This document shows positions 1 through 64,000 of a stretch of 64,000 nucleotides of DNA, in pieces (the stretch's first letter is position 1; the number at the start of each line of letters is the position of its first letter). The DNA comes from a virus (Duplodnaviria; Heunggongvirae; Uroviricota; Caudoviricetes): the IMG/VR virus record IMGVR_UViG_2681813421_000002, positions 22,586 through 86,585 of that record; one strand, given 5' to 3'. The notes under the pieces were generated by a model that worked only from the letters and a program-made list of their open reading frames with translations, was not told the DNA's origin and searched no databases. The position numbers and the translations under genes were made by a program.

Positions 1-775
1 CGTACAATTCGTCGCTGAACGACAAAGCCTTGATACTCATATCGTCATTCAGTCTGAAAAATGCACGGTCTTGCCAGTTAACCGCAACTGTGGTTGCAAC
101 CTTACCAGCTTCTATATGACTCATGATCTCGTCGGATAGCAGGTCCACTTTTTTGCAGCGGACCGCGCCGCCATCATCAAGCAATGCTTTTAAGGTCGCT
201 TCCTCACCGGCACGGAAACCGTTCGGGAAGCCATTTTTAATCCAGCCAGTGATGGTCAGTTCTAATGGGTCTTTCGGAGAGAAGGGGACAACGGGCAAGC
301 TGCCAAGCGATTTCCGTAACAAAGCCAGCTGATCCTCTGCTTTTTTAGCACTGCTGGCCTCGACAAAAACCAGATGATTGCTTCGGTCTATCAGGATTTT
401 AGCTACTGATTTTCTCGTGAAAGCGCGAGGAAGAAGAGAGTGAAGCACTTCATCCTTCAGCGAATCTTTTTCGGTCTTCTTCAGCTTTCTGTCTTGCTCT
501 TCTTCAAGTTTCAGGATTTTTTTCTGTAACTCTTCTTTGAGTACTTGAGAAGGTAGGATTTTTTCCTCTCGTTTATGCTGCATCAGAAGAAAACCCTGGT
601 ATTCATGGGTGAGGTTGTCGCCAAGAACGGGGGTCCAACCAGCTTTAGCCATATCCTGAGAACCGCATGGGGTAAACACAAACTTGCTAAGGGCTGCATT
701 TACTTCTGCAGTATCCCAGCTAACTTCGCGTGAAAGACGATAGATGAAGATATTTTTGAAAGCGACTGATCTCAT
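1..775 (-). CDS. rdgC: RdgC-like recombination-associated protein (partial; C-terminus lies beyond window start)
   Basis: Minus-strand frame open from ATG at 773-775 to position 2; translation [19 protein letters not shown]...[14 protein letters not shown]...REEKILPS closely matches the E. coli RdgC N-terminal region as I recall it. Confidence 0.75.
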
Positions 776-786
776 GTCTCACCATA

Positions 787-824
787 TGTGTTAGAAAATA
801 CATATTAATTATCTAACACAAATG
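787..824. promoter_or_regulatory. Operator-like dyad (TGTGTTAGA ... TCTAACACA) just upstream of rdgC-like start
   Basis: Two copies of the dispersed TTTCTAACA core in inverted orientation, 12 bp upstream of the start codon. Confidence 0.5.
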
Positions 825-834
825 GGTGCATTTT

Positions 835-1488
835 CTATCCTTTCTTGAAATCGAAGTTGCTAGCAGTGGCCTGAAAGGTTCCTCCTGCCTTGAAAGCTAT
901 GTCTCCGTTAGCGGTGACAGCAATATTTTCCCCTTTAACATTGATGTTGTTGGCTGATTTGACGTTAACACTCCCTCCTGCATTCACGATTACATCAGCC
1001 GGACCAATGATATATATCTGCCCGGACTCATTCATGCCAATCCTTGAGCCTGCAGCCGTATTGGCAATTTCATAGCCGCCACCAGCAGTTCGTACTTCAA
1101 GAATATTGTTGCGGTGAATAACGAAGTCTTTCGTTGCTGAGATTTGGGGGCGGGGAGGCGCTCCATCTACTTCCGGCGGCGTCCAGCCGTTGCCTTTGCC
1201 AGATGCTTCTGGTGCAACGTTTGGAATTCCTCCCGGTGCATCCTGAGCGGCACCAACTATCATTGGGCGTCTGGTGTCTATTCGACCGTTAACATCTAAA
1301 TAAGGAAACTCTACCCAGACCAGGTCACCTTTGACTGTGGGTACAAAAGCGTTTCCGATGGGTAACAGGTATTCCGCCCAGGGTAGATCGTCATCAGGAA
1401 CGCCATTCCAGTCAGGTAAAACACGGACTTGAGCACGCATAAGCCCTGCCGGGTGCACAGTTCCAACAATTTGCGCTCTACGCTTCAT
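835..1488 (-). CDS. Baseplate spike/hub-like protein (gpV/gp5-like)
   Basis: 217 aa; N-terminal motif GDLVWVEF...P.IVGAA typical of phage baseplate spike OB-fold, C-terminal short beta-strand repeats (VNVKSANNINVKGENIAVTANGDIAF). Confidence 0.45.
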   Translation of the reverse strand: MKRRAQIVGTVHPAGLMRAQVRVLPDWNGVPDDDLPWAEYLLPIGNAFVPTVKGDLVWVEFPYLDVNGRIDTRRPMIVGAAQDAPGGIPNVAPEASGKGNGWTPPEVDGAPPRPQISATKDFVIHRNNILEVRTAGGGYEIANTAAGSRIGMNESGQIYIIGPADVIVNAGGSVNVKSANNINVKGENIAVTANGDIAFKAGGTFQATASNFDFKKG

Positions 1489-2465
1489 TTGTTCGGCACT
1501 CCCAATATCATTCGTGTTGTGTAGCCTACGCGGTCTTCAAAGTGCGCAACATTTTTTACTATCAGCTTACGGGGCATTGATTCATCAATGCGGTTTTCCT
1601 GGTCATAGCGGTATACGATAATCTCTATCACCATCCCCGGTTTTATATCAGGATTGCCTGCGACTTCTATATCCATTTTGGGGACGAGAGACAGCTGCAT
1701 ATTGCGAAGAGTTTCCATATCAGAGTCGGATATATAACGCACTGGGAGTGAGCTATCGCCATATTCGACGTAGCCATCGGTCATGGAATACCCAACAAAA
1801 CGATATTGATTCTTTGCTGTTGTCGCATGTTCCTGTTGGAGTAGGCGCATTTTGGACAAAGTGTATTCTGCTTTAGGGTTATTCCCCTCGTAGGTAAATG
1901 ATGGCGTTTGCTTCATCAGATCAGCCAGGGTGTAAAAGTTAAATTCCCCCCGGCATACCCAACATAATGCACCTTTGTCTCGCGCTATCTCCGAAAGCAT
2001 TTTTGACGGTTTGTCACCGGCATTCAGATGATATGTAACTGCGCGTTTTAGCACGCTGCTGGTAATTTTAAGCTTGCCGGAATATGCCTTGAATATAGCG
2101 TCTGGTGTTTTGTTGGTATGTAAATTTGTGCGCGGGGAGGGGATCTTAAACCTGCGCACGTCTTCACTGACAGCAATAACGGTAACAACATCACCAGCCA
2201 GCATTGCAGACGTAACAAAGAAATCTGTTTTAAAAGTGCCTGCATTACCGTTTGGATCGCCCATTTCAGCCACCAGCGATGCACCGTATTTGGCTTTCCA
2301 GTCATCAATTACGGTGCCGGTAGCGTCATGAATTTCCAGTTTTAGCAAAGGGGCTTTGAGGCTGGTTTTTTCTACATATACTGCGGTAAAAATCCAGTCT
2401 CGTGGCACTTTGTTATCGTTAATGAGCACTGACTGTAGAAAATATTGTTGTAACTCCTGGGCCAC
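1485..2465 (-). CDS. Hypothetical phage protein, co-oriented with spike-like gene (possible virion/baseplate module)
   Basis: 326 aa ORF with 4-bp start/stop overlap with neighbours, typical of structural operons. Confidence 0.45.
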   Translation of the reverse strand: MAQELQQYFLQSVLINDNKVPRDWIFTAVYVEKTSLKAPLLKLEIHDATGTVIDDWKAKYGASLVAEMGDPNGNAGTFKTDFFVTSAMLAGDVVTVIAVSEDVRRFKIPSPRTNLHTNKTPDAIFKAYSGKLKITSSVLKRAVTYHLNAGDKPSKMLSEIARDKGALCWVCRGEFNFYTLADLMKQTPSFTYEGNNPKAEYTLSKMRLLQQEHATTAKNQYRFVGYSMTDGYVEYGDSSLPVRYISDSDMETLRNMQLSLVPKMDIEVAGNPDIKPGMVIEIIVYRYDQENRIDESMPRKLIVKNVAHFEDRVGYTTRMILGVPNK

Positions 2466-2468
2466 TTA

Positions 2469-3236
2469 TCACCCCATAGATATCGAGGTTTCGGTAATAA
2501 TACGTTTTGCGTCCAACTCCCATGCTGTGATCACGTCTGTAATCACACTTATCGGCGCTTGTGTGGCATAAATACGCTCTTCTCCAATTGGTGCTGAAAC
2601 ATCCGTAAAGCCGACTTCTTTGGCATCCTGTATCGAGCAAATCAGCGGGACCGGGACACGAACAAGGTGAGTGGTTGCTTCAAATTGTGTACCTGTCATC
2701 AGGCGAAGCCGTGCGCCCAGCGAATTACACATCAGACTCATGGTCGCTTTATCAGTTGCCATTAACGTAACGTCATACGTCAGAATGGCCTGGGTGTATT
2801 CCAGTTCTGCTAAAGGCATTCCGGTATCTGGTTCGCAAAAACTGGCTACTTTTTTGCGGTCAATCTGCTGATCATCGTTGATATAATTGATATCCATAGT
2901 GCGTGAGATATTGACCAGGGGGAGAGCATCCCGGTTAATGTTCTGGTTTTCAGGTTTTCTCCCTTGCCCGGCATTTGCGCGACGAACTGCTTTAAGAAAC
3001 TCGATCGCATTGTCGAAACGGGCCATATAGACACGCTCTGCTGGTGGACGATTCAGGAATGACGCAAAGCGTTTTTCTTCCGGCGCGGGGGCCACCAGTA
3101 AGATATCAGAAAAAATGTTGCTGATTAGCGTCGCAAACGCGTTATCCACGTTTTCAAAGCCCGTGGTCTGGAATTTTCCTGTGCGTAAGGTTTGCCATTC
3201 ACCGGTTCGCGCCAGGAGGGTTTTATTTGAAGTCAT
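2469..3236 (-). CDS. Hypothetical phage protein
   Basis: 255 aa ORF, tightly packed with flanking genes. Confidence 0.45.
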   Translation of the reverse strand: MTSNKTLLARTGEWQTLRTGKFQTTGFENVDNAFATLISNIFSDILLVAPAPEEKRFASFLNRPPAERVYMARFDNAIEFLKAVRRANAGQGRKPENQNINRDALPLVNISRTMDINYINDDQQIDRKKVASFCEPDTGMPLAELEYTQAILTYDVTLMATDKATMSLMCNSLGARLRLMTGTQFEATTHLVRVPVPLICSIQDAKEVGFTDVSAPIGEERIYATQAPISVITDVITAWELDAKRIITETSISMG

Positions 3237-4036
3237 TCGATCACTCCGTTTTGAGTCGTATCAAAATTTCTGGCAGGTATGCAGTAGTAAAGCGAACCAA
3301 CATGCTGTGTGCCGTAGCTAAAAATACGGTGCACGTACCACCAGCGGCGGGCTACGCCGTTTACCATCTCTTCATTCCATTCAAGAATTGAGCCGACGGG
3401 GACGTTATTTGCTGCAATACGCAGAATCAGAACATCATCGGTTAAGCCATCCTGCTCACCGTCTGCGTCAATCGCATGGAAAGAGTCACGCCCGTCAGGG
3501 TTATCCAGCACATAAACGATTTCAGGTTCCTGGTAAGTCAGTTCGCGTTGGTTGTTATCCAGTTCAGTGAATGACTCTTCTCCTGTTTCGTCGCTGACTA
3601 CCCCATATGTGCCAACATCTGGTCGATATAAGAGAGCCTGAAACGCGTCTGGGCTGGATTCAATAATCAGCATCCAGTCTGCGCGGATTTGGTCGTTAAA
3701 GGCTTTATGCCCGTTATAGCGTGCTTTTAACTGTGGAGTCGGTTCTCTCCCAGCCAGGGAAGATGGAAGTATGGCTATATCTGATTCGCCAGCATCCGAA
3801 GTAAGGCCACCGTTGCTATCAGCAAAATTATCATGGCTATCAGCTTTGGCGGCGGGTTGCTCTTCCAGAATGCTGAATGAATCCGAACCGGTATTGCCAT
3901 GTTCCGGCGCGCCTCCTGCATTCGCTTCAATCGGTGCTGGCGTTTCTCTCTGCGTGCTGTCATGTTCTGACTCCTTACTTGCCAGGTTTGCATCGTCAGC
4001 AAACCATTCGTCAAAACGGCCCATAAGCATCCTCAA
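3233..4036 (-). CDS. Hypothetical phage protein with acidic, low-complexity N-terminal half
   Basis: 267 aa ORF; N-terminal D/E/S/G-rich region. Confidence 0.45.
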   Translation of the reverse strand: MRMLMGRFDEWFADDANLASKESEHDSTQRETPAPIEANAGGAPEHGNTGSDSFSILEEQPAAKADSHDNFADSNGGLTSDAGESDIAILPSSLAGREPTPQLKARYNGHKAFNDQIRADWMLIIESSPDAFQALLYRPDVGTYGVVSDETGEESFTELDNNQRELTYQEPEIVYVLDNPDGRDSFHAIDADGEQDGLTDDVLILRIAANNVPVGSILEWNEEMVNGVARRWWYVHRIFSYGTQHVGSLYYCIPARNFDTTQNGVIE

Positions 4037-4186
4037 AGGTCGATCTGTCAGGTATCGAAAGGAAGATTTTCGGGAGATTGTGATTTTGGATGAAGGAGGG
4101 GGAATTCATAAAATGCACTTGCGCACAGTGCAACAGTGCGCTATAGTTATGGCATTCGGTAATCATCACGGAGGATCAAATGACTA

Positions 4187-4489
4187 ATGACCAAAAAAAT
4201 TAACATAAAGGATTTCAGGGATGCGTGGCTTGATGATTTTTTTGAATTTTCAACACCACATAGAAAGATACCTCCTGATATTCATATGACATTGTCACGG
4301 AAGTTGGACATTATCAATGCCGCAACTACCTGTAAGGATTTAAGATCACCACCAGGTAATCGGTATGAGGAACTGTCAGGGAAGCTAAATGGCTATTCAT
4401 CAGTAAGGGTGAATAAGCAATATAGGTTAATTTTTAAGTGGGTTAACGGAAAGGCCGAGGACTTGTATCTCGACCCTCACAAATACTAA
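4187..4489 (+). CDS. higB: HigB toxin (plasmid-maintenance killer family, Vibrio/Rts1 type)
   Basis: 100 aa; motifs RKL.I..AA....DLR.PPGNR.E.L.G.L.G..S.RVNKQYRLIF.WV.G...YLDPHKY match HigB-type RelE-fold toxins. Confidence 0.8.
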   Translation: MTKKINIKDFRDAWLDDFFEFSTPHRKIPPDIHMTLSRKLDIINAATTCKDLRSPPGNRYEELSGKLNGYSSVRVNKQYRLIFKWVNGKAEDLYLDPHKY

Positions 4490-4559
4490 AACAGATACCC
4501 GGTTACGGACCGGGTTCTGACCAGAGTCCACTTAATACGCACGCTAGTAAGGGCAAAAA

Positions 4560-4898
4560 ATGAAACAGGCAACCAGAAAACCGACGACCGTAGGTGATAT
4601 CCTGCTGTACGAATACCTGGAGCCGTTAGAGCTGAAGATCAACGAGTTAGCAGAAATACTTCATGTTCATCGTAACACCGTAAGTGCTCTTGTTAATAAT
4701 AATCGTAAGCTAACGATGGATATGGCATATCGCCTGGCAAAAGCATTCGATACTTCTGTAGATTTTTGGATTAATCTCCAGACCGCAGTAGACCTGTGGG
4801 AAGTCGAAAATGACATGCGCGTTCAGGAAGAGTTAAGTCGTATCAATACTGCTGAAAAATTTATTTCTCAGCGGAACCTGAATAAAAAAGCAGCCTGA
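4560..4898 (+). CDS. higA: HigA antitoxin (XRE-type HTH)
   Basis: 112 aa; VGDILLYEYLEPLEL...HVHRNTVSALVNN HTH region, toxin-first gene order characteristic of higBA. Confidence 0.8.
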   Translation: MKQATRKPTTVGDILLYEYLEPLELKINELAEILHVHRNTVSALVNNNRKLTMDMAYRLAKAFDTSVDFWINLQTAVDLWEVENDMRVQEELSRINTAEKFISQRNLNKKAA

Positions 4899-4918
4899 TA
4901 TAGTAAAACACATACAAA

Positions 4919-4948
4919 AAGCCCACTTAACAAGTGGGCTTTCCTTTG
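4919..4948 (+). terminator. Rho-independent terminator after higA
   Basis: Stem AAGCCCACTT/AAGTGGGCTT with 3-nt loop followed by a T-rich tract. Confidence 0.5.
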
Positions 4949-4954
4949 GAATTA

Positions 4955-5314
4955 ATGAACATTAAAACTATCCGTACAGAACAAGATTATGAGGCCGCAC
5001 TGCGTGCGGTAGAACCGATGTTCGATAACGAACCGGAAACGAACACCCCGGAAGGTAATTTCTTGGAGGTTATGTGTCTTCTCATTGAGGAGTACGAGAA
5101 AAAACATTACCCAATTGAGCCGCCATCACCTATTGAAGCCATTAAATCCCGTATGGAATAGCAAGGGTTGACCGTGAAGGATCTGGAACCGGCGATTGGT
5201 AAGTCAAATCGTGTTTACGAAGTGCTAAATGGGACACGAAATTTAACGTTACCTATGATTCGTCGTTTACATTCCCAGTTTGGCATTCCTCTTGAAAGCC
5301 TAGTTGGTGTTTAA
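4955..5314 (+). pseudogene. HigA-family (COG5499-like) antitoxin gene interrupted by in-frame TAG at 5159-5161
   Basis: Upstream part MNIKTIRTEQDYEAALRAVEPMFD...KHYPIEPPSPIEAIKSRME, then TAG, then in the same frame QGLTVKDLEPAIGKSNRVYEVLNGTRNLTLPMIRRLHSQFGIPLESLVGV; the two halves together resemble E. coli K-12 HigA (YgjM)-type antitoxins. Confidence 0.55.
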
Positions 5315-5374
5315 GTTTGGCAGTCTGGAGGGCCGATTTTACATAAAATCAAGGTTTAAATATTTGGTGATTAT

Positions 5375-6115
5375 ATGAGCACTGATTCATCAATAGAAAA
5401 GGAAAATGAAAAATCATCCGCCCAAAATCTGATAGAAGATGCTGTAAAAGATAAGTTGTTTAATAAGGTTTTTGCCTACATTTTTATTTCATTTTTAATT
5501 TCTAACTGGCGAGATATATTTATATTGTTGAAGTCAAAAGATGATGTTATGTATACATTATCTATGGTGTTTGTTGGGGAAAAGATTCCATTATTTGGGA
5601 ATGTTTTTGTACCCTCATTCGTAGCTCATTTTGTCTTGCCTTTTATTTATGGTGTTGTGGCTTCAATATTAGCCCCAATGTTAACTTTACTAATTTCTAT
5701 GGTGACTGGCACAATATACGCTAAATTGAGAGAGATAGATAAAATTGAAGACAAAAAAGAACAAGTAAGAAAAATTAACAGAGACATTAATGATCTTACT
5801 AAGAAACGGAAAGACGTTGAAGAGCGTCTTGAAAAAGAAAAAGAAGAACATGAATCATTAAAAAGAAAGGTAGAAGAAGTTAGGGAACAGATTGAATGTG
5901 TGGATAGCGATATCCGTCATGTTATTAAATTATATAGAGAGAAAGGTGAGAGCTTAAATTCGTTGGATGATTTTTATGAATTTTTTACTGCCGTGAAAAA
6001 CTCATCTTTTCGTTCGGGTGATACAAATGACAGGGAGACACTTGAGGAGATTCTCTCAAAGCTTTCTGATTCACTTGAAAAAATTAAATGCGATGCTAAT
6101 AAAAAGGTGGGATAA
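5375..6115 (+). CDS. Membrane protein with long C-terminal charged coiled-coil (unknown function; AT-rich gene)
   Basis: 246 aa; hydrophobic segments (FAYIFISFLISNW; FVPSFVAHFVLPFIYGVVASILAPMLTLLISMVTGTIY) followed by K/E-rich heptad-like region; visibly AT-rich versus flanks. Confidence 0.6.
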   Translation: MSTDSSIEKENEKSSAQNLIEDAVKDKLFNKVFAYIFISFLISNWRDIFILLKSKDDVMYTLSMVFVGEKIPLFGNVFVPSFVAHFVLPFIYGVVASILAPMLTLLISMVTGTIYAKLREIDKIEDKKEQVRKINRDINDLTKKRKDVEERLEKEKEEHESLKRKVEEVREQIECVDSDIRHVIKLYREKGESLNSLDDFYEFFTAVKNSSFRSGDTNDRETLEEILSKLSDSLEKIKCDANKKVG

Positions 6116-6126
6116 ACCCACCTTTG

Positions 6127-7317
6127 TTAATTTTTTATGTACTCCATGAACATTTTTTCAGCTTGTGCTGGTGGTGTTCCAGCCATGACAAGCGCATCAA
6201 TGAACGCCTGCTTCTTCAGTGCGAACTGATCGGCAAGGCGTTGCTGAAGTTCCTTATTTTTCTGTTTCTCACGTTGCAAGGCCGCTTCTTTTGCAGCCGC
6301 CCGTTTTTTCTGTGCGTCTGACAACTTTCTGGCCCTGGTCAATTGGTCACGTAGCTTGTCGATATTGCCGTTGTCCTTTGCCAGTTTTGTACTTAAAGCT
6401 GCCTGGCGCTTCTGATAGAGCCTCCATTCGCGTTTGGCGGCTTCAACGTTTGTTTTACTGCTTCGATTGCGATTAAACTCCTTCTCGTCTTCTTTTGAGA
6501 AGTGTTTGGTTGTACGGCGGCGATCGTCACCAAATGCAATTTGCGTTGCAGCCTTTTGTAGCGCACGAGCAATACTCATTTGCCAACTGGCGGACTGTAA
6601 CCGCGTCATTGAGTGGATCACGTGTTTACAGGCGACGCCTTGCAGCTTCGGGTTGCGAACTTTTGGATAGGCGTATTCTTTTGGCGGGGCCAGGGCAAAG
6701 TTACCCGCAGTAGCGATGTAACGATACCAGTATTGATGACGACCACAGTCACAATCGAAAGACACTCGCCCGGCGCACAGTGATTTAGTGATTTTGAGAG
6801 CTGATTTATCGTCTTCTGCGATGTCATCGACCATCTGATCCCATTCTTCAAAGCGTATCCGGACGATATGGTGCTGGTGGACGGATATATCCGATGCTTC
6901 TACGCGGATATTAATCACGTTGTGGCGAAGAGATACGGGGGTAGCTCTTTTGATACCAGATCCGTCATCCACGGCGTTATTTGCACGCTTAATATCGATT
7001 GCCTGGCTGGATGCCACCAGCTGGGCGTATGTGATGCCAGCCGTCTTGCTGTCATATTTTTCGCGTGTTTTACTCCGTAGCTTTTCGAAACCTTTCAGGT
7101 CGTCTCGCGTGAAGAACGTGCCGCCTTTTTTCTTCCCTAACTTGAGAATATCTTCGGCGGATTTGTTCCTCAGTCCACCTGGCGTCAGCGTCCGGTGAGC
7201 TTGTCGGCGCTTACGGGTTTGTTCTTTCCTGATAATCTCGAATATACGCGTGAAGTCCTTAGAGGACAGACCGTCAGTGATATAGCGCCCGTCCTGGTTT
7301 TTCAGGAAATCAGGCAT
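6127..7317 (-). CDS. Hypothetical protein with SWIM-like zinc-finger motif and C-terminal basic coiled-coil
   Basis: 396 aa; CDCGRHQYWY...CKHVIHSM (CxC-x-C-x-H pattern), K/R/A/Q-rich C-terminus. Confidence 0.5.
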   Translation of the reverse strand: MPDFLKNQDGRYITDGLSSKDFTRIFEIIRKEQTRKRRQAHRTLTPGGLRNKSAEDILKLGKKKGGTFFTRDDLKGFEKLRSKTREKYDSKTAGITYAQLVASSQAIDIKRANNAVDDGSGIKRATPVSLRHNVINIRVEASDISVHQHHIVRIRFEEWDQMVDDIAEDDKSALKITKSLCAGRVSFDCDCGRHQYWYRYIATAGNFALAPPKEYAYPKVRNPKLQGVACKHVIHSMTRLQSASWQMSIARALQKAATQIAFGDDRRRTTKHFSKEDEKEFNRNRSSKTNVEAAKREWRLYQKRQAALSTKLAKDNGNIDKLRDQLTRARKLSDAQKKRAAAKEAALQREKQKNKELQQRLADQFALKKQAFIDALVMAGTPPAQAEKMFMEYIKN

Positions 7318-7639
7318 TTTCTATCTCCGGTTCCGCGCTTGCGTAATCACGGATCTTGTTCCTCAGCCATGCCACATCAGGAAGAGTTAACGTGGTCCCT
7401 GCGGGCATTTCTTCCATTTCTGACTCATGGCCCACCAGCACCCGGAATACCCAGCGCAAATCTGCATTGCCATACGCCCTGTAGGCTGCAAGGTCTGAAC
7501 GATATACTTCATCAATCTTTATCGTGTACTGGAAATTATCAGAGTGATACTCCGATACCCGCTTAATCATTTCCTGGTGAAACAGCGCACGAAAAATATC
7601 GTCTTCAATGTACCTATCGTCGAGTCTGCTATAGCCCAT
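7310..7639 (-). CDS. Hypothetical protein
   Basis: 109 aa ORF overlapping start of downstream gene by 8 bp. Confidence 0.4.
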   Translation of the reverse strand: MGYSRLDDRYIEDDIFRALFHQEMIKRVSEYHSDNFQYTIKIDEVYRSDLAAYRAYGNADLRWVFRVLVGHESEMEEMPAGTTLTLPDVAWLRNKIRDYASAEPEIENA

Positions 7640-7822
7640 AACAAAGCCTCTCAGTCATAACCTGGTGGAAACTGTATGCAGGGTGTGAAATGCGAGAAAC
7701 AGACAGGCCACCAGTTCAGGGGGATGTGGTTCATAAATCCCCTCACTGGTGACAAGTGACTTTCATTAATCTTTATGCGGGGGCCAGCTTCATTTGCTGG
7801 CATTAGATTAAAAATTAAACGG

Positions 7823-7957
7823 AGTGAATGACATGGATGTTATCTTCGAATTATTAATGCTAATTGATCTGTTTATGAACGCTTCATTGACCACGCAAAT
7901 ACTGGCGTCAATATTTTTGTTACTCTTCTACCTGGTATTGAGGGAGTTAACAAAGCT
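7823..7957 (+). CDS. Small hydrophobic peptide (44 aa), possible membrane-active small protein
   Basis: ATG preceded by GGAG at about 8 nt; MDVIFELLMLIDLFMNASLTTQILASIFLLLFYLVLRELTKLLM; not in the supplied ORF track (below its size cut-off). Confidence 0.25.
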
Positions 7958-7967
7958 ACTAATGTGA

Positions 7968-8621
7968 TCAAAGTATCACGGTATCTTCATCAACTTCTTT
8001 CCCAGCCAGTGACTTTGGCTGGGAGGTGCCTGCTTTAACTTTTTCATGCCCAATAATGGACAGGAACGAAGCGAGTATGCCTGTTTTTTGCTCTTTCTCG
8101 ACTGTACCGATCATCTGCTCTACGTAATCCGCACTGGCAACGTTGTGGTATACGGTCGCGTAGCAACACAGGACCATCAGAATATGTTCCGGCCTGATAT
8201 CCTGCCAGTTCACCCGGTAGACTTCTTCTCCGTTACCGTTGTATTCGGTGTCAACGATGGAGTCAGGGATTTCGAAAGCACCTTTGTTATTTTGCGGCAG
8301 GGATAATAGCTTCTGGAGTTTTAACTCTCTGTATCTTTCCATCCCGACGATGATTGCTGCTCTGCCATCGGCATGACGGGTCTTGAGAGTCACCTGGCTT
8401 GCTCCGGTGCCAGCGGAGATCGTTGGCGTTATTTCGTCTACCAGTACCTTAAATTTGCTTTTCCGCAGGGCTGCTATAGCTGGAGGAATTTTTTGCTTTT
8501 GCTCCAATGCTGACGCGGGAAGGGGTTTTACTTCGTTAATAATGAGAGCACCGTCTTTCAGTATTGCAGTGAGCATTTGAGGCTTGCTGGTGGTCAGGCT
8601 GAATATTGCGATCTTTTCCAT
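7968..8621 (-). CDS. Hypothetical protein
   Basis: ATG at 8619-8621 preceded by GGAGG; the longer track ORF (to 8663) would start on a GTG inside an upstream terminator hairpin. Confidence 0.5.
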   Translation of the reverse strand: MEKIAIFSLTTSKPQMLTAILKDGALIINEVKPLPASALEQKQKIPPAIAALRKSKFKVLVDEITPTISAGTGASQVTLKTRHADGRAAIIVGMERYRELKLQKLLSLPQNNKGAFEIPDSIVDTEYNGNGEEVYRVNWQDIRPEHILMVLCCYATVYHNVASADYVEQMIGTVEKEQKTGILASFLSIIGHEKVKAGTSQPKSLAGKEVDEDTVIL

Positions 8622-8648
8622 TGTCCTTCCTCCACGGATGACGGATAC

Positions 8649-8672
8649 AAAAAAAGGCCGCACATGGCGGCC
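8649..8672 (-). terminator. Rho-independent terminator (minus strand)
   Basis: GGCCGC-ACAT-GCGGCC hairpin followed on minus strand by a 7-T run. Confidence 0.45.
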
Positions 8673-8889
8673 TGCTTTGGCGTTATGACTCCCTACCGCG
8701 CTTCGGCTGAAAGTTAATCGTCAAAAGAACCTTCAACGGGAGCCGTTAGCGCGATGGATTATGTGCAGTTTGTGATTTCCAAAATAGTGTCAACCACTTT
8801 TTGTGGATTTTATTTTTTGACCGAAATTTGGCCTAAATCATGTTGATGTAGTTGATTGTTTTTGTAACATAAAACTTCATTTTGTTTAC

Positions 8890-9513
8890 ATGAAGGACGG
8901 TGTAGTGAAGTTAAGGGTTTTAGGGACCGCGCTCGCGGCTATGTTGGGATGCGTATCTGTTAATACAGCCAATGCAACTGCGTTACCTGCACAATTCAGG
9001 GCAGGGCAGCAGGTTATGAATAACGCTGGTGGGGATCATTCACAAGCGGCAATTATGGACTTTTGCAAGAGAGAGGGCATTCCATTACGGCCTGTTGGAA
9101 CTCAGTTTATTGGTAAAACTGACTTTTGCGTTTTTGCATATACAGCATATCTGACGGACAAAGCTATAACAAAAACAGGTTATTCAACCAAAGATACTCT
9201 TTCCAGATTAAGTCAGGGATGGCAGCAATTCGAAGTGTATCGCCAGCAAGGATTAGGTGAGTTATTACAACCACTTTTTATGCTTGCGTTGGTGCCCGAG
9301 GGGCAGCAATTTTTGGTTAAAAAGGGAATGCTTCGCCAAAGTGATATTGCCGGGTTCGATAGCATGATGGCTTATGAGCGCAAACTAACCGAGCAGCGAA
9401 ATAAAAAACCATCTGCTTCATGTGTGCAAAGTAAAACAGCAGAATACAGTGCAGTAGCCGGGCCTTTAGCCAAACAAATGGCAGAGCAATGGTGTAAAAA
9501 ATACGGGCAATAA
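8890..9513 (+). CDS. Secreted protein with N-terminal signal peptide
   Basis: 207 aa; LRVLGTALAAMLGCVSVNTANA signal-like N-terminus. Confidence 0.5.
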   Translation: MKDGVVKLRVLGTALAAMLGCVSVNTANATALPAQFRAGQQVMNNAGGDHSQAAIMDFCKREGIPLRPVGTQFIGKTDFCVFAYTAYLTDKAITKTGYSTKDTLSRLSQGWQQFEVYRQQGLGELLQPLFMLALVPEGQQFLVKKGMLRQSDIAGFDSMMAYERKLTEQRNKKPSASCVQSKTAEYSAVAGPLAKQMAEQWCKKYGQ

Positions 9514-9533
9514 GTTACGCAGCGGAGGCAGAA

Positions 9534-9926
9534 TTGAAAAGATTGGCTATTGCTTTACTGGCGTCTTTCCCTTTGATCGCGAGCGCCGGAAATTTACAAG
9601 TTAAGTGCGGTCGGTTTGATATAAAAATCTATCCAGATGCCATATTTCTGAATGGGAATAAGGTTGATAACGCACACCGAAAAACTGAATCTGACGTAAT
9701 GAGCTATGTGTTCCAGGAGTATGCGGAGATGGGGGGAACTTACACGCTGTACTCGCTGGATGTTCCTTCTCGCGGTGATATGACATTATCCCATCAATGG
9801 CAGAACGCCGATGGCGAAGCTCTGCGCGAGGTTAAAACAGAAAAATGTGGCACTTTCCATTCTTTTAAAGGGAAAGCGCCAAATGTTAAATCTGTGCTTG
9901 AAAAACAGCGCGCAGGTGAGCTTTAA
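9534..9926 (+). CDS. Secreted/periplasmic small protein with signal peptide
   Basis: 130 aa; MKRLAIALLASFPLIASAGNLQ signal peptide. Confidence 0.5.
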   Translation: MKRLAIALLASFPLIASAGNLQVKCGRFDIKIYPDAIFLNGNKVDNAHRKTESDVMSYVFQEYAEMGGTYTLYSLDVPSRGDMTLSHQWQNADGEALREVKTEKCGTFHSFKGKAPNVKSVLEKQRAGEL

Positions 9927-10234
9927 ACACCTTTAACCACGGAGATGCCGTTTCCTGCACGATAGCGGCGGGGAACGGAATTCTCCATCAGGTCACGAAT
10001 TACTCCCGCCTCATGTAGTTCCTCTGTTTCCCAGTATCTGTTTGTCACCAGATCGAGGCTGGCTATGACCTTGTGCCGGTCATTCGGCATAGCCAATTTT
10101 TCTGCTATAACCATCAGTGAAAACTCTTCATCCAGTAGGATTTGATACCAGACTTTTGACAGTTCCAACTCTCTAATGAGGGTGAAGCGCCGCTCAAGTG
10201 TGGCGGCAGAATAAGTGAAATCTATTTTTTTCAT
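9923..10234 (-). CDS. Hypothetical protein downstream of antirepressor gene
   Basis: 103 aa ORF co-oriented with the ant-like gene. Confidence 0.4.
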   Translation of the reverse strand: MKKIDFTYSAATLERRFTLIRELELSKVWYQILLDEEFSLMVIAEKLAMPNDRHKVIASLDLVTNRYWETEELHEAGVIRDLMENSVPRRYRAGNGISVVKGV

Positions 10235-10293
10235 CGTGCGGATAATCCGATTATTTGGCAGTTAAATCCCCGGCGTCGCCGGGGATGCAGCAT

Positions 10294-11235
10294 TTAACTA
10301 ACAATCCAGTCCATAGCAATAACATCCTCTGGAGCTAAATCAATAGCATGGATTTTCCCGTCACGGATGGTGCGCCAGTGCTTTCGTGATCCACCTTCGG
10401 GCCACACCCATATACCTTCAGGCCAGGAAGAACGACGACACACTGTTGCGTATCCAGTCCTGATCTTCTCTCTGACGGTATGTAGTGACAGATTATCCTT
10501 TGGGCTTTCAGGCACAGGATGGTGGATTGCCTGAAACATCCCCATCTTTGGATGATACCAGCGTTTATTGCGTGGTTCTGCCTCCGACATCACCTGCTTA
10601 AAGGCTTTCCGGAAGGGGGCCAGGGCCACAATGGAGCGTCGCGCAAGCAAACCATCTGGAGTTAAAAACTCATGCGTATCGGTGGGAATCCGGAAAGCGT
10701 TAACCAGGTTGCGACATTTGGCTTCAGTCAGGCCACATTTCGCCGCCAGCTGGCGGTAGCCAATGTAGCCTTCCGGAATATTGCCTTTCTTTATTTGCTC
10801 GAGTGTTTCAGCGACCATCGATACTTGTGCTGATACCTCGGCTACCTGGGCATTTACGGCGTTGATCCGGCGTTCATGCTCAAGATGCATTTGCGCCATT
10901 TCAGCCAGGATTTCGGCTTTTGATTTTAACTGTACCCGGGCATTCTCCAGTTCGCGCCAGCGGTCCACCAGCCGGGCGGTGAATTCCGGAGAGAGCTGCG
11001 CGACGACAATGATGCTGTCTCGTTTTCCTTGTTCGCCTTCAAATATGTAAGCCTTGGAAAATCGACGAGGGCCAACTGATTGTTTATTTTCAATTTCCAC
11101 AGATTGTGGAAATTGGATCACACTCTTTTTAGCCAGTGTTTCGATAGTTCTCTTCACACTATCTTGGCGACTTCCTACCAGTTCCGCGATCTCAATGCTG
11201 GTCATTGTCGCTTTTTGAGAGATGGACAGATTCAT
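10294..11235 (-). CDS. ant: Antirepressor-like protein (Rha-type N-terminal domain) with C-terminal DUF2829-like extension
   Basis: 313 aa; N-terminus MTSIEIAELVGSRQDSVKRTIETL (Rha/antirepressor family), paralog of 49975-50682; last ~65 aa (VCRRSSW...WVWPEGG...DVIAMDWIVS) resemble DUF2829. Confidence 0.6.
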   Translation of the reverse strand: MNLSISQKATMTSIEIAELVGSRQDSVKRTIETLAKKSVIQFPQSVEIENKQSVGPRRFSKAYIFEGEQGKRDSIIVVAQLSPEFTARLVDRWRELENARVQLKSKAEILAEMAQMHLEHERRINAVNAQVAEVSAQVSMVAETLEQIKKGNIPEGYIGYRQLAAKCGLTEAKCRNLVNAFRIPTDTHEFLTPDGLLARRSIVALAPFRKAFKQVMSEAEPRNKRWYHPKMGMFQAIHHPVPESPKDNLSLHTVREKIRTGYATVCRRSSWPEGIWVWPEGGSRKHWRTIRDGKIHAIDLAPEDVIAMDWIVS

Positions 11236-11450
11236 CAGTGCACCTCCACGCAGTTCATTGGCAGATTCCAGTAATTGAGGATCTCCATCGCATCAAGAGT
11301 GAAGCGTGCGGCAAAAATGCAGGGTTCTTCAGGAAGGTATGAACGAGCTTCTGCTTCGGTTGCAGCCATGACGCAGATATACAGGTGTTTTTGGCAGGAA
11401 TAGAAACGCCAGATAAATTCAGAATGAGTTGGGGTAGGGATAGTAGCCAT
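11235..11450 (-). CDS. icd: Icd-like (Ash family) small protein
   Basis: 71 aa; EFIWRF...KH...AATEAEAR motif as in P1 Icd-like proteins; sits between c4-like RNA region and ant, as in P1 immI. Confidence 0.5.
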   Translation of the reverse strand: MATIPTPTHSEFIWRFYSCQKHLYICVMAATEAEARSYLPEEPCIFAARFTLDAMEILNYWNLPMNCVEVH

Positions 11451-11454
11451 ATTG

Positions 11455-11700
11455 GCAGCCTCCTTTTGCTAATTTAAGGAGCTACCGCGTGAGGTTCCAA
11501 TCTCAATGGCGGTAGCACTGACTGGGTTGGAACTACCGGCGCAAAAGGGAACCGGCCTGCCTTTCGGCAGCCCAGCCAGCACTACCATTGATCTCTGAGC
11601 TAAACGCTACGTATGGCTGTGCGATGGCATGACACAAGAAAAGACGCTTTCGGCGTCTGTGTCGCCTTTTGCATTATCCGGGGTTCCAATCCCGGCACCC
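11455..11700 (-). ncRNA. c4: c4-like antisense RNA region (immI-type) with repeated target elements
   Basis: Two hairpins whose loops carry GGTTCCAATC (plus-strand reading, near 11490-11520 and 11678-11695) and an intervening complementary element GGTTGGAACTACC; layout matches P1 c4 with a1/b1 and a2/b2 sites ahead of icd. Confidence 0.4.
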
Positions 11701-11763
11701 GTTTTTCTAAGGTGCCGTAGAAATATACCCCACGATAATGCCAGGGCGCAACAGTCAGTATTT

Positions 11764-11930
11764 TATGCTTTGGCGGATTTCTTCCGGGCTTGCTTGCAGG
11801 CGTAGGCCATTGCTTTAGCTTTCACTTCATCCAGCTTCCCGGTAATCACTTCTTTTCCGAGAGTGACAAACCAGTCATAGCAACCGCCAGTAATGTTCTT
11901 GATTTGAAAGTTGAGGTAGCGAACAGTCAT
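11764..11930 (-). CDS. Small ORF (55 aa), translationally coupled to a 29-codon ORF upstream
   Basis: MTVRYLNFQIKNITGGCYDWFVTLGKEVITGK...; upstream ORF stop overlaps its ATG (ATGA). Confidence 0.25.
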
Positions 11931-12249
11931 TTTGACTCCCCCAGCGCGAATAAAGAATGCAGATTATCGCGTGAGTGGTGGACGACGAGTGATGGGAAAA
12001 GACTGTAGTTGTTCATAGTGTAGTGACTCCTTGCTTTCGGAGCCGCCATCGACTGTTCCACGGTCTGGTGGCGGCGCAATAAAGGCTGGAACACCGTGAG
12101 TCAACGGGGGCTTTTCAGCCACCTATATTGCACCGCCATAGGTATGGCGGGGGCAATAATACGAAAAACTAAACAGTTTGTCTCAAAAAGTTGACCGGTG
12201 TGCCAATCGGTAGTGAATGTACATCGGAGAAATTTACAATTCAACTTAA

Positions 12250-12269
12250 AATGTTAGAAAACTAATTTA
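12250..12269 (-). promoter_or_regulatory. Operator-like motif (AATTAGTTTTCTAACAT on minus strand)
   Basis: Member of dispersed operator family; lies at 3-prime end of ref-like gene, upstream of the small-ORF/c4-like region. Confidence 0.45.
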
Positions 12270-12840
12270 TTAATTCAATCGCCATCTGATACAACGCCAT
12301 TTCATCGGCATTGTGCCGTATGAAATCTGCTTTTCCGCCTATTTTTCCATCAGCATGAACAGGGACCAGCCAGGGATATTGTTCTCGGACCTCGGCTGGC
12401 GCTGCGTACTGGTGGTGCCATTTACACAAAGGGAGGACATATTTATGTGCGTTCTCTGCCGTTCTCCCGAAGATATGGTGCAGGGATACCACTGGGCTAT
12501 GTTGCCCGTGAATATGGCAGGCAATGCAGGGGAGAGTACCGATAGCGGTCTGTATCCGGCGTTCATCGGCTGTGAGTGATCTGCCCTTCAGGCCGCGTGA
12601 CGTGCGTGTTTTTTTGGGCGGAGCGGATACAGCTTTATCTTTTCTCCGCTGTTCATATTGCTTTGCTTTTTCAATTTTCTTTTGCCGATATTCAGGCGAT
12701 GCGGCTTTTTCTCTCGCTCGCTGCTGCTGGCGTTGAGCTTGTTGAAGGCGCTTTGCCCTTTGTTCCTCTCGCCAGGCTGGGTCAGCCAATTTTTGCATGG
12801 CTTTTTGTCTCTGTTTCTCCCAATAGCTCTGTTTCTGCAT
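12262..12840 (-). CDS. ref: Ref-like HNH-type endonuclease (recombination enhancement function)
   Basis: 192 aa; basic K/R/Q-rich N-terminus, RGLKGR, Cys/His cluster (CIACHIHGQHSPVVSLHHI...CKWHH) consistent with P1 Ref architecture. Confidence 0.55.
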   Translation of the reverse strand: MQKQSYWEKQRQKAMQKLADPAWREEQRAKRLQQAQRQQQRAREKAASPEYRQKKIEKAKQYEQRRKDKAVSAPPKKTRTSRGLKGRSLTADERRIQTAIGTLPCIACHIHGQHSPVVSLHHIFGRTAENAHKYVLPLCKWHHQYAAPAEVREQYPWLVPVHADGKIGGKADFIRHNADEMALYQMAIELIN

Positions 12841-12904
12841 GATGGCTGCCTCTTACTTTTCAGCTATTTTTCTATGATTGATCAAAACAGTTAGATATTC
12901 AAAA

Positions 12905-12922
12905 TTGATTTTCTAACACAAA
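12905..12922 (+). promoter_or_regulatory. Operator-like motif (TTGATTTTCTAACACAAA) in divergent promoter region
   Basis: Between ref-like start (12840) and plus-strand operon start (13113). Confidence 0.5.
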
Positions 12923-13112
12923 ACATTAATATCATTCCTGATAACTGTTTGGAGGACATGATGCTTATAGCTTTAAGTGCGATCCACCAGCCATCTGTGA
13001 ATGAGATTGGCCTGTTCTATGTGTTGTTTTTCGGGGCGTTGGCGCTACTTGAACTTGGTATTGAGCTTTTCGCAGTGCTTATGTTTTGCGTCACGATTTT
13101 GGGGAAATTTTG

Positions 13113-13724
13113 ATGGTGAAACGTGTTTTGAAAATTTACATCGCGGGGCCGATGACTGGTTATCCAGATTACAACCGTGCGGCGTTTAATGCGAAAGCGA
13201 GCGAGCTGATGGCTGAAGGGCATATCGTTCTGAATCCAGCGGTGTTACCTGGTGGCCTTTGCCAGAGTGAATACATGGATATTTGCCTGGCAATGGTGCG
13301 TTCTGCTGATGCGATTTATTTGCTCAATCGATGGGAAGAATCGGTTGGTGCTCGTGCAGAGCACGCGCTGGCTGAAAAGCTGGGGCTGACTGTAATTTAT
13401 GAGTCACCAACCAACATTGAATGCCAGGTTGCTCCGCATATTTACCGGGAACTGGTCAATGCACTGCGTGATATCGCTGCTGTATATCACGGCACAGAAC
13501 AGCTTCGTGAGCGTTTAGCCCATACCATTTCCTATTACCTTTCTTTATCTCATGAGCACAAGCTCCGCCAGAAGGTAATGATCAAATTTATCATGAGGTT
13601 ATCGAAATCCCTGGCAAACGCCGATCCAAAGAATCCATTACCGAAAGAGGCAATGAATTACCTGAAGTCCTGCAACGTTGTTTCTGAAGATGGCGTTCTT
13701 TTGGTTAGAAGGAGTTCTGCGTGA
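13113..13724 (+). CDS. Nucleoside 2-deoxyribosyltransferase-like/DUF4406-like protein
   Basis: Start chosen at MVKRVLKIYIAGPMTGYPDYNRAAFN (IYIAGPM.G motif); C-terminal region shares YRELVN.L.D.A....GT.QLRER motif with 21255-22661. Confidence 0.45.
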   Translation: MVKRVLKIYIAGPMTGYPDYNRAAFNAKASELMAEGHIVLNPAVLPGGLCQSEYMDICLAMVRSADAIYLLNRWEESVGARAEHALAEKLGLTVIYESPTNIECQVAPHIYRELVNALRDIAAVYHGTEQLRERLAHTISYYLSLSHEHKLRQKVMIKFIMRLSKSLANADPKNPLPKEAMNYLKSCNVVSEDGVLLVRRSSA

Positions 13725-14038
13725 GCTGGCGGGGATGGGGAAGGGCAGAAATCATGATACTCCGCCAGTGCGCCGGAACTATGACGGTCGAGAGTATTGG
13801 GAAGCTGATCGGTCGTACCGGTGATGCCGTCAGGACTAAAGCGCGGGAGTTGGGGATCAGCATGATTCTGAAAGGAGACTTTCATCCGTCAGTCAAATAC
13901 CGGCAGAGCGATATAGAACTGGCACGGCAGCTTCATCAGTGTGGTGTTCCCCGCCGTGAGATCGCGGAAAAACTCGAAATGCCCCTGGGCATGATTAATC
14001 AGTACGTTTATTTCGAAAGGAGAGTGTATGAAGTCTGA
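13721..14038 (+). CDS. Hypothetical protein
   Basis: 105 aa ORF overlapping neighbours. Confidence 0.4.
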   Translation: MSWRGWGRAEIMILRQCAGTMTVESIGKLIGRTGDAVRTKARELGISMILKGDFHPSVKYRQSDIELARQLHQCGVPRREIAEKLEMPLGMINQYVYFERRVYEV

Positions 14039-14531
14039 AGGTTTAACGCCCGCACAACTGGCAGAGCGTAACGCTGAGTATGTAACGGAAATTTCCCGAC
14101 TTGAGAAAGCGTGTGCTGCGCTGGCGGCGGAGAATGCACTTGCTCGTAAAGCAGTTCAGGCATTCTGCGATGTTGTTGGCGACAACACCGAGGTTATCTG
14201 CGAGGTGGCAGGGAGAGATGGCGTTCTGGTTATTTTGGAGGCCATGAAGGCAACAGGAAATATGCCAGTCACCGATGCTTTCCTGGCTGAAATTCGTGCG
14301 GAGGCTCGCAACGAGGGGATTAACTATACCGCAAGCCGTCTTGCTGCTGCTTTCAACCACGGATTTATCAATAAGTCTTTACGTGAAGTTTTCGACGTTA
14401 CGCGCATGATTCTGTCAGCGAAAGAAGAGTTGGCTAATGAACCGCACCCGATTGATGGCCTGTCCGGTGAATATGCGGAGAAATCCCTTGAAGAATGGGC
14501 GGAACAGATTCGCAAAGGAGCTGACAAGTGA
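14028..14531 (+). CDS. Ead/Ea22-like protein
   Basis: 167 aa; paralogous to 18811-19449 over a near-identical ~180 bp DNA block. Confidence 0.5.
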   Translation: MKSEGLTPAQLAERNAEYVTEISRLEKACAALAAENALARKAVQAFCDVVGDNTEVICEVAGRDGVLVILEAMKATGNMPVTDAFLAEIRAEARNEGINYTASRLAAAFNHGFINKSLREVFDVTRMILSAKEELANEPHPIDGLSGEYAEKSLEEWAEQIRKGADK

Positions 14532-14938
14532 AGAGGATGATTTTTGTGGCGGCATTGCTGACCATTACCCAACAGGCGCAGGCTTCAGCAGTTATTGTGG
14601 CATCTACCGCCGCGACCACGGCTGCTGTAGCTGCTGCGAACTCTGCGAATATCGCAAACCAACAGTCACAGCGTGCTGCCAATGCATCAGCTAGTGTTCA
14701 CCCAATCGCCATTAAGACCGGCAAGAAAAATATAGGTTTCATAACATGCGGCAAACGTTCTGACGAGGCTGTAGGTTCACTTGGATGTACGGTATATGGG
14801 GATAGTGAGAGTAGAGAAATTCCATGGAAAACGTGGCCCGGATACGTTCTCGGCTCGAAGCTTCCTGCCAGCTATGAAGTAAACGCCGTATCGTTTGATC
14901 ACTATAACGGTGTGGCAACTGTCTATTTTGCATATTGA
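14528..14938 (+). CDS. Secreted protein with signal peptide
   Basis: 136 aa; MKRMIFVAALLTITQQAQA signal peptide, Ala/Thr-rich linker. Confidence 0.45.
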   Translation: MKRMIFVAALLTITQQAQASAVIVASTAATTAAVAAANSANIANQQSQRAANASASVHPIAIKTGKKNIGFITCGKRSDEAVGSLGCTVYGDSESREIPWKTWPGYVLGSKLPASYEVNAVSFDHYNGVATVYFAY

Positions 14939-15699
14939 GGCTCCGCATGAAATTCTCCAAATTTTCTGAGTTGGTGAATCGTATTTTGTCCAATAACCAC
15001 AGCCATCGTCGCGATATGGATGTAACGATCGTTGTTCATTCGCCTGGCAGCATTGGTTCAACACCCTCAGTTGAGGTTCAGTCAATTCACGCTGGTTTTG
15101 ATTGGGATTCCGGGAAAGTGCTGATTTTCCCAGCACAGCCACTGACCACGCTAACACCAGAACAGATTACTGATATTACTGATAGTGTGCGCAAAGGTCA
15201 GTCCTGGCACGCATATCAGGAATACAAGAAGCATAAAGAGCAGTTGGAAAAATTATCGATTGAACTTGATGCCGCAAAACAGCGCATTGCAGAGCTGGAG
15301 GGTAATCGCGCGGCGCTGGCGGCGGAGAATGCAGGGCTGAATAAATTTATCGCACAGAGTTGCTACGTGTTTGATGGCGAGCAGGATGAAATATCTGATG
15401 CGTATATCTGCGCAACAGATGGAGGGATGCCGCAAACACCAGCCACCGATGCTTTTCTGGCTGAAGTGAAGACTGAAGCACGCAAGGAGGGCGCTTACTT
15501 TGTGGCGAACAGAATGCTGGCTGCCTGGGAAGCTGGTTTTATTGATGATACTGCGAAGAACGCCGCGGATATTGCCCGGATGATTCTTACCTCTACTGAG
15601 TTTATGGCTAATGCGCCGGAAGGCGATTTTGACCGCTCATTCTCTGATGGCGTTCTCGAAGATATCGCCGCCCAGCTTGGAAAAGGAGGCAAACAGTGA
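14935..15699 (+). CDS. Ead/Ea22-like protein
   Basis: 254 aa; coiled-coil centre and C-terminus ending QLGKGGKQ, as in 18811-19449. Confidence 0.5.
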   Translation: MRLRMKFSKFSELVNRILSNNHSHRRDMDVTIVVHSPGSIGSTPSVEVQSIHAGFDWDSGKVLIFPAQPLTTLTPEQITDITDSVRKGQSWHAYQEYKKHKEQLEKLSIELDAAKQRIAELEGNRAALAAENAGLNKFIAQSCYVFDGEQDEISDAYICATDGGMPQTPATDAFLAEVKTEARKEGAYFVANRMLAAWEAGFIDDTAKNAADIARMILTSTEFMANAPEGDFDRSFSDGVLEDIAAQLGKGGKQ

Positions 15700-15944
15700 G
15701 CAATTCAGCACGACTACAGCTTGGTTTTTCACCGCTATCAAAAACAATCGTGTTGGCAAAAATGCGTGACTTAGGGGATGGAACAAAACGTCGTGTCGGC
15801 AATGATCGCGGTCGCGATGTAACCAACGAGGCCGCACAACTCGTTTGGCATCTAGTCATGGCTGAAGGCGGTGAAATTAATTGGGAGCTGGATGATGGTT
15901 CTCGCATGGTATTAAAGGCAGAAAAGCAGGAGCCACCACAGTGA
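15696..15944 (+). CDS. Hypothetical protein
   Basis: 82 aa ORF in overlapping series. Confidence 0.35.
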   Translation: MSNSARLQLGFSPLSKTIVLAKMRDLGDGTKRRVGNDRGRDVTNEAAQLVWHLVMAEGGEINWELDDGSRMVLKAEKQEPPQ

Positions 15945-16234
15945 ATATCGACACCACGATAACGATTGATACGGCCCTAAATACCGGTCTGGCACTTCTC
16001 GGTTGGCTTTACATCATGTCCAGTACATGGCGATGGCTGGGTTCCATTTTCCTGAAACAGTGGAAAAAACGGCGCAAACAGGAATTACGCCAGAAGGCAT
16101 TAGAAGCGTTCTATGACGCATTTGAACTTAGCCGCATTGAACCAGGCACAACAGCCAGGATAGCGACAAAAGGCGACCTGATGATAGTGATGTTCCGACA
16201 GGAGAAAGCAAATGGCAGCAAAGCGAATGACTAA
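15941..16234 (+). CDS. Hypothetical small membrane protein
   Basis: 97 aa; hydrophobic stretch LALLGWLYIMSS. Confidence 0.35.
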   Translation: MNIDTTITIDTALNTGLALLGWLYIMSSTWRWLGSIFLKQWKKRRKQELRQKALEAFYDAFELSRIEPGTTARIATKGDLMIVMFRQEKANGSKAND

Positions 16235-16436
16235 TCGCGAACTTGTTGATGCCGCGATTGAACTTGCTGGCGATTTTTATTCCATGATGGGGTACACGCA
16301 TCGCCCAGGCTTCAAATATTGGGAGTCTCCGCACCCGCAAGAGCAACGGGTATTTCAAATGGCCTGTCGCGCTTTTGAAGTTATTCGCGGTTCTGATGTG
16401 ATGGACGCGGTTGCTGATTTGGAGGATGAAGAGTGA
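16212..16436 (+). CDS. Hypothetical protein
   Basis: 74 aa ORF. Confidence 0.35.
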   Translation: MAAKRMTNRELVDAAIELAGDFYSMMGYTHRPGFKYWESPHPQEQRVFQMACRAFEVIRGSDVMDAVADLEDEE

Positions 16437-16744
16437 ACACAATTAAAGAAATGCCGGTAGAACGTGATGAATATGGCTGCTGGACACATCCGGAGTATGA
16501 AAAGTTTTGCGCAGGTCGTGAATATATATCCACTGAGGAATTTGACGCCTGGATGAAGGAAAATAATCTTCAGTGGACTATTCGCAGTATGGATGAAGAT
16601 GATTTTGGTCTGGACGCAGCTGGTCCCGATATTGCCGCCTGGGAACCGGAGCGACCAGAGGGTGAAGGCTGGTTTGTTGGCTCTATTCATGACACTGAAG
16701 ATGGTCCAGTTTGTATCTGGCTGCGGGAGAAGGTTGCCGCATGA
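16433..16744 (+). CDS. Hypothetical protein
   Basis: 103 aa acidic protein. Confidence 0.4.
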
Positions 16745-17433
16745 TCCAGGCTATGCATGAAATGAATTTATATAGCCGTATTGATGGTTCTGGCTACAGA
16801 AACATATGGGTTGTTGGTGATCTGCATGGTTGCTACACCAGACTGATGTCCGAACTCCATCGTGTGGATTTTGACCCGACGCAGGATTTACTGATATCGG
16901 TTGGCGACCTTATCGATCGCGGTACTGAAAATGTCGAATGTCTGGAACTATTGCAGATGCCCTGGTTCAGGGCAGTAATGGGGAACCATGAGCGGTTGAT
17001 GCTTGATGCGTTAAGTCCTGATGGCAACGTGAATAACTGGCTAATGAATGGCGGACAATGGTTCTTCATGCTGGACACTGATCAGGAAATATTAGCCAAG
17101 GCGCTGGTGGAGCTGGTAAAGCGTCTGCCATATATCATTGAGTTGAACACCGGGCATGAAACTATCGTTATAGCCCATGCCGACTATCCAGGTGGAGAGT
17201 ACCAGTTCGGTAAGGATGTGTCGCTTTTTGATGTTGTCTGGTCGCGCAGTCGCGTCGGTGATTCGATAGATGGCATTGGTGGAGAAATCACAGGCGCAGA
17301 TCGCTTTATCTTTGGGCACACACCGGTACGAAGACCAAAAGCATACTGGAATCAGCACTACATAGACACGGGCGCGGTTTTTTGCGGAAATCTGACGCTA
17401 ATGCAGGTGAAGGGAGGGCAGCTTAAAGTCTGA
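16741..17433 (+). CDS. Ser/Thr protein phosphatase (metallophosphoesterase, lambda-phosphatase type)
   Basis: Motifs GDLHG, GDLIDRG, GNHE and downstream His residues; start taken at MIQAMHEM. Confidence 0.75.
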
Positions 17434-17473
17434 TCAAATCATTTACGCACTCAAAATCACATTAGAACATTGA

Positions 17474-17493
17474 TTTTAGTTTTCTAACATATT
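17474..17493 (+). promoter_or_regulatory. Operator-like motif (TTTTAGTTTTCTAACATATT)
   Basis: About 40 bp upstream of 17532 start. Confidence 0.5.
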
Positions 17494-17531
17494 ATTTTAC
17501 CGATCGGAACAAAACAGAGTCGGTATGCATT

Positions 17532-18527
17532 ATGAGTGCAATAATCACCCCATATGTCGTAAATGAAACTGGTGTGGCTGTCTTTCCTGTAGATAAGCCC
17601 ACCAGCAATTACATCGGCGCAGGACGCCGTTTTCTTATATCCCCATTGCCGCGTGAACAGGCTGAAAACACCCCTGATGGTGTCGTTGACCTGAATTATT
17701 CACTGGTTGCCAACCAGTCACTGGCACCCTTTTTTCAAAGTGAGCGCGTATTTAACGCGTTAGGTGGTGAGGATTCTCTCGTTCACTGGGTTAGCACCAA
17801 CATTCACGATTGCCAGGCGCATGATAAGCGCGATTGCAGCCACCAGCTAACCACCCATTTCTATAACGGTTCTGCCGTTCGCCTGTGCTGGAAGCATGAT
17901 GCGGAATACATGATGAAGGGATACGGCAAGCTGGAAGACCAACTGTCACTGAATCGCGCCAACTGGATTATGAACTGGGCTGCCAGCGAGTTAAAACTTC
18001 CGCCAGATCGCGATCTGAGCATGGTTGAACTCACCTTTTGGGCCATTCGCCGGAATCTTAAAGACGAACTGCCTGATGAAGCTGGTCGCATTGCATTTTG
18101 TCAGCCAAAAACTGAAATCCCTACCGGTACGCTGAAAGAATCAGATATCACTTGGGAGCACAGTACCCGCGAGCTGGTGGACATAACCGCAGAGCAGATC
18201 GTCAACCTGTCTGTAGATGAGGATTCCGGCCTGCTTTATATGCGCCGACCAAAAGCGGTCCTCGGTAAAAGCCCGGCTTATCTCCGGTTTGTGGTTTCTC
18301 GTCCGTGCATCGGATGCGGTGGCAAAGTTAACCACCCGTTCATGTACCGCGCCCGCTCGTTAAACGAACACGACCGCTGGGCTGTTCCTCTTTGCGATGA
18401 CTGCGCCAGAAGCGCAGAAAACGATGTCCGGGCATGGGAAAAAGCACATGGCATACGCCTTTACGTAGCCGCTAACCAGCTTTTTGACTTCGCCATCGAG
18501 CGCGGAGTAATCACGTTTAATAACTGA
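17532..18527 (+). CDS. Hypothetical protein with C-terminal Cys cluster (possible zinc ribbon)
   Basis: 331 aa; CIGCGG...CDDC near C-terminus; operator-like motif in its promoter. Confidence 0.5.
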   Translation: MSAIITPYVVNETGVAVFPVDKPTSNYIGAGRRFLISPLPREQAENTPDGVVDLNYSLVANQSLAPFFQSERVFNALGGEDSLVHWVSTNIHDCQAHDKRDCSHQLTTHFYNGSAVRLCWKHDAEYMMKGYGKLEDQLSLNRANWIMNWAASELKLPPDRDLSMVELTFWAIRRNLKDELPDEAGRIAFCQPKTEIPTGTLKESDITWEHSTRELVDITAEQIVNLSVDEDSGLLYMRRPKAVLGKSPAYLRFVVSRPCIGCGGKVNHPFMYRARSLNEHDRWAVPLCDDCARSAENDVRAWEKAHGIRLYVAANQLFDFAIERGVITFNN

Positions 18528-18623
18528 TTGGGATAAAGGCATGAGCATGGAGCCAGGCAGCACCATCCGCATTACTACAAAGGGAGGCCTGATAATCATG
18601 ATGTATCGGAAGGAGGAAGCCAA

Positions 18624-18818
18624 ATGAATAAAGCCTCACCAGCAGAGTTAAGAGCAAGTCTAGAGATGGCGCATAGCCTTGCTCAAATTGGAGTCAGGTT
18701 TGTACCAATTCCAGTTGAAACAGATGAAGAATTTCAAATGTTAGCGGCATCAGCAGCACAAAAGCTGGAAATCATGGCGAATAAAGCAGAGAAAGCGGAA
18801 GGAGCAGATAGTGAGTGA
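18624..18818 (+). CDS. Hypothetical protein
   Basis: 64 aa ORF. Confidence 0.35.
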   Translation: MNKASPAELRASLEMAHSLAQIGVRFVPIPVETDEEFQMLAASAAQKLEIMANKAEKAEGADSE

Positions 18819-19449
18819 AACTAACTATCAGGAGTTGCGCGAGGCAGCGGAGCAGGCAACGCAAGATGAATGGGTAGCATATATTTTGCCGGGTCATAAC
18901 GGCATTTATCCTGCGCGCACGTCTGAGGGTAGGCATTGCGGATACTTTATTGACTGGCCTGGCGTCTGTCAGGGGCGGGAGAGCATCAGCATCAGAACCT
19001 ACGCAGTGAATTGCAATGACGCATGGCTAAACACCGAAGGTGATGACATCTCCGGCTCATACGTTAAGTACAAAGACCATCAGGAAGTGGTTGCCGCTCT
19101 TGAGGCCAAGTGCGCGGCGCTGGCAGTGGAGAATGAGCTGGCTCGTAAGGCAGTTCAGGCATTCTGCGATGTTGTTGGCGACAACACTGAGGTTATCGCT
19201 GAGGTGGTTGGGCGAGATGGCGTTCTGGTTATTTTGAAGGCCATGAAGGCAACAGGAAATATGTCAGCCACCGACGCTTTCCTGTCTGAAGTACGGGCGC
19301 AGGGTGTGGAGATGTTTGCACAGTGGTGTAGAGGTGAGCGCGATTTTACTCTCATTGATGAGGATGTTGCTGATGCAGCGGCTTATGAAGAATGCGTAAA
19401 AAGAGCTGAATATTTCGCCGCCCAGCTTCGCAAAGGAGGCAAACAGTGA
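18811..19449 (+). CDS. Ead/Ea22-like protein
   Basis: 212 aa; shares near-identical block with 14028-14531. Confidence 0.5.
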   Translation: MSETNYQELREAAEQATQDEWVAYILPGHNGIYPARTSEGRHCGYFIDWPGVCQGRESISIRTYAVNCNDAWLNTEGDDISGSYVKYKDHQEVVAALEAKCAALAVENELARKAVQAFCDVVGDNTEVIAEVVGRDGVLVILKAMKATGNMSATDAFLSEVRAQGVEMFAQWCRGERDFTLIDEDVADAAAYEECVKRAEYFAAQLRKGGKQ

Positions 19450-20207
19450 GCAAGATTGACTATCAGGCACTGCGTGAGGCGGCAGAGAAGGCTACGAAAG
19501 GTAAGTGGGCTGTTGAATTCGACGATGAGATTTACTCCACTGACGGCATAAACCATGAGCAAATAGCTATGGTGTTCAGTGAAAACGAATCTCGTGATGC
19601 TGAATTCATCGCCGCAGCCAATCCGGCTACCGTCTTGGCGCTTCTGGATGAACGGGAAAGAAACCAGCAATACATAAAACGCCGCGATCAGGAGAACGAG
19701 GATATTGCGCTAACGGTAGGGAAGCTGAGAGTTGAGCTTGAGGAAGTAAAACAACACGCTGAAGAATTATCCGAAACCAAGGCTGTTCGTAACCAATGGC
19801 GGCCAGATATTTGCCCAATAACCGGACGTGCATTTTTCATGTGGATTGAGCATCCAACATTGGGAAATGTGCCGACATATGGTGGCCCATTAGATAGTTA
19901 CACCATTCCAACAAAGGACGGTGACGGTGAGTTTTCATGTGAGCGTTACGATCATGATTTTGGCGGTTGGGTAGAAAGCGAATGTCTTGGGTTATATCTG
20001 ATTGATGATAGAGAACAATGCAGGGTCTACGAACTGGAGGAACGCGTTAAGGAACTGGATGCTCGGGAAATATCGCTCCCGGAACGTAGCAGCATGCTTC
20101 ATCGAACAGATTTTCACGATGATTACCAAACGGTAATGGCATACAAAGTTTCTGAAGTCATCGCTGCAATCCGCGCCGCAGGCATTCGCATCAAAGGAGG
20201 TGAGTAA
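19446..20207 (+). CDS. Ea22-like N-terminal paralog with distinct C-terminal domain
   Basis: 253 aa; N-terminus YQALREAAEKAT parallels 18811-19449 N-terminus. Confidence 0.45.
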   Translation: MSKIDYQALREAAEKATKGKWAVEFDDEIYSTDGINHEQIAMVFSENESRDAEFIAAANPATVLALLDERERNQQYIKRRDQENEDIALTVGKLRVELEEVKQHAEELSETKAVRNQWRPDICPITGRAFFMWIEHPTLGNVPTYGGPLDSYTIPTKDGDGEFSCERYDHDFGGWVESECLGLYLIDDREQCRVYELEERVKELDAREISLPERSSMLHRTDFHDDYQTVMAYKVSEVIAAIRAAGIRIKGGE

Positions 20208-20382
20208 TGCGTGTGGCATGTATCGGCTTGTTACCGTACCCGACTCGTTTTTGGGCTTCTGCGCTAATTGCAAAGCCGTATGTCCTGATGGCTGACAACA
20301 TCATCCCGGCACCAAAGCGCCGCCATACCGGTATTGCAGCGGCACGACGAGCAGCAAAGAGACGCAGGAGAGCAAAGCGATG

Positions 20383-20559
20383 AAAAACCGTAAGGCAAAA
20401 CGACTTTTTTTACAGCGACCTGTGCGTGTGGTGGAGCTGGTTATTAGCAACCATAAGATAGCGGTACTCCATCCATTTGGTCAGGTGGCTTTTGCCGCAA
20501 AGCGTAAGCCTACTGCGTCACAGAACAGGCGGAAGAAAGGGAACGCTGTAAGATGAAAA
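20383..20559 (+). CDS. Small basic protein (tandem paralog 1)
   Basis: MKNRKAK... 58 aa; stop overlaps next ATG. Confidence 0.3.
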
Positions 20560-20741
20560 ACCGTAAAGCAAAGATTCTGTTAGTTCGTAGAAACGCTCCT
20601 GGCGTCTGGCAGTGGGTGAGACTCAGCAACCGACGGATGGGGTTGATGAAATATTACGGGATGATGGATTGTGGTTTTTGCAAAAAGCCCAGCGCGGCGC
20701 AAAACCGCTGGAAAAACCACTTGCGCACTAAAGGAGAGTGA
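20553..20741 (+). CDS. Small basic protein (tandem paralog 2)
   Basis: MKNRKAK... 62 aa with Cys pair. Confidence 0.35.
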   Translation: MKNRKAKILLVRRNAPGVWQWVRLSNRRMGLMKYYGMMDCGFCKKPSAAQNRWKNHLRTKGE

Positions 20742-20742
20742 T

Positions 20743-21258
20743 ATGGCGTTAACACACCGCGAACTCTGTCAGATTGCGTATAAGTTCCTTAAGCGCAACG
20801 GGTTCAAGGTTTGTTTTCATGACCGCTTTATAGCTGTAACCAGTACCGGAGAACAGCCAGATGCTATGGGATTCAGAAATTCAGCATCATGCCTGATAGA
20901 GGCGAAGTGTTCTCGTGCTGACTTGTTGGCAGATAGAAAAAAGCGTTTTCGTAAAAATCCATCTCTTGGAATGGGCGACTGGCGATTCTTTATTAGTGAG
21001 CCGGGAATTATTTCAGTTGAGGATTTACCACCTGGCTGGGGATTACTTCACGTTGTTAACGGAAGAGTACGGAAAGTACATGGGTGGCCCAAGGGTAATT
21101 GCTGTTGGGGTAATCCTGACGATAAGCCATTTACTGGAAATAAGCAGGTTGAATGCGATTACATGTTATCTGCATTAAGGCGCATGGAGTTGAGAGGGCA
21201 CCTTAATGAAATATATGACGGTGTAATTGTTAATAAGAAAGAAGGAAACGCAGCATGA
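20743..21258 (+). CDS. Hypothetical protein (possible PD-(D/E)XK-type nuclease fold)
   Basis: Start taken at MALTHREL; D...IEAK arrangement is suggestive only. Confidence 0.4.
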   Translation: MALTHRELCQIAYKFLKRNGFKVCFHDRFIAVTSTGEQPDAMGFRNSASCLIEAKCSRADLLADRKKRFRKNPSLGMGDWRFFISEPGIISVEDLPPGWGLLHVVNGRVRKVHGWPKGNCCWGNPDDKPFTGNKQVECDYMLSALRRMELRGHLNEIYDGVIVNKKEGNAA

Positions 21259-22661
21259 TCACTATTACCAAAGAACGCCTGCTGACAATCCAGCAGTGGC
21301 GCGAAACATACGGACCTGGTAGCAACGTTGTACTGCCAGCAGAAGAAGCGGAAGAACTGGCACGAATTGCTCTGGCATCGCTGGAAGCAAAACCAGTTGC
21401 TTATATTTTCAAACATCCGGCCGGGAAATTATTCTGGGCTTTAACGGATGAAAGCAATAAAGAGCAAGCGGACGTTATTCCTGTTTATGCTGCCGCGCCT
21501 GCGTCGGTTGTGCCGGATAATGCATCAGAGCCTCTTGCTTATGCTTACAAAGAGCTTACGCCTGAGATTATGCGCAACCATTTAGCTGTATTCGAGCGAT
21601 ATGGAATAGCCCCAAACGATAGCTCTACCACAATTCAGGCACTGCGAATCGCGCTGGATGGTATAGAGCGGAGCGACGCCATGCTTCAGTCCGGAAACTT
21701 TCGGGAAAACAAGAATTCGTCAACCAATAATTTTCGGGAAATCGCGGAAACGTCAACCAACTATCCGGTAATTCCTAGTGAGCTGTTGTCCGCAATCCTG
21801 AAGGTTGCCAAGATTCGTGCCGATTTCGATGATTTTGACGGTGACAGGCGAGGTATCGATGATTGTCTGGATGAGGCTGAGCAAGAGCTTATCGTTACCA
21901 TTAACAAATATGCCAGTCAGTTGGCAGCAGAACCGATAGCGACTAATGACGTTCGAGAGCAAACAGCCGTTCCGCCAGTTCCGGTAATGCAGGCTGATGT
22001 CGCGCAGGCAATTGAAAAACTCAAACGGAAATTAGTGGAATGCAATCGCTATAACTACTGTGCAGATGCAGTTAAAGGCGTAGAGGATGCCTGCCGTGCT
22101 GTTAGCTATAGCCAAGCCGACAATCAGCCAGCATCTGGCAACCAGGCTGCCGAATCCAATCGCGGTAATGAGTGGACCGGCAATCCTGATATTGATAACG
22201 CCATCATCATGCTCGATCGCATAGATACGCTGGAAAGTTGCGATGATGACCGTATTGAGGCTGTTAAGGCTGTTTTGCGTAGACTGGCTGGCAACTATCC
22301 GGATATTCCGGATAGTTCGGTGCCAGCGCCAGGAAAGGGCGTCACCGGTGAACGTATCCGCATTAAGCCGCATGTTTATCGCGAACTGGTTAACCGTCTC
22401 CACGATACAGCGATCAAGTGTGCTGGCACCCAGCAATTACGAGAAAGAATTAGCCGTGTTTTGGGCGACGTTATTACACCAGATCATCATAAACAAGCCG
22501 AGAAAAGTGACCTGGAAAGGTGTCACCTTGAGGCGGCATTAAACATTAAGCCGGGGCATACGCTTGGCATTATTGATGCACTATTGGTTCATAAGATGGC
22601 CAGGGCTTTATTGCCGCTGGTGGCTGAAAAGCATGAGGTGGACCATGCCAACGAAAGCTGA
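21255..22661 (+). CDS. Hypothetical protein with internal tandem repeat and C-terminal motif shared with 13113-13724
   Basis: 468 aa; repeated FRENK/FREIAE segment; YRELVNRLHD...GTQQLRER. Confidence 0.5.
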   Translation: MITITKERLLTIQQWRETYGPGSNVVLPAEEAEELARIALASLEAKPVAYIFKHPAGKLFWALTDESNKEQADVIPVYAAAPASVVPDNASEPLAYAYKELTPEIMRNHLAVFERYGIAPNDSSTTIQALRIALDGIERSDAMLQSGNFRENKNSSTNNFREIAETSTNYPVIPSELLSAILKVAKIRADFDDFDGDRRGIDDCLDEAEQELIVTINKYASQLAAEPIATNDVREQTAVPPVPVMQADVAQAIEKLKRKLVECNRYNYCADAVKGVEDACRAVSYSQADNQPASGNQAAESNRGNEWTGNPDIDNAIIMLDRIDTLESCDDDRIEAVKAVLRRLAGNYPDIPDSSVPAPGKGVTGERIRIKPHVYRELVNRLHDTAIKCAGTQQLRERISRVLGDVITPDHHKQAEKSDLERCHLEAALNIKPGHTLGIIDALLVHKMARALLPLVAEKHEVDHANES

Positions 22662-22929
22662 ATTACAGGTGCGCGTAGATGAGCTTGAAAAAGAGAACGC
22701 GAGCCTCAAAAAAATGCTGTCGCGGGCGGAAAGGGAATTATCAGGCAAATTATTGCCTGAAGAACTGCCACCAGCAGATATACCTGATCGAGTGTCCTGG
22801 TGGATGAAGTATTTCCGTGCACCGTGGGAGGCGTTTTGGTGCTACGACCATCGCAGATGGTGTGATGAACTTGATAGCAATTTTCCCTACTTTGCGGAAG
22901 GGAACACCTGCCCTCAATGCAGGGGATAG
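22645..22929 (+). CDS. Hypothetical protein with C-terminal zinc-ribbon-like motif
   Basis: Start MPTKAELQ; C-terminus CYDHRRWC...CPQC. Confidence 0.4.
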   Translation: MPTKAELQVRVDELEKENASLKKMLSRAERELSGKLLPEELPPADIPDRVSWWMKYFRAPWEAFWCYDHRRWCDELDSNFPYFAEGNTCPQCRG

Positions 22930-23252
22930 CATTTGACGAAATCGATCACCCTATCCTGAACTTCAGAAAGAAGGTCTTTTTCACGCGCCAGGACGTCAGG
23001 ATATTGACGTTCTGGCCTTACCAGATGCCGGAGCAGAATGGCCTCAGAAAACACTTTTACGCTGTGCTTTATCCCCTCTGTTTCACTTTTCAGCGTCAAA
23101 ATAAAGCGCAATTGCTTATTAGCCTGATTCGGATTCAATACACGAATTTGCAGTTCGTCTATGCTGTTCCGCAATGGGATTGATGCCACCACACTGGTGC
23201 AGTCTCTGATTGTCTGAATTGAACGGCTAACATTGAGAACGTTATTGTGCAT
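22914..23252 (-). CDS. Hypothetical protein
   Basis: 112 aa ORF divergent from hot. Confidence 0.4.
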   Translation of the reverse strand: MHNNVLNVSRSIQTIRDCTSVVASIPLRNSIDELQIRVLNPNQANKQLRFILTLKSETEGIKHSVKVFSEAILLRHLVRPERQYPDVLAREKDLLSEVQDRVIDFVKCYPLH

Positions 23253-23284
23253 GTGCCTGATCCACTAACTCCTGGAGGTTTCTT

Positions 23285-23536
23285 GTGTCAGATCGAAATA
23301 TAGCAGCTAAAAGCCAGGAAGAGCGAGACAAGGTGAACGTAGACCTTGCCGCCAGCGGCGTTGCTTACAAAGAACGGCTGAATATACCTGTGATTGCAGA
23401 GCAGGTGGCCCGTGAGCAACCGGAAAACCTGCGCGCCTATTTCATGGAACGGCTACGGCACTACCGGCAGTTAAGCCTCCAGTTGCCAAAAGGGAGCGAT
23501 CCGGTGTATCAGAACGAGGATGCACCAAAAAAATAA
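23285..23536 (+). CDS. hot: Hot, homolog of DNA polymerase III theta subunit (HolE)
   Basis: 83 aa; [43 protein letters not shown] closely parallels E. coli theta. Confidence 0.75.
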
Positions 23537-23623
23537 CGGCAAGATGGGGGAGAAATGTGATTAGCCCCCAGCGTGGCGCGCCTACAAACCCCGCTTTCAC
23601 AAACTATGCCTTTTCAATGTATA

Positions 23624-23639
23624 CTGTATGAATAAACAG
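23624..23639 (+). promoter_or_regulatory. LexA (SOS) box CTGT-N8-ACAG upstream of humD
   Basis: CTGTATGAATAAACAG, 20 bp upstream of the humD start codon. Confidence 0.6.
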
Positions 23640-23659
23640 CATTATTGAGGTAAAACGCT

Positions 23660-24049
23660 ATGGGCTTCCCTTCTCCTGCGGCGGATTATGTTGAAAGCCG
23701 AATTTCTCTTGATCAGCAGATAATTAGACATCCTTCAGCGACCTACTTCATGCGGGCAGCTGATAGCCATCACCGTGAGGGAATATTGCAGGGAGCTTTG
23801 CTGGTGGTTGATTCCTCGCTTACTCCGGTTGATGGTTCTCTGCTTGTGTGCGCTATGGAGGGTGAATATTGCATAAAGAGATACAGGAAGTATCCGCGCC
23901 AGCACCTGGAGGACTTAAGCACCGGGAAGAAAGAGGCGTTACCAGTAGATGACGATGGATACACGGGCAGTAATGCTGTTTTTGGTGTGATCACTCATGT
24001 CATCAATGATGCCCGAAGTGGGGAATTTGATGATTGTCCGGTTATTTAA
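23660..24049 (+). CDS. humD: HumD, UmuD-prime homolog (S24 LexA-like peptidase fold)
   Basis: 129 aa; FPSPAADYVE.RI.L.Q..I.HPSATYF motif of UmuD, lacking the N-terminal pro-segment. Confidence 0.8.
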   Translation: MGFPSPAADYVESRISLDQQIIRHPSATYFMRAADSHHREGILQGALLVVDSSLTPVDGSLLVCAMEGEYCIKRYRKYPRQHLEDLSTGKKEALPVDDDGYTGSNAVFGVITHVINDARSGEFDDCPVI

Positions 24050-24121
24050 GCTGCAAAGTGCTGGTGCTTTATGCCTGTGAAGTTTATAATTGTGTACACA
24101 TAACGAGTACACGAGGTGTTT

Positions 24122-24343
24122 ATGCAATCCATTAACTTCCGTACCGCGCGTGGCAACCTTTCTGAAGTGCTCAACAATGTTGAAGCCGGGGAAGAGGTTG
24201 AAATCACCCGCAGAGGCCGTGAGCCAGCAGTAATTGTCAGCAAGGCTACTTTTGAAGCCTACAAAAAAGCGGCGCTGGATGCCGAATTTGCATCCCTGTT
24301 TGACACCCTGGACTCCACCAACAAGGAACTGGTTAACCGATAA
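24122..24343 (+). CDS. phd: Phd antitoxin
   Basis: [73 protein letters not shown] matches P1 Phd as I recall it. Confidence 0.9.
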
Positions 24344-24723
24344 TGAGGCATATATCACCGGAAGAACTTATTGCGCTTCATGATGCGAATATAAGCCGCT
24401 ACGGCGGCCTGCCGGGAATGTCAGATCCGGGCAGGGCAGAGGCCATTATCGGGAGAGTTCAGGCCAGAGTTGCCTACGAAGAGATCACCGACCTTTTCGA
24501 AGTCTCCGCCACCTACCTGGTGGCTACGGCGAGAGGGCATATATTCAATGATGCCAATAAGCGTACCGCGCTAAACAGTGCGCTGCTATTTCTACGCCGT
24601 AACGGTATACAGGTATATGATGATCCCGTGCTGGTGGAGCTTGCAGTGGGGGCTGCAACTGGTGAAATCCCCGTATCTTCAGTAGCGAAAAAACTACGTG
24701 AACTATATGGTTCCAATATTTGA
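24343..24723 (+). CDS. doc: Doc toxin (Fic-fold kinase)
   Basis: 126 aa, start overlaps phd stop; matches P1 Doc in sequence, length and gene arrangement. Confidence 0.9.
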
Positions 24724-24755
24724 AAAGAAGCCCGCTCAACCAGGCGGGCTTCTTA
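24724..24755. terminator. Hairpin between convergent doc and terminase-like genes (weak bidirectional terminator)
   Basis: GAAGCCCGC...GCGGGCTTC stem; flanking A/T runs are short. Confidence 0.35.
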
Positions 24756-24758
24756 CTA

Positions 24759-25853
24759 TCACTCAATGATTTTTTCTGCTGTCAGCCAGCTAATTTCTTG
24801 CCTGTCTTTCGGCGGTTTTAGCATGTGGGCGTATTCAGCGACATTCTCCCACGGAATTGTTTTTGCCCACTCAACGATAGCATTGTGATCTGCAGTGAAG
24901 AGTGGAATGGTGTGCGATTTCAACCATTCTAATGTCGTGACGCCATGTTTTTTGGCGTGGTGCTGCGCATGATGCCGGGCTATCACTCGTAATGGTATTG
25001 TCCATTCACTACCATCAGGCATCGAAAAGCGCATTGTCTTCGGCATATCTGATTCAAGAACAGCCTCCCTAATACCAGGGAACTCACCAAGAATCATACG
25101 ACGATAGTCATCACTATTTCGCCCGCCATACCTTTCGGCAAAATGATCAAGATATTCTTGGGTAATAAATGGTGAATCCTCCGCACTCAGCTTAATGGCT
25201 TTATATACACCACTCGGATTATCTTCAGCTAAAGCACGTCCATGATGTGAATCATAAAAAAAGCCTATTTCCTCTGGTGACGGAATTGAAGTGAGCAATA
25301 TGCGTGAATCACCACTAGTCATGCTTGCCCACACAATGCTGTATGCCCGATCGCTGATATGTGCGGAATCCACAATAATGAATAAAAGATGGTCGGCGTA
25401 GTGACCTGCAATGCTATCTTCATAGTTAAGGCGGAAGTTACAAAAGCACATTCCCCAAAATTCATTGAACATCAGACCGCTATCACCGACCTTAAAATAC
25501 TCAATGATAAAAGGTTGTTTTTTCAGCAATGCCTCCCAACATTGCCACACATATGCAACAATTCCTCTTTTGCAAACATTTGATTTTGGATAAACAATTA
25601 CTGTCCGGGAATCAGGATACATAATCGTATAAAGGGTACTAATAACAGCAAGCACTTGCGGTCGTCCGATCCCATACGGAGTGGTGACAGTAGCTTTTGC
25701 ATTATTGGGCTGTATAGCTTCAACAATTTGTTGTTGCTGGTGGCTTAAATCAATATCAAACAATTCTTTTGCTGCCAGTACCCAATTGTCTTTATATTTC
25801 TCCACCAGCGACAGCCAGCGCGGATCTTTATAAATATTGCTCTTAGTCGCCAT
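24759..25853 (-). CDS. Terminase large-subunit-like ATPase paralog with degenerate Walker A/B motifs
   Basis: Aligns with PacB-like N-terminal domain (SHQQQQI..., FYDSHH..., NPxG) but Walker A GHGTGKS is replaced by PYGIGRP and Walker B ILDEASGIS by IIVDSAHIS; start taken at MATKSNIYKD. Confidence 0.6.
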   Translation of the reverse strand: MATKSNIYKDPRWLSLVEKYKDNWVLAAKELFDIDLSHQQQQIVEAIQPNNAKATVTTPYGIGRPQVLAVISTLYTIMYPDSRTVIVYPKSNVCKRGIVAYVWQCWEALLKKQPFIIEYFKVGDSGLMFNEFWGMCFCNFRLNYEDSIAGHYADHLLFIIVDSAHISDRAYSIVWASMTSGDSRILLTSIPSPEEIGFFYDSHHGRALAEDNPSGVYKAIKLSAEDSPFITQEYLDHFAERYGGRNSDDYRRMILGEFPGIREAVLESDMPKTMRFSMPDGSEWTIPLRVIARHHAQHHAKKHGVTTLEWLKSHTIPLFTADHNAIVEWAKTIPWENVAEYAHMLKPPKDRQEISWLTAEKIIE

Positions 25854-26610
25854 CTGCCACTTCCTTAACTTCTTCTTTGGCCTGTTCTGCAATCGCCGCA
25901 CGGCATTTCGCCCTGGCTGTAGCGATTGCTTCAGCTCGCACATCGTCTGGAATCGTTGACGTGATATACATATCCAGTTCTTCGGCACGGAATACTGTTT
26001 GGTCCAGATATTCGCGTAGCATCCAGGTAAATTCGAAATCACACGCGATAATCTCTGCGCCACCTTCTGCACCATTTGGGAAATGAATAAATGCCTGTTT
26101 AGCCAAACCGATAACACGACATGCGGTTGCCAAAACAGCGACAACCAGGTTTACATTTTCACACGCTACGGGCTGGTTAACGCCGGAGATTACTCCATTT
26201 AACTGTCGGTTATATGGAAGGTAGTTTGAGATGCGTTCTACGCGCCATGTGCCAGTCAGGCTGCCATTTTTAAATATAATTGGTGTAACGGATAGCCCAA
26301 GCTCGCGTATAAGTCGTTGCGCTATAGCAGGATCATTAAACAGGTCTAATGCTACACATTCGAAAGACTGCGCAAGGGCAAACAGTTCTTCCAGAGAGTA
26401 GTCTTTGCCCCTGGCGGTGATGTAACGACGAACGCCGCTGTCTGCATCACTCCATATAGCTACGCCATGCTCTTCATTCAGCTCTTCATTAAAGCCGAGA
26501 TACGTCATGATAGTGCGTTCAATCGTGTCAAACGGCAGTGACATGTCGGCGTTAACAGCCACCAGCAGGCCATTACGCAAGCGGTATTGAATTGTTTTAG
26601 TGCTTTCCAT
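25843..26610 (-). CDS. Hypothetical protein
   Basis: 255 aa; stop overlaps start of the terminase-like paralog. Confidence 0.45.
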   Translation of the reverse strand: MESTKTIQYRLRNGLLVAVNADMSLPFDTIERTIMTYLGFNEELNEEHGVAIWSDADSGVRRYITARGKDYSLEELFALAQSFECVALDLFNDPAIAQRLIRELGLSVTPIIFKNGSLTGTWRVERISNYLPYNRQLNGVISGVNQPVACENVNLVVAVLATACRVIGLAKQAFIHFPNGAEGGAEIIACDFEFTWMLREYLDQTVFRAEELDMYITSTIPDDVRAEAIATARAKCRAAIAEQAKEEVKEVADGD

Positions 26611-26616
26611 GTCAAA

Positions 26617-27057
26617 TCACTCCACAACAAACCAGTCACAGGCCAGCAGGTCGCCAACTGAAGGCACCCACGGAACAACTACACCTTGTGCATTTTTTAA
26701 GGCGAAATAAGCACCATACGGAACGAGGTCGCCGGGGAAATATCCCTTAATGGCTTCCATTCGTGCCGGGTACTGTCCTTCAGGAACCAGCCAGCAGAAT
26801 TGGTTTTCGCCGTTCCACCCGCGTCGAGCAACTTTCTTGCCTTCCTTCAGCCACATCAGCGCGTCTGAAAAGTCGGCTGCTTCAAGGTCGATTTCTTCTT
26901 GCTGGGTGGTGATGCCACCAGCAGAAATAGTTACGCTCCCGGTAAGATTAATCATCACGCCGTTGTCATCCGTAATGATGACCGTGGTTCCATTTTTTTT
27001 GTGAGCTTTGTATTTGGGACGGAACTTAAAAAGCTCTTTCGTTGCCATGTTATTCAT
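26617..27057 (-). CDS. DUF2829-family protein (Tad2-like fold) with N-terminal extension
   Basis: 146 aa; FSDALMWLKEGKKVARRGWNG ... VGDLLACDWFVVE signature. Confidence 0.55.
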   Translation of the reverse strand: MNNMATKELFKFRPKYKAHKKNGTTVIITDDNGVMINLTGSVTISAGGITTQQEEIDLEAADFSDALMWLKEGKKVARRGWNGENQFCWLVPEGQYPARMEAIKGYFPGDLVPYGAYFALKNAQGVVVPWVPSVGDLLACDWFVVE

Positions 27058-27071
27058 AGTCTTTTCTCTGC

Positions 27072-27566
27072 TTATAACTTTTCGTACTGAAGCGGTGAAC
27101 GCTTAATTTCAAAGTGGCCTTCCGATGTGCTACCAAAGCCACCAGCACCACGCTCCGTTTCGTTGAGTTCCTCAACCTCGACTAGTGAGACTTGTTCAAC
27201 ACGCTCAAAAATTCCTTGCATGACAGCCATTCCAGGCTTGAGACAAACGCCTTCCCCGCCGGGATCAGTAATCAGTTTTGCCATGATTTCGCCGCGATAA
27301 TCGGAGTCGATAATTCCTACGCAGTTAGCCAGGCGAGTATGTTTTTTGCAGCCCAATCCTGATCGCGGATAGAGTTTCAGACACCAGCCGGGCGGGATCT
27401 CCATAGCCAGTCCGGTATACACCCACCAGCTTGAGGAAATTGCACCATTGCTATCGACGCATGGTTTTATTTCAACAGCCTCAAAATCCATCGCCGCCGA
27501 TCCGGAGGTGGCATAAGCTGGAAGTTTTGCTGCCGGATGTAGGCGTTTCACTTTTACGTAAATCAT
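27072..27566 (-). CDS. dut: dUTP diphosphatase (dUTPase)
   Basis: 164 aa; motifs PRSGLG, GIIDSDYRGEI, RGAGGFGSTS. Confidence 0.8.
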   Translation of the reverse strand: MIYVKVKRLHPAAKLPAYATSGSAAMDFEAVEIKPCVDSNGAISSSWWVYTGLAMEIPPGWCLKLYPRSGLGCKKHTRLANCVGIIDSDYRGEIMAKLITDPGGEGVCLKPGMAVMQGIFERVEQVSLVEVEELNETERGAGGFGSTSEGHFEIKRSPLQYEKL

Positions 27567-28039
27567 TGTTTTTTAGCTCTCTGCGTGAAGGTGTAAACCC
27601 GACGTTTGATATGTGGAACGGTAGGAACAGGAAGACAGGAACTTTCAATAACTCCTTGCTCATCCAGCGATCGCACCGCCCGCAAGAACTGCGACGTGTC
27701 GCCGCCAAACTGGCGGGCATAGGTGCTGCCGTTATGAAGTATTTGAGCTATTACCCGAGTTTTTGTCTGGCTGTCACGATATGCGAATAGCCGCACGGCC
27801 TCTTCTGGCGCAATCGCTAACTGATAGCCTTTCCCGGCACGGTGTCGAATGAATCCATGCGCCAGTAGGTTTTTGAGTTCGTTACGAGTGCGAACAGATC
27901 CGTAACCCAGGAAGTGTGGATTGATAACGACTGGCTTAAACCATTCCGTAGGTGCTTTAGCTAATAGAGCTAACAGCTTCCCGGATAATTCTGGATAGGA
28001 AGACGGGTAACAATTCAGAGATGGGTAATAAGTTTTCAC
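27563..28039 (-). CDS. Hypothetical protein
   Basis: 158 aa ORF in operon. Confidence 0.45.
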   Translation of the reverse strand: MKTYYPSLNCYPSSYPELSGKLLALLAKAPTEWFKPVVINPHFLGYGSVRTRNELKNLLAHGFIRHRAGKGYQLAIAPEEAVRLFAYRDSQTKTRVIAQILHNGSTYARQFGGDTSQFLRAVRSLDEQGVIESSCLPVPTVPHIKRRVYTFTQRAKKQ

Positions 28040-28380
28040 CGACGCCCCCTTGCAGGATATCGACCTGCATTAGTATCCGGTGCAATAAAGCCGGTAGTGG
28101 GGCGAGTGAAAGCGAGATTAATCTTCTCGACCATAGTGCGATAATTTTCCTGATAGTGGGCCAGGAGTTTTTCGGCGGCAATGATGGTTACTTTCCGGAC
28201 GTAGCTTTCTGCTTCCTCCAGATTTCGCCAGTTTTTTTCGAGGGTAAACACAGGGACGGCCTCAAGCCCGGTCATGATGCCGAACACAACGACAGCATGA
28301 CTGTTCTTAACACCAGCGGCGAAGGTTACGGTGTAACCATCCACCTTGAAGCGTCTTGATTCCGTGATTTGACTCTGCAA
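28036..28380 (-). CDS. Hypothetical protein (first gene of operon downstream of cre)
   Basis: 114 aa ORF immediately downstream of operator-like motif. Confidence 0.45.
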   Translation of the reverse strand: MQSQITESRRFKVDGYTVTFAAGVKNSHAVVVFGIMTGLEAVPVFTLEKNWRNLEEAESYVRKVTIIAAEKLLAHYQENYRTMVEKINLAFTRPTTGFIAPDTNAGRYPARGRR

Positions 28381-28435
28381 AGCACCCTCCTAAATAGGCG
28401 AGGGTACTTTACAGCAAAGATGTTAATCTAAAAAG

Positions 28436-28455
28436 ATGTGTTAGAAATTTAATTT
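28436..28455 (-). promoter_or_regulatory. Operator-like motif (AATTAAATTTCTAACACATC on minus strand)
   Basis: Between cre stop and start of the 114-aa gene. Confidence 0.5.
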
Positions 28456-29482
28456 ATAAATCCATCAGGCGGCTATTAGCCCCCACAGACACGCCGCCAC
28501 GGCGCAGATACCGCATAAGTGTTTCCGGTTTCTTCCAGGTTCCTTCCTGCATAATCTCCACCATAGAGACCTGCTTTTCAGCCATATCGATAGCGGCCCC
28601 GACGCGTGCACTATGCCCGGTCCACGTCCGGTATCTTCCTTTGTTTGGCGTAGCATCTCCTTTATTCAGCAACACCCAGGCGTCGCTGAATATTTTCTCC
28701 ATTGCAGGTGCAGTAAGGGGCGTTATCGTGATCCTGGCCTTATTGCTACGGTGTATCGGCGGGAACAGCACTGCGTCAGGATGTTCGCGAAGCCCGGAAA
28801 CATCCAGCCAGTCATTCAGCACAGCGGTAGTGCGACGGGAAAGCACCTTATCAAGCCCGGCGGCGGTCGTTATTGTCTTCGTGTGTGAAATATGTAGCGT
28901 GACAGTGTCACCTGTTTGGTCCAGATCTCCTACACGAATACGCGAGATTTCCGACATACGCATCAGCGTATTGTATGCAACAAAGAGAAAAGCCCGGTTG
29001 CGCAGGTCCACCAGCCGTTCAGACCTGGACAACAGGACGTCGAGCAGTTTCAGATCGTCCCACCGCAGCGGTATAGCCTGGCCTGTTCGTTCGCCTTTTT
29101 CAGTTGCCGCTTCGCGCCGGATGCGCCGCATAGCCAGAGAAACACTTTTATCATCCGAAAGTGGTGGAAGGCCACAATGCGAAAGCAGCATGTTCAGCAT
29201 GGCGTAGTGCTTATCAATGGTGGTCGAAGCCAGATCGGCATCATGCAGCTGAAGAAAATACTCGCGGGCCATTTCTGGTGAGATCGGAAACCAGGCAAGC
29301 TGGCGAGCGTGACACCAGCGCGCCCAGGAATGAAACACCAAACGGAGGTCGCGCAGAGTATTCGGCGCATAAGCTCCCTGGTCATTCATGAACCGCATAA
29401 AGTTTTCTGCGGCTTCCTGGTACTCTTTGCCAATGTTGCGCAGAAAACCACCGGAACTGCCAGAGATAATTAATTCACCCAT
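28454..29482 (-). CDS. cre: Cre-family tyrosine recombinase (diverged from P1 Cre)
   Basis: 342 aa; colinear with P1 Cre including catalytic-region motifs (AYNTLMRMSEISRIRVGDL; WTGHSARVGAA; GTW; MRYLR) but many substitutions. Confidence 0.85.
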   Translation of the reverse strand: MGELIISGSSGGFLRNIGKEYQEAAENFMRFMNDQGAYAPNTLRDLRLVFHSWARWCHARQLAWFPISPEMAREYFLQLHDADLASTTIDKHYAMLNMLLSHCGLPPLSDDKSVSLAMRRIRREAATEKGERTGQAIPLRWDDLKLLDVLLSRSERLVDLRNRAFLFVAYNTLMRMSEISRIRVGDLDQTGDTVTLHISHTKTITTAAGLDKVLSRRTTAVLNDWLDVSGLREHPDAVLFPPIHRSNKARITITPLTAPAMEKIFSDAWVLLNKGDATPNKGRYRTWTGHSARVGAAIDMAEKQVSMVEIMQEGTWKKPETLMRYLRRGGVSVGANSRLMDL

Positions 29483-29633
29483 GAAACTATTTGACCTCTA
29501 TATACAGATGACGCTACGCGAAAAATATAAAAATGACAGGGTAGCTATAAGTTAATTTTCAAAATACAAGCCTTTGATTCGAGGCACGTATTTTCAGTGA
29601 TGTCAACACTGTTCATCTACACATGATTATAGC

Positions 29634-29667
29634 CTAACTTTAAATAATGCCAATTATTTAAAGTTAT
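29634..29667. other. lox-like recombination site (13-bp inverted arms, 8-bp spacer)
   Basis: CTAACTTTAAATA-ATGCCAAT-TATTTAAAGTTAT; same architecture and partial identity with loxP, located about 150 bp upstream of cre. Confidence 0.65.
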
Positions 29668-29762
29668 AAAATGCCGATTTTTTTTAATCCATCATAGATT
29701 GATGATGACCAGTAACACGTTGCCTTCATGGTCTTTAATTTGCGAAGTGTGGTTTCTACGGT

Positions 29763-29779
29763 TGGTTTTCTAAAATTGA
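29763..29779 (+). promoter_or_regulatory. Operator-like motif (TTGGTTTTCTAAAATTG)
   Basis: Variant core TTTCTAAAA upstream of repressor-candidate gene. Confidence 0.35.
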
Positions 29780-29845
29780 TGACAAAAAATCACAGTTCGA
29801 TCCTTTACTCACCCTGTTATTCGACATAAATTTGTCATAGTAATT

Positions 29846-29864
29846 TTATGTTAGAAAACTAAAT
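29846..29864 (-). promoter_or_regulatory. Operator-like motif (ATTTAGTTTTCTAACATAAA on minus strand)
   Basis: 13 bp upstream of the start codon of 29877-30914. Confidence 0.5.
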
Positions 29865-29876
29865 CGAGTAGGAATA

Positions 29877-30914
29877 ATGAGTAAGAAGTCGATCGAGAAA
29901 GAGTACAAACGGTTCCTGCAAACCGCTGAACGGTGGAAAGAGCTGGTGGTCGCAAACTCTGTTTTCCATGATACCAGTTATGCTGGCGAGGAATTCCGCC
30001 ATGTTGCATTAACGCATGACCAAAACATATTAGAAGAAGCTGAAAAATGTCTTGCTGAATGGAAAGCCTTCGTTGACATGTGCCGCGATGCCGACGGCAA
30101 AGCGTCGAACATTGTTGAGTCTGTATATTCTCCGATCCCATTCATCATTGAGGACACCAATCAAAGCACGCATGTCGTTGTGCAAAGCGCTACAACAACA
30201 CGTACATTTACACGTGAACAATTGCTAAAAAAATACGACAAAATCATAAAGAAAAGCCTGAAAAATAGGGTTTTTTCTCAAATCGTAGGTGCTCTTGAAG
30301 AAGAACAGCGCTTCTTTGAAGCTGAGCCTGAAGGCGAGATCTACCGGGCGCGTAAAGAGGCATATACAGATGTTGTGCTGACAACAAACATCGAAGGCAG
30401 CAATGCCCTTTCTCGCTTTAGAGTTGGCGCACATGGCGCATTGGTTTTCGCAAGACTACCGAAGACAACGATCCCCGTTGTCAATAATGTTGGTGAACGC
30501 CGGAGCATTACAATTTATTCTGGCGTCGAATCGGTACCATGCAGCCTTCTCGGCGATTTTAACTTATATCGTGTTCGTGACCTGGAAAAACACCAGCCAA
30601 GCTACGTTGCGAAGTCGTACATCTTAAGGAACATCGATATTCGCAATGAAAGCCTTAAGCAGAAATCCGCTAAGATGCTGGAGGATGCCGATCCGGCTAT
30701 TCGCCATATCATTGAACGTAAGATACGTACATCACGTGAAGCAATGGCAAGGTTGGATAAAATGGATCTGGAATTGTTAGACGTAATGATGGCCTCTGGA
30801 GACGACCTGACCGGCATTAAACTGAATGAAGCTCGTAAAAAATACGGCAAAGCAATCGAAGAACGTTACGGATACACATTCCCCCAAACGCAGTACGCCG
30901 CGAAGCTCTGGTAA
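29877..30914 (+). CDS. Candidate C1-type immunity repressor (positional analog of P1 c1)
   Basis: 345 aa; lies between lox/cre and pacB, convergent with pacB, flanked upstream by two operator-like motifs; I do not recognise the protein sequence itself. Confidence 0.4.
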   Translation: MSKKSIEKEYKRFLQTAERWKELVVANSVFHDTSYAGEEFRHVALTHDQNILEEAEKCLAEWKAFVDMCRDADGKASNIVESVYSPIPFIIEDTNQSTHVVVQSATTTRTFTREQLLKKYDKIIKKSLKNRVFSQIVGALEEEQRFFEAEPEGEIYRARKEAYTDVVLTTNIEGSNALSRFRVGAHGALVFARLPKTTIPVVNNVGERRSITIYSGVESVPCSLLGDFNLYRVRDLEKHQPSYVAKSYILRNIDIRNESLKQKSAKMLEDADPAIRHIIERKIRTSREAMARLDKMDLELLDVMMASGDDLTGIKLNEARKKYGKAIEERYGYTFPQTQYAAKLW

Positions 30915-30923
30915 TCACAACCG

Positions 30924-30946
30924 GCCCCGCATCGCGGGGCTTTTAT
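30924..30946 (+). terminator. Rho-independent terminator
   Basis: GCCCCGC-ATC-GCGGGGC followed by TTTTAT. Confidence 0.55.
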
Positions 30947-32451
30947 ATATCCAGATCCGGCATTTCGATATCCGCCAGAACCTGATCTCGGAAAGTTGCC
31001 ATTTCGGCACCAATATCTTCATTAGCAGGCACATAGTCCACCAGCATAGTGAAGCAGTAGGTATCCCATCGGTCAGGCGATTTGATGTTTAGCTTTTGCC
31101 GCATGTGCTCTTTGCGCATCATCGCCATTTTCCCTTCCTCATTCAGTAAAAAGGGGATTTTTGACGCTTGCTCTGCCGTTTTAGGGTCACTGTCTATCCG
31201 CATACGCCCTGACTTTATGGCATCACGCGCCATAATATTTGCGTAGGCACGCTGATTAACAAATCGCTCCCTGTCTTTGTTCGCAAACATGGGTTTTCCC
31301 CACCGAATACGTACCGGGTTCGCACCACGACGTACCAACTGCGCACACGTATCAGAACCAAAACCATCGGCATCAACCGCGATTGTTATATTCGGGTATT
31401 TTTCCGGCGTACATTCGTTATATATAAAGTCAGCAAAGGCCAATGGGTCCATAGTGCCAGGCATCTCCATTACCTTAAAGTTAACAACGCGCCGCTTATC
31501 CCTGTGACCAGATACCTTGCAGATGTTGAGGACCGACTTATCTCGCCCATTACCAACGTCAGCCGTTGCCACCCATCCCCAGTTTTTCTCCAACAACACC
31601 TTGCGGCGAGCAGCGCGATCGCATTCATCACGACCAAGCAAATAGCCGTTAATTTCTCGTGGGAACTGACCAAGCACCTTGACCATATACTCAATAGAAT
31701 CGCGCCCACCATATTCCAGAAGCTTCTGCCTGATGAATTGTGGTGTGACGAACGGTGATTCTTCCGAGTTAAGAACAATTGCTGTCCAGATCCCTTTCGG
31801 GTTGTCTGGGGTTTTTGCTTGAGAATGGTGCGAATCGTAGAAATAACCACTTGGCCTTGTTGGCTGGGATAGCATCAACATCCGGTTATCTTCTTCAGTA
31901 AGAGCACCGGTCATTACGCCGATCGCCTTATCAGATATACCAGATGCTTCATCCAGAATTAGAAGCAAATGTGCCGCATGTTCCCCCGCCAGCGCTTCTT
32001 CGTTGCCGAGTCGATAACCTTTGCAGAGAACTTCCCAAATCCCCTTACGGGAGCGCTCATAAAACATGGTGTCAGAGAGGACAAAATAGGTCTGCAACCA
32101 CCCATGACGCTTAACTGCATTCGCCCAATACTGTTTAACGTATTTGAATACGCCTGTTTTTACCTGGCCTATCTTGTTAGCAACAATGATGACACGGGCA
32201 TCGGGGAACAGGATCATAAAAATCAACAGCAACATCGCGGTAAGGGACGACTTCCCAGTTCCGTGTCCGGACGTGACGGTCGTCCTACTCCCCGTTTCCT
32301 GCACGGACTGAATGATCTGCTGCTGCTGGTGGGAGGGGAACATCCCAAAAATATCGACAACAGCCTGGGTAAAGTTGTAGCGGTATTTGATTACCATATC
32401 GCGCCAGCGTGGATCGCTGGTGACGCATTTAATCTTGCGCCCTCCAGCCAT
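30943..32451 (-). CDS. pacB: Terminase large subunit (PacB-like)
   Basis: 502 aa; Walker A GHGTGKSS, Walker B LLLILDEA, C-terminal nuclease-type acidic residues. Confidence 0.85.
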   Translation of the reverse strand: MAGGRKIKCVTSDPRWRDMVIKYRYNFTQAVVDIFGMFPSHQQQQIIQSVQETGSRTTVTSGHGTGKSSLTAMLLLIFMILFPDARVIIVANKIGQVKTGVFKYVKQYWANAVKRHGWLQTYFVLSDTMFYERSRKGIWEVLCKGYRLGNEEALAGEHAAHLLLILDEASGISDKAIGVMTGALTEEDNRMLMLSQPTRPSGYFYDSHHSQAKTPDNPKGIWTAIVLNSEESPFVTPQFIRQKLLEYGGRDSIEYMVKVLGQFPREINGYLLGRDECDRAARRKVLLEKNWGWVATADVGNGRDKSVLNICKVSGHRDKRRVVNFKVMEMPGTMDPLAFADFIYNECTPEKYPNITIAVDADGFGSDTCAQLVRRGANPVRIRWGKPMFANKDRERFVNQRAYANIMARDAIKSGRMRIDSDPKTAEQASKIPFLLNEEGKMAMMRKEHMRQKLNIKSPDRWDTYCFTMLVDYVPANEDIGAEMATFRDQVLADIEMPDLDI

Positions 32452-33815
32452 TAATCATCCTCCGGCGGTTCTATCGCGATATCTTCATCTCCGGCGTCAT
32501 ACCCTGCATCAGATGCATCATAATCACCGTAAATTTCAGCCGTTGCCGAAGGGTCAATATCCAGCTCTTCGTCGTTGGCCTCGAATTCTCCAGCTTTACG
32601 CTCGCCATTGCGGTCGTAATCTCCGCACCCCAATTCTTCAACAATGGTTGCCACATCCGCCCGGCGCTCTGCCAGCCATTGCGGATGGTTAGCCTGAAGC
32701 GTCGCAAACTCCCTTGCCTCTTTGTCCAGCTGTTCATCATCAACATCATTGACGTCAGAAACAGGTGGTTCGAGAAGAGTGATAGCTTTCGCCGCGCGCG
32801 CCGCGAGGATAGCCGGGACGCTGACCCCCTGGCGCTCGATGTATTCAGCAACACCGATATCATCCAGTTCCTCGCGCTCACGCATACGTATAGCGGCGGC
32901 GATAACTCTGGCTGCGCGTGCGTCAGCGCCAATGCGATATTCAATCTCTTTGCCACGCTGTTCGGCCTGTAGGCGTGCTAATTCGAGTTTTTCTCTGGCC
33001 TCAGCCTCTTTGAATGCTTGCTGGCGAGCGCTCTGACGAAGCTTTTCATCCCCCTGTCGCAGCTTTTGTTCGGACTGATATATAGCTGCCAACCTACTGA
33101 TAAAATCATTCATGTAGTAGGCAGCGTCACTGATTAGACCGAGAAGGCGCTGCCCAGGGTGCATTCCTTCTGGCTCTTTATCGCCCAAGGCGTCTATTTC
33201 CGCCTGTAGACGTTCGGCCTCCTGATCAACAATGCTTTGATACTGAAGTGCGCGCTCTTGCGCCATTTGAATTGCTAACCGCAGGTGTTCTTCTGCGCCG
33301 TTCTTCATCATATCGCGAGCCACATTCGTAGTGGGCAATGTGGCACGCTGCACAGCACCGCCAGGGATCATTGCTGAAGATCCCTCAATTTTTGGGGCGC
33401 TTTTATCTTCTTCGGGGATCATTTTCGCCATTTTTTCGCGCAATGATCTCCTGACAGATTCTTTTATCTCATTGTTATTATTTGCATTATTTTCATGATC
33501 CGAAGTTTTCTTTCTCGGCATACTTCGGAAAGAACCTGCGCCCTGCGAATTGTCAATTTCTGTAAATTTTGTTTTTTCTGCACCCTCTTCCAGCTTTTTT
33601 GTTGCTCTTCCCGCCCGTTTTTTTTCAGGTGATTTGGTGCTTTTTTTTGTTGTCTTTACCTGCGACCGCACCTCATTTTTTTTCATATTGAGATGCTTTC
33701 TGGCTGTATTGAAGCTAAGGCCATGCTCCTCACAGTATTCCTTTACAGTGATCCCTTTTTCTTCACGCAACGCTATAAAGCGGGCGCGGTGCTCCTCCCA
33801 ATTAACCAGACTCAT
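32451..33815 (-). CDS. pacA: Terminase small subunit/pac-recognition protein (PacA-like)
   Basis: 454 aa; N-terminal HTH-like region, acidic C-terminus, 1-bp stop/start overlap with pacB, internal GATC cluster. Confidence 0.7.
   Translation of the reverse strand: MSLVNWEEHRARFIALREEKGITVKEYCEEHGLSFNTARKHLNMKKNEVRSQVKTTKKSTKSPEKKRAGRATKKLEEGAEKTKFTEIDNSQGAGSFRSMPRKKTSDHENNANNNNEIKESVRRSLREKMAKMIPEEDKSAPKIEGSSAMIPGGAVQRATLPTTNVARDMMKNGAEEHLRLAIQMAQERALQYQSIVDQEAERLQAEIDALGDKEPEGMHPGQRLLGLISDAAYYMNDFISRLAAIYQSEQKLRQGDEKLRQSARQQAFKEAEAREKLELARLQAEQRGKEIEYRIGADARAARVIAAAIRMREREELDDIGVAEYIERQGVSVPAILAARAAKAITLLEPPVSDVNDVDDEQLDKEAREFATLQANHPQWLAERRADVATIVEELGCGDYDRNGERKAGEFEANDEELDIDPSATAEIYGDYDASDAGYDAGDEDIAIEPPEDD
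33360..33505. other. pac-like packaging site: cluster of five GATC-containing elements within pacA
   Basis: GATC at 33366, 33379, 33417, 33445 and 33497, several as TGATC(C/T) in both orientations; reminiscent of the P1 pac hexamer repeats. Confidence 0.4.
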
Positions 33816-34204
33816 AAAGCAACACCACGCTTTTTAACGGCGGCATTCCACAGCTTATTCGCCATGTCCACCAGCTCTCGTTGCTCTTTTCGCGCCTGTT
33901 CGACTGATTTCCTGCTACAGTTTTTAACCAGTAAGCTACCGTATTCAGGCGTGCGCCCGCGCACCTTGAACTGATATCCGTTCAGGCCATGCAACCAGTA
34001 TTTCCGTGGGTAAACACGATCATCAAGCTCACAAATAGCTCGGCTTGACCGCACAAAATGCCGAATGATGTTGGTTACACTTACGCGTGAAACATGAAGG
34101 TGAGGATATTTTTCTTTAGCTAGAGTGGTGATTTCGGTGACTGTCAGATAGCAGTCAGCCCTAATCATGATATCCGCAATTTCTGCGCTGCTGATATGCT
34201 CCAT
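33812..34204 (-). CDS. Lpa-like late promoter activator (positional call)
   Basis: 130 aa gene immediately upstream of pacA with an operator-like motif in its promoter, as for P1 lpa. Confidence 0.4.
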   Translation of the reverse strand: MEHISSAEIADIMIRADCYLTVTEITTLAKEKYPHLHVSRVSVTNIIRHFVRSSRAICELDDRVYPRKYWLHGLNGYQFKVRGRTPEYGSLLVKNCSRKSVEQARKEQRELVDMANKLWNAAVKKRGVAL

Positions 34205-34280
34205 TAATCCCCCAGGCAGGAAATGACCGAGGGGATGATAATGAGAATGTTATTTCTGTATAGACTGGCAAAAAGTTGGT

Positions 34281-34315
34281 TATATTAGAAAATTAATTCC
34301 ATTCATCTAACACTA
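34281..34315. promoter_or_regulatory. Operator-like dyad (TATTAGAAAATTAATT ... TCATCTAACACTA)
   Basis: Two core motifs in inverted orientation upstream of the lpa-like gene. Confidence 0.5.
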
Positions 34316-34705
34316 CCAGCGAGATAAGCGAACGACGTGTTTTACCTTAGCGATCCACTTACCACGTGAGTTATTAATTACGGCCTGCGCCACCTTTAAG
34401 CTGACTTCAAAATCAGCCTTACGACCATCAGAATCCACCAGCGTTGCACCGTCTATTTCCGGCAGGCTTAAATAATCCTGTTCTACCTCTAATGGCATTG
34501 ACGGCTCTCTGAATGGTGTCAATTGCCGAGCTTTCCAGATAAAGCGAACTCTCAATCCCCTATAAGCCATTACCATGTAGCCTGTTATCGTGCTCTTATG
34601 GCCTGCATCAGTACGCGCAGCATTACACGATACAATCTTACAGGTGACGATATTCCACTCCACATTGGATACTTCGTGAATGCTTAATTTTGTGGTCTCG
34701 TACAT
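34313..34705 (-). CDS. Hypothetical protein
   Basis: 130 aa ORF. Confidence 0.4.
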   Translation of the reverse strand: MYETTKLSIHEVSNVEWNIVTCKIVSCNAARTDAGHKSTITGYMVMAYRGLRVRFIWKARQLTPFREPSMPLEVEQDYLSLPEIDGATLVDSDGRKADFEVSLKVAQAVINNSRGKWIAKVKHVVRLSRW

Positions 34706-35280
34706 CAGAATGCCTCCCAGTCAGTCGCGATAATATCCACGCCAGTGGCGAACCAGTCTGTCTGTGCCTGTAAGTCTCCATTCATCATTACCAGCCGAGG
34801 CATAACCATCACATCGCACCCTTCCACAATATCGAATGCTTCTTCCGGCAGGAATTCGACGAGCTTTTCTTTGCTGCCTATACTGCCACGGAACATCGAC
34901 ATATAGCTCCCTTTAGGCCATGATGCCCGGCGGGCGTCAAGCCCCTTCATCATCCAGAACACGGCGGCAGAAAAATTGATGTTCTTTTTGGCGATGAAAA
35001 CATTATTGGCTTCTGTTTGCTTCAGAAACTTAATTAGCCTTGCCATCGACTCTGATAACGCTACGTATGGCTCATGATTGGCTGCGGACACGCTCACACC
35101 ATGTAATCCAACACTGACTACCGTCATATCGCCGCTTTGAGCGGTTTCAATGTTGACACCTTTGCGAACTAACGAGGCATAAAGTTCCTCTCGCTTTTGT
35201 GTCCAGCGTTCCCGCTGACCGATGAAGTCACTCAATATGAGATCTGCTTCTGCATACGCGTTATCGTTCGCCGTTAACAT
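34705..35280 (-). CDS. Hypothetical protein
   Basis: 191 aa ORF, 1-bp overlap with downstream gene. Confidence 0.45.
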   Translation of the reverse strand: MLTANDNAYAEADLILSDFIGQRERWTQKREELYASLVRKGVNIETAQSGDMTVVSVGLHGVSVSAANHEPYVALSESMARLIKFLKQTEANNVFIAKKNINFSAAVFWMMKGLDARRASWPKGSYMSMFRGSIGSKEKLVEFLPEEAFDIVEGCDVMVMPRLVMMNGDLQAQTDWFATGVDIIATDWEAF

Positions 35281-35733
35281 AACGTCTCCTTTTTACACGC
35301 GCGACCATCCCTCGGTTAAACCGATAGAGATGTCGAAACTTCGTATTAATTAAGGGTTACAGCCTGAGCGGCTATATGATGAATTGAAAGGAGTTGTGGC
35401 GGTGGTGCCTCCACCTGCCAGGTTAGCCACTCCTGGCGACGTCACTTATCAGAACGTAGTGAATGAAAATGGCTTCGTCACGAGCGCATAGCCGCAATTA
35501 CCACAACGGAAACGGCGCTCACGCTAATTAAACGCCTTTTCCTGTTGTGCGCCGTACTCTTCCGGCTGTCACACCGAATCGCCAGGATGGTGAGTCCTCG
35601 GTCCGACGATATGAACGGGGCTTGCACATTCCGGCTACCTGGTTTGTTGCCTGAGCTAGGGGAAAAGGTAACCCCTTTAACGTCACCAGACCGCTAACGA
35701 CGCATGTGCCAGACGCCGTGTTACAACCAAATA

Positions 35734-35809
35734 TGGTGGCCCCTACCGGACTTGAACCGGTGACCGTGCGATTATGAGTCGCCAGCTCTAACCACTGAGC
35801 TAAAGGGCC
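35734..35809 (-). tRNA. tRNA with CAU anticodon, Ile2 (lysidine) type
   Basis: 76 nt with encoded CCA; near-identical in acceptor, D and anticodon arms to E. coli ileX-type tRNA as I recall it. Confidence 0.75.
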
Positions 35810-35836
35810 GGATTACTGCCAATTTTGCTTACGCTT

Positions 35837-36664
35837 TTATTTCACCGGAACAAACGGAACAGCGGCATTACTGGTCATATACTGCGGTAATGTACCGTTC
35901 CATTTGTTGATCGCTTCCAACTCCATAACACCGGGGTTCTGGCGCAGAGCTTCACCACGTAAACGAATGGCATCAGCTTCGGCCTGGGCTTTTGTGCGAA
36001 TAGCATCAGCCTGTCCGGCAGCTTCCGCGCGCAGCATGTTGGCCTCTGCTTCACGTTGTTTGACCTCTTGCTCGCGTTGCAGGGTTTTTTGGTTTGCCGT
36101 AACTTTGGCGTTAATACTGTCAATAACTGTTGGCGGATATTCTGGCTTACCTACATAAGAGAGGCTCATCACCTGAATGCCGATTGGCGTCATTTCTTCC
36201 TGAATGTCTTTAAGGGCTGCATCAAGCAATTCAGATTTGCCACCGTCGATAAATTTGTCGGTGGTCATTTTGCTGGCTAACCGGTTCAGAGCATCTGCAA
36301 CCTTCTGGCGTAGATCGGTATCAGTAATATCATCTACACCTTTGCGATAGGTCTGAAATACCGTTGTGACTTTTGCTGGATCAACCTTGTAGGCTACGCC
36401 GATGTGGTAACCAATGGTTGTTCCGTCGCTCATCTGGAAGCTGAACGGCTCATCGTATGTCTTCATTTGCTTAAAGGTCGGGAAGATATAAACTTCAGTA
36501 TTCAAGCCTGTCCAGTAGCGACCAACACCAACTACTTCACCGATACCTTTATCATCCCCCAGCTTATTTACTTTGATCCCTACGTTACCTGGCTCTACCC
36601 GATCGCATCCGGTCAGACATAAAGAACCCAAAATAATCGCTGCACTAATCAACGTTTTTTTCAT
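35837..36664 (-). CDS. plp: Prohibitin-like SPFH/band-7 lipoprotein (Plp)
   Basis: 275 aa; lipoprotein signal LISAAIILGSLCLTGC, SPFH-like core and Ala/Glu-rich coiled-coil tail. Confidence 0.75.
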   Translation of the reverse strand: MKKTLISAAIILGSLCLTGCDRVEPGNVGIKVNKLGDDKGIGEVVGVGRYWTGLNTEVYIFPTFKQMKTYDEPFSFQMSDGTTIGYHIGVAYKVDPAKVTTVFQTYRKGVDDITDTDLRQKVADALNRLASKMTTDKFIDGGKSELLDAALKDIQEEMTPIGIQVMSLSYVGKPEYPPTVIDSINAKVTANQKTLQREQEVKQREAEANMLRAEAAGQADAIRTKAQAEADAIRLRGEALRQNPGVMELEAINKWNGTLPQYMTSNAAVPFVPVK

Positions 36665-36881
36665 TAATTAATTTCCTGGTTTTTTCACGAAAAAAGACTA
36701 CTGCGAAAGCCGGGTAAATGAGCGCGAGAAGGACTCCCAACAATACAAGTATTGTGCTGTTAGATGAGATCATATTTGGCAAAAGCCAAACATACAGAAC
36801 CAGTGACACAATCAAACAGAGGACGGCATAAATATATAACCGCACCCATAGCGTTCGACATTTGTTCGGATTGTTCTGCAT
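36645..36881 (-). CDS. upl: Small membrane protein upstream of plp (Upl-like)
   Basis: 78 aa with two hydrophobic helices; overlaps plp start. Confidence 0.5.
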   Translation of the reverse strand: MQNNPNKCRTLWVRLYIYAVLCLIVSLVLYVWLLPNMISSNSTILVLLGVLLALIYPAFAVVFFREKTRKLINEKNVD

Positions 36882-37144
36882 CCTCTCACTCCATTATTTA
36901 ACGAATAAAAAAGCTGCGGTGCCGGGTACCTCCCGGTGTCCTTTGGCTGGTTATCCACCGTGGACGGGGAAACAAGGAGAAATGAATGGACTGATATAAC
37001 CATTTCCCCGCGTGCGCTTAGCCGCATTCACCGCAATGGTAAGAGCACTTGGCTGGCTGGGCGGCGATGACGCCTGTACGCATTTGGTGATCCGGTTCTG
37101 CTTCCGGCATTCGCTTAATTAGCCAAATACTCTTAACGTTGCAC

Positions 37145-37231
37145 TGGCGGAGAGTAATGGAATCGAACCATCATCGCTTGCGCAATGGGACGGTTTTCAA
37201 GACCGCTTGAGCACCATGCTCCCTACTCTCC
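37145..37231 (-). tRNA. Type II tRNA with long variable arm, anticodon UGA (Ser-like)
   Basis: 87 nt; acceptor GGAGAGT/ACTCTCC, anticodon stem GCGGT/ACCGT with loop CUUGAAA, T-arm GATGG-TTCGATT-CCATT, G73 and CCA. Confidence 0.5.
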
Positions 37232-37365
37232 CGTTATTGTGGCGACCGGTGCTGATCTCCGGCTTGCGGTTATTTCAGACTCTCACGGGCGTTTAATTGC
37301 CCCGCCGAACAGCTCTTTTCCGCAATAGCTGCAATGTCTTTCGCGCATCAGCCTGCGCATTCACC

Positions 37366-37457
37366 ACAATGTTGAGAACACTGGTTGTCACGCTGCAACG
37401 CAACATTTATTCATAGATTGGGATATGACCCCGTTACGCCAGTGTTCTCAACGTTGT
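37366..37457. repeat. 19-bp inverted repeat (18/19 match) separated by 54 bp
   Basis: ACAATGTTGAGAACACTGG ... CCAGTGTTCTCAACGTTGT in the tRNA-cluster intergenic region. Confidence 0.55.
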
Positions 37458-37603
37458 AGTGCCGGTTACGGTTCCGGCCAGGCCTCTTCCTCAACGGGGT
37501 GTTCTCCATACGGACTACCGTTTATTGGTCGTTCCTGCGGTTTATGTTGTGAAGCCAGATGCTTATCTTCTGGTTGCTTCAAAGAGCTGCACTTCATCAC
37601 AAC

Positions 37604-37677
37604 GGTAAGGGTACTTCGTAGGGATTCGAACCCTCTGCCAAGCACGGCGATCTCCGACGTCGCAAAATACCCTTACC
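37604..37677 (-). other. tRNA-like element with T-arm motif but non-canonical secondary structure
   Basis: Contains AGGGTTCGAATCCCT and a 10-bp terminal pairing (GGTAAGGGTA/TACCCTTACC) but I could not fit a standard cloverleaf; directly abuts tRNA-Thr. Confidence 0.25.
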
Positions 37678-37685
37678 TGTTGTGT

Positions 37686-37761
37686 TGGTGCCGGTTAACG
37701 GACTCGAACCGCTGACATCCTGCTTACAAGGCAGGCGCTCTACCAACTGAGCTAAACCGGC
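37686..37761 (-). tRNA. tRNA-Thr (anticodon UGU)
   Basis: 76 nt; GCCGGTT acceptor, GCTCAGTTGGTAGAGC D-arm, loop CUUGUAA, T-arm GGTTCGAGTCC, CCA. Confidence 0.8.
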
Positions 37762-37763
37762 AT

Positions 37764-37840
37764 TGGCGATGGTGGGTGGATTCGAACCACCGACCGACAG
37801 CTTAGAAGGCTGCTGCTCTATCCTACTGAGCTACACCATC
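37764..37840 (-). tRNA. tRNA-Arg (anticodon UCU)
   Basis: 77 nt; loop CUUCUAA, T-arm GGTGGTTCGAATCCACC, CCA end. Confidence 0.75.
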
Positions 37841-38300
37841 ACTTGCCGGGTACGTCTCCGGCGAGGGCTTCCACCTCCGTATGCTTTTCGGCGCACCGCG
37901 CCCTGGCTGCAATTCGGTAACAGGGGATGCACAACCCTGGCTTCCAGCGTGATTAGCGCCTTCAGCATGACGGGATATACCCGTAGTAGGATGTTATCCC
38001 AGAAAGCCATTAATCAATGGCTGTTACGCGGGAGGGACGTAACAGGTAAGGGCGCTGACCAGAAAGACCTGACCCTTCTCATTCATCTGGTTAATCACAC
38101 CAGCACCCTTGCCTGTTATGCCTCCCCGTTCCCTAATACACAGACGGGGACACTCTGCGGTCGATTTTTTGACGGGGGACGACTCATACCCCGTGGCGTC
38201 AGGCTTCTTAGGCCGCTACCATCATCAGATCATCGTTTGCATTTACTTTAATGGTCGGGTTCTAAACCGCCGCAAAGTCGCTAACCATGACGAAAACCCT

Positions 38301-38324
38301 AAAAAAGCCCACCCGAAGATGGGC
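38301..38324 (-). terminator. Rho-independent terminator (minus strand)
   Basis: GCCCA-loop-TGGGC followed on minus strand by TTTTTT. Confidence 0.45.
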
Positions 38325-38344
38325 AAATACGCTACATCTCACAC

Positions 38345-38422
38345 AAGAAAGAAGCCGACTGCCTGAGCTGGATTCACTTTCAAATGCCCGCTGAAAGGGA
38401 TCACAAGTCGGCTTCTTTCTTG
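38345..38422. repeat. Perfect 17-bp inverted repeat with 45-nt spacer
   Basis: CAAGAAAGAAGCCGACT ... AGTCGGCTTCTTTCTTG. Confidence 0.55.
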
Positions 38423-38638
38423 ATGCGGCACTCTCTCCGCCCGTCACCGCTCTGTCTCGGTTGTCGCGTTTGCCACGCCAGCCGTAACGAGGTTTAAAGT
38501 CTTTGCACGTTTCCATCACTCGACTGCCGTCTGTGGCTGTTCGTTGCAGCGGGGGTGCCTCCCCCTGGGGATATCCCCGGCCTTACCCCATTCTTTCAAG
38601 ACACAATGCAAGGCCACATCCGCATAGGTGCATTACTG

Positions 38639-38703
38639 CAACATTAAGGAGACTCAGGGCAAAAGGTAACCGCCACAAAAATCCCTATGCCTCCTTAATG
38701 TTG
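38639..38703. repeat. Perfect 13-bp inverted repeat with 39-nt spacer containing an inner stem
   Basis: CAACATTAAGGAG ... CTCCTTAATGTTG. Confidence 0.55.
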
Positions 38704-38905
38704 AAGACGTGCATTGATGATTAGATGCAGCATGTACCGTTACTCTCTGCCGGACCATCATCAATGAACACCTTAAAAAGACCTTCCGTGGCTCAACATG
38801 TATTGTCGTTTACTCCGCAAAGTGCTCTCTCTGAAACCACTTTCCGCACTAAACCTGCTGAACTTTGGCCTGCACGGTGCCAAAGCGTGCTCTTGCGTTA
38901 CTACA

Positions 38906-38921
38906 CTTTTCTAACACTTTA
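38906..38921 (+). promoter_or_regulatory. Operator-like motif (TTTTCTAACACTTTAA)
   Basis: Core TTTCTAACAC inside the structured noncoding region. Confidence 0.4.
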
Positions 38922-39055
38922 ATTTGTTAAATGCTGGTGGGCAAACAATAACCAATAAGTGACTATCAAGCCCAGCAAGCGAAACGTGGGTACCGCCCAC
39001 CAGCAAGGAAAATTCTATGTTAAGTTACCTTCACAATCAATACATTCGAATTGTG

Positions 39056-39076
39056 AATTTAGTTTTCTAACATATT
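39056..39076 (+). promoter_or_regulatory. Operator-like motif (AATTTAGTTTTCTAACATATT)
   Basis: Overlaps the 3-prime end of gene 39075-40283; placed to control minus-strand transcription into the 38.3-39.0 kb noncoding region. Confidence 0.45.
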
Positions 39077-40283
39077 ATTTCCCGTAAAGATCTTCTACAC
39101 CCCCATTCTTCTTATCCCATTCGTTCGCCCATACCCGGCAAGCGTCAATGATTTCCTGACGACGATCTCCTTGCATGAACGGAATGCTTTCATGGAAACA
39201 GCTTGGAATGCAGGCCACACTGAATACAGTATCAAACTCCGTCTGCTTGATTGCCTCCAGCGTCTCCGGACGCATTTTTAATTCATCGATTGGCGCATCC
39301 TTAGAGTCCATAATCCGGCGATATAAGCGCGGAAAATCCGTCTCCAGGTACGCCATAATTTTATCTGCGAGACATTCGTCTATGTCGGTATTCCAGTCCT
39401 TTTCGAAGCCCGGCAGGCGATAGTAAAGCGGCGTTCCCCATACCGATGGGATCACATCCATCGTTAACAGGCGATTAGTTCTGATTTGTTGATGGTAATT
39501 AGCCGTCAGCAGTGCTTCGCCACGCTGCCCAGTTTCCGCAACCAGGCCGTGCGGATACTCATGGATGTAGGCAATGGCATCCCTTCCATCATACATAAGT
39601 GGAAATGTCTCTGGTCTTTGTCCCATGCCACAAGCACGGTTCAGATCGTGACCAAGCTGTGAGCACTCTCGCTTTAATGTTTCGATAATGCTCTGCGCTG
39701 TAGCCAACTTTTTACGCAGTGTGACGCCTTCGCCTTGATAATCAATGCATTGCTGATTGAGCTTGGTTAAACGCTCTTTTAGTTCCCGGCGCTCTCTTTT
39801 CAGCGTGCGGTTATCCTTCTCCGCAACATCCAGCCGCTTTGTCAGGCTTGGCGGATAGTCTTTTTTGTAACGGTTCAAATCGGCTTCGGCAGATTTACGC
39901 AGTGTATTTGCCTGTTCAAGACGCGCTTCCAGATTGCCGATCTCATTACGCATATTCGCGGCAAATTGATTAACTGCATCACCCAGGCTTTCAACTGTCG
40001 CTGATACGCCTGTGACTTGTGAAAAACGGATCAAGCCATCATTAACGGCTTGTTGGTATTCCTCAAACTGATCCACCAGCTTATTGTAATCAACTGCCCC
40101 ATCATCAAGCAGCTTGTTGATTTCCGCCACCAGGTTATCTGTAGTGGCAATGACACTCTCGTGCAGTCGCTTTGACAGGTCATCACCCGGATTCCGTTTC
40201 TGTATAAGAGCGATTTGTGTGCGCAGCGTTTCAATTGCTGTCGAGATAATTTCCAGATTAGAAGTATCAGTGTGTTGACTCAT
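39075..40283 (-). CDS. Hypothetical protein with N-terminal coiled-coil, operator-flanked
   Basis: 402 aa; long heptad-like N-terminal half, globular C-terminal half. Confidence 0.5.
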   Translation of the reverse strand: MSQHTDTSNLEIISTAIETLRTQIALIQKRNPGDDLSKRLHESVIATTDNLVAEINKLLDDGAVDYNKLVDQFEEYQQAVNDGLIRFSQVTGVSATVESLGDAVNQFAANMRNEIGNLEARLEQANTLRKSAEADLNRYKKDYPPSLTKRLDVAEKDNRTLKRERRELKERLTKLNQQCIDYQGEGVTLRKKLATAQSIIETLKRECSQLGHDLNRACGMGQRPETFPLMYDGRDAIAYIHEYPHGLVAETGQRGEALLTANYHQQIRTNRLLTMDVIPSVWGTPLYYRLPGFEKDWNTDIDECLADKIMAYLETDFPRLYRRIMDSKDAPIDELKMRPETLEAIKQTEFDTVFSVACIPSCFHESIPFMQGDRRQEIIDACRVWANEWDKKNGGVEDLYGK

Positions 40284-40304
40284 TGCTGTTCCCGTTACCT
40301 TGTT

Positions 40305-40325
40305 AAATTAGTTTTCTAACATATT
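40305..40325 (+). promoter_or_regulatory. Operator-like motif (AAATTAGTTTTCTAACATATT)
   Basis: 22 bp upstream of the start codon of 39075-40283. Confidence 0.5.
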
Positions 40326-40363
40326 TTATTAGTTTGATGACGGTATCGGAAGATGCAATAAAC

Positions 40364-40390
40364 AAAAAACCCGCTAATTGGCGGGTTTTT
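40364..40390. terminator. Bidirectional rho-independent terminator
   Basis: CCCGC-TAATTG-GCGGG with A-run before and T-run after. Confidence 0.55.
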
Positions 40391-40396
40391 ATGCAA

Positions 40397-40711
40397 TTAC
40401 TGTGTTGCAGCCTGATAAATAAGATACGCGATAAATACAGGTACGATGGCCCATTGCAGCAATGAAAGTAGCCTCATTACTGTTATTGGGGTAACTCCAT
40501 CCACGTATTGTTTCTCTGACATTTTCCCTAACCAACTAACCGACAACAGTGCCGAGTTTTCACCCAATTCCAGCTCTCTGAGAGCTTCACGGATTAACGG
40601 CGCTGTCACAGCCTTAACCGGTGTGCTCAACGTGATACTCCGCGTCCTCCCCGCATCGTCAGCGAACGCCAGACTCACATAATATTTTTTGCTCAATGTA
40701 CAAACTCCCAA
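40397..40711 (-). CDS. Hypothetical small membrane protein (possibly shorter than the track ORF)
   Basis: C-terminal hydrophobic helix LLSLLQWAIVPVFIAYLIY. Confidence 0.3.
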   Translation of the reverse strand: MGVCTLSKKYYVSLAFADDAGRTRSITLSTPVKAVTAPLIREALRELELGENSALLSVSWLGKMSEKQYVDGVTPITVMRLLSLLQWAIVPVFIAYLIYQAATQ

Positions 40712-40893
40712 TCATCAGCGCTTGCACTTTCCGGGGTTATGTGAACCTTATCGCCAGTAACAATATTGCGAGCTTCAAAACTTCCATTGATACGTTTCGA
40801 GATCTCAATACATAGAGCCTGCTGCCATGAGCGACGACGAGCGATAGCATTAGTTCCTGCAGGGATAAGTTCTGCCACGTTAAGTAAACGCAA
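40693..40893 (-). CDS. Hypothetical protein
   Basis: 66 aa ORF. Confidence 0.3.
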   Translation of the reverse strand: MRLLNVAELIPAGTNAIARRRSWQQALCIEISKRINGSFEARNIVTGDKVHITPESASADDWEFVH

Positions 40894-40907
40894 AACGATT
40901 TCTCCGT

Positions 40908-41402
40908 TTAATCAAGACAAACATACTCCGTGATAGCTTTTATGGCTTCAGCGGCACTGCGCGCCTCAAAGCAGTAGTAACCGGCTTCAGTGAGGCGAGT
41001 CATCCAGACGAGTTGTTCGGGAGTCAGGCGATTTCTCCCATGTTTCATCTCAATGCGCATTCCGTGGTATCCCCCACAAGCAAGGTCTATAGAAAGATCG
41101 GGGTATCCCTTCTTTTGGCCCTCTGCCACCATTTTTATTGCCGTCCTTATGCCTCGCAGGCCACCGTTTGGAGTGGCGTGAGTATGCTCATACACATAAC
41201 GCATATTGCGATACAACCAGTCCAGGACGCGAACCTGCTCGTAATGCTCATGGTTCCTTTTGATTAGATCTGGGTTTTTCTCCAGTTCTCTAAGAGCTGC
41301 GGCATGTGGGGATGTTTCAGAATATTCACTGCGACGCCTTCTCTTTTGCGCTATTTTTCTAACACACTCATTGATAGTAAATATGCGAAATAATAACAAC
41401 AA
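40908..41402 (-). CDS. VRR-NUC domain nuclease
   Basis: 164 aa; HATPNGG...GYPDLSIDLACGGYHGMRIEMKHG (PD-(D/E)XK core). Confidence 0.6.
   Translation of the reverse strand: MLLLFRIFTINECVRKIAQKRRRRSEYSETSPHAAALRELEKNPDLIKRNHEHYEQVRVLDWLYRNMRYVYEHTHATPNGGLRGIRTAIKMVAEGQKKGYPDLSIDLACGGYHGMRIEMKHGRNRLTPEQLVWMTRLTEAGYYCFEARSAAEAIKAITEYVCLD
41351..41368 (+). promoter_or_regulatory. Operator-like motif (CTATTTTTCTAACACACT) within 5-prime region of VRR-NUC ORF
   Basis: Exact core TTTCTAACAC; position inside the annotated ORF is unusual. Confidence 0.35.
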
Positions 41403-41538
41403 CGTTAGATTTGTAAAACAAGAGAGATACTACTCAAGGATGGTCTATATGCAACAGGTCGGATTTGCTTTTAGAGTAAAGAGTGACCTTAATCAACAAG
41501 GAGGGTAAATCGCATGGCATTTACCCAACCTGTTATTT

Positions 41539-41799
41539 TTAAAGGGTTATTTTATCCTGTTCGGATAATTCTTTGATTGTCTTGTCGATTGCGATCAACC
41601 AACCTTCATAGGTTAAATCATCAACAAGTTCTACCAACTTATCATCGGTGTGAGGAAAGTATATCCAGCTCCAGTTCGCAGGGTTTTCTGCTTTTCGCAG
41701 CGTAAAAACCTTCTTGTATCGGTGGAACTCAAGGATATACCCCTTCGATATGGAATATTCCTTTAGGTCTTCGACCGTAAACCTACGATTCTTTCGCAT
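41539..41799 (-). CDS. Hypothetical protein
   Basis: 86 aa ORF. Confidence 0.4.
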   Translation of the reverse strand: MRKNRRFTVEDLKEYSISKGYILEFHRYKKVFTLRKAENPANWSWIYFPHTDDKLVELVDDLTYEGWLIAIDKTIKELSEQDKITL

Positions 41800-41801
41800 G
41801 G

Positions 41802-42236
41802 CTACCCCATAATTCGATATTTCTCTATAGACTCGTCGTAACTTGTGTACACGTATGGCTCTGTATCATCGGCATAAGGTGCGACTTCCAGAGCATGAAC
41901 AGGATTGTATACCGCGTCATTTTCCAGGCGATCGCTCGAATACAGATGCCCAGCCAAAACCGTAAGCGCCGGGCGACTCATTTTGTAGATCTCTGCCACA
42001 TCACTATCTACAACTTGTCCAAATGATATGTCGCCGCGCTCCAGCAATAACGTTTTAAGCGCAGGCCACCACGGCCCATAAAGGTGATAAAGCTGTGGAT
42101 CTCGTTTCAGCCTTTCCACCATGCCATTCAGATATGCATCCAGAAACGCCTCTTCACTCCTGCCATTGAGCGCCTGCGGCAAAATGTCCTCAAGGTAGGA
42201 TTCCGTCGGTTTTACAGTGTCAATTAATGTCGTCAT
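41802..42236 (-). CDS. Hypothetical protein
   Basis: 144 aa ORF immediately downstream of darB-like gene. Confidence 0.4.
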   Translation of the reverse strand: MTTLIDTVKPTESYLEDILPQALNGRSEEAFLDAYLNGMVERLKRDPQLYHLYGPWWPALKTLLLERGDISFGQVVDSDVAEIYKMSRPALTVLAGHLYSSDRLENDAVYNPVHALEVAPYADDTEPYVYTSYDESIEKYRIMG

Positions 42237-42272
42237 TCAAATTCGGCCCCAGTTGGGGCCGCTCCTTATCTG

Positions 42273-45200
42273 TTAGGCCGCATCGGCGATTATTTTACGC
42301 AGTTCATCTACCGAGTAACGCGTAGATACCATCCATGCAGGACGGTCAAAGTTCACATCAGCAACCGGGTTTGCTTCAAAATTCCAGAAACGCCCGCCAA
42401 TCTTCTTAATCGCGTCTTTGGCGTTCCGTATTGTCGAGGAACCTGGTTGGTCGGCAATGAGATAAACCGCGCCAACGTCCTCGCTGACGCTCCACCAGCG
42501 CCCGCGAACACGCGCCTTAGCGCGAATCGGCTTATCATTAACCACAATGATATAGTCATCATTCGCCGCTTCATCAGCTCTGGCTTCAGCCACTGCCGCC
42601 TGCTCTTCTCTTTTGCTTTCAGCCTGCTCAAGCCTTTCCGCGATCTCTGATTCAGTGGCCCCGCCGTTTTTCAGCGATACATAGTCCTGCCACGTTGCCG
42701 ATTTGAGCGTATCCGGCAACTCATTCACATAGTCGCCGTCTTTCAACTCACGGGCGCGGCGGGTAGCCATTTCTACCAGGCGATTAACAGAAACAGCATC
42801 AGCAAAATCGTCCTTACTAATGTGTTTTTCATCAAATGCATTGATGACAGCCCCCACCTTAATCCACTGTGCTGCCGGTGATTCCAGGGGGTTATCAGCC
42901 TGAACAATGGCGAGTTTAGCTCCATCTACCCCATTATTCGCCAGCTGTTCCAATGCCGCCCATCCATCTGCATCACTGAGTGATTTATATTGCTCAAACA
43001 ATGCATCGCGCCAGGCCACCAGCGCAGAACGTGTTTTTTCGATCTTCGCCTTAATTTTCGCGATCTTGACCTGATTAAACATCCGTTCAATATCATCGAT
43101 ATTGCTAAAGGCTTTCATCCTGCCCTGGAATAAACGGTATGCCAGCACGGTCCTCCAGAATGATTCCAGACCTTCTCCGGACGGTTTGCGGAACAAGCTA
43201 AGAATATCTTCAGAAGTGACTTTATTAAGCGAACGACCTGACAGACCACGCCCAGCCATCCAGTTTTCGAACTCCTGGGCAACATCATCCATCGTTGCCT
43301 GTGCGCCCCATGCCTGCATTCCCTGGATGTAATCATACCCATACAATGCCTGGAGGAATCCCTCGCCGTCCACGATATTCAGCGGGTTATCACTGGCTTG
43401 TATTTTTGCTACTTCACGCTTCAGCGCCTCGTCGTTGCCATCAGGATATATCCATCGCTCAGGTGCTATATCCGATGCTCGCCCGATTTTTTGGCCTATC
43501 ACGCCATCATAGGCCGATGACAGCGCGATCTGACCATCATCTGTGCGATATGCCCAGTATTTAATAGCTGACCCACCGCCCCATGCATTACCAGGTTTAC
43601 CAGCAATAACATTCATTACCCCATTGCGAATAGCATCATAGAACTGATCGCGAGTAAGTATTGTTGATAGCTGGTGGCACTGAACACCTCGCGCAGCCGT
43701 TGCGCGCGATTCAGCTACCCCCTCTTCAAAAGTTACCGCTTCAATCACAGAGTCAAACGGCAATGTAACGATTGACCCCGGTGCTCGAGCGTAACGACTT
43801 GCTCTATCCAGCCAGGCGATACGGCAGAGGTATTGTGCTTTTTCACCGTCAATTTTTTCCACCCGGACAATCGCTGTTGTTTCGCGATCATCAATGACTG
43901 CACGGTAATAACTACCTTTATGCAACAGGATATTCTTGTCAGTGCGCATATATTCCTGTGGGTTCTGAATAACATCGATACTGATATCCAGCACACCAGA
44001 CTTAATAGCGCGCTCCACATCACCACGAGAGCGTTTCATTATGGTATCCGCGTCTTTTGCCCTGGTGATCGCAAACCGCAGCACCCGCGCACGTTTTCTG
44101 TAGCTACTCAACTGCTCAAGTGCGTATTTTTGCCCATTCCTGTTCGTACCCGCTTTTATCAGGTCGTCAAGATTTCGCTGGTAATACTCTATCTGTTCCA
44201 TCGCGCTTTTCAGTTCTGTCTCCATCATGCCGATATCTTTTCCGGCGGCGTTTGCCGCTTTCAGGTAGATATCGAGAGCATTGTTGGCCTCGCGCTGTGC
44301 TTTCAGTTTCAGACGTTCTTCACGCTCTTGCGCCTGGCGAGCCATGATTGCGCGGCGTTCTTCCGGGTTTGCCGCCAGCATAATGGCGCGTTCATCAGCA
44401 TCATCCGCATCACCATTGGCGATCTCTGACATGTCGGAGGTCATCACCATCTTGATCCAGTCTTTCTTACGTTTCAGCGTATCCAGACGGAAGTCATCGA
44501 ATGTGCCTTTGCCACAATAGTAGTGAACATTGACCTTCTCTTGCGGTGACCCTACGCGCGCACCGCGCCCATTTCGTTGGTCGATACTGGCTGGTGTCCA
44601 GGGTAGTGTCAGGTGGTGGATATCGGTTGTCCCGATGTGCAGGTTAATACCTACTTCAGCCTTCTTGTTACAGATTATGATGCGCGTGCGACCTTCGTTA
44701 TAGTCGGCGGCAATACCTTCCATGCCCTCAAGGCCAGCATCATTTTTAGCTGAGAGATAATCCTCATATTGGGCAAGTTTGCTGTAGTAGGTTTCCCATG
44801 CCCCTTCTTTGTATTCACCGTTTTTATTCGGAGTAGGTTCAGTCGGTTTATTCACCTTCTTCAGCTTGATGCCGCCAGCTTGGCTAACGGTCGTCGCATT
44901 GATAATGCCTATCTCCTGCTCCGGCATTTGCAGTGCACTGGCGATAATACGGCGCAGCTTCTGGTGCTGGGCTTTTTCATCAATGAAGACAATTTGTTTA
45001 CCGTTCTTCAGACCTTCACGAAGGTTTTCGATCAGCGCGGCATACTTCGGTGGGATGGGGTGTGATACCTGCTGCAGATCAATCCCGGCGGCAGCAATGG
45101 CCTTCAGTATTTCAGCTTCCAGTTCAATGCTGGCGCGTATTTCAACATGCGCCGGATGTTCACTAAAGGTGGTCTTCACTACCTTGCTGGTACGCGTACT

Positions 45201-48200
45201 GACCAGTCCACCAGCGCCGTCTTCTTCGGCCTCGTCTGCATCATCTGCCACTTTACCGCCTGCGACTTTTGGCAGGGCATCAGCAATAGCTTTTACCTTG
45301 TCTGCAAGCTCAACGGGGAACTGGAATGTAATCGCACTGGCATACAGATCCGGATCTATAGCAACCTTATCCATGTCGCGGATGATGGAGAAGATGAAAT
45401 CATCCGGTTTGTCGTTAGTGATATGCCCGTTTTCATCGACTGTCAGCTCATCATTGCGACTTAACTCCTGAGCACGCTTACGAAGCTCTTCATAAGCAGC
45501 CTCCTGCTCCCCTGTCATCGGGATCTGCAAGGTGTTCTCGATGATATCGGGAATTTTAACCGTCGCTCCGACATCTGCGGCAGTCTTCAGAGTGGTCCAA
45601 CGGTGGAAAATACCACGCAGACCATCAAGGTTCTGGAAGCCCACCAGCCCCTGCTTCTCTTCCACCTCACCGGAAATTTTCTGAACCTGAACTGTGGCTG
45701 TTTTGCCGAACACGCGAACGAAATCATCCGGCGTAACAATACCCATGCGCATCCACTCTTCCTGCGGAATGACAGTAGACAGCATGTTGAAGGCATCAAT
45801 CGGACTGTTCACCAGCGGAGTTGCCGTCAGCATGACTACACCACGCCCGTTGTTGCGTTTCATCATGTACGCAGCTTTTACAGCCATGTCGCGGGCCATC
45901 TTGGATACTGCCGGGTTAGGCAAATATGCCAGTTGTCCCGCTTCACGCCCGGCATTAAAGGAGTTGCGGTAATTATGCCCCTCGTCGGCAATCACGCTAT
46001 CGAAGTTCATATCCTCAAAGTACGGGATATTCTGCTTCTTCGTTGTACCGGTATTCGCGGCCTGATCCTTAATCTTGTTCTTCTTCTGCGCATCACGGTG
46101 TTTACCGGACGCCAGGTCAAGACGCCCCATTTCCACAGCATTAAAGACAGCTTGCTGTGAGTTCTCCTCGATGGTTTTTTCTCGTAGCGGGATAGACGCG
46201 AATTGTTCTTTTGTCATGATGACCGTTCGCCAATTTGACGACGGGATCATGTTCATACGCTGAACGATAACGGCGCTGGCGGACTCTTTCACAACATTTC
46301 TGGTAAGAGGCTGCCCGTTACTGTCGAGGCGTGGTTCGCCATTTTCATCAAGCACCGGCGCGGTCAGAATATTTCCGCTGTCATCACGAACTTCATCCAA
46401 ACCGATAAACATCATATTGGCGAAGGCATCAGCACTGTAGAAACTCTGTGCCTCGTGATACCAGTTCTGATAAACCGCCTTCGGAACAACAATACACGTG
46501 CGTTTAGTGCGACCTGTTTCGAAGTTATACGCCTCAAGCGCAAGCGCGGTCGTGGTTTTACCCAGCCCGGTACCAAATCCCATGATGCCGCGCCCATCTT
46601 CTGACAAGCGCCGAACTTCTTCATTCTGATAAGTAAGAGGAATGCGCTTTCCACTAAGCCCTTCCAGGCCAAGCGGTGCGTCAGAATGTGTGAACGGAAT
46701 GAAACCATTGAATGCGTCGTTATAGTCACGGGCTATCTGATCCGCCTGCGGGTGGGTGCGTAACCAGTCGTTAAAGCTAACTTCCAGTTGAGCAATTTTA
46801 TCCAGGTACTCGTTAGCGTTCTGCCCACGCGGTTTAACACCGTTCAGGTAGTTTTCTAACTGGTTCAGGAAGCCGTCTTTATTGTTGGCCTTCTTGAACT
46901 CATTCCCGTTTTTGCCGTTTACGGTTCGTAGCTGATAGCCGGTAAATACCCCGTCCTTACCTTCGTAATCGTCCGGAGATACCAGAATGCCATCGACGAC
47001 CTTCAGATCAGGTTCAGTGTACTTAAACTCGTCATAGCCCTGCTCTGCCAGGAACTCTTTTATCAAGCGGCGATCCAGCCAGCGGGCATTCAGATTAACG
47101 GTGACTTTATTTAGTGGCGTGAAAATGCGTTTCTCTTCGATTTTCGCCAACTGACGCTCAAAGTTCGCTTTCTGCTCACCTGTTGACGCATCACGCCAGC
47201 CCACCAGCAGTGCTGTTTTGGTTGCAACATCGCCGCTGGTGGCGCGGTCCATCGGCAGCAGACAGCCATACCCATCAATAGCGATATCATCAAATTTCGC
47301 CAGGTATTCAAGGGCCGCGTCGTCGTCCTCTGGCAGTTCACCAGCAAACGCCTCACGAAAGTCGCCCAGCGTTATAGGATTAAGGGCTACATCACTAAAA
47401 AGATGTGCTATCACTTGTTCAGGACGCGTAAAGTCAATACCGGCAGCGCCATCCGTTACATCAAGTCGCCCTGCCAGAAGGTCAGAAGTGGAACCATCCT
47501 GTTTCACATTGCCAGTGAACGTCATCCAGTTTTTAGCGCCAGCTTCAGCAAGCCCATTCAGCTTAATCGCGTGCGGTGGTCCATACTTCGCAACTTCTGC
47601 TGCCGCCAGGCGGGATGCATCTGCCAGTTTGTCATCAACGTTCACCCCCAGGTTACGCAAATCAAGTGCCTTGTTGATCAACTGACCTATCAGTGCACCG
47701 CGCATAACGCGCTCCCTGTCTTTTTCTCGCTGCTTGCCAGCAAAGCGAATCATTGCTGCCACTTCATCACTGACAACCGATGGATAGTCAGACGCGATCG
47801 CCGATATCTGGTCCCATGACAAAGCCAGAATGCCATTTGTTGACTGAAACGCGATCTGCAGATCGCCAAACGTCGAAACACCATATCGACTTACATCAAG
47901 CGCGGAGGATTTGGTTGTCGTGTCCTTAACCCATTTCAGACCATCAAACTCATGCCAGATACCGCCTACAAGGCGTTTATCGCCCACTTTCGCGCCCTGC
48001 CATGCCTGAGTAGTTACGCCGAGCAAATCCCAATTGATGCGACTATCAAAGCGACGAGATAGCGCGGTTTTCATCGACTCATTGGATACACGACCGTCTT
48101 TTTTCACCACCAGGGTATTGCGGAAGCTGGTACGTTCCATGTCGCCGTAAACAAATCGCTTCCCTTCGGTTGTAAACCATTTTCCTTTGAGGAAGGTATC

Positions 48201-49184
48201 CCAAAGGACGTTTGCCGATTTGAGTGTTGAATCATCCGTGTCGGGGATCATCTCCAGGAAGGTTTCCGGGTGTTTACGCAATACCCATACGTCCACCACG
48301 GTATCTGTACCGGATTCGCTGAACGTACCGGAAGGCATACGATGTGCGCCCAAAAATTCCGCTTTACGGCTGACTTTATCGCGCAATTTTTTATATTTCG
48401 TACCATCGGTCATGCCATTTGGCACCACCAATACGATAAGCCCACCAGGCTTAACCTTGTCGATCGTGCGCAGCACAAAGTAATTGCCAACGTTCTTCTC
48501 GTTTGCATATGCCGGATCAAGCCCGGCAACGCCGGAACGCCCTTCACCAAACGGTACGTTACCAACAGCGTGGTCATACATTGCATCTTTCGCCGCCAGC
48601 GCCTCAAACGCCCCGATATTCACATCGTCTTCCGGGTGCAAAAGCTGGTTTATTCGACCGGAAATCGGAGACAGTTCGGCGCTGGTCATTATCATGCCCT
48701 GTCGTTTTGTCTCCTGGAAAATACCTGTGCCCGCTGATGGTTCCAGTACGTGCCCGCCATCAATACCGTAGTCAGCAAACAGATCCCATATACCTTCAGC
48801 CATAAACTGTGGCGTGTAGTATTCGTATTGGCTGCCCTCTCCATCTGTCAGGCCGCCTTCACCGGTATACCCAGCAAGAATCTGACGTTGTTCGTCAGTT
48901 AATTTCGCCCCATCGAAGCCGGGCGGAAGGGAATTAAGAAGATTTACTGCGGCATTGTTTGCTGCCCGGCGTGTTTTCTGAATACTGACGCCATCGGCTT
49001 TCCTGACGCCAAAGGTCGCAACAGCTCGTAATTTATGCAACCGACTAACAATTTCAATCAGTTCGCCTAAGCTGGAGGCTTCACTGATTGAATGAAGTAG
49101 TTTGTCCAAAGGATTTCCCCCTCTAAACCGTAAAAATTCCGCTATGCGGTACGGTTGAGAGGGTATGGAGAATGTTATTTTCAC
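42273..49184 (-). CDS. darB: DarB-like antirestriction protein (N6-adenine methyltransferase domain plus SF2 helicase)
   Basis: 2303 aa; VLEPSAGTGIF (SAM-binding) and NVPFG near N-terminus; helicase motifs GTGLGKT, DEGHNYRN, TATP further on; size matches P1 DarB. Confidence 0.8.
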   Translation of the reverse strand: MKITFSIPSQPYRIAEFLRFRGGNPLDKLLHSISEASSLGELIEIVSRLHKLRAVATFGVRKADGVSIQKTRRAANNAAVNLLNSLPPGFDGAKLTDEQRQILAGYTGEGGLTDGEGSQYEYYTPQFMAEGIWDLFADYGIDGGHVLEPSAGTGIFQETKRQGMIMTSAELSPISGRINQLLHPEDDVNIGAFEALAAKDAMYDHAVGNVPFGEGRSGVAGLDPAYANEKNVGNYFVLRTIDKVKPGGLIVLVVPNGMTDGTKYKKLRDKVSRKAEFLGAHRMPSGTFSESGTDTVVDVWVLRKHPETFLEMIPDTDDSTLKSANVLWDTFLKGKWFTTEGKRFVYGDMERTSFRNTLVVKKDGRVSNESMKTALSRRFDSRINWDLLGVTTQAWQGAKVGDKRLVGGIWHEFDGLKWVKDTTTKSSALDVSRYGVSTFGDLQIAFQSTNGILALSWDQISAIASDYPSVVSDEVAAMIRFAGKQREKDRERVMRGALIGQLINKALDLRNLGVNVDDKLADASRLAAAEVAKYGPPHAIKLNGLAEAGAKNWMTFTGNVKQDGSTSDLLAGRLDVTDGAAGIDFTRPEQVIAHLFSDVALNPITLGDFREAFAGELPEDDDAALEYLAKFDDIAIDGYGCLLPMDRATSGDVATKTALLVGWRDASTGEQKANFERQLAKIEEKRIFTPLNKVTVNLNARWLDRRLIKEFLAEQGYDEFKYTEPDLKVVDGILVSPDDYEGKDGVFTGYQLRTVNGKNGNEFKKANNKDGFLNQLENYLNGVKPRGQNANEYLDKIAQLEVSFNDWLRTHPQADQIARDYNDAFNGFIPFTHSDAPLGLEGLSGKRIPLTYQNEEVRRLSEDGRGIMGFGTGLGKTTTALALEAYNFETGRTKRTCIVVPKAVYQNWYHEAQSFYSADAFANMMFIGLDEVRDDSGNILTAPVLDENGEPRLDSNGQPLTRNVVKESASAVIVQRMNMIPSSNWRTVIMTKEQFASIPLREKTIEENSQQAVFNAVEMGRLDLASGKHRDAQKKNKIKDQAANTGTTKKQNIPYFEDMNFDSVIADEGHNYRNSFNAGREAGQLAYLPNPAVSKMARDMAVKAAYMMKRNNGRGVVMLTATPLVNSPIDAFNMLSTVIPQEEWMRMGIVTPDDFVRVFGKTATVQVQKISGEVEEKQGLVGFQNLDGLRGIFHRWTTLKTAADVGATVKIPDIIENTLQIPMTGEQEAAYEELRKRAQELSRNDELTVDENGHITNDKPDDFIFSIIRDMDKVAIDPDLYASAITFQFPVELADKVKAIADALPKVAGGKVADDADEAEEDGAGGLVSTRTSKVVKTTFSEHPAHVEIRASIELEAEILKAIAAAGIDLQQVSHPIPPKYAALIENLREGLKNGKQIVFIDEKAQHQKLRRIIASALQMPEQEIGIINATTVSQAGGIKLKKVNKPTEPTPNKNGEYKEGAWETYYSKLAQYEDYLSAKNDAGLEGMEGIAADYNEGRTRIIICNKKAEVGINLHIGTTDIHHLTLPWTPASIDQRNGRGARVGSPQEKVNVHYYCGKGTFDDFRLDTLKRKKDWIKMVMTSDMSEIANGDADDADERAIMLAANPEERRAIMARQAQEREERLKLKAQREANNALDIYLKAANAAGKDIGMMETELKSAMEQIEYYQRNLDDLIKAGTNRNGQKYALEQLSSYRKRARVLRFAITRAKDADTIMKRSRGDVERAIKSGVLDISIDVIQNPQEYMRTDKNILLHKGSYYRAVIDDRETTAIVRVEKIDGEKAQYLCRIAWLDRASRYARAPGSIVTLPFDSVIEAVTFEEGVAESRATAARGVQCHQLSTILTRDQFYDAIRNGVMNVIAGKPGNAWGGGSAIKYWAYRTDDGQIALSSAYDGVIGQKIGRASDIAPERWIYPDGNDEALKREVAKIQASDNPLNIVDGEGFLQALYGYDYIQGMQAWGAQATMDDVAQEFENWMAGRGLSGRSLNKVTSEDILSLFRKPSGEGLESFWRTVLAYRLFQGRMKAFSNIDDIERMFNQVKIAKIKAKIEKTRSALVAWRDALFEQYKSLSDADGWAALEQLANNGVDGAKLAIVQADNPLESPAAQWIKVGAVINAFDEKHISKDDFADAVSVNRLVEMATRRARELKDGDYVNELPDTLKSATWQDYVSLKNGGATESEIAERLEQAESKREEQAAVAEARADEAANDDYIIVVNDKPIRAKARVRGRWWSVSEDVGAVYLIADQPGSSTIRNAKDAIKKIGGRFWNFEANPVADVNFDRPAWMVSTRYSVDELRKIIADAA

Positions 49185-49259
49185 GGGGACGATACTACCG
49201 TCAAAATCACATACTCCCCATAGTTTGCCTACTTATTAACCCATGACCGGGAGAAAAAT

Positions 49260-49745
49260 ATGGCAAACATTGAACCTCGCTGGCTAATTGAAGCCCGTAA
49301 GCACATTGGCCTGACTGAAATAAAAGGCGCTAAACACAACCCTGAAATCGTTCAGTTCTGGCGCGACATCAAGCGCGGCGGAATTAAAGACGATGAAACG
49401 CCGTGGTGCGCAGCATTTGTCGGTGCAATGCTGGAACGTGTAGGCATCCGCTCAACAAGATTTGAGTCGGCAAAATCCTATCTGGATTGGGGCGAGAAAT
49501 TAGATACACCGGCATACGGATGTATCGTTGTATTTACCCGCGTAGGCGGTGGGCACGTAGGCTTCGTTGTCGGACGCCGCGCCAATGGCGATCTGCTTGT
49601 CCTGGGTGGGAACCAGGGGGATGCGGTTAATATTCGCGCATTCCCAACATCAAGAGTGTCTGGCTATCGCTGGCCTGCTGGCGAACCACGCAATACCGCT
49701 TTGTTACCAGTCGGAGACGCAGCAACCTCAACTAATGAGGCATGA
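49260..49745 (+). CDS. Conserved phage protein with Cys/His pair (possible CHAP/NlpC-P60-like hydrolase; TIGR02594-like)
   Basis: 161 aa; ETPWCAAFV ... GGGHVGFVVG. Confidence 0.4.
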   Translation: MANIEPRWLIEARKHIGLTEIKGAKHNPEIVQFWRDIKRGGIKDDETPWCAAFVGAMLERVGIRSTRFESAKSYLDWGEKLDTPAYGCIVVFTRVGGGHVGFVVGRRANGDLLVLGGNQGDAVNIRAFPTSRVSGYRWPAGEPRNTALLPVGDAATSTNEA

Positions 49746-49769
49746 AAAAAGCCCCGGCCAGGCCGGGGC
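49745..49769 (-). terminator. Rho-independent terminator (minus strand)
   Basis: GCCCCGGCC-A-GGCCGGGGC followed on minus strand by a T-run. Confidence 0.5.
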
Positions 49770-49777
49770 ATCACGCT

Positions 49778-49978
49778 TCAAGTCACGATCCAATCATTAC
49801 CGACTATATCAGCCGTCGATAAATAAACTTCCCGGATCTTGAGTCCATTAATACAAAACCATCCGGTAGTAGAGTAATTATCAGGCCAGGCCCATACATC
49901 AATACTCCATGCTTTACGGCGGCACACTTCAGCCTGTCCTTCCCTGATTTTTTTTACCGCCTGCATGATGTCCATCAC
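49778..49978 (-). CDS. DUF2829-like small protein (free-standing counterpart of the ant C-terminal extension at 10294-10490)
   Basis: 66 aa; KIREGQAEVCRRKAWSIDVWAWPDN...DIVGNDWIVT aligns with C-terminus of the 313-aa antirepressor. Confidence 0.5.
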   Translation of the reverse strand: MMDIMQAVKKIREGQAEVCRRKAWSIDVWAWPDNYSTTGWFCINGLKIREVYLSTADIVGNDWIVT

Positions 49979-50682
49979 TCACCTCCCCAACCGATCACCT
50001 GGAATTGCCCCATTTTGGGGTGATACCAGCGTTTTCCTCGGTGTTCAGCCTCCGACATCATCCGGTTAAAAGCATTCATGAAGGGAGATAAGGCCACGAT
50101 GGAACGACGCGACAATACCCCCTCTGGAGTTAAAAACTCATGCGTATCGGTGGGAATCCGGTAAGCGTTGACAAGGTTGCGGCATTTGGCTTCGGTCAGG
50201 CCACATTTCGCAGCCAGCTGGCGGTAGCCAATGTAGCCATCTGGCATATTGCCTTTCTTGATTTGCTCAACGGTTTCAGCGACCTGGCTAACCTTTGACT
50301 CAACAGCATGAAGCCGCTTTTGCTGCTGAACTGCATTTGCAGCCATTGCGGCGATCATCTCTATTTCGGTCAACGGCTGGCGTACTTGTTCTTCCAGTTC
50401 GCGCCAGCGGTCCACCAGCCGGGCGGTGAATTCCGGAGAGAGCTGCGCAACGACAATAATGCTGTCTCGTTTGCCTTGCTCGCCTTCGAAGACGTAGTGT
50501 GAATTTTTAACTTTAAATCCTAAGTTATTGATATTTTCGGAAACCTCCATTGGAGGAAGTGGAATAACACCTGATTTACTCAAGCGTTCAATAGTGCGTT
50601 TAACGTTATCCGGGCGACTTCCCACCAGCTCCGCGATCTCAATGCTGGTCATTGATGGCTTTTCAAGAATGCAGATTTCCAT
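49975..50682 (-). CDS. ant: Antirepressor-like protein (Rha-type), paralog of 10294-11235
   Basis: 235 aa; shares N-terminal (MTSIEIAELVGSR...) and central (YIGYRQLAAKCGLTEAKCRNLVNA) blocks with the other copy. Confidence 0.6.
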   Translation of the reverse strand: MEICILEKPSMTSIEIAELVGSRPDNVKRTIERLSKSGVIPLPPMEVSENINNLGFKVKNSHYVFEGEQGKRDSIIVVAQLSPEFTARLVDRWRELEEQVRQPLTEIEMIAAMAANAVQQQKRLHAVESKVSQVAETVEQIKKGNMPDGYIGYRQLAAKCGLTEAKCRNLVNAYRIPTDTHEFLTPEGVLSRRSIVALSPFMNAFNRMMSEAEHRGKRWYHPKMGQFQVIGWGGE

Positions 50683-50906
50683 CAGTGTGCCTCCGCAATT
50701 CCGGGATTGGTAATATTGCGATACCAGGGATTAGTGTTTGGTTGTGGGGAAGTAGAGAAACGACCAGTAAGAACACCATACTGATCAGGGATCAGAGAAC
50801 GGGCTTCTTTTTCGGTTGCGGCAATTGCGAAGTGATCGCAGTGTTTTTGCAGGGAGTGGAAACGCCAGATAAATTCCGGGCGCGAGCAAGGATTGGCATT
50901 AACCAT
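50682..50906 (-). CDS. icd: Icd-like (Ash family) small protein, second copy
   Basis: EFIWRFHSLQKH...AATEKEAR; the track ORF extends further 5-prime into what I read as noncoding RNA sequence. Confidence 0.45.
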   Translation of the reverse strand: MVNANPCSRPEFIWRFHSLQKHCDHFAIAATEKEARSLIPDQYGVLTGRFSTSPQPNTNPWYRNITNPGIAEAH

Positions 50907-50929
50907 AGTTACGGCCTCATTCGTAGGTT

Positions 50930-51200
50930 TAACAACCTGCGCCCCGCTGCTAAACGGGTGGCAGGACGTGACGGGGTTAGCAGACTGGCACGAATGAAAC
51001 CAGCAGGCCGAAGCCTCCCCATCACGCCCCACCATAATTCGGGCGTAACGTGGTTTTACGGACACAAAAAACCGCAATATCGGATATCTGCGGTTGTCCG
51101 CATTCGTATTCAGGCTGCTAAACCCGGTCGCAGAATTTGCTACGACGACATGAATATAAGCCTGAAAACATGGAAGATCAACTAAAAATTTCAGCAATGG
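50930..51200 (-). ncRNA. Second c4-like antisense RNA region with a different target motif
   Basis: Repeated GCTGCTAAAC elements (near 50935 and 51113) and a partly complementary GGTTAGCAG element between them. Confidence 0.35.
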
Positions 51201-51248
51201 ATGACTTCAGTCGATGATGCAGATCATACATTCCGATTTAGAAACAGC

Positions 51249-51270
51249 AAATTAATTTTCTAACACAAAT
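51249..51270 (+). promoter_or_regulatory. Operator-like motif (AAATTAATTTTCTAACACAAAT)
   Basis: Upstream of the second c4/icd/ant-like module. Confidence 0.5.
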
Positions 51271-51319
51271 TATTGAGCGAGCATTTTCCGATCATTGGGA
51301 TGTTTTGTAGACGCACAGG

Positions 51320-52282
51320 TCATCCCCTAAAGCCAGCCGGGATTGACCAATCCTCACGGTCAAATTCAGACCGATAGCCACGCTGTTTCATCAGGTCAAA
51401 GGCTTCACCAATGGTTGCACACCCCTGGGAGCCAGAATAATCCATTGAGAAATCCAGGGCTCTGGATTGTTTAGGCTTATTCACTGCGGTAGCTGCACTA
51501 CGTATCCATGCAAATTTTTTTGCCAGCTTTTCAGCGGTACGATACAGAGCCTGCCGTTTTGCGTGCCCCTCGTCTGAACGACGCTTTGCAGCTCTCGCTT
51601 TTGCCGCCGCCAGGCAGTGGTTGGTATGTTCTTCCCTGATTACTGGTTTTTTATCCAGTACCCCATTATCCGCTTGAGAACTATCTGCTGGTGAAGCCTT
51701 TGGCTGAACCGCGCATGATCTTTCTCTTCTTTTGGCTATAGAGTGACTCTTATTTTCTATTGGCTGTTCATTTTGAACATGGGGGGACTTGTTCAATTTG
51801 AACAGGGGGGTCCCAGTTTCAAAAAAATAACGAACCTTTGAAATCAACTGCTTAACCAGTTTTGTGGCGTTGGCAAATTTGATGCCCTGCTTACCCCCTA
51901 TCTCCATTGCTACATGAATGAAGTGGAGAAATTGTGTCGTAAACCGATATACGTTACACACCTGGGCATTGTTATTCGCTACCTGATGTTGCTTAACAAG
52001 CATTCCGCACTTCGTCGCTTCAGCAAATGCCCGGCGCACAGTAGAAATACTGCGTCCTGTAATCTCGGACATATCAGCATATGAGCGACGGATCATGTAT
52101 TCATCGGTAGACCCTGCCAGGTTGGCGAACTCGGCAATAATGGCGCTATGTGAAGGGGAAAGAAGACCGCTATGACGAGCAAAAAAACTCAACTGATGAC
52201 CTTTGATTTTTTTGTGGTATTCAGTGTTGTTTTTATACTCAGAAGTGTTGAAAGTTACTGAAACTGAATTTAAAATACTCAC
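51320..52282 (-). CDS. RepL-like replication protein (HTH; tentative)
   Basis: 320 aa; HTH-like segment MSEITGRSISTVRRAFAEATKCGMLV; operator-controlled and adjacent to immI-like module, as for P1 repL. Confidence 0.4.
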   Translation of the reverse strand: MSILNSVSVTFNTSEYKNNTEYHKKIKGHQLSFFARHSGLLSPSHSAIIAEFANLAGSTDEYMIRRSYADMSEITGRSISTVRRAFAEATKCGMLVKQHQVANNNAQVCNVYRFTTQFLHFIHVAMEIGGKQGIKFANATKLVKQLISKVRYFFETGTPLFKLNKSPHVQNEQPIENKSHSIAKRRERSCAVQPKASPADSSQADNGVLDKKPVIREEHTNHCLAAAKARAAKRRSDEGHAKRQALYRTAEKLAKKFAWIRSAATAVNKPKQSRALDFSMDYSGSQGCATIGEAFDLMKQRGYRSEFDREDWSIPAGFRG

Positions 52283-52453
52283 CAGATAGTTCCGTGAAAA
52301 AATCTATCTACCGTATAAATCTATGGCAGTGGATTTATACACCCAAAAAGCCGCTTCTCAGCGGCTTTTGCTTTTTTGGCAGTCGCTACCGGAGCAGTGA
52401 CCGCGATCCTACTCGATCCCATCCACCAGGATCAACAGTGTATATAAATACAC

Positions 52454-52473
52454 TATGTTAGAAATTTAACTTA
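52454..52473 (-). promoter_or_regulatory. Operator-like motif (AGTTAAATTTCTAACATAG on minus strand)
   Basis: Overlaps a candidate promoter upstream of the RepL-like gene. Confidence 0.5.
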
Positions 52474-52482
52474 ACAAGGCGA

Positions 52483-53481
52483 TTACCCCCTTCTGGAAAC
52501 GAAGAGTAACGGGGTAGTGTTTTTGTTCTCCTTCGGTGATAACTCTGGTTCTTTCTTGCCTGATACCGGTAAGCCATAAGTAGCATTTGCCCCAAGAGAT
52601 TCAAGCATCGCAGCCACTATGCGGGCATCATCTTCAGACTGCATACGGCAGAGCGCCCGGCGCTGTTCTGCGCTGATAAAAACAGGCATTTCCTGGATAG
52701 CTTCACGCAAAATCCGGCGGCATTGCTTTGCATTTTCCCCCTGGCTTTCCATCATCGCTGTTTGAGCGCGCAGCTTATCTCGAAGCTGTATGTTTTCCAC
52801 TTCAAGGAGCATCAATTCTGATTCCAGGGCTTCACGATGTGCAGATTCGAGCATGGCTTGCTGATTTTTCATTGCTGAAAAGTGGTGAACCAGATCCGTA
52901 GCAGCGTTATCGGTAAAACCTTGTTCGATAAGTGCTGCATGAATAGCCGCATCGCGCTCTTCTGCTGATTCAAGCATCAGGCTTTTCTTGTCGAGGCTGA
53001 TATAGTTAGGCACAGTTACGTAATCAAAGCCGTGGAAAGACTTTACCAGGGATACCGATGAATCTGGACCAGATGTAGCCCACGACCAACCACCAGCACC
53101 AGAATTAATCATGCCCTGAACAATACGCCCGGTGTCTGTATCCAGTATTTCCTGCGTATGAGTAACAATGCCGTTGTCGTCAATCGAAATGTCGATAGTC
53201 CTGTTTGACGGCACGTTCTCCAATACAACAGGCTTCCCATCTACCATCACAACAGAGACTTCCGGCAAGTTCAGGCTTTTCGTTTTGTTATAGTGCATCG
53301 CCCGGCGACCATGACCGTAATAACCATACATCTCACCCAGCGCGATACGCTCTTTTGTTTCTGGCGAGTTGAATGTGTCTCGTACCGACTGAATGACGTA
53401 ATTTCGGTTGTTCTGCGGTGTGTGTTTGCGGATTTTCTCTACCAGGGAGAAGCGATCCGTAACAGTATTCAGTGATTGCAT
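52483..53481 (-). CDS. Head morphogenesis/prohead protease-like protein (positional call)
   Basis: 332 aa directly downstream of portal-like gene. Confidence 0.35.
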   Translation of the reverse strand: MQSLNTVTDRFSLVEKIRKHTPQNNRNYVIQSVRDTFNSPETKERIALGEMYGYYGHGRRAMHYNKTKSLNLPEVSVVMVDGKPVVLENVPSNRTIDISIDDNGIVTHTQEILDTDTGRIVQGMINSGAGGWSWATSGPDSSVSLVKSFHGFDYVTVPNYISLDKKSLMLESAEERDAAIHAALIEQGFTDNAATDLVHHFSAMKNQQAMLESAHREALESELMLLEVENIQLRDKLRAQTAMMESQGENAKQCRRILREAIQEMPVFISAEQRRALCRMQSEDDARIVAAMLESLGANATYGLPVSGKKEPELSPKENKNTTPLLFVSRRG

Positions 53482-53494
53482 TATTTCCCTCCGG

Positions 53495-55177
53495 TTAATT
53501 GCTCATCACAAATTTTGCAAAGTTTATTAACTGTTCTGGCGTCCAGTTTTCCGGATCGTCACCGGACGACAACGGCGCGGATTCGTACATACCATGCTCG
53601 TTGTTTTGCTCTGATTCATTCGCCTTAAACTCTTTGATCATGGTGTTGAGAGTGTCATCGTCGATGTGCAACTGCTCAGTGAACAGATAACGCATAAACG
53701 CGTCGCTACCAGCCAGTTTCGGGTTGTTCTGGATCTGGTCCATAATTTGGGAGATGACAGCAACAAAGTTGGCGCGTGCATCCAGTTCTCGGTTTTCCTC
53801 TTCCTGGATAGCTGTGTTCATTGAGTTGAATTGCACGTCATAAGGGCGATTTGTTTCGGTGTAAACCTTGCCGTATTTATAAGCGAGGTGAATGTCCAGA
53901 AGCCGATAAATAGTTCGCTGGGCGGCCTGTCTGATCCAGTTCGCACGCAATGCAGCCTGGATAGCAGTTTGCTGCCAGCCGCCTTCTCCAAGCCCTCCGC
54001 TCATCTGATCAGCCCAGCCAAGCATTGTTGCGTCAATGCCGAGGCTTGCAGCAAGCTGCCGGAGGTGAAACATAACGTCTTCGATACCACTGATATCTGC
54101 GGGTATGGATTGCGTATCAATGGTGATGCCGTTCTTCCCGTCTCCCATAACAGGTATCAGATGGTTAAGCACAGTCGGAATAGCGTTGGCATTAATCGAC
54201 CTTTGCGCCACCAGGTCACTATGACGCTTCAATGCCTGGCTGACGCCACGCGTATAGTTCGCCGCATTAACCGGGTCCAGTGTGTTCGTCGTAAGAGCAA
54301 TCAGGCGGTCAATTTTGGCTGCATTATTTCGCGTTGATTTCAGCGCGGCGAGCGAAGCACATAAATTAAGGTAAGGTTCATAGCTGTATTCCAGGAATGA
54401 AGTTCCGTAATTCTGCGTCTCCATTAACGGCTTATCAGCCTGATCACTTAACAGTGAGTACCCTTTTGTGCCGTAGCTAACCGGAATAACTTTATGCTGT
54501 GGCGTCCAATAGGGATTTTTCATGGAAACCAGATTCCACGGTTCGGTTATTACTCTGCGCAAACTATGCGTATCCAGAATGTAATCACCACTGAAACCTA
54601 CCAGCTGGCTACCACGATAAAACTCCTGGACGAAGTGTGGCAGAGTGTAATAACTGGACTCAATGCCTGTTATCCCCCTGCCCTGTTCAGCATAAGGTCG
54701 GACATAAGACACCCCAAAGATCGCCATAATCATGGCCCATGAAGGAAGTCCGTCATTAATCATCGTCCCCAAATCAGCGGTTAACTCTTCACATCTACTT
54801 ACTGCCTCGGCATCGGAACCATCCTTTGGCGAAAGGATGAATGCTTGTCCGGTTTTTTTTGAAGGCGCAAGCGCATGTGCAATGTGAATATTTAAAGCCG
54901 TCGAGATAGTCGGGCTTTTAGCCATCGTTTCCAGGATGTTGTACTTTTGCAGGCGGTCGCCGGGCAGTTCTGCCGAAATTGATACTGTATCTGCCGCGCT
55001 TGTCATGCCATCGCTATTGCCACCCAGTATCCCCGGACGTAAAGCGGACAGACCAGAACGCGCAACGACACTATGACCGCTCGTAAAAACGACCGGATCG
55101 GCAGGCGTGACATCGCCACTGTTGAAGGCTTTCTTCAATGCCGACAGAAAGCCTTTGTTTTTGTCTTTCGTTGCCAT
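53495..55177 (-). CDS. Portal-like protein (positional/size call)
   Basis: 560 aa in morphogenetic block downstream of the Dar operon. Confidence 0.45.
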   Translation of the reverse strand: MATKDKNKGFLSALKKAFNSGDVTPADPVVFTSGHSVVARSGLSALRPGILGGNSDGMTSAADTVSISAELPGDRLQKYNILETMAKSPTISTALNIHIAHALAPSKKTGQAFILSPKDGSDAEAVSRCEELTADLGTMINDGLPSWAMIMAIFGVSYVRPYAEQGRGITGIESSYYTLPHFVQEFYRGSQLVGFSGDYILDTHSLRRVITEPWNLVSMKNPYWTPQHKVIPVSYGTKGYSLLSDQADKPLMETQNYGTSFLEYSYEPYLNLCASLAALKSTRNNAAKIDRLIALTTNTLDPVNAANYTRGVSQALKRHSDLVAQRSINANAIPTVLNHLIPVMGDGKNGITIDTQSIPADISGIEDVMFHLRQLAASLGIDATMLGWADQMSGGLGEGGWQQTAIQAALRANWIRQAAQRTIYRLLDIHLAYKYGKVYTETNRPYDVQFNSMNTAIQEEENRELDARANFVAVISQIMDQIQNNPKLAGSDAFMRYLFTEQLHIDDDTLNTMIKEFKANESEQNNEHGMYESAPLSSGDDPENWTPEQLINFAKFVMSN

Positions 55178-55358
55178 GAGTCACCGCGAAATGTTTTCAG
55201 TTTGCGGCAGCATAATCAGTATGTGATTTTTGATGATGGATCTTTTCAACTAGAAATATTGGCTGGCCCCTCTCGTAACAAAGTGAAGAATAAAACTTGA
55301 ATATGCACATTGTGCGCATTAAGATTGAAAAAGTTGACCACTTTGCTGCGGAGAAATC

Positions 55359-55663
55359 CCATGAAAAGCTCTTTAATTAATTCCAAATTACACCAACTTG
55401 CTATCAAAAATCGAGTTCCTGCATGGTCGGTTTACATGCATATCAGCCGCGCATGTCTGAGCAATGAAAACATTTACAATCTGCAAATTCTAAGCCGGGA
55501 AGGCAGGACTTTGTTTAGCGTTGCAGAGGATTCCTATAAGGCCTGGGATATGCTGGATGACGCGTTAAGCCAATACGCGCAAACAGAAGAATGCCAAAAA
55601 GAATGGGCCAGGTACTGTGATGAAGGGATGCCATGCTGCGGTCTATTCGGCGCAGCTCTGTGA
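55359..55663 (+). CDS. Hypothetical protein (first gene of two-gene plus-strand cassette)
   Basis: Start taken at MKSSLINSK; Cys-rich C-terminus. Confidence 0.4.
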
Positions 55664-55675
55664 ATCGATTCAACG

Positions 55676-55939
55676 ATGATATACTTCGTTGCGAATCACA
55701 GCATTGGCAAAGGGCATATTGTGAAACAACTCCCACCAAACACCCCGGAAACTATAATTGAAATCCGCCAGCGAATGGGGCTAACGCAAACGGAGTTAGC
55801 CCACAAAATGGGGTATCAACTCCGGGCTTGGCAATTCAAAGAAGATAGAAATAAACCGAGACGCCTTATGGCTGGTGAATTTGAGTACCTGTTATTGCTT
55901 GCTGGAGAGCATCCTGAATTTATTCTTACACCACGCTAA
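55676..55939 (+). CDS. XRE-type HTH DNA-binding protein
   Basis: 87 aa; IRQRMGLTQTELAHKMG HTH. Confidence 0.5.
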   Translation: MIYFVANHSIGKGHIVKQLPPNTPETIIEIRQRMGLTQTELAHKMGYQLRAWQFKEDRNKPRRLMAGEFEYLLLLAGEHPEFILTPR

Positions 55940-55960
55940 AAAAACCCGCCTGACGGCGGG
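55938..55960 (-). terminator. Rho-independent terminator (strong on minus strand, weaker on plus)
   Basis: CCCGCC-TGAC-GGCGGG with a 7-T run on minus strand. Confidence 0.55.
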
Positions 55961-55973
55961 ATTATCAATCATA

Positions 55974-56267
55974 TCAATTCACATCAATGTCTTGATATGA
56001 TTCGCCAGTATCGTCTTCGTCGTCAGGATCTCCTTCCACCTCTGGCCACTCAACCTCCCAGCCAACAGTTTCCAGGCTCCGCAGAACAAACACCCCATCG
56101 GCATGAATGGTATTCACGATCCCCATTGCGGAATTTGTGTTGATAAAGCGTAAATCTTGCGCAATATTTTCTTCCGAAATATCGCCTTCAAATATACGCA
56201 ATGTGCCGTCATCAGAGCATTCAACAATCCCTCTAATCCCAGCGGGACTCACAATGCTATACTTCAT
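55974..56267 (-). CDS. Small acidic protein at distal end of Dar operon
   Basis: 97 aa, D/E-rich C-terminus. Confidence 0.35.
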   Translation of the reverse strand: MKYSIVSPAGIRGIVECSDDGTLRIFEGDISEENIAQDLRFINTNSAMGIVNTIHADGVFVLRSLETVGWEVEWPEVEGDPDDEDDTGESYQDIDVN

Positions 56268-59200
56268 TTTGCAACTCCTTCATACATCCCAAGAAAAATT
56301 CCAGCACGCCGTCATTGTTTAATACAGAGTTAGTCGCCTGCTCCGGATCGGCATACATCTGCAAGGCCATAGAAAAAATCTCAGTCGCCCTGCAATTGCT
56401 TAATGCAGGTGGCTTTGATATAAATCTGCCGCTGACAGAACTTACCGTATTTTCCATATAAATTTTAGACATATATCCATGACTTAGGTCGGTTCGCACC
56501 AAATACTCAGCACTGCCACGGCTACCAATATTATGATAAGAAACTTTACCGTTAGTTTTTGATTTAATGAAGGCTTTGGCCCTCTCCAATAGATGGGGAT
56601 TTGAATGTTCTATATGGTGACCTATTTCATGCCATAATACACGCTCGTGATCACTATTAGCATCAATTGTTATATTCCCATTTCGACTTGCAAAAGCACG
56701 AACATTGTTCTTGTGGTTAATATTTTTTAATGTAGATAAAGTCCCTCCTGAAATAATATAGGCTTTTTCAATCGTCTCGCGAATACTGTATGCTTTACGG
56801 GAGAAAGTTTCATTATCGTGACCACTTAACTGCTCTGCTTCATCAGAAATAGCAATCCCACGACTCCATTCCTTAGACTGGTCATGTGACACATTTGACG
56901 ATTCAAGAATCATGTCAAATGCGGCTCTGACTTTTTTATGTACTACATTTTCAAGCGCATTAGGATAGGCTTTTTGTCCACGTGTTAATGAAGCTATTTC
57001 ATATAGTTCTGCTTGCAAGTCTTCCGGTATGTCCAGATTAAAAACAAGCATTTTTTTCAGATCATATCCAATCCCATGATCATTCTGGTGCAAAACCTCA
57101 GCAAGGTAGTCAGTGAGTTTTTCCTTATTTGACCTAACTTTATTGATTTGTTCTATAGTAAAGTCAACACGCTCCTTGATTCCGTAATATGAGGAATGCT
57201 CTGCTAATTCCACTATCTCCTTAAGCCTGACAAGTGTCTCAATATACGCATCAGCGATCTCCTCTGCCGTTAGTTCAGAGCTAACTCCGACACTGGCTGT
57301 TATTTTCCTACCAGCCGCCATAATATCGTCGATATTATGCAAGCTCTTTTTGAATAACTTCAAAGTATTTTGGATTATGCACACCATCTCTTCTGCGCTT
57401 CCAGCTTTATTCATTTCCTTTCTAAATCTTAAAGCTGTTTTCTCTGCAATAGACGCTGGAGATTTTAAATAGTTACCTAACCAAACAAGACAACCATTGC
57501 GCAATTCATCAATACTAAAGTCATCAGGAATATGTTTTGCTGCATTATGTAAAACACGTATAAATTGTTCAGCGGGCACGCCTTCTTCTGATATGTTGCA
57601 AAACGTTTCAATATCACAATCAATATTTCTTTCATCTGCGAGCGAAGGAGCTTCATCTCCTTTTTCAATCGCGTCACGCAGTGCGTTAGCATAAAAATTG
57701 CTGCGTTGATAAGACAATAACATCGTTGTTAACACAGCGTCGCTGTATCCATAACGTTTAGCCCACTCCTTAATCTCATTAACGGTGACATTGCGAATAT
57801 AAAAACCAAGTTCCAAAAATACATTGCGCTTTATTTTTTTTGCGGACTCCTTAATTTTTTCTGACACCTTCACGATTCGGATCAAGTCCTCCACGCTGGT
57901 CGCATCAGCAATTAGCTTTGAAATGTATGGTTCGACATCTCCTGAAACCGATTCAAACATGGCGAAATTAAGCCCTTTACCTTCGCCATACTCAGCCTCA
58001 ATTTCATCAGAAACGGCAGATAAAATGCTACGCAGATCGACATCTCCGCCGCCGAACATATCGCCTAACGCTTGTTGCTGGTGAATAAGTTCATCGTTAA
58101 TTTTTTGCGCCAGTTTCTTGAAAGCTGCCCCCATTCGCTTAGCGCTTCGGTTGTTGGCAACAATAAACAGAGCAAGCGCTTCTGCTTCCGGAGTGCTATC
58201 TCCAAACAATCCACGCTGTGCGATCACCTCTTCTACTGCCTGACCGTTATCTTTTGCTTCACGAACAAGGTTAATTGCTTCCTGTAGCGCGGCAATAGCC
58301 TGTTTATCCAGACCATTCAATTGCTCTATACCGTCTACCAGTCCGGTTACCGTGTCATGGTGAACATCACCTGAAAGCGACTGCATTTGCGCAAAATCGC
58401 TGGCTGCCGTATTTAATGCGGTAAGAATGTTACGCATTTCCGGATCTGGCTCTTCCGCCACCAGCCGAACAAGCCTTTCATCCTTGTACGCTTTGGCAAA
58501 AATTGCATTCTGGATGCGGTCGATAAGTTGTTTCGTTGGACGCCCATCGGCAGTAAGCAAACCTGCCGTCGCCGTATCACCTATTTCGCGCAAAAACGCA
58601 CGAATAAACGCATCATTGGACCGCGCCAGTAGATTTCCATCATCTGAAGGATTAAATAGCGCCATGACGCTCTCAGTGAGAAATTGCGCATCCGCATACG
58701 CTTTTTCACTTGCAGCCATCTCTTGCAGATCGCTGATGTTTGAATCACGGGCAAATTGTGCGCGGTCTACATCTGTGAGTCTTTCTCGCACCAATACGGG
58801 CATAGACATTTGTGAAATGTCGTCAGGATTCAGACCAAACTCTTTTGCATGATCGATCAGGTACTGGCGATATTCATCCGCCTGCCCTTGCTCATAGGCA
58901 CGCCAGATACCCATGCTCCTTCCGTTGCCGGATTCAACAACGTTGTCCGGACCAACTATCGGCGCTCCGTGGCTGCTCATGCCGGAATCCGTTAATTGTG
59001 CCGGGCGTAAATTGGAGGCAATACGGTTAACCTGGAGTTTGCTTGATAGCCGTGTACGGTCACGTGGCTGGAGTTCTTCCGGGAAGGCCGGATTAATCGT
59101 ACCGTCAAGGTTGTTCGAAATGATCAGACTGCTGGCATCAACGACCTTAAAAGCCGTCTTTACCTCTGCCCCTTTACTGGTGACTACGTAACTACTGCGC

Positions 59201-59298
59201 CCCTGGCGTGTTTCTCGCCTCTCTAATGAAGAAACCAGCGCAATAACACTGTTAATGTCTGCTGCTTCGGATAGCGCGGAAGTAACTGACTTGTTCAA
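56257..59298 (-). CDS. ddrB: DdrB-like large virion-associated antirestriction component with C-terminal HExxH motif
   Basis: 1013 aa; position and size match P1 ddrB; WHEIGHHIEH near C-terminus. Confidence 0.5.
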   Translation of the reverse strand: MNKSVTSALSEAADINSVIALVSSLERRETRQGRSSYVVTSKGAEVKTAFKVVDASSLIISNNLDGTINPAFPEELQPRDRTRLSSKLQVNRIASNLRPAQLTDSGMSSHGAPIVGPDNVVESGNGRSMGIWRAYEQGQADEYRQYLIDHAKEFGLNPDDISQMSMPVLVRERLTDVDRAQFARDSNISDLQEMAASEKAYADAQFLTESVMALFNPSDDGNLLARSNDAFIRAFLREIGDTATAGLLTADGRPTKQLIDRIQNAIFAKAYKDERLVRLVAEEPDPEMRNILTALNTAASDFAQMQSLSGDVHHDTVTGLVDGIEQLNGLDKQAIAALQEAINLVREAKDNGQAVEEVIAQRGLFGDSTPEAEALALFIVANNRSAKRMGAAFKKLAQKINDELIHQQQALGDMFGGGDVDLRSILSAVSDEIEAEYGEGKGLNFAMFESVSGDVEPYISKLIADATSVEDLIRIVKVSEKIKESAKKIKRNVFLELGFYIRNVTVNEIKEWAKRYGYSDAVLTTMLLSYQRSNFYANALRDAIEKGDEAPSLADERNIDCDIETFCNISEEGVPAEQFIRVLHNAAKHIPDDFSIDELRNGCLVWLGNYLKSPASIAEKTALRFRKEMNKAGSAEEMVCIIQNTLKLFKKSLHNIDDIMAAGRKITASVGVSSELTAEEIADAYIETLVRLKEIVELAEHSSYYGIKERVDFTIEQINKVRSNKEKLTDYLAEVLHQNDHGIGYDLKKMLVFNLDIPEDLQAELYEIASLTRGQKAYPNALENVVHKKVRAAFDMILESSNVSHDQSKEWSRGIAISDEAEQLSGHDNETFSRKAYSIRETIEKAYIISGGTLSTLKNINHKNNVRAFASRNGNITIDANSDHERVLWHEIGHHIEHSNPHLLERAKAFIKSKTNGKVSYHNIGSRGSAEYLVRTDLSHGYMSKIYMENTVSSVSGRFISKPPALSNCRATEIFSMALQMYADPEQATNSVLNNDGVLEFFLGCMKELQNEV

Positions 59299-59391
59299 AA
59301 TACACTCCCCTTACATAGAAAGCAGGAAGTGTAAAAAGTGTGTGATTTATGGACTTACAGGAAAGTGAAAGGGGCATTTCAGCCCCTTTGA

Positions 59392-59766
59392 TTACCCTGC
59401 ATAACCGTTGGCTTTCACCCAGCTTATGGTCTGCTCTTTAGCCTGTTCCAACGTAAGGAACTCGCCAACATAGTTTGAGATCCCACGCAGCGCATCAATA
59501 AATTCCATTTGTGTGGACTTTGTGAACACACCGCCCAGGAAGTCAGTCACTATCTTAGGAACTTCATCTGCAACAGGATCAGACTGTGGGTGCGGTTGCG
59601 GTTCCGATATCGGTTGAGCGGCAGCACCCAGCCCCAGCTTAAGCATCAGATCAACAATCTGCTTACCAATTGCGACGCGTTGTAATACTGGCGCGGTTTT
59701 CTGCGCCTGCATTAAATCTGATAGCTCTTTACCCAATTTCAGACGGTCTAAAACAGAGATAGTCAT
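59392..59766 (-). CDS. ddrA: DdrA-like protein (positional call)
   Basis: 124 aa between darA-like and ddrB-like genes. Confidence 0.4.
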   Translation of the reverse strand: MTISVLDRLKLGKELSDLMQAQKTAPVLQRVAIGKQIVDLMLKLGLGAAAQPISEPQPHPQSDPVADEVPKIVTDFLGGVFTKSTQMEFIDALRGISNYVGEFLTLEQAKEQTISWVKANGYAG

Positions 59767-61709
59767 TAAGCACCTCCCTGCTGAATTTCAGCCAGGATGT
59801 TGATCAGGTAGTCAACTGCTGCGCCAACCGTTGATTCGTTCTCGTCGTATCGACCAGCACTGATAAGAGCGTTTGCAGCTTCCTGCACATGGTCAAGTTC
59901 GGCACTGATTACCGTCAGATCGCGGGATGTAAACTGCACCGGGACGGATTTAAGGTACTCCAACGCTTTATCTGCTTCCTGATCAGCTTCAGTTGCCGCT
60001 TCTCCAGCGTCTTCCGGCGTTGGCTGTTGCTCTGGTTCTGTTTGTGGGTGGGATTCTGGCTCAACTACAGGTGCTAATTCAGGCTCTGGCGTTGCTTCGT
60101 TTGAATGATTTTGAAGGGCGTTATATACGTCCATAATGAAAAGGTTCTCCCCATCACCAAGCGGATAAGCCACGTTTGGAAACGCTTTGCGGAAAAGAAT
60201 TTTCACTTGCGCCTTGAATGTTTTCAGGTCACTGCCAAACAGGTCTACATAGCCATCAATATGTTTCGACATGCTGGACACAACCAATTGGCCTGCAAAA
60301 TCTTTCAGCTCATCTTCATCAGGAAGATAGAGCAACTCGTACTGGCTGACTTCTTCATCTGTCAGTTTACGGTCATACGTAATGATACCGTGACGAGCAT
60401 ATTCATAATACTGATCAGCCTGGTCAGGACGATCAAGCACGGCTTTATTTCCATCCGGAACAGCACCAACACCAGCCGGACGAGATTGAAGTGCATAGTG
60501 GTATTTACCTACATCCTGGCTCTCTGGTTGTGATACTGGGTTCGTCTCGGGGTCTGTCTGTGGTGGTTCGGGGTCTTCCTGCTGGCCTGGTAACACATCA
60601 ACTTTATATTTATCTGCGTTATGCTCTCGGTAGGCTTTAAGTAATTTGGTTGCAGCATCTGCCAAACTGCCTCCTTTGACAGCACTGGCATCAATACTGA
60701 ATTTACCTTCAGGTGCTACTATCGTAACGAAATTATCACTGCCGGACGTGACATAATTAACTTCAGCGCCATTATCCAGCACTGTTTTTCCGTCAATGGC
60801 AAGATTATGTTTTACATGTCGCAGCTGGTCACTAAACGCTCGTTCTTTCGTTTTTTCACCTTTAGCAGACAACAATTTATCGCGTTTTGCTTGTAATTCC
60901 TCGTTGATGGCTTTCTGGGCATCAAGTTTTTTTTGCATCTCCGTAAGAGCAGCACGCTTTTCAGTCAGCCCACGTTGCGCAACTTCCACCTGATCAATCA
61001 TTATTGACCGTTCTTCTGCCAGTTTATCTGCTTCATTGAGATAACTCTCAATATCTGCCTTCATTTTGTCCTGGCGCTCTTTTGCTTTCTTAAATTTTTC
61101 GCTGTTACGCTCAATCAAATTAGATAGCGCCTGGCATACCTGGCTTAAAGAAACATCTCTCCCACCAATCGGGGCGACAACGTGAGTTACGTTACGTTTA
61201 TTAAGTAAAAACTGAAATGCAACAAGCTCGTCGTTACTCTTTATTTTTGCCCCGTCAGCTGTTGGAGAGTGGAAAATTATGCTTGTACTCTGCCCGTCAG
61301 TAAGCGGTATCTGCGCGGTCAAAACAGGGATATTAGCTACCCGACGTACACGACCGATAATCGCACCTCCAATACAATTACGTCCATTTTCATCGGTCCC
61401 AGCTTCATCAGTCCCTGCCATAATATTCGTACCATTCAGGCCACGATTCAGCGCACGGACGAAAGCTCGCATTGTTTGAGCTAACCGAATTCTGGTTGTA
61501 GTTATGGACTCAAACATAGCTTCGTCAGACACAACCAGAATTTCATTGCCCATATAGGCAAGCTCAATATCTTCTAAGGTCGCCGCCTCAAAAATCAGGT
61601 CATCTTCGCTTAATTCTTCTGAAGACCAGCGACTTGGCATATAGCCGGGGATCGTATCAGCAAAAGTAGACTGAATATTAATTCGTAAAGGATTGTTAAT
61701 CATGCTCAT
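59766..61709 (-). CDS. darA: DarA-like antirestriction/head protein
   Basis: About 647 aa; internal coiled-coil and Pro/Glu-rich linkers; operon position hdf-darA-ddrA-ddrB. Confidence 0.5.
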   Translation of the reverse strand: MSMINNPLRINIQSTFADTIPGYMPSRWSSEELSEDDLIFEAATLEDIELAYMGNEILVVSDEAMFESITTTRIRLAQTMRAFVRALNRGLNGTNIMAGTDEAGTDENGRNCIGGAIIGRVRRVANIPVLTAQIPLTDGQSTSIIFHSPTADGAKIKSNDELVAFQFLLNKRNVTHVVAPIGGRDVSLSQVCQALSNLIERNSEKFKKAKERQDKMKADIESYLNEADKLAEERSIMIDQVEVAQRGLTEKRAALTEMQKKLDAQKAINEELQAKRDKLLSAKGEKTKERAFSDQLRHVKHNLAIDGKTVLDNGAEVNYVTSGSDNFVTIVAPEGKFSIDASAVKGGSLADAATKLLKAYREHNADKYKVDVLPGQQEDPEPPQTDPETNPVSQPESQDVGKYHYALQSRPAGVGAVPDGNKAVLDRPDQADQYYEYARHGIITYDRKLTDEEVSQYELLYLPDEDELKDFAGQLVVSSMSKHIDGYVDLFGSDLKTFKAQVKILFRKAFPNVAYPLGDGENLFIMDVYNALQNHSNEATPEPELAPVVEPESHPQTEPEQQPTPEDAGEAATEADQEADKALEYLKSVPVQFTSRDLTVISAELDHVQEAANALISAGRYDENESTVGAAVDYLINILAEIQQGGA

Positions 61710-62316
61710 CCTCCAGGCGCGCGATTTCTTCTTTAAGAGCACGTGTCTTAGCTACTTCCTGAGACAAGGCAGCTTTAACGTTACCCGTATCTTGTATTAC
61801 TTTGTCTGACTTGCTCTGGAGTTTAGACAGTTTGTCGTTAGCATTAGCGATATCTTCACGGAGTGCATCACGTGATTCTTTCGCTTCAGCTAATTTCTGA
61901 GCGTTAGATTTAACTCCCTGCCGCTTCTTATTTCCGTCATCAATATTTTTTGCTGCACGAGCAAGTTTTCGAGCTAATGACTTCTGGAAAGAAGTTGCTC
62001 CGCGATTAAATAAAGCCGCAAGAGATTGCCCCAAAGCCGACATTGTTTTTACTGGCTTGAACGGTACTGTTTTACCATTCAGTTTGATCCCAGATATATC
62101 ACCGGTATCGTTAACCTGAACTTCCATTGTCTGTTCATCAATACCAATAAGGGTAAACGTGCGCGTCATGATCCCATCTTTCTTCCTGCCATTACTTGCA
62201 GGGATCACCCTCGCTATCTTGTAACCACCTTTGCTGATTTCTTTGACGAGTTTTGCCAGCCCCTTTTCGTTTAACTCATCATAATTAAGAAGAACATAAT
62301 TATTCTTATTTGACAT
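61696..62316 (-). CDS. hdf: Hdf-like protein (positional call)
   Basis: 206 aa between lydB-like and darA-like genes. Confidence 0.4.
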   Translation of the reverse strand: MSNKNNYVLLNYDELNEKGLAKLVKEISKGGYKIARVIPASNGRKKDGIMTRTFTLIGIDEQTMEVQVNDTGDISGIKLNGKTVPFKPVKTMSALGQSLAALFNRGATSFQKSLARKLARAAKNIDDGNKKRQGVKSNAQKLAEAKESRDALREDIANANDKLSKLQSKSDKVIQDTGNVKAALSQEVAKTRALKEEIARLEDEHD

Positions 62317-62752
62317 CCCAGTCTCCTTTACGCTTTTCGATCGTAAACTGGCGCTCTATGCAGTCATTGATAGGGAAAATGCGATAAAGCGGATTCAGTC
62401 GGCAGTTACCGTTAGTCAATGTGACTTTCAGATCCCACTTCGTTGGCTCAAGATATTTCGTATCGATGAGCAAATACTCTTCTCTCTCACCGCGTTTTGA
62501 GGCGTCAACTGGTCGCGTTTTCCCTGAAATAACCACAGATGGATTTTTCAGGTCTTGCAACCAATATTCGATTTGAGCATTGCTGACCCAGCTTCGCTTA
62601 ACACGTAGCGAAACAGGAAATGCTATAGCGGATTCTTTCACTACAGCGTCACCAATACTCAAAATCTCAACACTCTTGCGACGAAAAATGAAACGGTCAA
62701 TGATGGCAACAAATGCCATGATAAAAATGAAATAATTTCCAAAGTTACCCAT
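62306..62752 (-). CDS. lydB: LydB-like antiholin (positional call)
   Basis: 148 aa with N-terminal hydrophobic segment, downstream of holin-like gene. Confidence 0.45.
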   Translation of the reverse strand: MGNFGNYFIFIMAFVAIIDRFIFRRKSVEILSIGDAVVKESAIAFPVSLRVKRSWVSNAQIEYWLQDLKNPSVVISGKTRPVDASKRGEREEYLLIDTKYLEPTKWDLKVTLTNGNCRLNPLYRIFPINDCIERQFTIEKRKGDWDVK

Positions 62753-63078
62753 TATTTCTCTCCACCTTTTCCCCCATTCGCTATTACGCTTAAGAGATTC
62801 AAGACGTTACTAGCTCTGGACTTCAAGCCCTGTAAAATTTCACTACCGTTGTTACTGGCAATCAGAACAACGCAGAAAATGATACCTTCAGGCCATTCTT
62901 GGCTAACCGCCACCCCATACCCCGCAAGCCCGGCTGTTACCGCAGTAAACAATTCACTCGCAAGATTGAGCAGGGACGCAGAAATGCGCCCGTCTCTAAC
63001 TCCGAGAAGGAATACGCCGGTTCCACTTAGTAGGGATGTTATGACTACTACAGCCAGATTTTCATAATCTGCAAACAT
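62752..63078 (-). CDS. lydA: Holin-like membrane protein (LydA-like)
   Basis: 108 aa with three hydrophobic helices and charged C-terminus. Confidence 0.5.
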   Translation of the reverse strand: MFADYENLAVVVITSLLSGTGVFLLGVRDGRISASLLNLASELFTAVTAGLAGYGVAVSQEWPEGIIFCVVLIASNNGSEILQGLKSRASNVLNLLSVIANGGKGGEK

Positions 63079-63181
63079 ACCCCTCCAGAAATAACATCTA
63101 ATGCGCCACTAACTTAGTCAGTTTGTTATTTCCTTACAGGACATCTTCTAGGATCGTATCCTTAGCATACAAGGGAGACAT

Positions 63182-63220
63182 ATGCTTATTGGATACATTC
63201 GCATATCAACAAATGATGAT
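63182..63220 (+). pseudogene. Remnant 5-prime end of a second serine recombinase gene
   Basis: Encodes MLIGYIRISTND with its own AAGGGAG ribosome-binding site, then loses homology; the frame runs antisense into cin. Confidence 0.4.
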
Positions 63221-63294
63221 GCGCCGCGCGATAAATGCACTCTATCTTGTGCGATAAATGGCATCCACGCGGCGTTTCATTATTTGAAAAAGAA

Positions 63295-63867
63295 TTACAT
63301 TTCAGGTTGCGTTATGACAGTCCCAACAGGGTGATAGCGGTAGATCGTTGACAGTCCAATATCATAGATAATTGCCAGCCGCTTTCTGTCATACCCTTTC
63401 TGGAGCAATCTTGCGATCTGCTCATGCTGCTCCTTCGTCAGTTTCGGGCGACGTCCTCCAACTCTTCCTTGTGATCGCGCAGCAGCCAGTCCTGCCAGCG
63501 TGCGCTCAACTATCAGTTCACGCTCCATTTCTGCCAGTGCACCCATCATATGAAAAAAGAACCTTCCCATCGGAGTGCTGGTATCGATTGAATCCGTCAG
63601 ACTGCGAAAATTGACACCTTTTGCGCGTAGCTCTTCTGTGAGAGCAATGAGGTGTTTCATTCTTCTACCCAACCGATCCAGCTTCCAGACCACCAATGTA
63701 TCCCCTCTTTTAAGGCACTTTAAAGCGCGTTTCAGGCCTGGTCGTTCCGACTTGGTTCCGCTCATTTTGTCCTCAAAAATCTGTTCACATCCTGCGCACA
63801 TTAATGCATTGCGTTGCAAATCTGTGTTTTGGTCATTTGTTGACACACGTATGTAGCCAATCAGCAT
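63295..63867 (-). CDS. cin: Cin-type DNA invertase (serine recombinase)
   Basis: 190 aa; MLIGYIRVSTNDQNTDLQRNAL...GDTLVVWKLDRLGR...C-terminal HTH; closely matches P1 Cin/Gin/Hin family. Confidence 0.85.
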   Translation of the reverse strand: MLIGYIRVSTNDQNTDLQRNALMCAGCEQIFEDKMSGTKSERPGLKRALKCLKRGDTLVVWKLDRLGRRMKHLIALTEELRAKGVNFRSLTDSIDTSTPMGRFFFHMMGALAEMERELIVERTLAGLAAARSQGRVGGRRPKLTKEQHEQIARLLQKGYDRKRLAIIYDIGLSTIYRYHPVGTVITQPEM

Positions 63868-64000
63868 TAAAAATACTCCCTTTTGAGTGGTTAAAGTACT
63901 GAGATAATGTGGGGAGGATTTGAGAGATAAACGTTGGTTTGGGGGAAGGCTCGGCGCTGCCCGTTGGTGTACCGGTTCCATGGCCCACCGCCACACCGCC

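Follow-up and report, generated by a model that had tools for sequence, protein, structure and literature searches.

As read from its sequence, the group of six genes directly downstream of the recombinase gene in the window (the whole 64,000-nucleotide stretch of viral DNA analysed) is probably an early accessory operon of a D6-type phage-plasmid, silenced by the repressor C1 in the lysogen and switched on where C1 is lacking, upon infection or induction. All six are minus-strand open reading frames, spanning 24759-28380, and lie where the sequence-only reading of this DNA had placed them. That reading described them as overlapping, which holds for three of the five junctions; the other two are very short gaps (-4, -4, +14, +6, and -11 nt, in order). 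With one strand, minimal spacing, no internal terminator, and a terminator at the end, the arrangement supports a compact transcription unit. This terminator, found in a terminator scan, is a hairpin at 24725..24754 on the minus strand (-20.1 kcal/mol, z -4.5) with a U-rich tail after it; it is the only convincing minus-strand terminator and, in the other orientation, is common to the convergent phd-doc genes.

Identity of the element

By homology, the element is a D6-type plasmid-prophage (phage-plasmid) and not P1. The gene directly upstream of gene 1 (28454..29482, minus strand), which the sequence-only reading took for the cre of a P1-like element, encodes a Cre-family recombinase that matches D6 Dre at 338 of 342 residues and is 41% identical to P1 Cre; it is dre and not cre. 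Accompanying it is a 32-bp rox site (29635-29666) identical to the one annotated in D6. The gene c1, encoding the presumed trans-acting repressor, is found on the plus strand at 29877..30914, and its product is 100% identical to D6 C1. The C1 of D6-type elements is 345 aa long, that of P1 is 283 aa, and D6 is heteroimmune to P1. Given this difference in length and the heteroimmunity, an operator different from that of P1 is to be expected.

Gene content of the operon

Genes 1 and 2 are homologues of D6 orf117 and orf116, respectively. Gene 1 (28036..28380, minus strand; 114 aa) begins at a TTG codon with an AGGAGG Shine-Dalgarno sequence 5 nt upstream and matches phrog_1968 (4e-48); searches of Pfam, NCBIfam, PADLOC, and the PDB returned no match. 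Gene 2 (27563..28039, minus strand; 158 aa) starts with GTG, overlaps gene 1 by 4 nt, and matches phrog_6669 (1e-96); apart from this family and orf116, searches of Pfam, NCBIfam, and PADLOC, among others, gave no match. Gene 3 (27072..27566, minus strand; 164 aa), which overlaps gene 2 by 4 nt, is identified by its profile matches as a trimeric dUTPase: it matches PF00692 (1.7e-14) and the NCBIfam equivalog NF001862 (121.5 bits against a cut-off of 103), and its translation contains the motifs GIIDSDYRGE and GGFGST. None of the six operon proteins matches a PADLOC defence-system model at E<=0.01.

Gene 4 (26617..27057, minus strand; 146 aa) encodes a Tad2-family (DUF2829) domain at residues 58-146, preceded by a 57-aa N-terminal extension. 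It scores 81.6 bits against PF11195 (Tad2-like; cut-off 25), and its structural matches, ModTad2 (PDB 9eib, 8e-21) and Tad2 (8v3e, 1e-20), span the whole Tad2 chain. Further matches are AcrIIA7 and SPO1 Gp34.65, and 41 of 89 residues (46%) are identical to ModTad2. Homology thus places gene 4 in the Tad2 family, whose members counter Thoeris by sequestering its signals. Gene 5 (25843..26610, minus strand; 255 aa) encodes an IsaA homologue that matches phrog_2326 (3e-133) and is 48% identical over 258 aa to full-length P1 IsaA. Together with gene 6, a paralogue of the large terminase PacB, it adjoins the Tad2 gene in this presumed early operon.

Gene 6 (24759..25853, minus strand) overlaps gene 5 by 11 nt, and this overlap of stop over start suggests translational coupling. 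The mechanical list of open reading frames runs the frame to 26144; the start is taken here as the ATG at 25853, as PGAP has it in a 99.8% identical plasmid, which gives a protein of 364 aa. It matches phrog_5902 (9e-165) and is 37% identical to residues 10-264 of PacB, the ATPase domain (E 3e-56), with the similarity stopping at residue 264. The PacB Walker A motif GHGTGKSS is replaced by PYGIGRPQ (GIGQKT, GIGHKS, and GIGETS in relatives) and the Walker B motif ILDEAS by IIVDSA (VTEAA, VMDAA, and VINSA in relatives). No aligned member of the family keeps the Walker A lysine or the Walker B aspartate. The C-terminal nuclease domain of PacB is absent too, its place taken by an unrelated domain of about 100 aa that matches 225 clusters, mostly stand-alone proteins of about that size, and belongs to a widespread phage family. 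These features mark gene 6 as a terminase-ATPase paralogue whose catalytic motifs have been lost. The dUTPase, DUF2829-like, and degenerate terminase assignments of the sequence-only reading are all confirmed by these searches, and its view that the content is accessory rather than structural is supported.

T4 vs.8 is likewise a phage-encoded extra large-terminase ATPase domain without a nuclease domain, and it activates EcAvs2 (PMC13601566). It differs in retaining Walker A and B, both of which gene 6 lacks, and gene 6 has its unrelated C-terminal domain in addition. It is conceivable, though improbable, that IsaA and the dead PacB paralogue make up a two-gene counter-defence module of a new kind, acting either as a terminase mimic that would blunt sensors of the large-terminase ATPase domain (Avs1-3, Upx) or as a poison of a rival P1- or D6-type packaging enzyme through titration of PacA.

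The operator-like motif

The operator-like motif that had been noticed at the head of the operon is real. It is a copy, TGTGTTAGAAATTTAATTT, of a 19-bp motif that is repeated genome-wide with the consensus T(A/G)TGTTAGAAAAYTAATTT. This copy lies at 28437..28455 on the plus strand, in the opposite orientation to the operon and 57 nt upstream of the gene 1 start codon; it is ahead of gene 1, as described, but overlaps the recombinase stop codon (28454-28456) instead of following it. Its position-weight-matrix score of 26.7 is among the best in the window. With at most one mismatch allowed, the window has 16 matches to the 14-nt core of the motif where 1.68 would be expected, and none of 100 shuffles reaches 16. 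By the matrix scan the window has 15 sites, and D6, which carries this same copy downstream of dre, has 17. In both the window and D6, copies precede c1, lpa, ref, repL, icd-ant, and hrdC-dmt (in D6 at 197, 4630, 76630, 22465, 21260, and 64114/64129, respectively); the c1-proximal copy in the window (29847-29865, score 26.6) is 12 nt upstream of c1. Five relatives, the most distant about 80% identical, preserve the core at the dre stop codon, two of them with one substitution each, while a stretch about 10 nt further downstream diverges. In P1, C1 operators are annotated at ref, mat, and ssb. From this distribution, which mirrors the P1 C1 regulon, we infer that the motif is a candidate operator of the D6-type C1. 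A P1-type C1 operator is ruled out, the 17-bp consensus ATTGCTCTAATAAATTT having no match in the window with up to three mismatches.

Transcription and translation of the operon

In the proposed mechanism, C1 would bind the motif and either block a weak promoter just downstream or halt RNA polymerase arriving from the dre promoter. The 73-bp spacer between dre and gene 1 contains no consensus sigma-70 promoter; its one weak candidate is TTTTTA-17-TAAAGT, in which the -35 is poor. The operator copy itself, here and in the relatives, has TAACAC, TAACGC, or TAACAA as its -10-like hexamer, without the critical final T, where other copies have TAACAT or TAATAT. Both points count against control by C1. 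The motif's placement is what argues for the immunity control suggested by the sequence-only reading; a consensus promoter does not accompany it.

Translation of gene 1 may be controlled as well. A 15-bp RNA hairpin (28375..28414, minus strand), with a free energy of -25.7 kcal/mol (z -4.8 against shuffles), has a 3' arm that takes in the TTG codon at which gene 1 starts as well as its Shine-Dalgarno sequence. The hairpin is retained in five relatives; its covariation is limited to these five sequences and to one compensatory change, UA to CG, besides three wobble changes. A conserved hairpin that buries the ribosome site of gene 1 suggests insulation from dre read-through. In IS10, fold-back inhibition works through a stem in which upstream sequence hides the ribosome site, and only in transcripts from outside the element's own promoter; the likeness to the gene 1 hairpin is by analogy only.

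This hairpin bears on a competing explanation that makes the six genes the tail of a single seven-gene unit headed by dre, expressed constitutively at a low level in the plasmid state from a promoter in the rox region. The motif would then serve another purpose; for example, C1 bound there might loop to the operator near c1, or dre transcripts might be trimmed. Within 24300-30200, a consensus promoter is indeed found only upstream of dre, and it is a strong one (TTGGCA-16-TATAAT, 29653->29626). A terminator scan found none between dre and gene 1, and in practically all plasmids of the D6 type dre is accompanied by genes 1-3. The genes could accordingly be the tail of the dre transcript, which also weighs against the C1-controlled operon. 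Productive read-through is difficult to reconcile with the hairpin, however, since every transcript containing its 5' arm would have the ribosome site of gene 1 occluded, and the operator is conserved in relatives. Moreover, the P1 operator Omat, which has the same geometry (it overlaps the preceding stop codon, that of ref, and is reversed, upstream of mat), is annotated as controlling the downstream gene. We consider the dre-unit explanation possible but doubtful.

For the preferred C1-controlled operon, dre read-through transcripts would fold the hairpin and stay untranslated, whereas transcripts starting inside its 5' arm would leave the ribosome site free. The -4, -4, and -11 overlaps would then couple translation along the operon. 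Its products may condition the newly infected cell: the dUTPase would clear dUTP, the Tad2-like protein would sponge Thoeris signals and possibly other cyclic-nucleotide signals, and IsaA and the dead PacB paralogue would contribute a further function. That functions can be assigned to only two of the six proteins counts against such a conditioning role.

The repeated motif may instead be bound by a different regulator or form part of a promoter, which would leave the operon outside immunity control. It is unlike the P1 operator at the three-mismatch level, and several copies themselves supply the promoter-like hexamers TTAGAA and TAACAT. This explanation is unlikely, since the motif distribution mirrors the P1 C1 regulon down to the copy next to c1, a different operator is expected for a repressor that differs from P1 C1 in length and in immunity, and the first 26 kb of P1 contain no strong copy of the motif.

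Distribution in related plasmids

The first three genes are found in 126 PLSDB plasmids, against 115 for dre, and their order is unchanged even in relatives about 80% identical. On this distribution, genes 1-3 are part of the backbone of the D6 lineage, present with dre in essentially all D6-like plasmids. The distal part is variable. The Tad2-like gene is absent or encodes 146 or 225 aa, and the PacB paralogue occurs in 34 plasmids and is absent from D6 itself. Tad2 has been reported in 93% of D6-like phage-plasmids (bioRxiv 10.1101/2025.09.12.675607).

The sequence-only reading saw here a cargo operon that had replaced the P1 genes at this position, which it named as cra and ref. Downstream of P1 cre the order is c8, Oref-ref, Omat-mat, and cra is upstream of cre. 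As P1 and P7 both have c8-ref-mat at this position, the six-gene set is not universal, in agreement with that reading. The variable presence of the Tad2-like gene and the PacB paralogue also favours cargo, as do the lower G+C content of the latter (42.9% against 47.6% for the window) and the location of isaA in RD-2, which is known to vary among P1-like plasmids (PMC6906374). A recent replacement is nevertheless improbable: genes 1-3 accompany dre across D6-like plasmids, D6 itself has five of the six genes, and ref and mat are relocated in D6-type genomes, not lost, each lying near its own motif copies. The cargo view is half right: only the Tad2-like gene and the PacB paralogue vary, and the distal genes are no strangers to the P1 group, in some genomes of which DUF2829, isaA, and the PacB paralogue are found, in differing combinations, behind ssb. 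By these comparisons the locus was rearranged long ago, at the level of the lineage, and only its tail varies; it is not a recent replacement. Lpa-dependent late expression was also considered, since mat, which holds the corresponding place in P1, has a late promoter. Nothing was found in favour of this explanation, and it is very improbable: the -22 box CAAGTGACT of P1 late promoters, extracted from three annotated examples, does not occur in the spacer between dre and gene 1.

Significance

The locus shows how D6-type phage-plasmids may arrange their first-expressed accessory genes, with an anti-Thoeris sponge and a dUTPase that appear to be wired to the immunity repressor and not to plasmid functions. 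It also provides a working operator consensus for the D6-type C1, which could help to annotate the early regulon of D6-like plasmids from E. coli, Shigella, and Salmonella, of which over 100 have been sequenced. Much is already known: the locus has been sequenced in many relatives, five genes are annotated in D6, and Tad2 has been reported in D6-like elements. The two parts most worth attention, and the only two unstudied, are the ribosome-site hairpin, a possible insulator against dre read-through, and the dead terminase paralogue fused to a very common small phage domain. The current understanding of P1-like elements is not overturned.

Comparison with known systems

Among the closest known systems is D6 itself, which has five of the six genes, all of them annotated; the sequence of its dre region dates from 2004. 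D6 orf113-orf117 (NC_050154/MF356679; dut, orf2, and orf3 in AY753669) have the same position, order, and strand downstream of dre. Nucleotide identity is 98%, and the products of genes 1-5 are identical at 113/114, 153/158, 163/164, 144/146, and 240/255 residues, respectively. D6 differs in lacking gene 6, and its doc and isaA are separated by pdcA, which is encoded on the other strand; the IsaA C-terminus in the window differs from that of D6 because of the overlap with gene 6. Gene 4 resembles Tad2 proteins (SPO1 Gp34.65, ModTad2, and SptTad2) and AcrIIA7. Its residues 58-146 align end to end with the solved Tad2 proteins, and it differs by its N-terminal extension, other alleles being 225 or 281 aa long.

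The cre-distal region of P1 offers a parallel, in that the non-structural genes directly following its recombinase gene are controlled by C1 operators. These operators differ in sequence from the motif here, and the genes they control are not related to those of the operon. The counterpart of the operon's distal half is instead the P1 ssb-isaA operon, which lies behind the C1 operator Ossb/Op21. In SJ46 and Ro157c2YLVW, DUF2829-isaA follows ssb, with 93-94% nucleotide identity across the DUF2829/isaA junction. In the P1 variant MH422554 and in vB_EcoM-813R1, ssb is followed by isaA and a PacB paralogue (51% identity) with overlapping stop and start codons. The D6 annotation contains no ssb, and the module described here differs from all of these ssb-isaA operons in being joined to dre-orf117-orf116-dut.

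A six-gene operon in a D6-type phage-plasmid

By nucleotide and protein comparison, the element is a D6-type phage-plasmid and not P1 proper. D6 matches at 98% over positions 25870-28500, and the tyrosine recombinase encoded at 28454-29482 (minus strand, 342 aa), which directly precedes six open reading frames, is identical to D6 Dre at 338 of 342 residues, against only 41% identity to P1 Cre. The 32-bp recombination site rox (29635-29666) is unchanged from that of D6, and the immunity repressor C1 (29877-30914, 345 aa) has 100% identity to D6 C1. An earlier sequence-only reading had called the element P1-like and the recombinase gene cre; with Dre, an exact rox and the C1 of D6 all present, neither label can be kept.

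The six genes lie on the minus strand. Gene 1 (28380-28036, 114 aa), the orf117 homologue, has a TTG start with AGGAGG 5 nt upstream, and is followed by gene 2 (28039-27563, 158 aa, GTG start), the orf116 homologue. Genes 3 to 6 respectively encode a dUTPase (27566-27072, 164 aa), a DUF2829 or Tad2-like protein (27057-26617, 146 aa), an IsaA homologue (26610-25843, 255 aa), and a paralogue of the terminase subunit PacB (25853-24759, 364 aa). The successive junctions measure -4, -4, +14, +6, and -11 nt. PGAP makes identical gene calls in a plasmid that is 99.8% identical, and a predicted hairpin terminator at 24725-24754 (-20.1 kcal/mol, z -4.5), facing the convergent phd-doc genes, ends the operon. 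The six-gene structure first described from the sequence is thus correct. Five of the genes entered GenBank in 2004 and 2018, and all six occur together in at least 34 sequenced plasmids.

A candidate C1 operator at the head of the operon

A search of the window with the P1 operator consensus, allowing up to three mismatches, gave no match. Another motif, T(A/G)TGTTAGAAAAYTAATTT, recurs there: its 9-mer core is found unchanged 12 times, its 14-nt core gives 16 matches where 1.68 are expected if up to one mismatch is allowed, and a PWM scan locates 15 sites in the window, compared with 17 in the whole D6 genome. A PWM scan of the first 26 kb of P1 returned nothing comparable. The D6 sites immediately precede c1, lpa, repL, icd-ant, ref, and hrdC-dmt, the kinds of gene at which P1 has its C1 operators; in the P1 record, operators are annotated at ref, mat, and ssb.

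The copy at the head of the operon (28437-28455, score 26.7) is oriented away from the operon and overlaps the stop codon of dre. It shares this geometry with Omat of P1, which lies in reverse orientation upstream of mat, over the ref stop codon. In an alignment of five relatives, ranging from D6 to plasmids of E. fergusonii, S. Typhi, and E. marmotae (the latter approximately 80-87% identical), the operator core is intact but for one substitution each in two of them, while the sequence some 10 nt further downstream is scrambled. From its position and conservation, we infer that the motif is a D6-type C1 operator.

Other copies were seen elsewhere in the window. Two overlapping inverted copies at 787-820 form a bivalent site upstream of what are, by comparison with D6, homologues of hrdC-dmt. 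The ref homologue (12262-12840) is flanked at both ends by strong copies (12250-12268 and 12902-12920). A further pair on the minus strand, at 38900-38918 and 39056-39074, is directly downstream of a pmgS-like gene and faces a stretch without any open reading frame of at least 70 aa; D6 has the same arrangement at 8910-9084, beside tRNA genes. This pair could control either a small gene or an RNA.

A predicted hairpin at the start of gene 1

The operon is probably an early one gated by C1, whose identifiable products would target nucleotide pools and the immunity of the host. The main rival is that the genes are simply co-transcribed with dre while the element is a plasmid, an explanation that rests on the missing promoter: a sigma-70 consensus scan of the 73-bp spacer between dre and gene 1 found none. 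The only strong promoter nearby, TTGGCA-16-TATAAT (29653 to 29626, minus strand, 11/12 consensus positions), lies upstream of dre and points into it. Its -35 hexamer coincides with the rox spacer, so recombination at rox would fall on the dre promoter. No terminator was found between dre and gene 1, making read-through possible.

Any such read-through would meet a predicted 15-bp RNA hairpin (28375-28414, minus strand), whose 3' arm, GAGGGTGCTTTGCAG, holds both the Shine-Dalgarno sequence and the TTG start of gene 1. The hairpin has a folding energy of -25.7 kcal/mol (z -4.8) that none of 200 shuffled sequences equalled, and is retained by each of the five relatives, where one compensatory change (UA to CG) and three wobble changes are seen. 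The invariant block CTGTAAAGTACCCTC, which at first impression resembled a promoter element, is its 5' arm. A role as recurring regulatory motif was rejected for the conserved block TGTAAAGTAC, which has a single occurrence in the window and is better explained as the 5' arm. A weak promoter candidate, TTTTTA-17-TAAAGT, has its predicted start inside this arm. Transcripts derived from dre would fold the hairpin and leave gene 1 untranslated, while those from a C1-controlled start would lack the 5' arm and be translated. The hairpin may in this way insulate the operon from dre read-through; together with the conserved operator it argues against co-transcription, which we consider unlikely.

Recent replacement of P1 genes by cargo, a version of the sequence-only proposal, is contradicted for genes 1-3, which occur in 126 PLSDB plasmids against 115 for dre (counted at coverage of at least 80%); the distal part is variable, gene 6 being found in 34. 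A late Lpa-dependent promoter is not present, the -22 box of P1 late promoters being absent from the dre-gene 1 spacer.

Predicted functions of the operon genes

The only matches of genes 1 and 2 are to PHROG families without an assigned function; Pfam, NCBIfam, PADLOC, and PDB gave none, and neither gene has significant similarity to P1 c8, cra, or mat, considered as possible counterparts. Gene 3 is, on its sequence, a bona fide trimeric dUTPase. The last 89 residues of the gene 4 product give end-to-end alignments with Tad2 anti-Thoeris proteins of solved structure, matching ModTad2 (9eib, 8e-21), 8v3e, and SPO1 Gp34.65, and also AcrIIA7. Its Pfam family is currently named Tad2-like, and the assignment had previously been made by others: a 2025 preprint reports Tad2 in 93% of D6-like phage-plasmids and in 56% of P1-like ones (bioRxiv 10.1101/2025.09.12.675607). 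The gene 5 product has 48% identity to P1 IsaA and a reasonable AF2 model (pLDDT 81.7), with only weak fold matches, which are nuclease-like. PADLOC defence models match none of the six proteins, and PDB sequence searches with IsaA and the PacB paralogue returned nothing. The closest plasmid has an annotated dCTP deaminase, in a segment missing from the window.

At 37% identity (E 3e-56), gene 6 is by sequence a genuine paralogue of the ATPase domain of PacB. The Walker A lysine and the Walker B aspartate have been lost from every aligned member of its family, and the PacB nuclease domain is replaced by one of around 100 aa (here 24759-25076, minus strand, 105 aa), with the pattern MPDGSxWxVP...DTxPLF...DWAxNNMxWxDV. 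This domain appears in 225 representative clusters, mostly stand-alone phage-type proteins of around 100 aa, and as the C-terminus of phrog_17928 proteins; its profile found nothing in PDB or Pfam. The AF2 model is poor (pLDDT 57.8, below 40 at the C-terminus). Since length is conserved across the family at 51-66% identity, gene 6 is a maintained pseudo-enzyme and not a decaying gene. The terminase ATPase domain is sensed by EcAvs2 and Upx, and T4 has an ATPase-domain paralogue, vs.8 (PMC13601566); a role as terminase mimic is therefore conceivable, though pure speculation. P1 isaB, considered as a remnant of the paralogue, has no similarity to it.

We found no description of an explicit D6-type operator consensus with its regulon, of the hairpin that covers the ribosome site of gene 1, or of the dead PacB paralogue architecture, any of which the primary D6 literature may already hold.

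A mosaic operon and its counterparts in the P1 group

In D6, dre is followed by five of the six genes, with pdcA in place of gene 6. More divergent relatives keep the order dre-1-2-3-isaA, and the Tad2-like gene varies among them, encoding 225 aa in E. fergusonii and being absent from S. Typhi pK91. Gene 6 was seen in none of these, the E. marmotae record ending after gene 2. The G+C content of gene 6 (42.9%, against 47.8-50.7% in the other five genes and 47.6% in the window) fits a separate origin.

The gene pdcA, which follows doc in D6 and P1, is missing at 24680-24760 (compared with 5687-5960 of the D6 record, L001). The doc 3' end and terminator there resemble the 3' end of D6 pdcA, which suggests that a deletion or recombination joined doc to the pdcA tail where gene 6 is present.

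The gene order in P1 and P7 is cra-cre-c8-[Oref]-ref-[Omat]-mat. The six-gene set is not found there, as the sequence-only reading had supposed, c8-ref-mat lying downstream of cre instead; cra, which it had placed downstream, is upstream. Distal operon genes are found in P1-group genomes after ssb. In SJ46 and Ro157c2YLVW, ssb is followed by DUF2829-isaA, with 93-94% nucleotide identity across the junction, and in MH422554 and 813R1 by isaA and a PacB paralogue (51% identical), overlapping as they do here. With genes 1-3 constant in the D6 lineage and the distal genes both variable and found after ssb in the P1 group, the operon is, on this comparison, a mosaic of a fixed proximal half and a mobile, variable distal module. 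The isaA-IS1-isaB segment of P1 is itself the variable region RD-2 (PMC6906374). Judged by these arrangements, the distal half is a module of an early operon common to the P1 group, which in P1 proper takes the form of ssb-isaA behind the C1 operator Ossb.

What the first reader, a model, noticed from the sequence alone, without database searches (positions are those of the whole stretch)
26617..27057. DUF2829 (Tad2-like) protein with an N-terminal extension in an operator-controlled operon
The C-terminal ~70 aa carry the DUF2829 signature (WLKEGKKVARRGWNG ... GDLLACDWFVVE). DUF2829 proteins include Tad2, which sequesters Thoeris signalling nucleotides. The extra ~75-aa N-terminal region (Thr/Gly-rich) is not part of the minimal domain. 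Its operon neighbours are dUTPase and other small early-type genes, a context consistent with counter-defence.
Basis: partly seen in the sequence, partly recalled or inferred. Interest (0 to 1): 0.65.

Follow-up and report, generated by a model that had tools for sequence, protein, structure and literature searches.

The report
Truncated Tad2 immune-signal sponge gene
This gene of a D6-type E. coli phage-plasmid encodes a genuine Tad2-family "sponge" that probably soaks up a bacterial anti-phage alarm molecule; its odd N-terminal extension is the leftover of a second domain lost by an in-frame deletion, and the gene family was already flagged in these elements.

Summary
ORF 26617-27057 (-) encodes 146 aa, and residues 62-146 are a strong Tad2/DUF2829 domain (Pfam 81.6 bits, E 6e-23). 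The AF2 model (pLDDT ~95) matches only solved Tad2 structures. The best match is ModTad2, the His-ADPR sponge (46% identity). Core ligand residues are conserved (W81, N82, G83, W130, S133, D136).

The window is a phage D6-like plasmid prophage. RefSeq annotates this gene as DUF2829, and a DefenseFinder survey reports Tad2 in 93% of D6-type and 56% of P1-type phage-plasmids.

The "operator" claim is plausible. TTTCTAACA occurs 12 times (0.53 expected), and one copy lies just upstream of the gene cluster.

Verdict: a new member of a known kind, of modest interest. The more interesting lead is the lost OB module, which elsewhere is fused to three known sponge families.

The parts
26617..27057 (-). 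Tad2-like gene (146 aa plus stop), the short allele shared with phage D6 orf114
   Evidence: The exact protein is seen on 527 contigs.
26620..26874 (-). Tad2/DUF2829 domain, aa 62-146. Core ligand residues are W81, N82, G83, W130, S133 and D136.
   Evidence: Pfam E 5.9e-23. PDB sequence hits: ModTad2 8e-21, HgmTad2 and SPO1 Tad2. AF2 pLDDT ~95. Foldseek: all 24 significant hits are Tad2 structures. Residue mapping uses.
26887..26997 (-). Linker, aa 21-57 (KNGTTVIITDDNGVMINLTGSVTISAGGITTQQEEID). It is the counterpart of the C-terminal trimer-spike segment of phage L Dec.
   Evidence: Profile of the relatives' N-terminal regions against Dec 6e3c gives E 1.7e-7, aligning profile 60-131 to Dec 57-129. 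The single-sequence search gives E 0.0057. The segment has low confidence in the monomer model. The Dec spike is residues 99-134 (PMC11398494).
26998..27057 (-). Head, aa 1-20 (MNNMATKELFKFRPKYKAHK). This is the retained N-terminus of the ancestral long form.
   Evidence: Alignments with the 225-aa relatives.
26993..27000 (-). Deletion junction. An A8 run on the coding strand was created by loss of 237 bp (79 codons, the OB-fold core) between two A5 runs.
   Evidence: DNA alignment with pTB423 and SJ46. The junction is the same in D6 and P0133. P0140 carries an independent second deletion.
27072..27566 (-). dUTPase gene immediately upstream in the same cluster
   Evidence: PF00692 E 1.7e-14 and PHROG 135.
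27563..28039 (-). 158-aa ORF of unknown function (D6 orf116), start/stop-overlapping with its neighbours
   Evidence: PHROG 6669, no Pfam match.
28036..28380 (-). 114-aa ORF (D6 orf117), first gene of the cluster. It has a TTG start preceded by AGGAGG.
28437..28455 (-). Operator-like motif (aaATTAaaTTTCTAACAca) between the dre stop codon and the first gene of the cluster
   Evidence: TTTCTAACA occurs 12 times in the window against 0.53 expected. The shared flanks give the consensus AAATTAGTTTTCTAACAyA. Ten of the 12 copies lie between ORFs of at least 90 aa.
25843..26610 (-). IsaA-like gene (255 aa), which follows the Tad2-like gene in both D6-type and P1-type elements
   Evidence: PHROG 2326. 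D6 and SJ46 annotation. P1 IsaA.
24759..25853 (-). Last gene of the cluster: a 364-aa paralogue of the ATPase half of the putative large terminase, with degenerate Walker motifs
   Evidence: BLASTP 37% identity over 258 aa, E 3e-56, against 30943-32451. PHROG 5902 and phrog_2.
24730..24745 (-). Terminator-like hairpin just after the last gene of the cluster

Best explanation
The gene encodes a Tad2-family sponge. By analogy with solved Tad2 proteins (inferred), the C-terminal 85-aa domain assembles into a homotetramer whose inter-protomer pockets bind and sequester a TIR-made ADP-ribose-derived alarm molecule. The downstream effector of a signalling defence system is therefore never switched on. 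The domain belongs to the ModTad2-like branch. The most likely ligand is therefore His-ADPR, the type II Thoeris signal. A second pocket for another small signal, as in ModTad2 (cUMP/cCMP of Pycsar), is possible.

The ~60-aa N-terminal extension is a vestige. The ancestral ~225-aa protein carried a Dec-like OB-fold plus spike module. In this lineage a 237-bp in-frame deletion between two A-runs removed the OB core. That left 20 head residues and the spike-like linker, which probably act only as a flexible leader.

The gene is co-transcribed with dut and small unknown genes in a tightly packed minus-strand cluster. The cluster lies behind a copy of the element's dispersed operator-like motif. 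This fits silence in the plasmid-prophage state and early expression on infection or induction.

Shown here: domain identity, fold, residue conservation, the deletion, and the motif enrichment and position. Inferred: tetramer formation, the ligand, the timing of expression and repressor binding.
For: Family and fold:
- Pfam Tad2-like, E 5.9e-23.
- PDB sequence matches to ModTad2 (8e-21), HgmTad2/AcrIIA7, SPO1 Tad2 and SptTad2.
- AF2 model with pLDDT ~95 over aa 62-146.
- Foldseek against the PDB: the 24 significant hits are all Tad2 structures. The top hit is ModTad2 bound to His-ADPR (9eib, E 1.7e-10, 46-48% identity); apo ModTad2 gives TM 0.88-0.89.

Pocket residues:
- Ligand contacts described for SPO1 Tad2 (W25, N26, W73, S76, D79) and HgmTad2 (W21, N22, G23, W87, S90, D93) align to W81, N82, G83, W130, S133 and D136.

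ModTad2-like branch:
- 46% identity across the whole 88 aa with a single one-residue gap, so the beta2-beta3 insert is essentially the same length. Other characterised Tad2s give 36-39% with indels.
- The position equivalent to SPO1 T78 is Thr in the two gcADPR binders. It is Ser, Ala or Gly in the three type II Thoeris inhibitors, and Gly here.
- ModTad2 binds His-ADPR and cUMP/cCMP.

Vestigial N-terminus:
- Searches show the deletion.
- Searches show Dec homology of the long forms.
- Searches show no confident fold and no family match for the remnant.
- A 158-aa AcrIIA7 with an N-terminal extension has been crystallised (9kzr), so N-terminal extensions are compatible with a crystallisable Tad2-family protein.
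- The allele is intact and common: 527 contigs.

Regulation:
- Motif statistics and position.
- In P1-type relatives the same gene sits directly downstream of ssb, behind the annotated C1 operator Ossb.
Against: No binding or anti-defence assay exists for this protein or for any P1/D6 homologue that I could find. The one large functional survey explicitly removed Tad2 homologues carrying a Dec (6E3C) or PF21825 domain.

Specificity cannot be read from sequence. Tad2 homologues bind 3'cADPR, His-ADPR, N7-cADPR, cyclic dinucleotides or cNMPs, sometimes several at once. The small-residue rule rests on five sequences. Several peripheral pocket residues differ from every characterised homologue (N122, Q124, V128). 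The HgmTad2 cGG contacts R31 and N85 are not conserved (V91 and a gap).

The tetramer and its pockets were not modelled. No sigma-70-like promoter passed the scan in the 73-bp gap with the motif. Transcription may therefore read through from the strong promoter-like site inside rox, upstream of dre. Repressor binding to the motif is untested. The spike-like remnant could still oligomerise.
Confidence: 0.7

Rival explanations
1. It is a functional Tad2 sponge, but its main ligand is not His-ADPR. It could be 3'cADPR (type I Thoeris), N7-cADPR (type IV Thoeris, which occurs in E. coli), or it could be a multi-specific sponge like Tad2_71.
For: Most tested Tad2 homologues inhibit type I Thoeris. 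One homologue (Tad2_71) inhibits types I, II and IV. The ADPR-contacting core residues are common to all of these. Type IV Thoeris was described from E. coli 328.
Against: The nearest characterised homologue, ModTad2, does not inhibit type I or type IV Thoeris. The Thr that hydrogen-bonds adenine in SPO1 Tad2 (T78) is Gly here, as in type II inhibitors.
Confidence: 0.3
2. The retained N-terminal segment is functional. The Dec-spike-like stretch (aa 21-55) still oligomerises, as a trimer or other beta-spike. This would change the valency or assembly of the Tad2 domains, or it would bind a partner.
For: The segment aligns, through the profile, to Dec residues ~97-129, which form the trimerising spike. 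Its strand-like pattern is conserved between two divergent linker types in relatives. Two independent deletions (the window type and P0140) removed the OB core but kept this segment.
Against: The monomer model gives it low confidence, and the remnant alone matches no family. Dec spike folding is slow and capsid-templated. A threefold spike clashes with the tetrameric symmetry of Tad2. Many Tad2 proteins work with no such segment.
Confidence: 0.2
3. The short allele is a decaying, functionless relic. The locus is deletion-prone and the gene is on its way out, as in P1, which lacks it entirely.
For: Several deletion derivatives exist: one with the Tad2 domain removed (P0123), one with a mid-gene deletion (P0078), a dut-Tad2 fusion (P0028) and OB-core deletions. 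P1 itself has ssb followed directly by isaA. Only 56% of P1-type elements carry Tad2.
Against: The deletion is in frame and keeps the start, the ribosome-binding region and an intact Tad2 domain. That domain is nearly identical (one Asp/Glu difference) to the domain of the long forms. The exact protein occurs on 527 contigs, and the same junction is in phage D6, Salmonella and E. coli plasmids. 93% of D6-type elements keep Tad2.
Confidence: 0.07
4. It acts as an anti-CRISPR (AcrIIA7-like) or, through the Dec-like ancestry, as a virion decoration or structural protein.
For: AcrIIA7 carries the same Pfam domain. The N-terminal module of relatives is homologous to a capsid decoration protein.
Against: AcrIIA7 activity against Cas9 could not be reproduced. 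E. coli is not known to carry type II-A CRISPR (own knowledge). The OB domain that contacts capsids in Dec is deleted here. The gene lies in an early-type cluster with dut and a recombinase, not among late genes.
Confidence: 0.03

Closest known systems
ModTad2 (MoTad2), Tad2 homologue of a Myroides odoratus prophage (PDB 8V3E, 9EIB)
   Same: Same Pfam domain and same fold. Identity is 46% over the full 88-aa domain with a one-residue gap, so the beta2-beta3 insert is essentially the same length. The core Trp/Asn/Ser/Asp pocket residues are conserved, and the SV-small-D motif is shared.
   Different: ModTad2 is a bare 88-aa domain, whereas this protein has a 60-aa N-terminal remnant. The host is a different phylum. 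The His-ADPR and cUMP/cCMP binding shown for ModTad2 is untested here. About half of the residues differ, including residues around the pockets.
SPO1 Tad2 (gp34.65) and HgmTad2/AcrIIA7
   Same: Same family and fold, and the same conserved contacts to the ADPR diphosphate and ribose.
   Different: Identity is 36-37%, with inserts of different length. SPO1 T78, H71 and D67 are replaced by G135, V128 and Q124. The HgmTad2 cGG-pocket residues R31 and N85 are absent.
Long (about 211-233 aa) DUF2829 proteins of P1-type and D6-type phage-plasmids (e.g. pTB423 WP_121841009, SJ46 gp048)
   Same: The gene is orthologous, with the same start, the same linker, a nearly identical Tad2 domain (one Asp/Glu difference) and the same downstream isaA-like gene.
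   Different: They keep the 79-aa OB-fold core that the window allele lacks. In complete E. coli genomes the short junction is found in 9 of 189 carriers. Some relatives carry alternative cassettes in the beta2-beta5 insert.
Phage L decoration protein Dec (PDB 6E3C)
   Different: The OB fold, which contacts the capsid in Dec, is deleted in the window protein. There is no evidence of capsid binding. The genomic context is early genes rather than late genes.
Sponge-sponge fusion proteins (Tad2-Acb4, Tad2-Sequestin/PF21825)
   Same: Relatives of this protein occur as Tad2 + PF21825 (P0036, P0103). The OB-like module is itself found fused to Tad2, to PF13876 (Acb4) and to PF21825.
   Different: The window protein carries only the Tad2 domain plus a remnant. 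The OB-like module has not been shown to bind any signal.

Membership tests
Tad2 / DUF2829 (PF11195) sponge family | Profile match above the curated threshold | tested here: met
   81.6 bits against a cutoff of 25, E 5.9e-23, covering profile positions 2-73 of 73.
Tad2 / DUF2829 (PF11195) sponge family | Tad2 fold | tested here: met
Tad2 / DUF2829 (PF11195) sponge family | Conserved ligand-contacting residues (SPO1 W25, N26, W73, S76, D79; HgmTad2 W21, N22, G23, W87, S90, D93) | tested here: met
   They align to W81, N82, G83, W130, S133 and D136. Peripheral contacts differ: T78 to G135, H71 to V128, D67 to Q124.
Tad2 / DUF2829 (PF11195) sponge family | Homotetramer with pockets at protomer interfaces | not testable with these tools
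   Only monomer prediction is available. It needs AlphaFold-Multimer or AF3, or SEC-MALS.
Tad2 / DUF2829 (PF11195) sponge family | Sequesters a defence signalling molecule and inhibits the cognate system | not testable with these tools
   I found no assay for any P1/D6 homologue. Dec-domain fusions were excluded from the published survey.
ModTad2-like (type II Thoeris / His-ADPR) branch of Tad2 | Closest similarity to ModTad2, with the same beta2-beta3 insert architecture | tested here: met
   46% identity with one single-residue gap, against 36-39% with indels for the other characterised Tad2s. ModTad2 is the top hit by sequence and by structure.
ModTad2-like (type II Thoeris / His-ADPR) branch of Tad2 | Small residue in place of SPO1 T78. 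This is my own tentative marker, drawn from five characterised sequences. | tested here: inconclusive
   The window has SVGD. Type II inhibitors have SVSD, SQAD or SQGD, and gcADPR binders have SQTD. The sample is too small to be a rule.
ModTad2-like (type II Thoeris / His-ADPR) branch of Tad2 | Binds His-ADPR (and cUMP/cCMP in a second pocket) | not testable with these tools
   The residue lists for the ModTad2 pockets were not available in the text held.
Phage L Dec-like OB-fold + spike module (for the N-terminal extension) | OB-fold domain (Dec residues 12-89) | tested here: not met
Phage L Dec-like OB-fold + spike module (for the N-terminal extension) | C-terminal trimerising spike segment | tested here: inconclusive
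   Window aa 21-47 align to Dec ~97-122 only via the long-form alignment. The remnant alone matches nothing and is modelled with low confidence.
P1-type C1 repressor operator | Asymmetric ~17-bp motif repeated many times, lying between genes | tested here: met
   There are 12 copies against 0.53 expected, with shared flanks. Ten of the 12 lie between ORFs of at least 90 aa. One copy is at 28437-28455, upstream of the cluster.
P1-type C1 repressor operator | Match to the P1 operator consensus ATTGCTCTAATAAATTT | tested here: not met
   No match with up to 3 mismatches. If the motif is an operator, it belongs to a repressor of different specificity.
P1-type C1 repressor operator | Bound by the element's repressor and overlapping a promoter | not testable with these tools
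   No promoter-like site passed the scan in the 73-bp gap. It needs EMSA, ChIP or RNA-seq.
AcrIIA7 anti-CRISPR | Inhibits Cas9 | not testable with these tools
   It shares the Pfam domain, but the published activity was not reproducible.

The most novel reading that the evidence does not exclude
The OB-fold module that this allele has lost, and that most P1/D6 relatives keep, may itself be an unrecognised immune-signal sponge or a sponge-associated domain. It forms a very large phage family with no Pfam model: 2,129 clusters at 50% identity. It occurs alone or fused. Its Pfam-identifiable fusion partners are exactly three known sponge families: Tad2, Acb4 (PF13876) and Sequestin (PF21825). The same 'fused to a known sponge' logic led to the discovery of Sequestin. 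On this reading the long proteins are dual sponges. The window protein is then a natural single-sponge derivative, and the recurrent independent in-frame losses of the OB core reflect selection, for example escape from a host system that senses that domain.
Probability: 0.15. Interest if true: 0.65.

Novelty: new member of a known kind. Interest (0 to 1): 0.33.

Why it matters
For the window itself the result is mostly tidy annotation. A widespread E. coli/Salmonella phage-plasmid lineage carries a ModTad2-like sponge. That gives a concrete and cheap test of whether D6/P1-type elements evade type II Thoeris, and perhaps Pycsar, in enterobacteria. P1vir lacks the gene and would serve as the null background.

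The wider value lies in what the comparison exposed. There is a natural allelic series at one locus: OB + Tad2, Tad2 only, OB only, and alternative insert cassettes. The OB-like module's Pfam-identifiable fusion partners in the sampled set were all known sponge families. Published surveys removed these fusions before testing, so they remain unexamined.

Tried and rejected
- I first suspected that P1's IS1 had disrupted this gene, giving isaA/isaB. Rejected: P1 simply lacks it. ssb is followed directly by isaA, and IsaB is unrelated.
- A search for the P1 C1 operator consensus in the window gave 0 matches with up to 3 mismatches.
- The word-index homologue search with the N-terminal module returned only 11 close hits. 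The exhaustive search was needed.
- Pfam and NCBIfam give nothing for the N-terminal module or for the neighbouring unknown genes. PHROGs gives only unknown-function families.
- The 60-aa remnant alone matches no family.
- I looked for the lists of ModTad2 residues that bind His-ADPR and cUMP, and for the table of 18 tested Tad2 homologues. They were not in the text held, and no supplements are held. A residue-by-residue check of the ModTad2 pockets was therefore not possible.
- I checked whether the published 'Lockin' sponge family is the OB-like module. Its description (hexameric beta cog) and the gene starts shown in the primers do not obviously fit. This stays unresolved.
- The promoter scan found no sigma-70-like site in the gap that holds the operator-like motif.

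Full report
**What the window is.** The region around the finding is 98% identical to Escherichia phage D6 (NC_050154). It is up to 99.8% identical to ~90-kb non-mobilisable E. coli plasmids. The element is therefore a D6-type plasmid prophage, a relative of P1. On the minus strand the gene order is:
- the Cre-like recombinase of D6 (28454-29482), with the rox site at 29635-29666 upstream;
- a 114-aa ORF (28036-28380);
- a 158-aa ORF (27563-28039);
- dut (27072-27566);
- the gene in question (26617-27057);
- an IsaA-like gene (25843-26610);
- a 364-aa terminase-like paralogue (24759-25853).

Starts and stops overlap or lie 6-14 bp apart. A terminator-like hairpin follows the last gene.

**The observation.** The 146-aa ORF is real and both quoted motifs are present. 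Pfam's Tad2-like model (PF11195) matches aa 62-145 at E 5.9e-23, with 81.6 bits against a cutoff of 25. Sequence search of the PDB finds only Tad2 proteins: ModTad2 (8e-21), HgmTad2/AcrIIA7, SPO1 Tad2 and SptTad2. An AlphaFold2 model built on 62 homologues gives pLDDT ~95 for the domain and 42-66 for the first 60 residues. In Foldseek against the PDB all 24 significant hits are Tad2 structures. The top hit is ModTad2 bound to His-ADPR (9eib, E 1.7e-10, 46-48% identity). Two numbers need correcting: the domain is ~85 aa and the extension ~60 aa.

**Pocket residues and likely ligand.** The contacts reported for SPO1 Tad2 are W25, N26, W73, S76 and D79 (10.1101/2023.05.01.538930). Those for HgmTad2 are W21, N22, G23, W87, S90 and D93 (10.1101/2023.11.15.567273). 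They align to W81, N82, G83, W130, S133 and D136.

Peripheral contacts differ: SPO1 T78 becomes G135, H71 becomes V128 and D67 becomes Q124. The HgmTad2 cGG contacts R31 and N85 are not conserved.

The domain is 46% identical to ModTad2 over the full length with a single one-residue gap. Against the other characterised homologues it is 36-39% identical, with indels. ModTad2 does not inhibit type I or type IV Thoeris. It sequesters His-ADPR (type II Thoeris) and, in a second pocket, cUMP/cCMP of Pycsar (10.1101/2024.01.03.573942; 10.1101/2024.10.24.620036; 10.1101/2025.08.24.671296).

The motif around SPO1 T78 reads SQTD in the two gcADPR binders. It reads SVSD, SQAD or SQGD in the three type II Thoeris inhibitors whose sequences I could recover, and SVGD here. 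This is suggestive, but it rests on five sequences. Tad2 specificity is known to be plastic. I therefore rate "a Tad2 sponge" as very likely and "His-ADPR is the main ligand" as only moderately likely.

**The N-terminal extension.** Most homologues are 211-233 aa long. Aligning the window gene with pTB423 (225 aa) and SJ46 shows the same start and ribosome-binding region, the same first 20 codons and the same last 126 codons. The window lacks 237 bp (79 codons) in between. The end points lie in two A5 runs, and the deletion leaves an A8 run at 26993-27000. Phage D6 and a Salmonella variant share this junction. Another protein (P0140) carries an independent deletion of nearly the same segment with different end points.

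An independent group saw the same relationship. [quoted passage not shown] The Thr/Gly-rich extension is therefore 20 head residues plus the spike-like linker of a Dec-like module whose OB core has been deleted. On its own the remnant matches no family and has no confident fold. A crystallised 158-aa AcrIIA7 also has an N-terminal extension (9kzr), so such extensions are compatible with a crystallisable Tad2-family protein.

**How common is the allele?** The exact 146-aa protein is recorded on 527 contigs. Among complete E. coli genomes, 189 of 5,426 carry this Tad2 domain at the DNA level, almost always on plasmids. Only 9 of them have the short junction. In PLSDB, 183 of 229 matching plasmids cover at least 80% of the long gene. 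The short allele is thus a minority but successful lineage, with an intact Tad2 domain. This argues against simple decay.

**Regulation.** The P1 C1 operator consensus is absent. A different motif, TTTCTAACA, occurs 12 times against 0.53 expected by chance. Its shared flanks give the consensus AAATTAGTTTTCTAACAyA. Ten of the 12 copies lie between ORFs of at least 90 aa. Two of them flank a replication-initiator-like gene. One copy (28437-28455) fills the gap between the recombinase stop codon and the first gene of the cluster.

In P1-type relatives the orthologous gene sits directly after ssb, behind the annotated C1 operator Ossb. Both contexts therefore fit repressor-controlled early expression. 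However, no promoter-like site passed the scan in the 73-bp gap, and repressor binding is untested. "Operator-controlled" is plausible rather than shown.

**Comparison with what is known, and novelty.** RefSeq already names the gene a DUF2829 protein. A 2025 survey of phage-plasmids reports DefenseFinder hits to "Tad2 AcrIIA7 (anti-Thoeris)" in 93% of D6-type and 56% of P1-type elements (10.1101/2025.09.12.675607). P1 itself lacks the gene. I found no experimental work on any P1/D6 homologue. The protein is therefore a new, uncharacterised member of a known family. The specific points added here are its ModTad2-like affinity and the deletion origin of its extension.

**The more interesting lead.** An exhaustive search with an OB + linker-only variant (P0123) finds 2,129 clusters at E ≤ 0.001. 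These are stand-alone proteins of 83-110 aa, or fusions with the module at either end. Among 62 longer members, Pfam recognises a partner in 15: Tad2-like in 6, PF13876 in 5 and PF21825 in 4. PF13876 is Acb4, and PF21825 is the Sequestin sponge family. Sequestin was discovered precisely because it is fused to Tad2 and Acb4 (10.1101/2025.07.12.664507). The remaining partners are very diverse. By the same reasoning the OB-like module is a candidate sponge or sponge-associated domain. This is an inference only. The window allele no longer carries that module.

Relatives also show alternative cassettes in the beta2-beta5 insert, the region that forms the second pocket in HgmTad2 and ModTad2. These cassettes sit within otherwise near-identical proteins. 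One cassette also replaces the conserved Asn (GWNG becomes GWKG). That pattern is what one would expect from switching of ligand specificity.

**Verdict.** The gene is best explained as a ModTad2-like signal sponge with a vestigial N-terminus, sitting in a probably repressor-controlled early cluster. Interest is modest for the window feature itself. It is higher for the domain-fusion network seen in its relatives.

Noticed in passing
window 24759-25853 (-): The last gene of the cluster encodes a 364-aa paralogue of the ATPase half of the putative large terminase at 30943-32451 (37% identity over 258 aa, E 3e-56). Its Walker-type motifs are degenerate: GHGTGKS becomes PYGIGRP, and LLLILDEAS becomes LLFIIVDSA. 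The C-terminal ~100 aa are unrelated. It is absent from phage D6 itself but present in pTB423. It could be a decoy for terminase-sensing defence systems, but this is untested.
   Followed up: partly
window 789, 12252, 12910, 17481, 28439, 29849, 38908, 39064, 40313, 41356, 51257, 52456 (start of each TTTCTAACA): A dispersed asymmetric motif, consensus about AAATTAGTTTTCTAACAyA, occurs 12 times against 0.53 expected and lies mostly between genes. It is probably the operator of this element's C1-type repressor, and it differs from the P1 operator consensus.
   Followed up: partly
window 29635-29666 and 29626-29653 (-): The site TAACTTTAAATAATTGGCATTATTTAAAGTTA matches, from memory, the rox target of the D6 Dre recombinase. 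D6 annotates half a rox site at the end of its record. The only strong sigma-70-like site in 24500-30000 (TTGGCA-16-TATAAT, 11 of 12 matches) overlaps it and points towards the recombinase gene.
   Followed up: no
relatives: P0010/P0015/P0031 and P0058/P0076/P0035 compared with the window type: Three alternative cassettes occupy the beta2-beta5 insert of otherwise near-identical P1/D6 Tad2-like proteins. They are PEGQYPARMEAIKGYFPGDLVPYGAY (the window type), PDKQGASRLTPIKHAANGDLEINFDSPLAPYGAH and LAGCVNFHDIQVPYGDH. The third also changes GWNG to GWKG. The pattern suggests recombinational switching of ligand specificity.
   Followed up: partly
relatives P0028, P0078, P0123, P0140: The locus is deletion-prone. 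Variants include a dut-Tad2 in-frame fusion (241 aa), a mid-gene deletion that destroys the first half of the Tad2 domain (117 aa), an OB + linker protein with the Tad2 domain deleted (135 aa) and a second independent OB-core deletion (149 aa).
   Followed up: partly
L004 (phage P1 NC_005856) 7570-8532; L003 (SJ46) 4048-4893: P1 lacks the Tad2-like gene: ssb is followed directly by isaA. The 56-aa stretch upstream of the Tad2-like start in SJ46 (MVQTPTKARTRKQ...) is in frame with the downstream gene in both phages. It is annotated as the N-terminus of IsaA in P1 and of the DUF2829 protein in SJ46. P1 serves as the Pycsar-sensitive test phage in a published assay.
   Followed up: partly
relatives; query P0123 (OB + linker): The Dec-like OB module is a very large phage domain family with no Pfam model: 2,129 clusters at E <= 0.001. 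In a sample of 62 longer members it was fused to Tad2 (6), PF13876/Acb4 (5) and PF21825/Sequestin (4). Its conserved motif is PxYKCHKxVxAxKI...KHxPxxGGYxVxYxDGYxSYSPxxAFExGY.
   Followed up: partly
window 26993-27000: The deletion created an A8 homopolymer inside the coding sequence (CAC AAA AAA AAT). Such a run could be prone to slippage frameshifts. I did not look for length variants.
   Followed up: no
window 23660-24723 (+): A humD-like S24 peptidase gene (23660-24049) and a phd/doc addiction pair (24116-24343 and 24343-24723) lie next to the cluster and converge on it.
   Followed up: no
phages Bacillus JL and Shanette (hits H54-H57): In unrelated Bacillus phages the feature annotations under the Tad2-like tblastn match also include a dUTPase, so dut is adjacent there as in the window. 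This may be coincidence, since both are early genes.
   Followed up: no

What the first reader, a model, noticed from the sequence alone, without database searches (positions are those of the whole stretch)
28454..29667. Diverged Cre recombinase paired with a co-diverged lox-like site
The 342-aa protein is colinear with P1 Cre and keeps the catalytic-region motifs, but is heavily substituted. About 150 bp upstream of its start sits a 34-bp site, CTAACTTTAAATA-ATGCCAAT-TATTTAAAGTTAT, with the exact loxP architecture. The arms share ATAACTT and GAAGTTAT-type ends with loxP but differ in the central arm positions and in the spacer. A Cre/lox pair with altered site specificity would be orthogonal to Cre/loxP.
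Basis: partly seen in the sequence, partly recalled or inferred. Interest (0 to 1): 0.75.

Follow-up and report, generated by a model that had tools for sequence, protein, structure and literature searches.

The report
Dre recombinase and its rox site

Summary
A 342-aa Cre homologue is encoded at 28454-29482 (-). A palindromic site lies 151-152 bp upstream of its start codon. It is not new. The protein is 338/342 identical to Dre of phage D6. The 32-bp core at 29635-29666 (TAACTTTAAATAATGCCAATTATTTAAAGTTA) is base-for-base the published wild-type rox site. The GenBank D6 records annotate both features at the matching position. The window is colinear with the D6 genome at 94-98% identity, so it is a D6-like plasmid prophage. 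The exact protein sequence is already deposited for E. coli. Over 100 sequenced plasmids carry the locus.

All six Cre catalytic residues are kept. So are the published rox-specificity residues (R44, A258, P259, K263).

Within the Dre clade the site does not drift with the protein; the arms are unchanged down to 69% protein identity.

One possibly undescribed detail: the only near-consensus sigma-70 promoter in the window has its -35 hexamer inside the rox spacer, points at dre and is conserved. This suggests autoregulation.

Verdict: already known; low interest.

The parts
28454..29482 (-). dre: 342-aa Cre-type tyrosine recombinase. It is a natural allele of phage D6 Dre with S2G, T253I, R275G and S342L.
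   Evidence: ORF. 338/342 identical to D6 Dre AAV84949.1 / ASR76376.1. Catalytic R175, K202, H290, R293, W316 and Y325 align to Cre R173, K201, H289, R292, W315 and Y324. Specificity residues are R44, A258, P259 and K263. The exact sequence is in NCBI as E. coli EFD0714794.1 and others.
29635..29666 (.). rox: the 32-bp Dre crossover site. Arms are at 29635-29648 and 29653-29666, and the 4-bp asymmetric spacer GCCA (TGGC in dre orientation) is at 29649-29652.
   Evidence: Perfect 14-4-14 inverted repeat. Unique in the window. Identical to the misc_recomb 'rox' of AY753669 and to wild-type roxP 5'-TAACTTTAAATAATGCCAATTATTTAAAGTTA-3' in PMC4777119. The native flanking bases match those quoted in PMC3082901.
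29626..29653 (-). Putative sigma-70 promoter directed at dre (inferred, not shown). The -35 TTGGCA is at 29653-29648, spanning the rox spacer and arm junction. A 16-nt spacer follows. The -10 TATAAT is at 29631-29626, 3 nt outside rox.
   Evidence: 11/12 consensus match. It is the only match of 11/12 or better on either strand of the 64-kb window; 1.6% of shuffled intergenic sequences produce one. The -10 sits at the same offset in all Dre-clade loci, including the 69%-identity relative, while the bases between it and rox vary.
29483..29634 (-). 152-nt leader between rox and the dre start codon. It holds a second promoter-like element (TTGACA 29606-29601, 18-nt spacer, TCGAAT 29582-29577). It also holds a conserved block at about 29512-29544.
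   Evidence: Alignment of leaders from relatives at 51-100% protein identity. Function not tested.
29877..30914 (+). Context: c1 prophage repressor, transcribed divergently from dre across rox.
   Evidence: Annotated c1 in AY753669 and MF356679 at the colinear position. No Pfam hit.
30943..33815 (-). Context: pacB (30943-32451) and pacA (32451-33815) terminase genes. The pacA start lies 4165 bp from the rox centre, against 4271 bp from pacA to lox in P1.
   Evidence: D6 annotation, P1 annotation, distances.

Best explanation
The locus is the Dre/rox site-specific recombination module of a D6-like plasmid prophage of E. coli.

Mechanism: Dre is a Cre-type tyrosine recombinase. By homology with Cre, two monomers bind the two inverted repeats of each rox site and two sites synapse in a tetramer. 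Tyr325 then cleaves and exchanges strands pairwise across the central region through a Holliday intermediate. No accessory protein is needed.

Specificity: selectivity for rox over loxP comes largely from R44, P259 and K263 in place of Cre K43, R259 and G263.

Role in the prophage (inferred by analogy with P1 Cre/lox and from conserved gene order): the single rox site lets Dre resolve plasmid dimers into monomers for stable inheritance. It may also let Dre circularise terminally redundant phage DNA after infection.

What is shown and what is inferred: sequence identity with a biochemically characterised system is shown here. Activity and heterospecificity come from the literature on the D6 allele. 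The natural role is inferred.
For: - DNA at 28300-29900 is 97.6% identical to the D6 immC record AY753669, which annotates dre, rox and c1 there.
- The protein is 338/342 identical to D6 Dre.
- The 394-bp dre-c1 intergenic region differs from D6 at 8 positions (mean column identity 99% as reported), and the rox core is identical.
- The core equals published wild-type roxP (PMC4777119).
- The window is colinear with the complete D6 genome MF356679, running D6 63.3 kb, through the record ends, to 32 kb, at 94-98% identity. The D6 record's coordinate origin lies in rox.
- The catalytic hexad is intact, matching the Dre residues listed in PMC4777119. Specificity residues are of the Dre type (PMC7438526).
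- No cross-reaction between Cre/loxP and Dre/rox was seen in E. coli (PMC3082901) or in B. subtilis (PMC12331466).
- The gene order pacA-pacB-c1-site-recombinase and the roughly 4.2-kb pacA-to-site distance match P1.
- A related D6-like plasmid has been described as using its cre/lox-type module for multimer resolution (PMC6799933).
- The locus is common: 123 PLSDB plasmids and 106 of 5426 complete E. coli genomes hold at least 80% of it. In the E. coli set, 124 of 127 matching places are on plasmids.
Against: - Nothing contradicts the identification.
- This allele carries four substitutions relative to the tested D6 protein (S2G, T253I, R275G, S342L), and its activity has not been measured. 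None lies at a catalytic or published specificity position.
- The natural roles in D6-type phages (dimer resolution, cyclisation) rest on analogy with P1. The original D6 papers were not available in the held library.
- The P1-type pac hexamer cluster is not present in this pacA, so the position of pac relative to rox is unverified.
Confidence: 0.97

Rival explanations
1. This is a previously unrecognised Cre/lox-like pair with a new specificity, which is the novelty implied by the first reader.
For: Only 40% identity to Cre and a site that differs from loxP.
Against: The site is identical to published rox and the protein is 98.8% identical to Dre. The public D6 records annotate both. The exact protein is already in NCBI and UniRef.
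Confidence: 0.01
2. This natural allele (S2G, T253I, R275G, S342L) is functionally different from D6 Dre: inactive, weaker, or with shifted or relaxed site preference.
For: All four substitutions are absent from both D6 and the closest plasmid copy examined, pGA_Eco1. T253I lies a few residues before the helix carrying A258, P259 and K263. Dre is reported to be relatively promiscuous on related sites (PMC10250229), so small changes could matter.
Against: - The ORF is full length and all catalytic and specificity residues are intact.
- The cognate rox next to it is unchanged.
- The same allele occurs on 8 contigs, including an 89.7-kb plasmid-sized one. A plasmid copy differing by one residue also exists.
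- Homologues at 88-93% and at 69% identity keep the same rox arms, so the fold tolerates far more change without retargeting.
Confidence: 0.05
3. The palindrome is mainly a transcriptional control element (promoter or operator for dre) and not a recombination site in this element.
For: A near-consensus sigma-70 promoter overlaps it, with the -35 hexamer in the spacer, and it is conserved.
Against: The identical 32-bp sequence is an experimentally proven, sufficient Dre substrate (PMC4777119; PMC3082901). The two roles are compatible, so this works as an added function and not as an exclusive alternative.
Confidence: 0.01

Closest known systems
Dre/rox of Escherichia phage D6 (GenBank AY753669, MF356679; Sauer & McDermott 2004, as cited in PMC3082901)
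   Same: Same gene, same 32-bp site, same 152-bp spacing and same neighbours (orf117, dut, c1, pacB, pacA). Protein 338/342 identical. rox and its immediate flanks are identical.
   Different: Four amino-acid substitutions (S2G, T253I, R275G, S342L). About 2.4% nucleotide divergence. The host element differs from D6 in several replaced accessory segments.
Cre/loxP of phage P1
   Same: Same family and length (343 versus 342 aa). 40% identity, colinear. Identical catalytic hexad. Single site upstream of the recombinase gene, between it and c1. pacA lies about 4.2 kb away. No accessory factors are needed, per the literature.
   Different: - The site differs at 3 central positions per arm and in the spacer, with a 14-4-14 instead of a 13-8-13 repeat structure.
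- Specificity residues are K43R, T258A, R259P and G263K.
- No cross-recombination.
- P1 has cra and multiple Dam-regulated promoters between lox and cre, and none embedded in lox. The Dre locus has a promoter-like element overlapping rox.
Other Cre-type systems (Panto/pox, Vika/vox, Nigri/nox, VCre/VloxP, SCre/SloxP, YR series)
   Same: Same family and the same logic: a palindromic site within 1 kb of the recombinase gene (PMC10250229). Pantoea plasmid homologues are about 45% identical to the window protein. Dre is reported to recombine pox, which has 2 mismatches per half-site.
   Different: These are distinct proteins (28-46% identity) with distinct cognate sites. The window locus is not one of them.

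Membership tests
Tyrosine recombinase superfamily (Pfam Phage_integrase, PF00589) | Catalytic domain match above the curated threshold | tested here: met
   PF00589 scores 60.0 bits against a cut-off of 27.1, E = 3.2e-16, residues 157-327.
Tyrosine recombinase superfamily (Pfam Phage_integrase, PF00589) | Catalytic R-K-H-R-(H/W)-Y residues present | tested here: met
   R175, K202, H290, R293, W316 and Y325 align with Cre R173, K201, H289, R292, W315 and Y324. The same Dre residues are listed in PMC4777119.
Cre-type simple recombinases | Full-length colinear homology to Cre, covering both the N-terminal and the catalytic domain | tested here: met
   phmmer against PDB Cre chains gives E = 1e-68 over residues 22-341. 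The global alignment gives 40% identity with only short gaps.
Cre-type simple recombinases | Short palindromic target of about 32-34 bp with an asymmetric centre, close to the gene | tested here: met
   14-4-14 perfect inverted repeat, 152 bp upstream, unique in the window.
Cre-type simple recombinases | Recombination without accessory proteins or host factors | not testable with these tools
   Reported for D6 Dre in E. coli, B. subtilis and mammalian cells (PMC3082901; PMC12331466; PMC4777119). Not measured for this allele.
Dre/rox (phage D6) | Protein essentially identical to D6 Dre | tested here: met
   338/342 identical to AAV84949.1 / ASR76376.1.
Dre/rox (phage D6) | Target equals the 32-bp rox sequence | tested here: met
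   Window 29635-29666 is identical to the rox of AY753669 and to published wild-type roxP.
Dre/rox (phage D6) | rox-specificity residues (Dre equivalents of Cre K43R, R259P, G263K) | tested here: met
   R44, P259 and K263, plus A258, against the residues named in PMC7438526.
Dre/rox (phage D6) | Genomic context: pacA-pacB-c1-rox-dre in a P1/D6-type plasmid prophage | tested here: met
   Colinear with D6 across the rox junction at 94-98% identity.
Dre/rox (phage D6) | Heterospecificity: active on rox and inactive on loxP | not testable with these tools
   Shown in the literature for the D6 allele. Expected here because the specificity residues and the site are unchanged.

The most novel reading that the evidence does not exclude
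The rox site also serves as the -35 region of the main dre promoter, so Dre bound to rox would shut off its own transcription. This would be a built-in negative autoregulatory loop that P1 Cre/loxP lacks, and I found no description of it in the literature I could search.

Supporting points: TTGGCA, a 16-nt spacer, then TATAAT is the only match of 11/12 or better in the 64-kb window. The -10 keeps its exact offset in every Dre-clade locus down to 69% protein identity, while the bases between it and rox vary.

The original 2004 paper could not be read, so this may already be described there.
Probability: 0.3. Interest if true: 0.3.

Novelty: already known. Interest (0 to 1): 0.07.

Why it matters
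An orthogonal Cre-like recombinase and site pair is very useful. For that reason Dre/rox is already a standard tool for dual-recombinase lineage tracing, intersectional genetics and marker removal. Finding it again in a D6-like plasmid prophage adds nothing fundamental.

Three modest by-products of this check:
(a) Natural Dre alleles and homologues at 69-99.7% identity all keep the same rox arms. They form a ready-made panel of variants that likely act on the same target.
(b) Natural spacer variants exist (TAGC, GGGG).
(c) The site may double as the promoter of its own recombinase gene. That would matter for understanding how plasmid prophages keep recombinase levels low. It is of little concern to users of the 32-bp site, because the -10 element lies outside it.

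Tried and rejected
- Tried to read the primary papers: Sauer & McDermott 2004 (DOI and PMC534624), Lobocka 2004 (PMC523184) and Gilcrease & Casjens 2018 (PMC5800970). None is held, so statements about them rest on secondary citations and on GenBank annotation.
- Looked for a solved Dre structure. The PDB copy holds only Cre and Cre-derived chains, best E = 1e-68.
- Looked for extra rox or half-rox sites in the window. There is only one weak 12/14 half-site at 50508, within chance expectation.
- The rox-pattern scan of representative genomes gave one hit, in a Clostridia MAG (L014). It is part of a longer AT-rich palindrome with spacer TAAT and no Dre homologue nearby, so I judged it coincidental.
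- Looked for a P1-type pac site (a TGATCR hexamer cluster) in pacA. P1 shows it and the window does not, although five GATC sites cluster at pacA nt 316-447.
- Considered a terminator or attenuator hairpin in the dre leader (inverted repeat at 29561-29594). It is weak (85% complementary), the terminator-like call is on the opposite strand, and I did not test its conservation in relatives. Dropped.
- Considered gradual co-divergence of site and protein within the Dre clade. Rejected, because the arms are invariant from 100% to 69% identity. A clearly different site appears only with the 51% Citrobacter homologue.
- A literature search for a rox-embedded promoter or Dre autoregulation found nothing relevant.

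Full report
**1. The observation**

The minus-strand ORF at 28454-29482 encodes 342 aa. It matches Cre recombinase chains in the PDB over residues 22-341 at E = 1e-68. It hits the Pfam Phage_integrase catalytic domain at 60 bits against a cut-off of 27.1. The N-terminal SAM-like domain scores just below threshold.

The repeat finder reports a perfect inverted repeat of 14 nt, a 4-nt spacer and 14 nt at 29635-29666. The 32-mer is unique in the window even with three mismatches allowed, with none expected by chance. One correction: read as 13-8-13, the two arms differ at their outermost base, and the real symmetry is 14-4-14.

**2. What it is**

A megablast of 28300-29900 against the phage collection returns only Escherichia phage D6, at 97.6% identity. 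The D6 immC record AY753669 annotates 'dre: tyrosine recombinase', 'region of crossover (rox) site for Dre recombinase' and 'c1' under the match. The complete D6 genome MF356679 places its coordinate origin in the middle of rox.

- **Protein:** identical to D6 Dre at 338 of 342 positions. The differences are S2G, T253I, R275G and S342L.
- **Intergenic region:** the 394-bp dre-c1 region differs from D6 at 8 positions (mean column identity 99% as reported). None of these is in rox or within about 28 bp of it.
- **Site:** window 29635-29666 equals the wild-type roxP oligonucleotide 5'-TAACTTTAAATAATGCCAATTATTTAAAGTTA-3' used in PMC4777119. The native flanking bases match those quoted for D6 in PMC3082901.

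**3. The surrounding element**

A local BLAST of the whole window against the 91,159-bp D6 genome shows colinearity from D6 63.3 kb, through the record ends, to about 32 kb. Identity is 94-98%, interrupted by about a dozen replaced or inserted segments of 0.1-2.7 kb. The window is therefore part of a D6-like plasmid prophage.

The locus is common:
- 123 PLSDB plasmids hold at least 80% of the 1.6-kb query. They come mostly from E. coli, with some from Salmonella and Shigella.
- 106 of 5426 complete E. coli genomes also hold at least 80% of it. In that collection, 124 of 127 matching places are on plasmids.
- The exact 342-aa sequence is already in NCBI and UniRef as an E. coli 'tyrosine-type recombinase/integrase'. 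It has been seen on 8 contigs, the longest 89.7 kb, and sits in a 90%-identity cluster of 289 members.

**4. How it works**

A global alignment with P1 Cre, translated from NC_005856, gives 40% identity. All six catalytic residues are conserved: Cre R173, K201, H289, R292, W315 and Y324 correspond to R175, K202, H290, R293, W316 and Y325. These are the Dre residues listed in PMC4777119.

Published work identified Cre K43, R259 and G263 as the residues that discriminate loxP from rox. Swapping them to the Dre residues R, P and K retargets Cre to rox, and T258A improves the result (PMC7438526). The window protein carries R44, A258, P259 and K263. None of its four allele-specific substitutions falls on a catalytic or specificity position.

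Against loxP, the site differs at three central positions in each arm and in the spacer. This agrees with the published '3 of 13 bp per half-site'.

Heterospecificity has been shown experimentally. Cre is inactive on rox and Dre is inactive on loxP (PMC7438526). No cross-reactivity was detected among Cre, Dre, VCre and SCre in E. coli (PMC3082901) or between Cre and Dre in B. subtilis (PMC12331466). Dre does show some promiscuity on closely related sites such as pox (PMC10250229).

The strand-exchange mechanism is inferred from homology with Cre: a tetrameric synapse, Tyr325 as nucleophile and a Holliday intermediate. No Dre structure is in the PDB copy searched.

**5. Natural role (inferred)**

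The order pacA-pacB-c1-site-recombinase is the same as in P1. The distance from the pacA start to the site centre is 4165 bp here and 4271 bp in P1. In P1, established knowledge is that Cre/lox circularises terminally redundant infecting DNA and resolves plasmid dimers. A related D6-like Salmonella plasmid has been described as using this module for multimer resolution (PMC6799933). I assign the same roles here by analogy. They were not tested, and the P1-type pac hexamer cluster is absent from this pacA.

**6. Natural variation**

A tblastn search of the protein against PLSDB gives discrete classes:
- at least 95% identity: 100 plasmids
- 90-95%: 10 plasmids
- 80-90%: 82 plasmids
- 51%: one Citrobacter portucalensis plasmid
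- about 45%: Pantoea plasmids
- about 41%: Cre, in hundreds of P1-like plasmids

In representatives at 88-99.7% identity, the 32-bp rox core is identical and lies exactly 152 bp from the ATG, although the flanks are heavily diverged. The same core and offset hold in most of the 22 IMG/VR contigs found with a spacer-free rox pattern.

- **L020:** this IMG/VR contig encodes a 69%-identical homologue. Its site has identical arms and a one-base spacer change, TGGC to TAGC.
- **L027:** this contig has a spacer of GGGG next to a normal dre.
- **L012:** only this 51% Citrobacter homologue has a clearly different site, ATAACTATAGATA-ATGGGGGT-TATATAAAGTTAC.

So 'co-divergence' describes the Cre-to-Dre step. 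It is not a gradual process within the Dre clade.

**7. A detail that may be new**

The promoter scan found one sigma-70-like site in 28300-30000. It is on the dre strand, with -35 TTGGCA at 29653-29648, inside the rox spacer and arm junction. A 16-nt spacer follows, then -10 TATAAT at 29631-29626. The match is 11 of 12.

- It is the only match of 11/12 or better on either strand of the whole window. Only 1.6% of shuffled intergenic sequences contain one.
- The -10 hexamer keeps its exact offset in all Dre-clade loci. L009 has TATGAT, and L020 has TTAGCA with TATAAT. The three bases between rox and the -10 vary: GGC, AGC, GTA, TCA, GGT.
- P1 annotates its cre promoters outside lox.

Dre bound at rox would be expected to occlude this promoter, giving negative autoregulation. 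This is inference only. A literature search found nothing on it, but the original 2004 paper could not be read.

**8. Verdict**

The object is the well-known Dre/rox system in one of its many natural D6-like hosts. Novelty: already known. Interest: low.

Noticed in passing
window 29626-29653 (-): A near-consensus sigma-70 promoter (TTGGCA, 16-nt spacer, TATAAT; 11/12) points at dre. Its -35 lies inside the rox spacer and its -10 lies 3 nt outside rox. It is the only match of 11/12 or better in the 64-kb window, and its offset is conserved in all Dre-clade loci down to 69% protein identity. This suggests Dre autoregulation through rox occupancy.
   Followed up: partly
window 29512-29544 and 29577-29606 (-): The dre leader holds a conserved block, CTACCCTGTCATTTTT..TTTTTCGCGTAGCG, about 30-60 nt upstream of the ATG. 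The 69% homologue keeps it and the 51% homologue keeps part of it. The leader also holds a second promoter-like element (TTGACA, 18-nt spacer, TCGAAT), conserved in relatives at 88% identity or more. Function unknown.
   Followed up: no
L020:3706-3737 with L020:2524-3552 (-); L027:12405-12436: Natural rox spacer variants. IMGVR_UViG_3300009011_000012 carries a 69%-identical Dre homologue whose site has rox-identical arms and spacer TAGC. IMGVR_UViG_2579778873_000001 has spacer GGGG next to a 338/342 Dre; this could be a real variant or a sequencing error.
   Followed up: partly
L012:965-996 and L012:1174-2199 (+), Citrobacter portucalensis plasmid NZ_CP099371: A 341-aa homologue, 51% identical to Dre, has a diverged and imperfect lox/rox-like site, ATAACTATAGATA-ATGGGGGT-TATATAAAGTTAC, 177 bp upstream. 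It may be a distinct Cre-type pair. 'Citrobacter' does not occur in the main text of the YR-series paper PMC10250229.
   Followed up: partly
window 24759-25853 (-): A 364-aa ORF in a segment absent from D6 is a diverged paralogue of the PacB terminase ATPase domain: 37% identity over 258 aa, E = 3e-56. Its Walker A motif looks degenerate (GIGRPQ against GTGKSS in PacB), and it has an unrelated C-terminal tail of about 100 aa. No Pfam hit. About 34 D6-like plasmids carry it at 95% identity or more, and some P1-like phages carry a 51% second copy. It is always annotated hypothetical. It may modulate or interfere with packaging.
   Followed up: partly
window 26617-27057 (-): A 146-aa protein with a Tad2-like (Thoeris anti-defence 2) domain, PF11195, E = 5.9e-23. 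It sits next to a dUTPase at 27072-27566, three genes downstream of dre.
   Followed up: no
window 32451-33815 (-), pacA: The P1-type pac signature, clusters of TGATCR hexamers flanking the cut site, is clear in P1 pacA. It is absent here, where there is a single hexamer. Five plain GATC sites cluster at pacA nt 316-447, so the pac site of D6-type phages probably differs from P1's.
   Followed up: partly
window 35734-36664 and 56257-59298: Segments not shared with D6. One holds a tRNA-Met (35734-35809) and an SPFH/Band-7 protein (35837-36664). The other holds a 1013-aa ddrB-ParB-domain ORF (56257-59298), much longer than D6's ddrB-like gene of 1365 bp.
   Followed up: no
window 8948-9963, 14138-15938, 18546-21970: Further mosaic blocks absent from D6. 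They include two adjacent Ead/Ea22-like proteins (18811-19449 and 19446-20207) and several ORFs with no Pfam match.
   Followed up: no
window 37145-37840: ARAGORN calls tRNA-Ser(tga), tRNA-Thr(tgt) and tRNA-Arg(tct) on the minus strand. The colinear D6 record annotates tRNA-Ser, Thr and Asn on the plus strand at the matching coordinates. This may be an annotation or strand discrepancy.
   Followed up: no
L014:6381-6412 (Clostridia MAG OZ007016): The only hit to the rox-arm pattern among representative bacterial genomes is part of a longer AT-rich palindrome with spacer TAAT and no Dre homologue nearby. I judged it a coincidental hairpin and not a rox site.
   Followed up: yes
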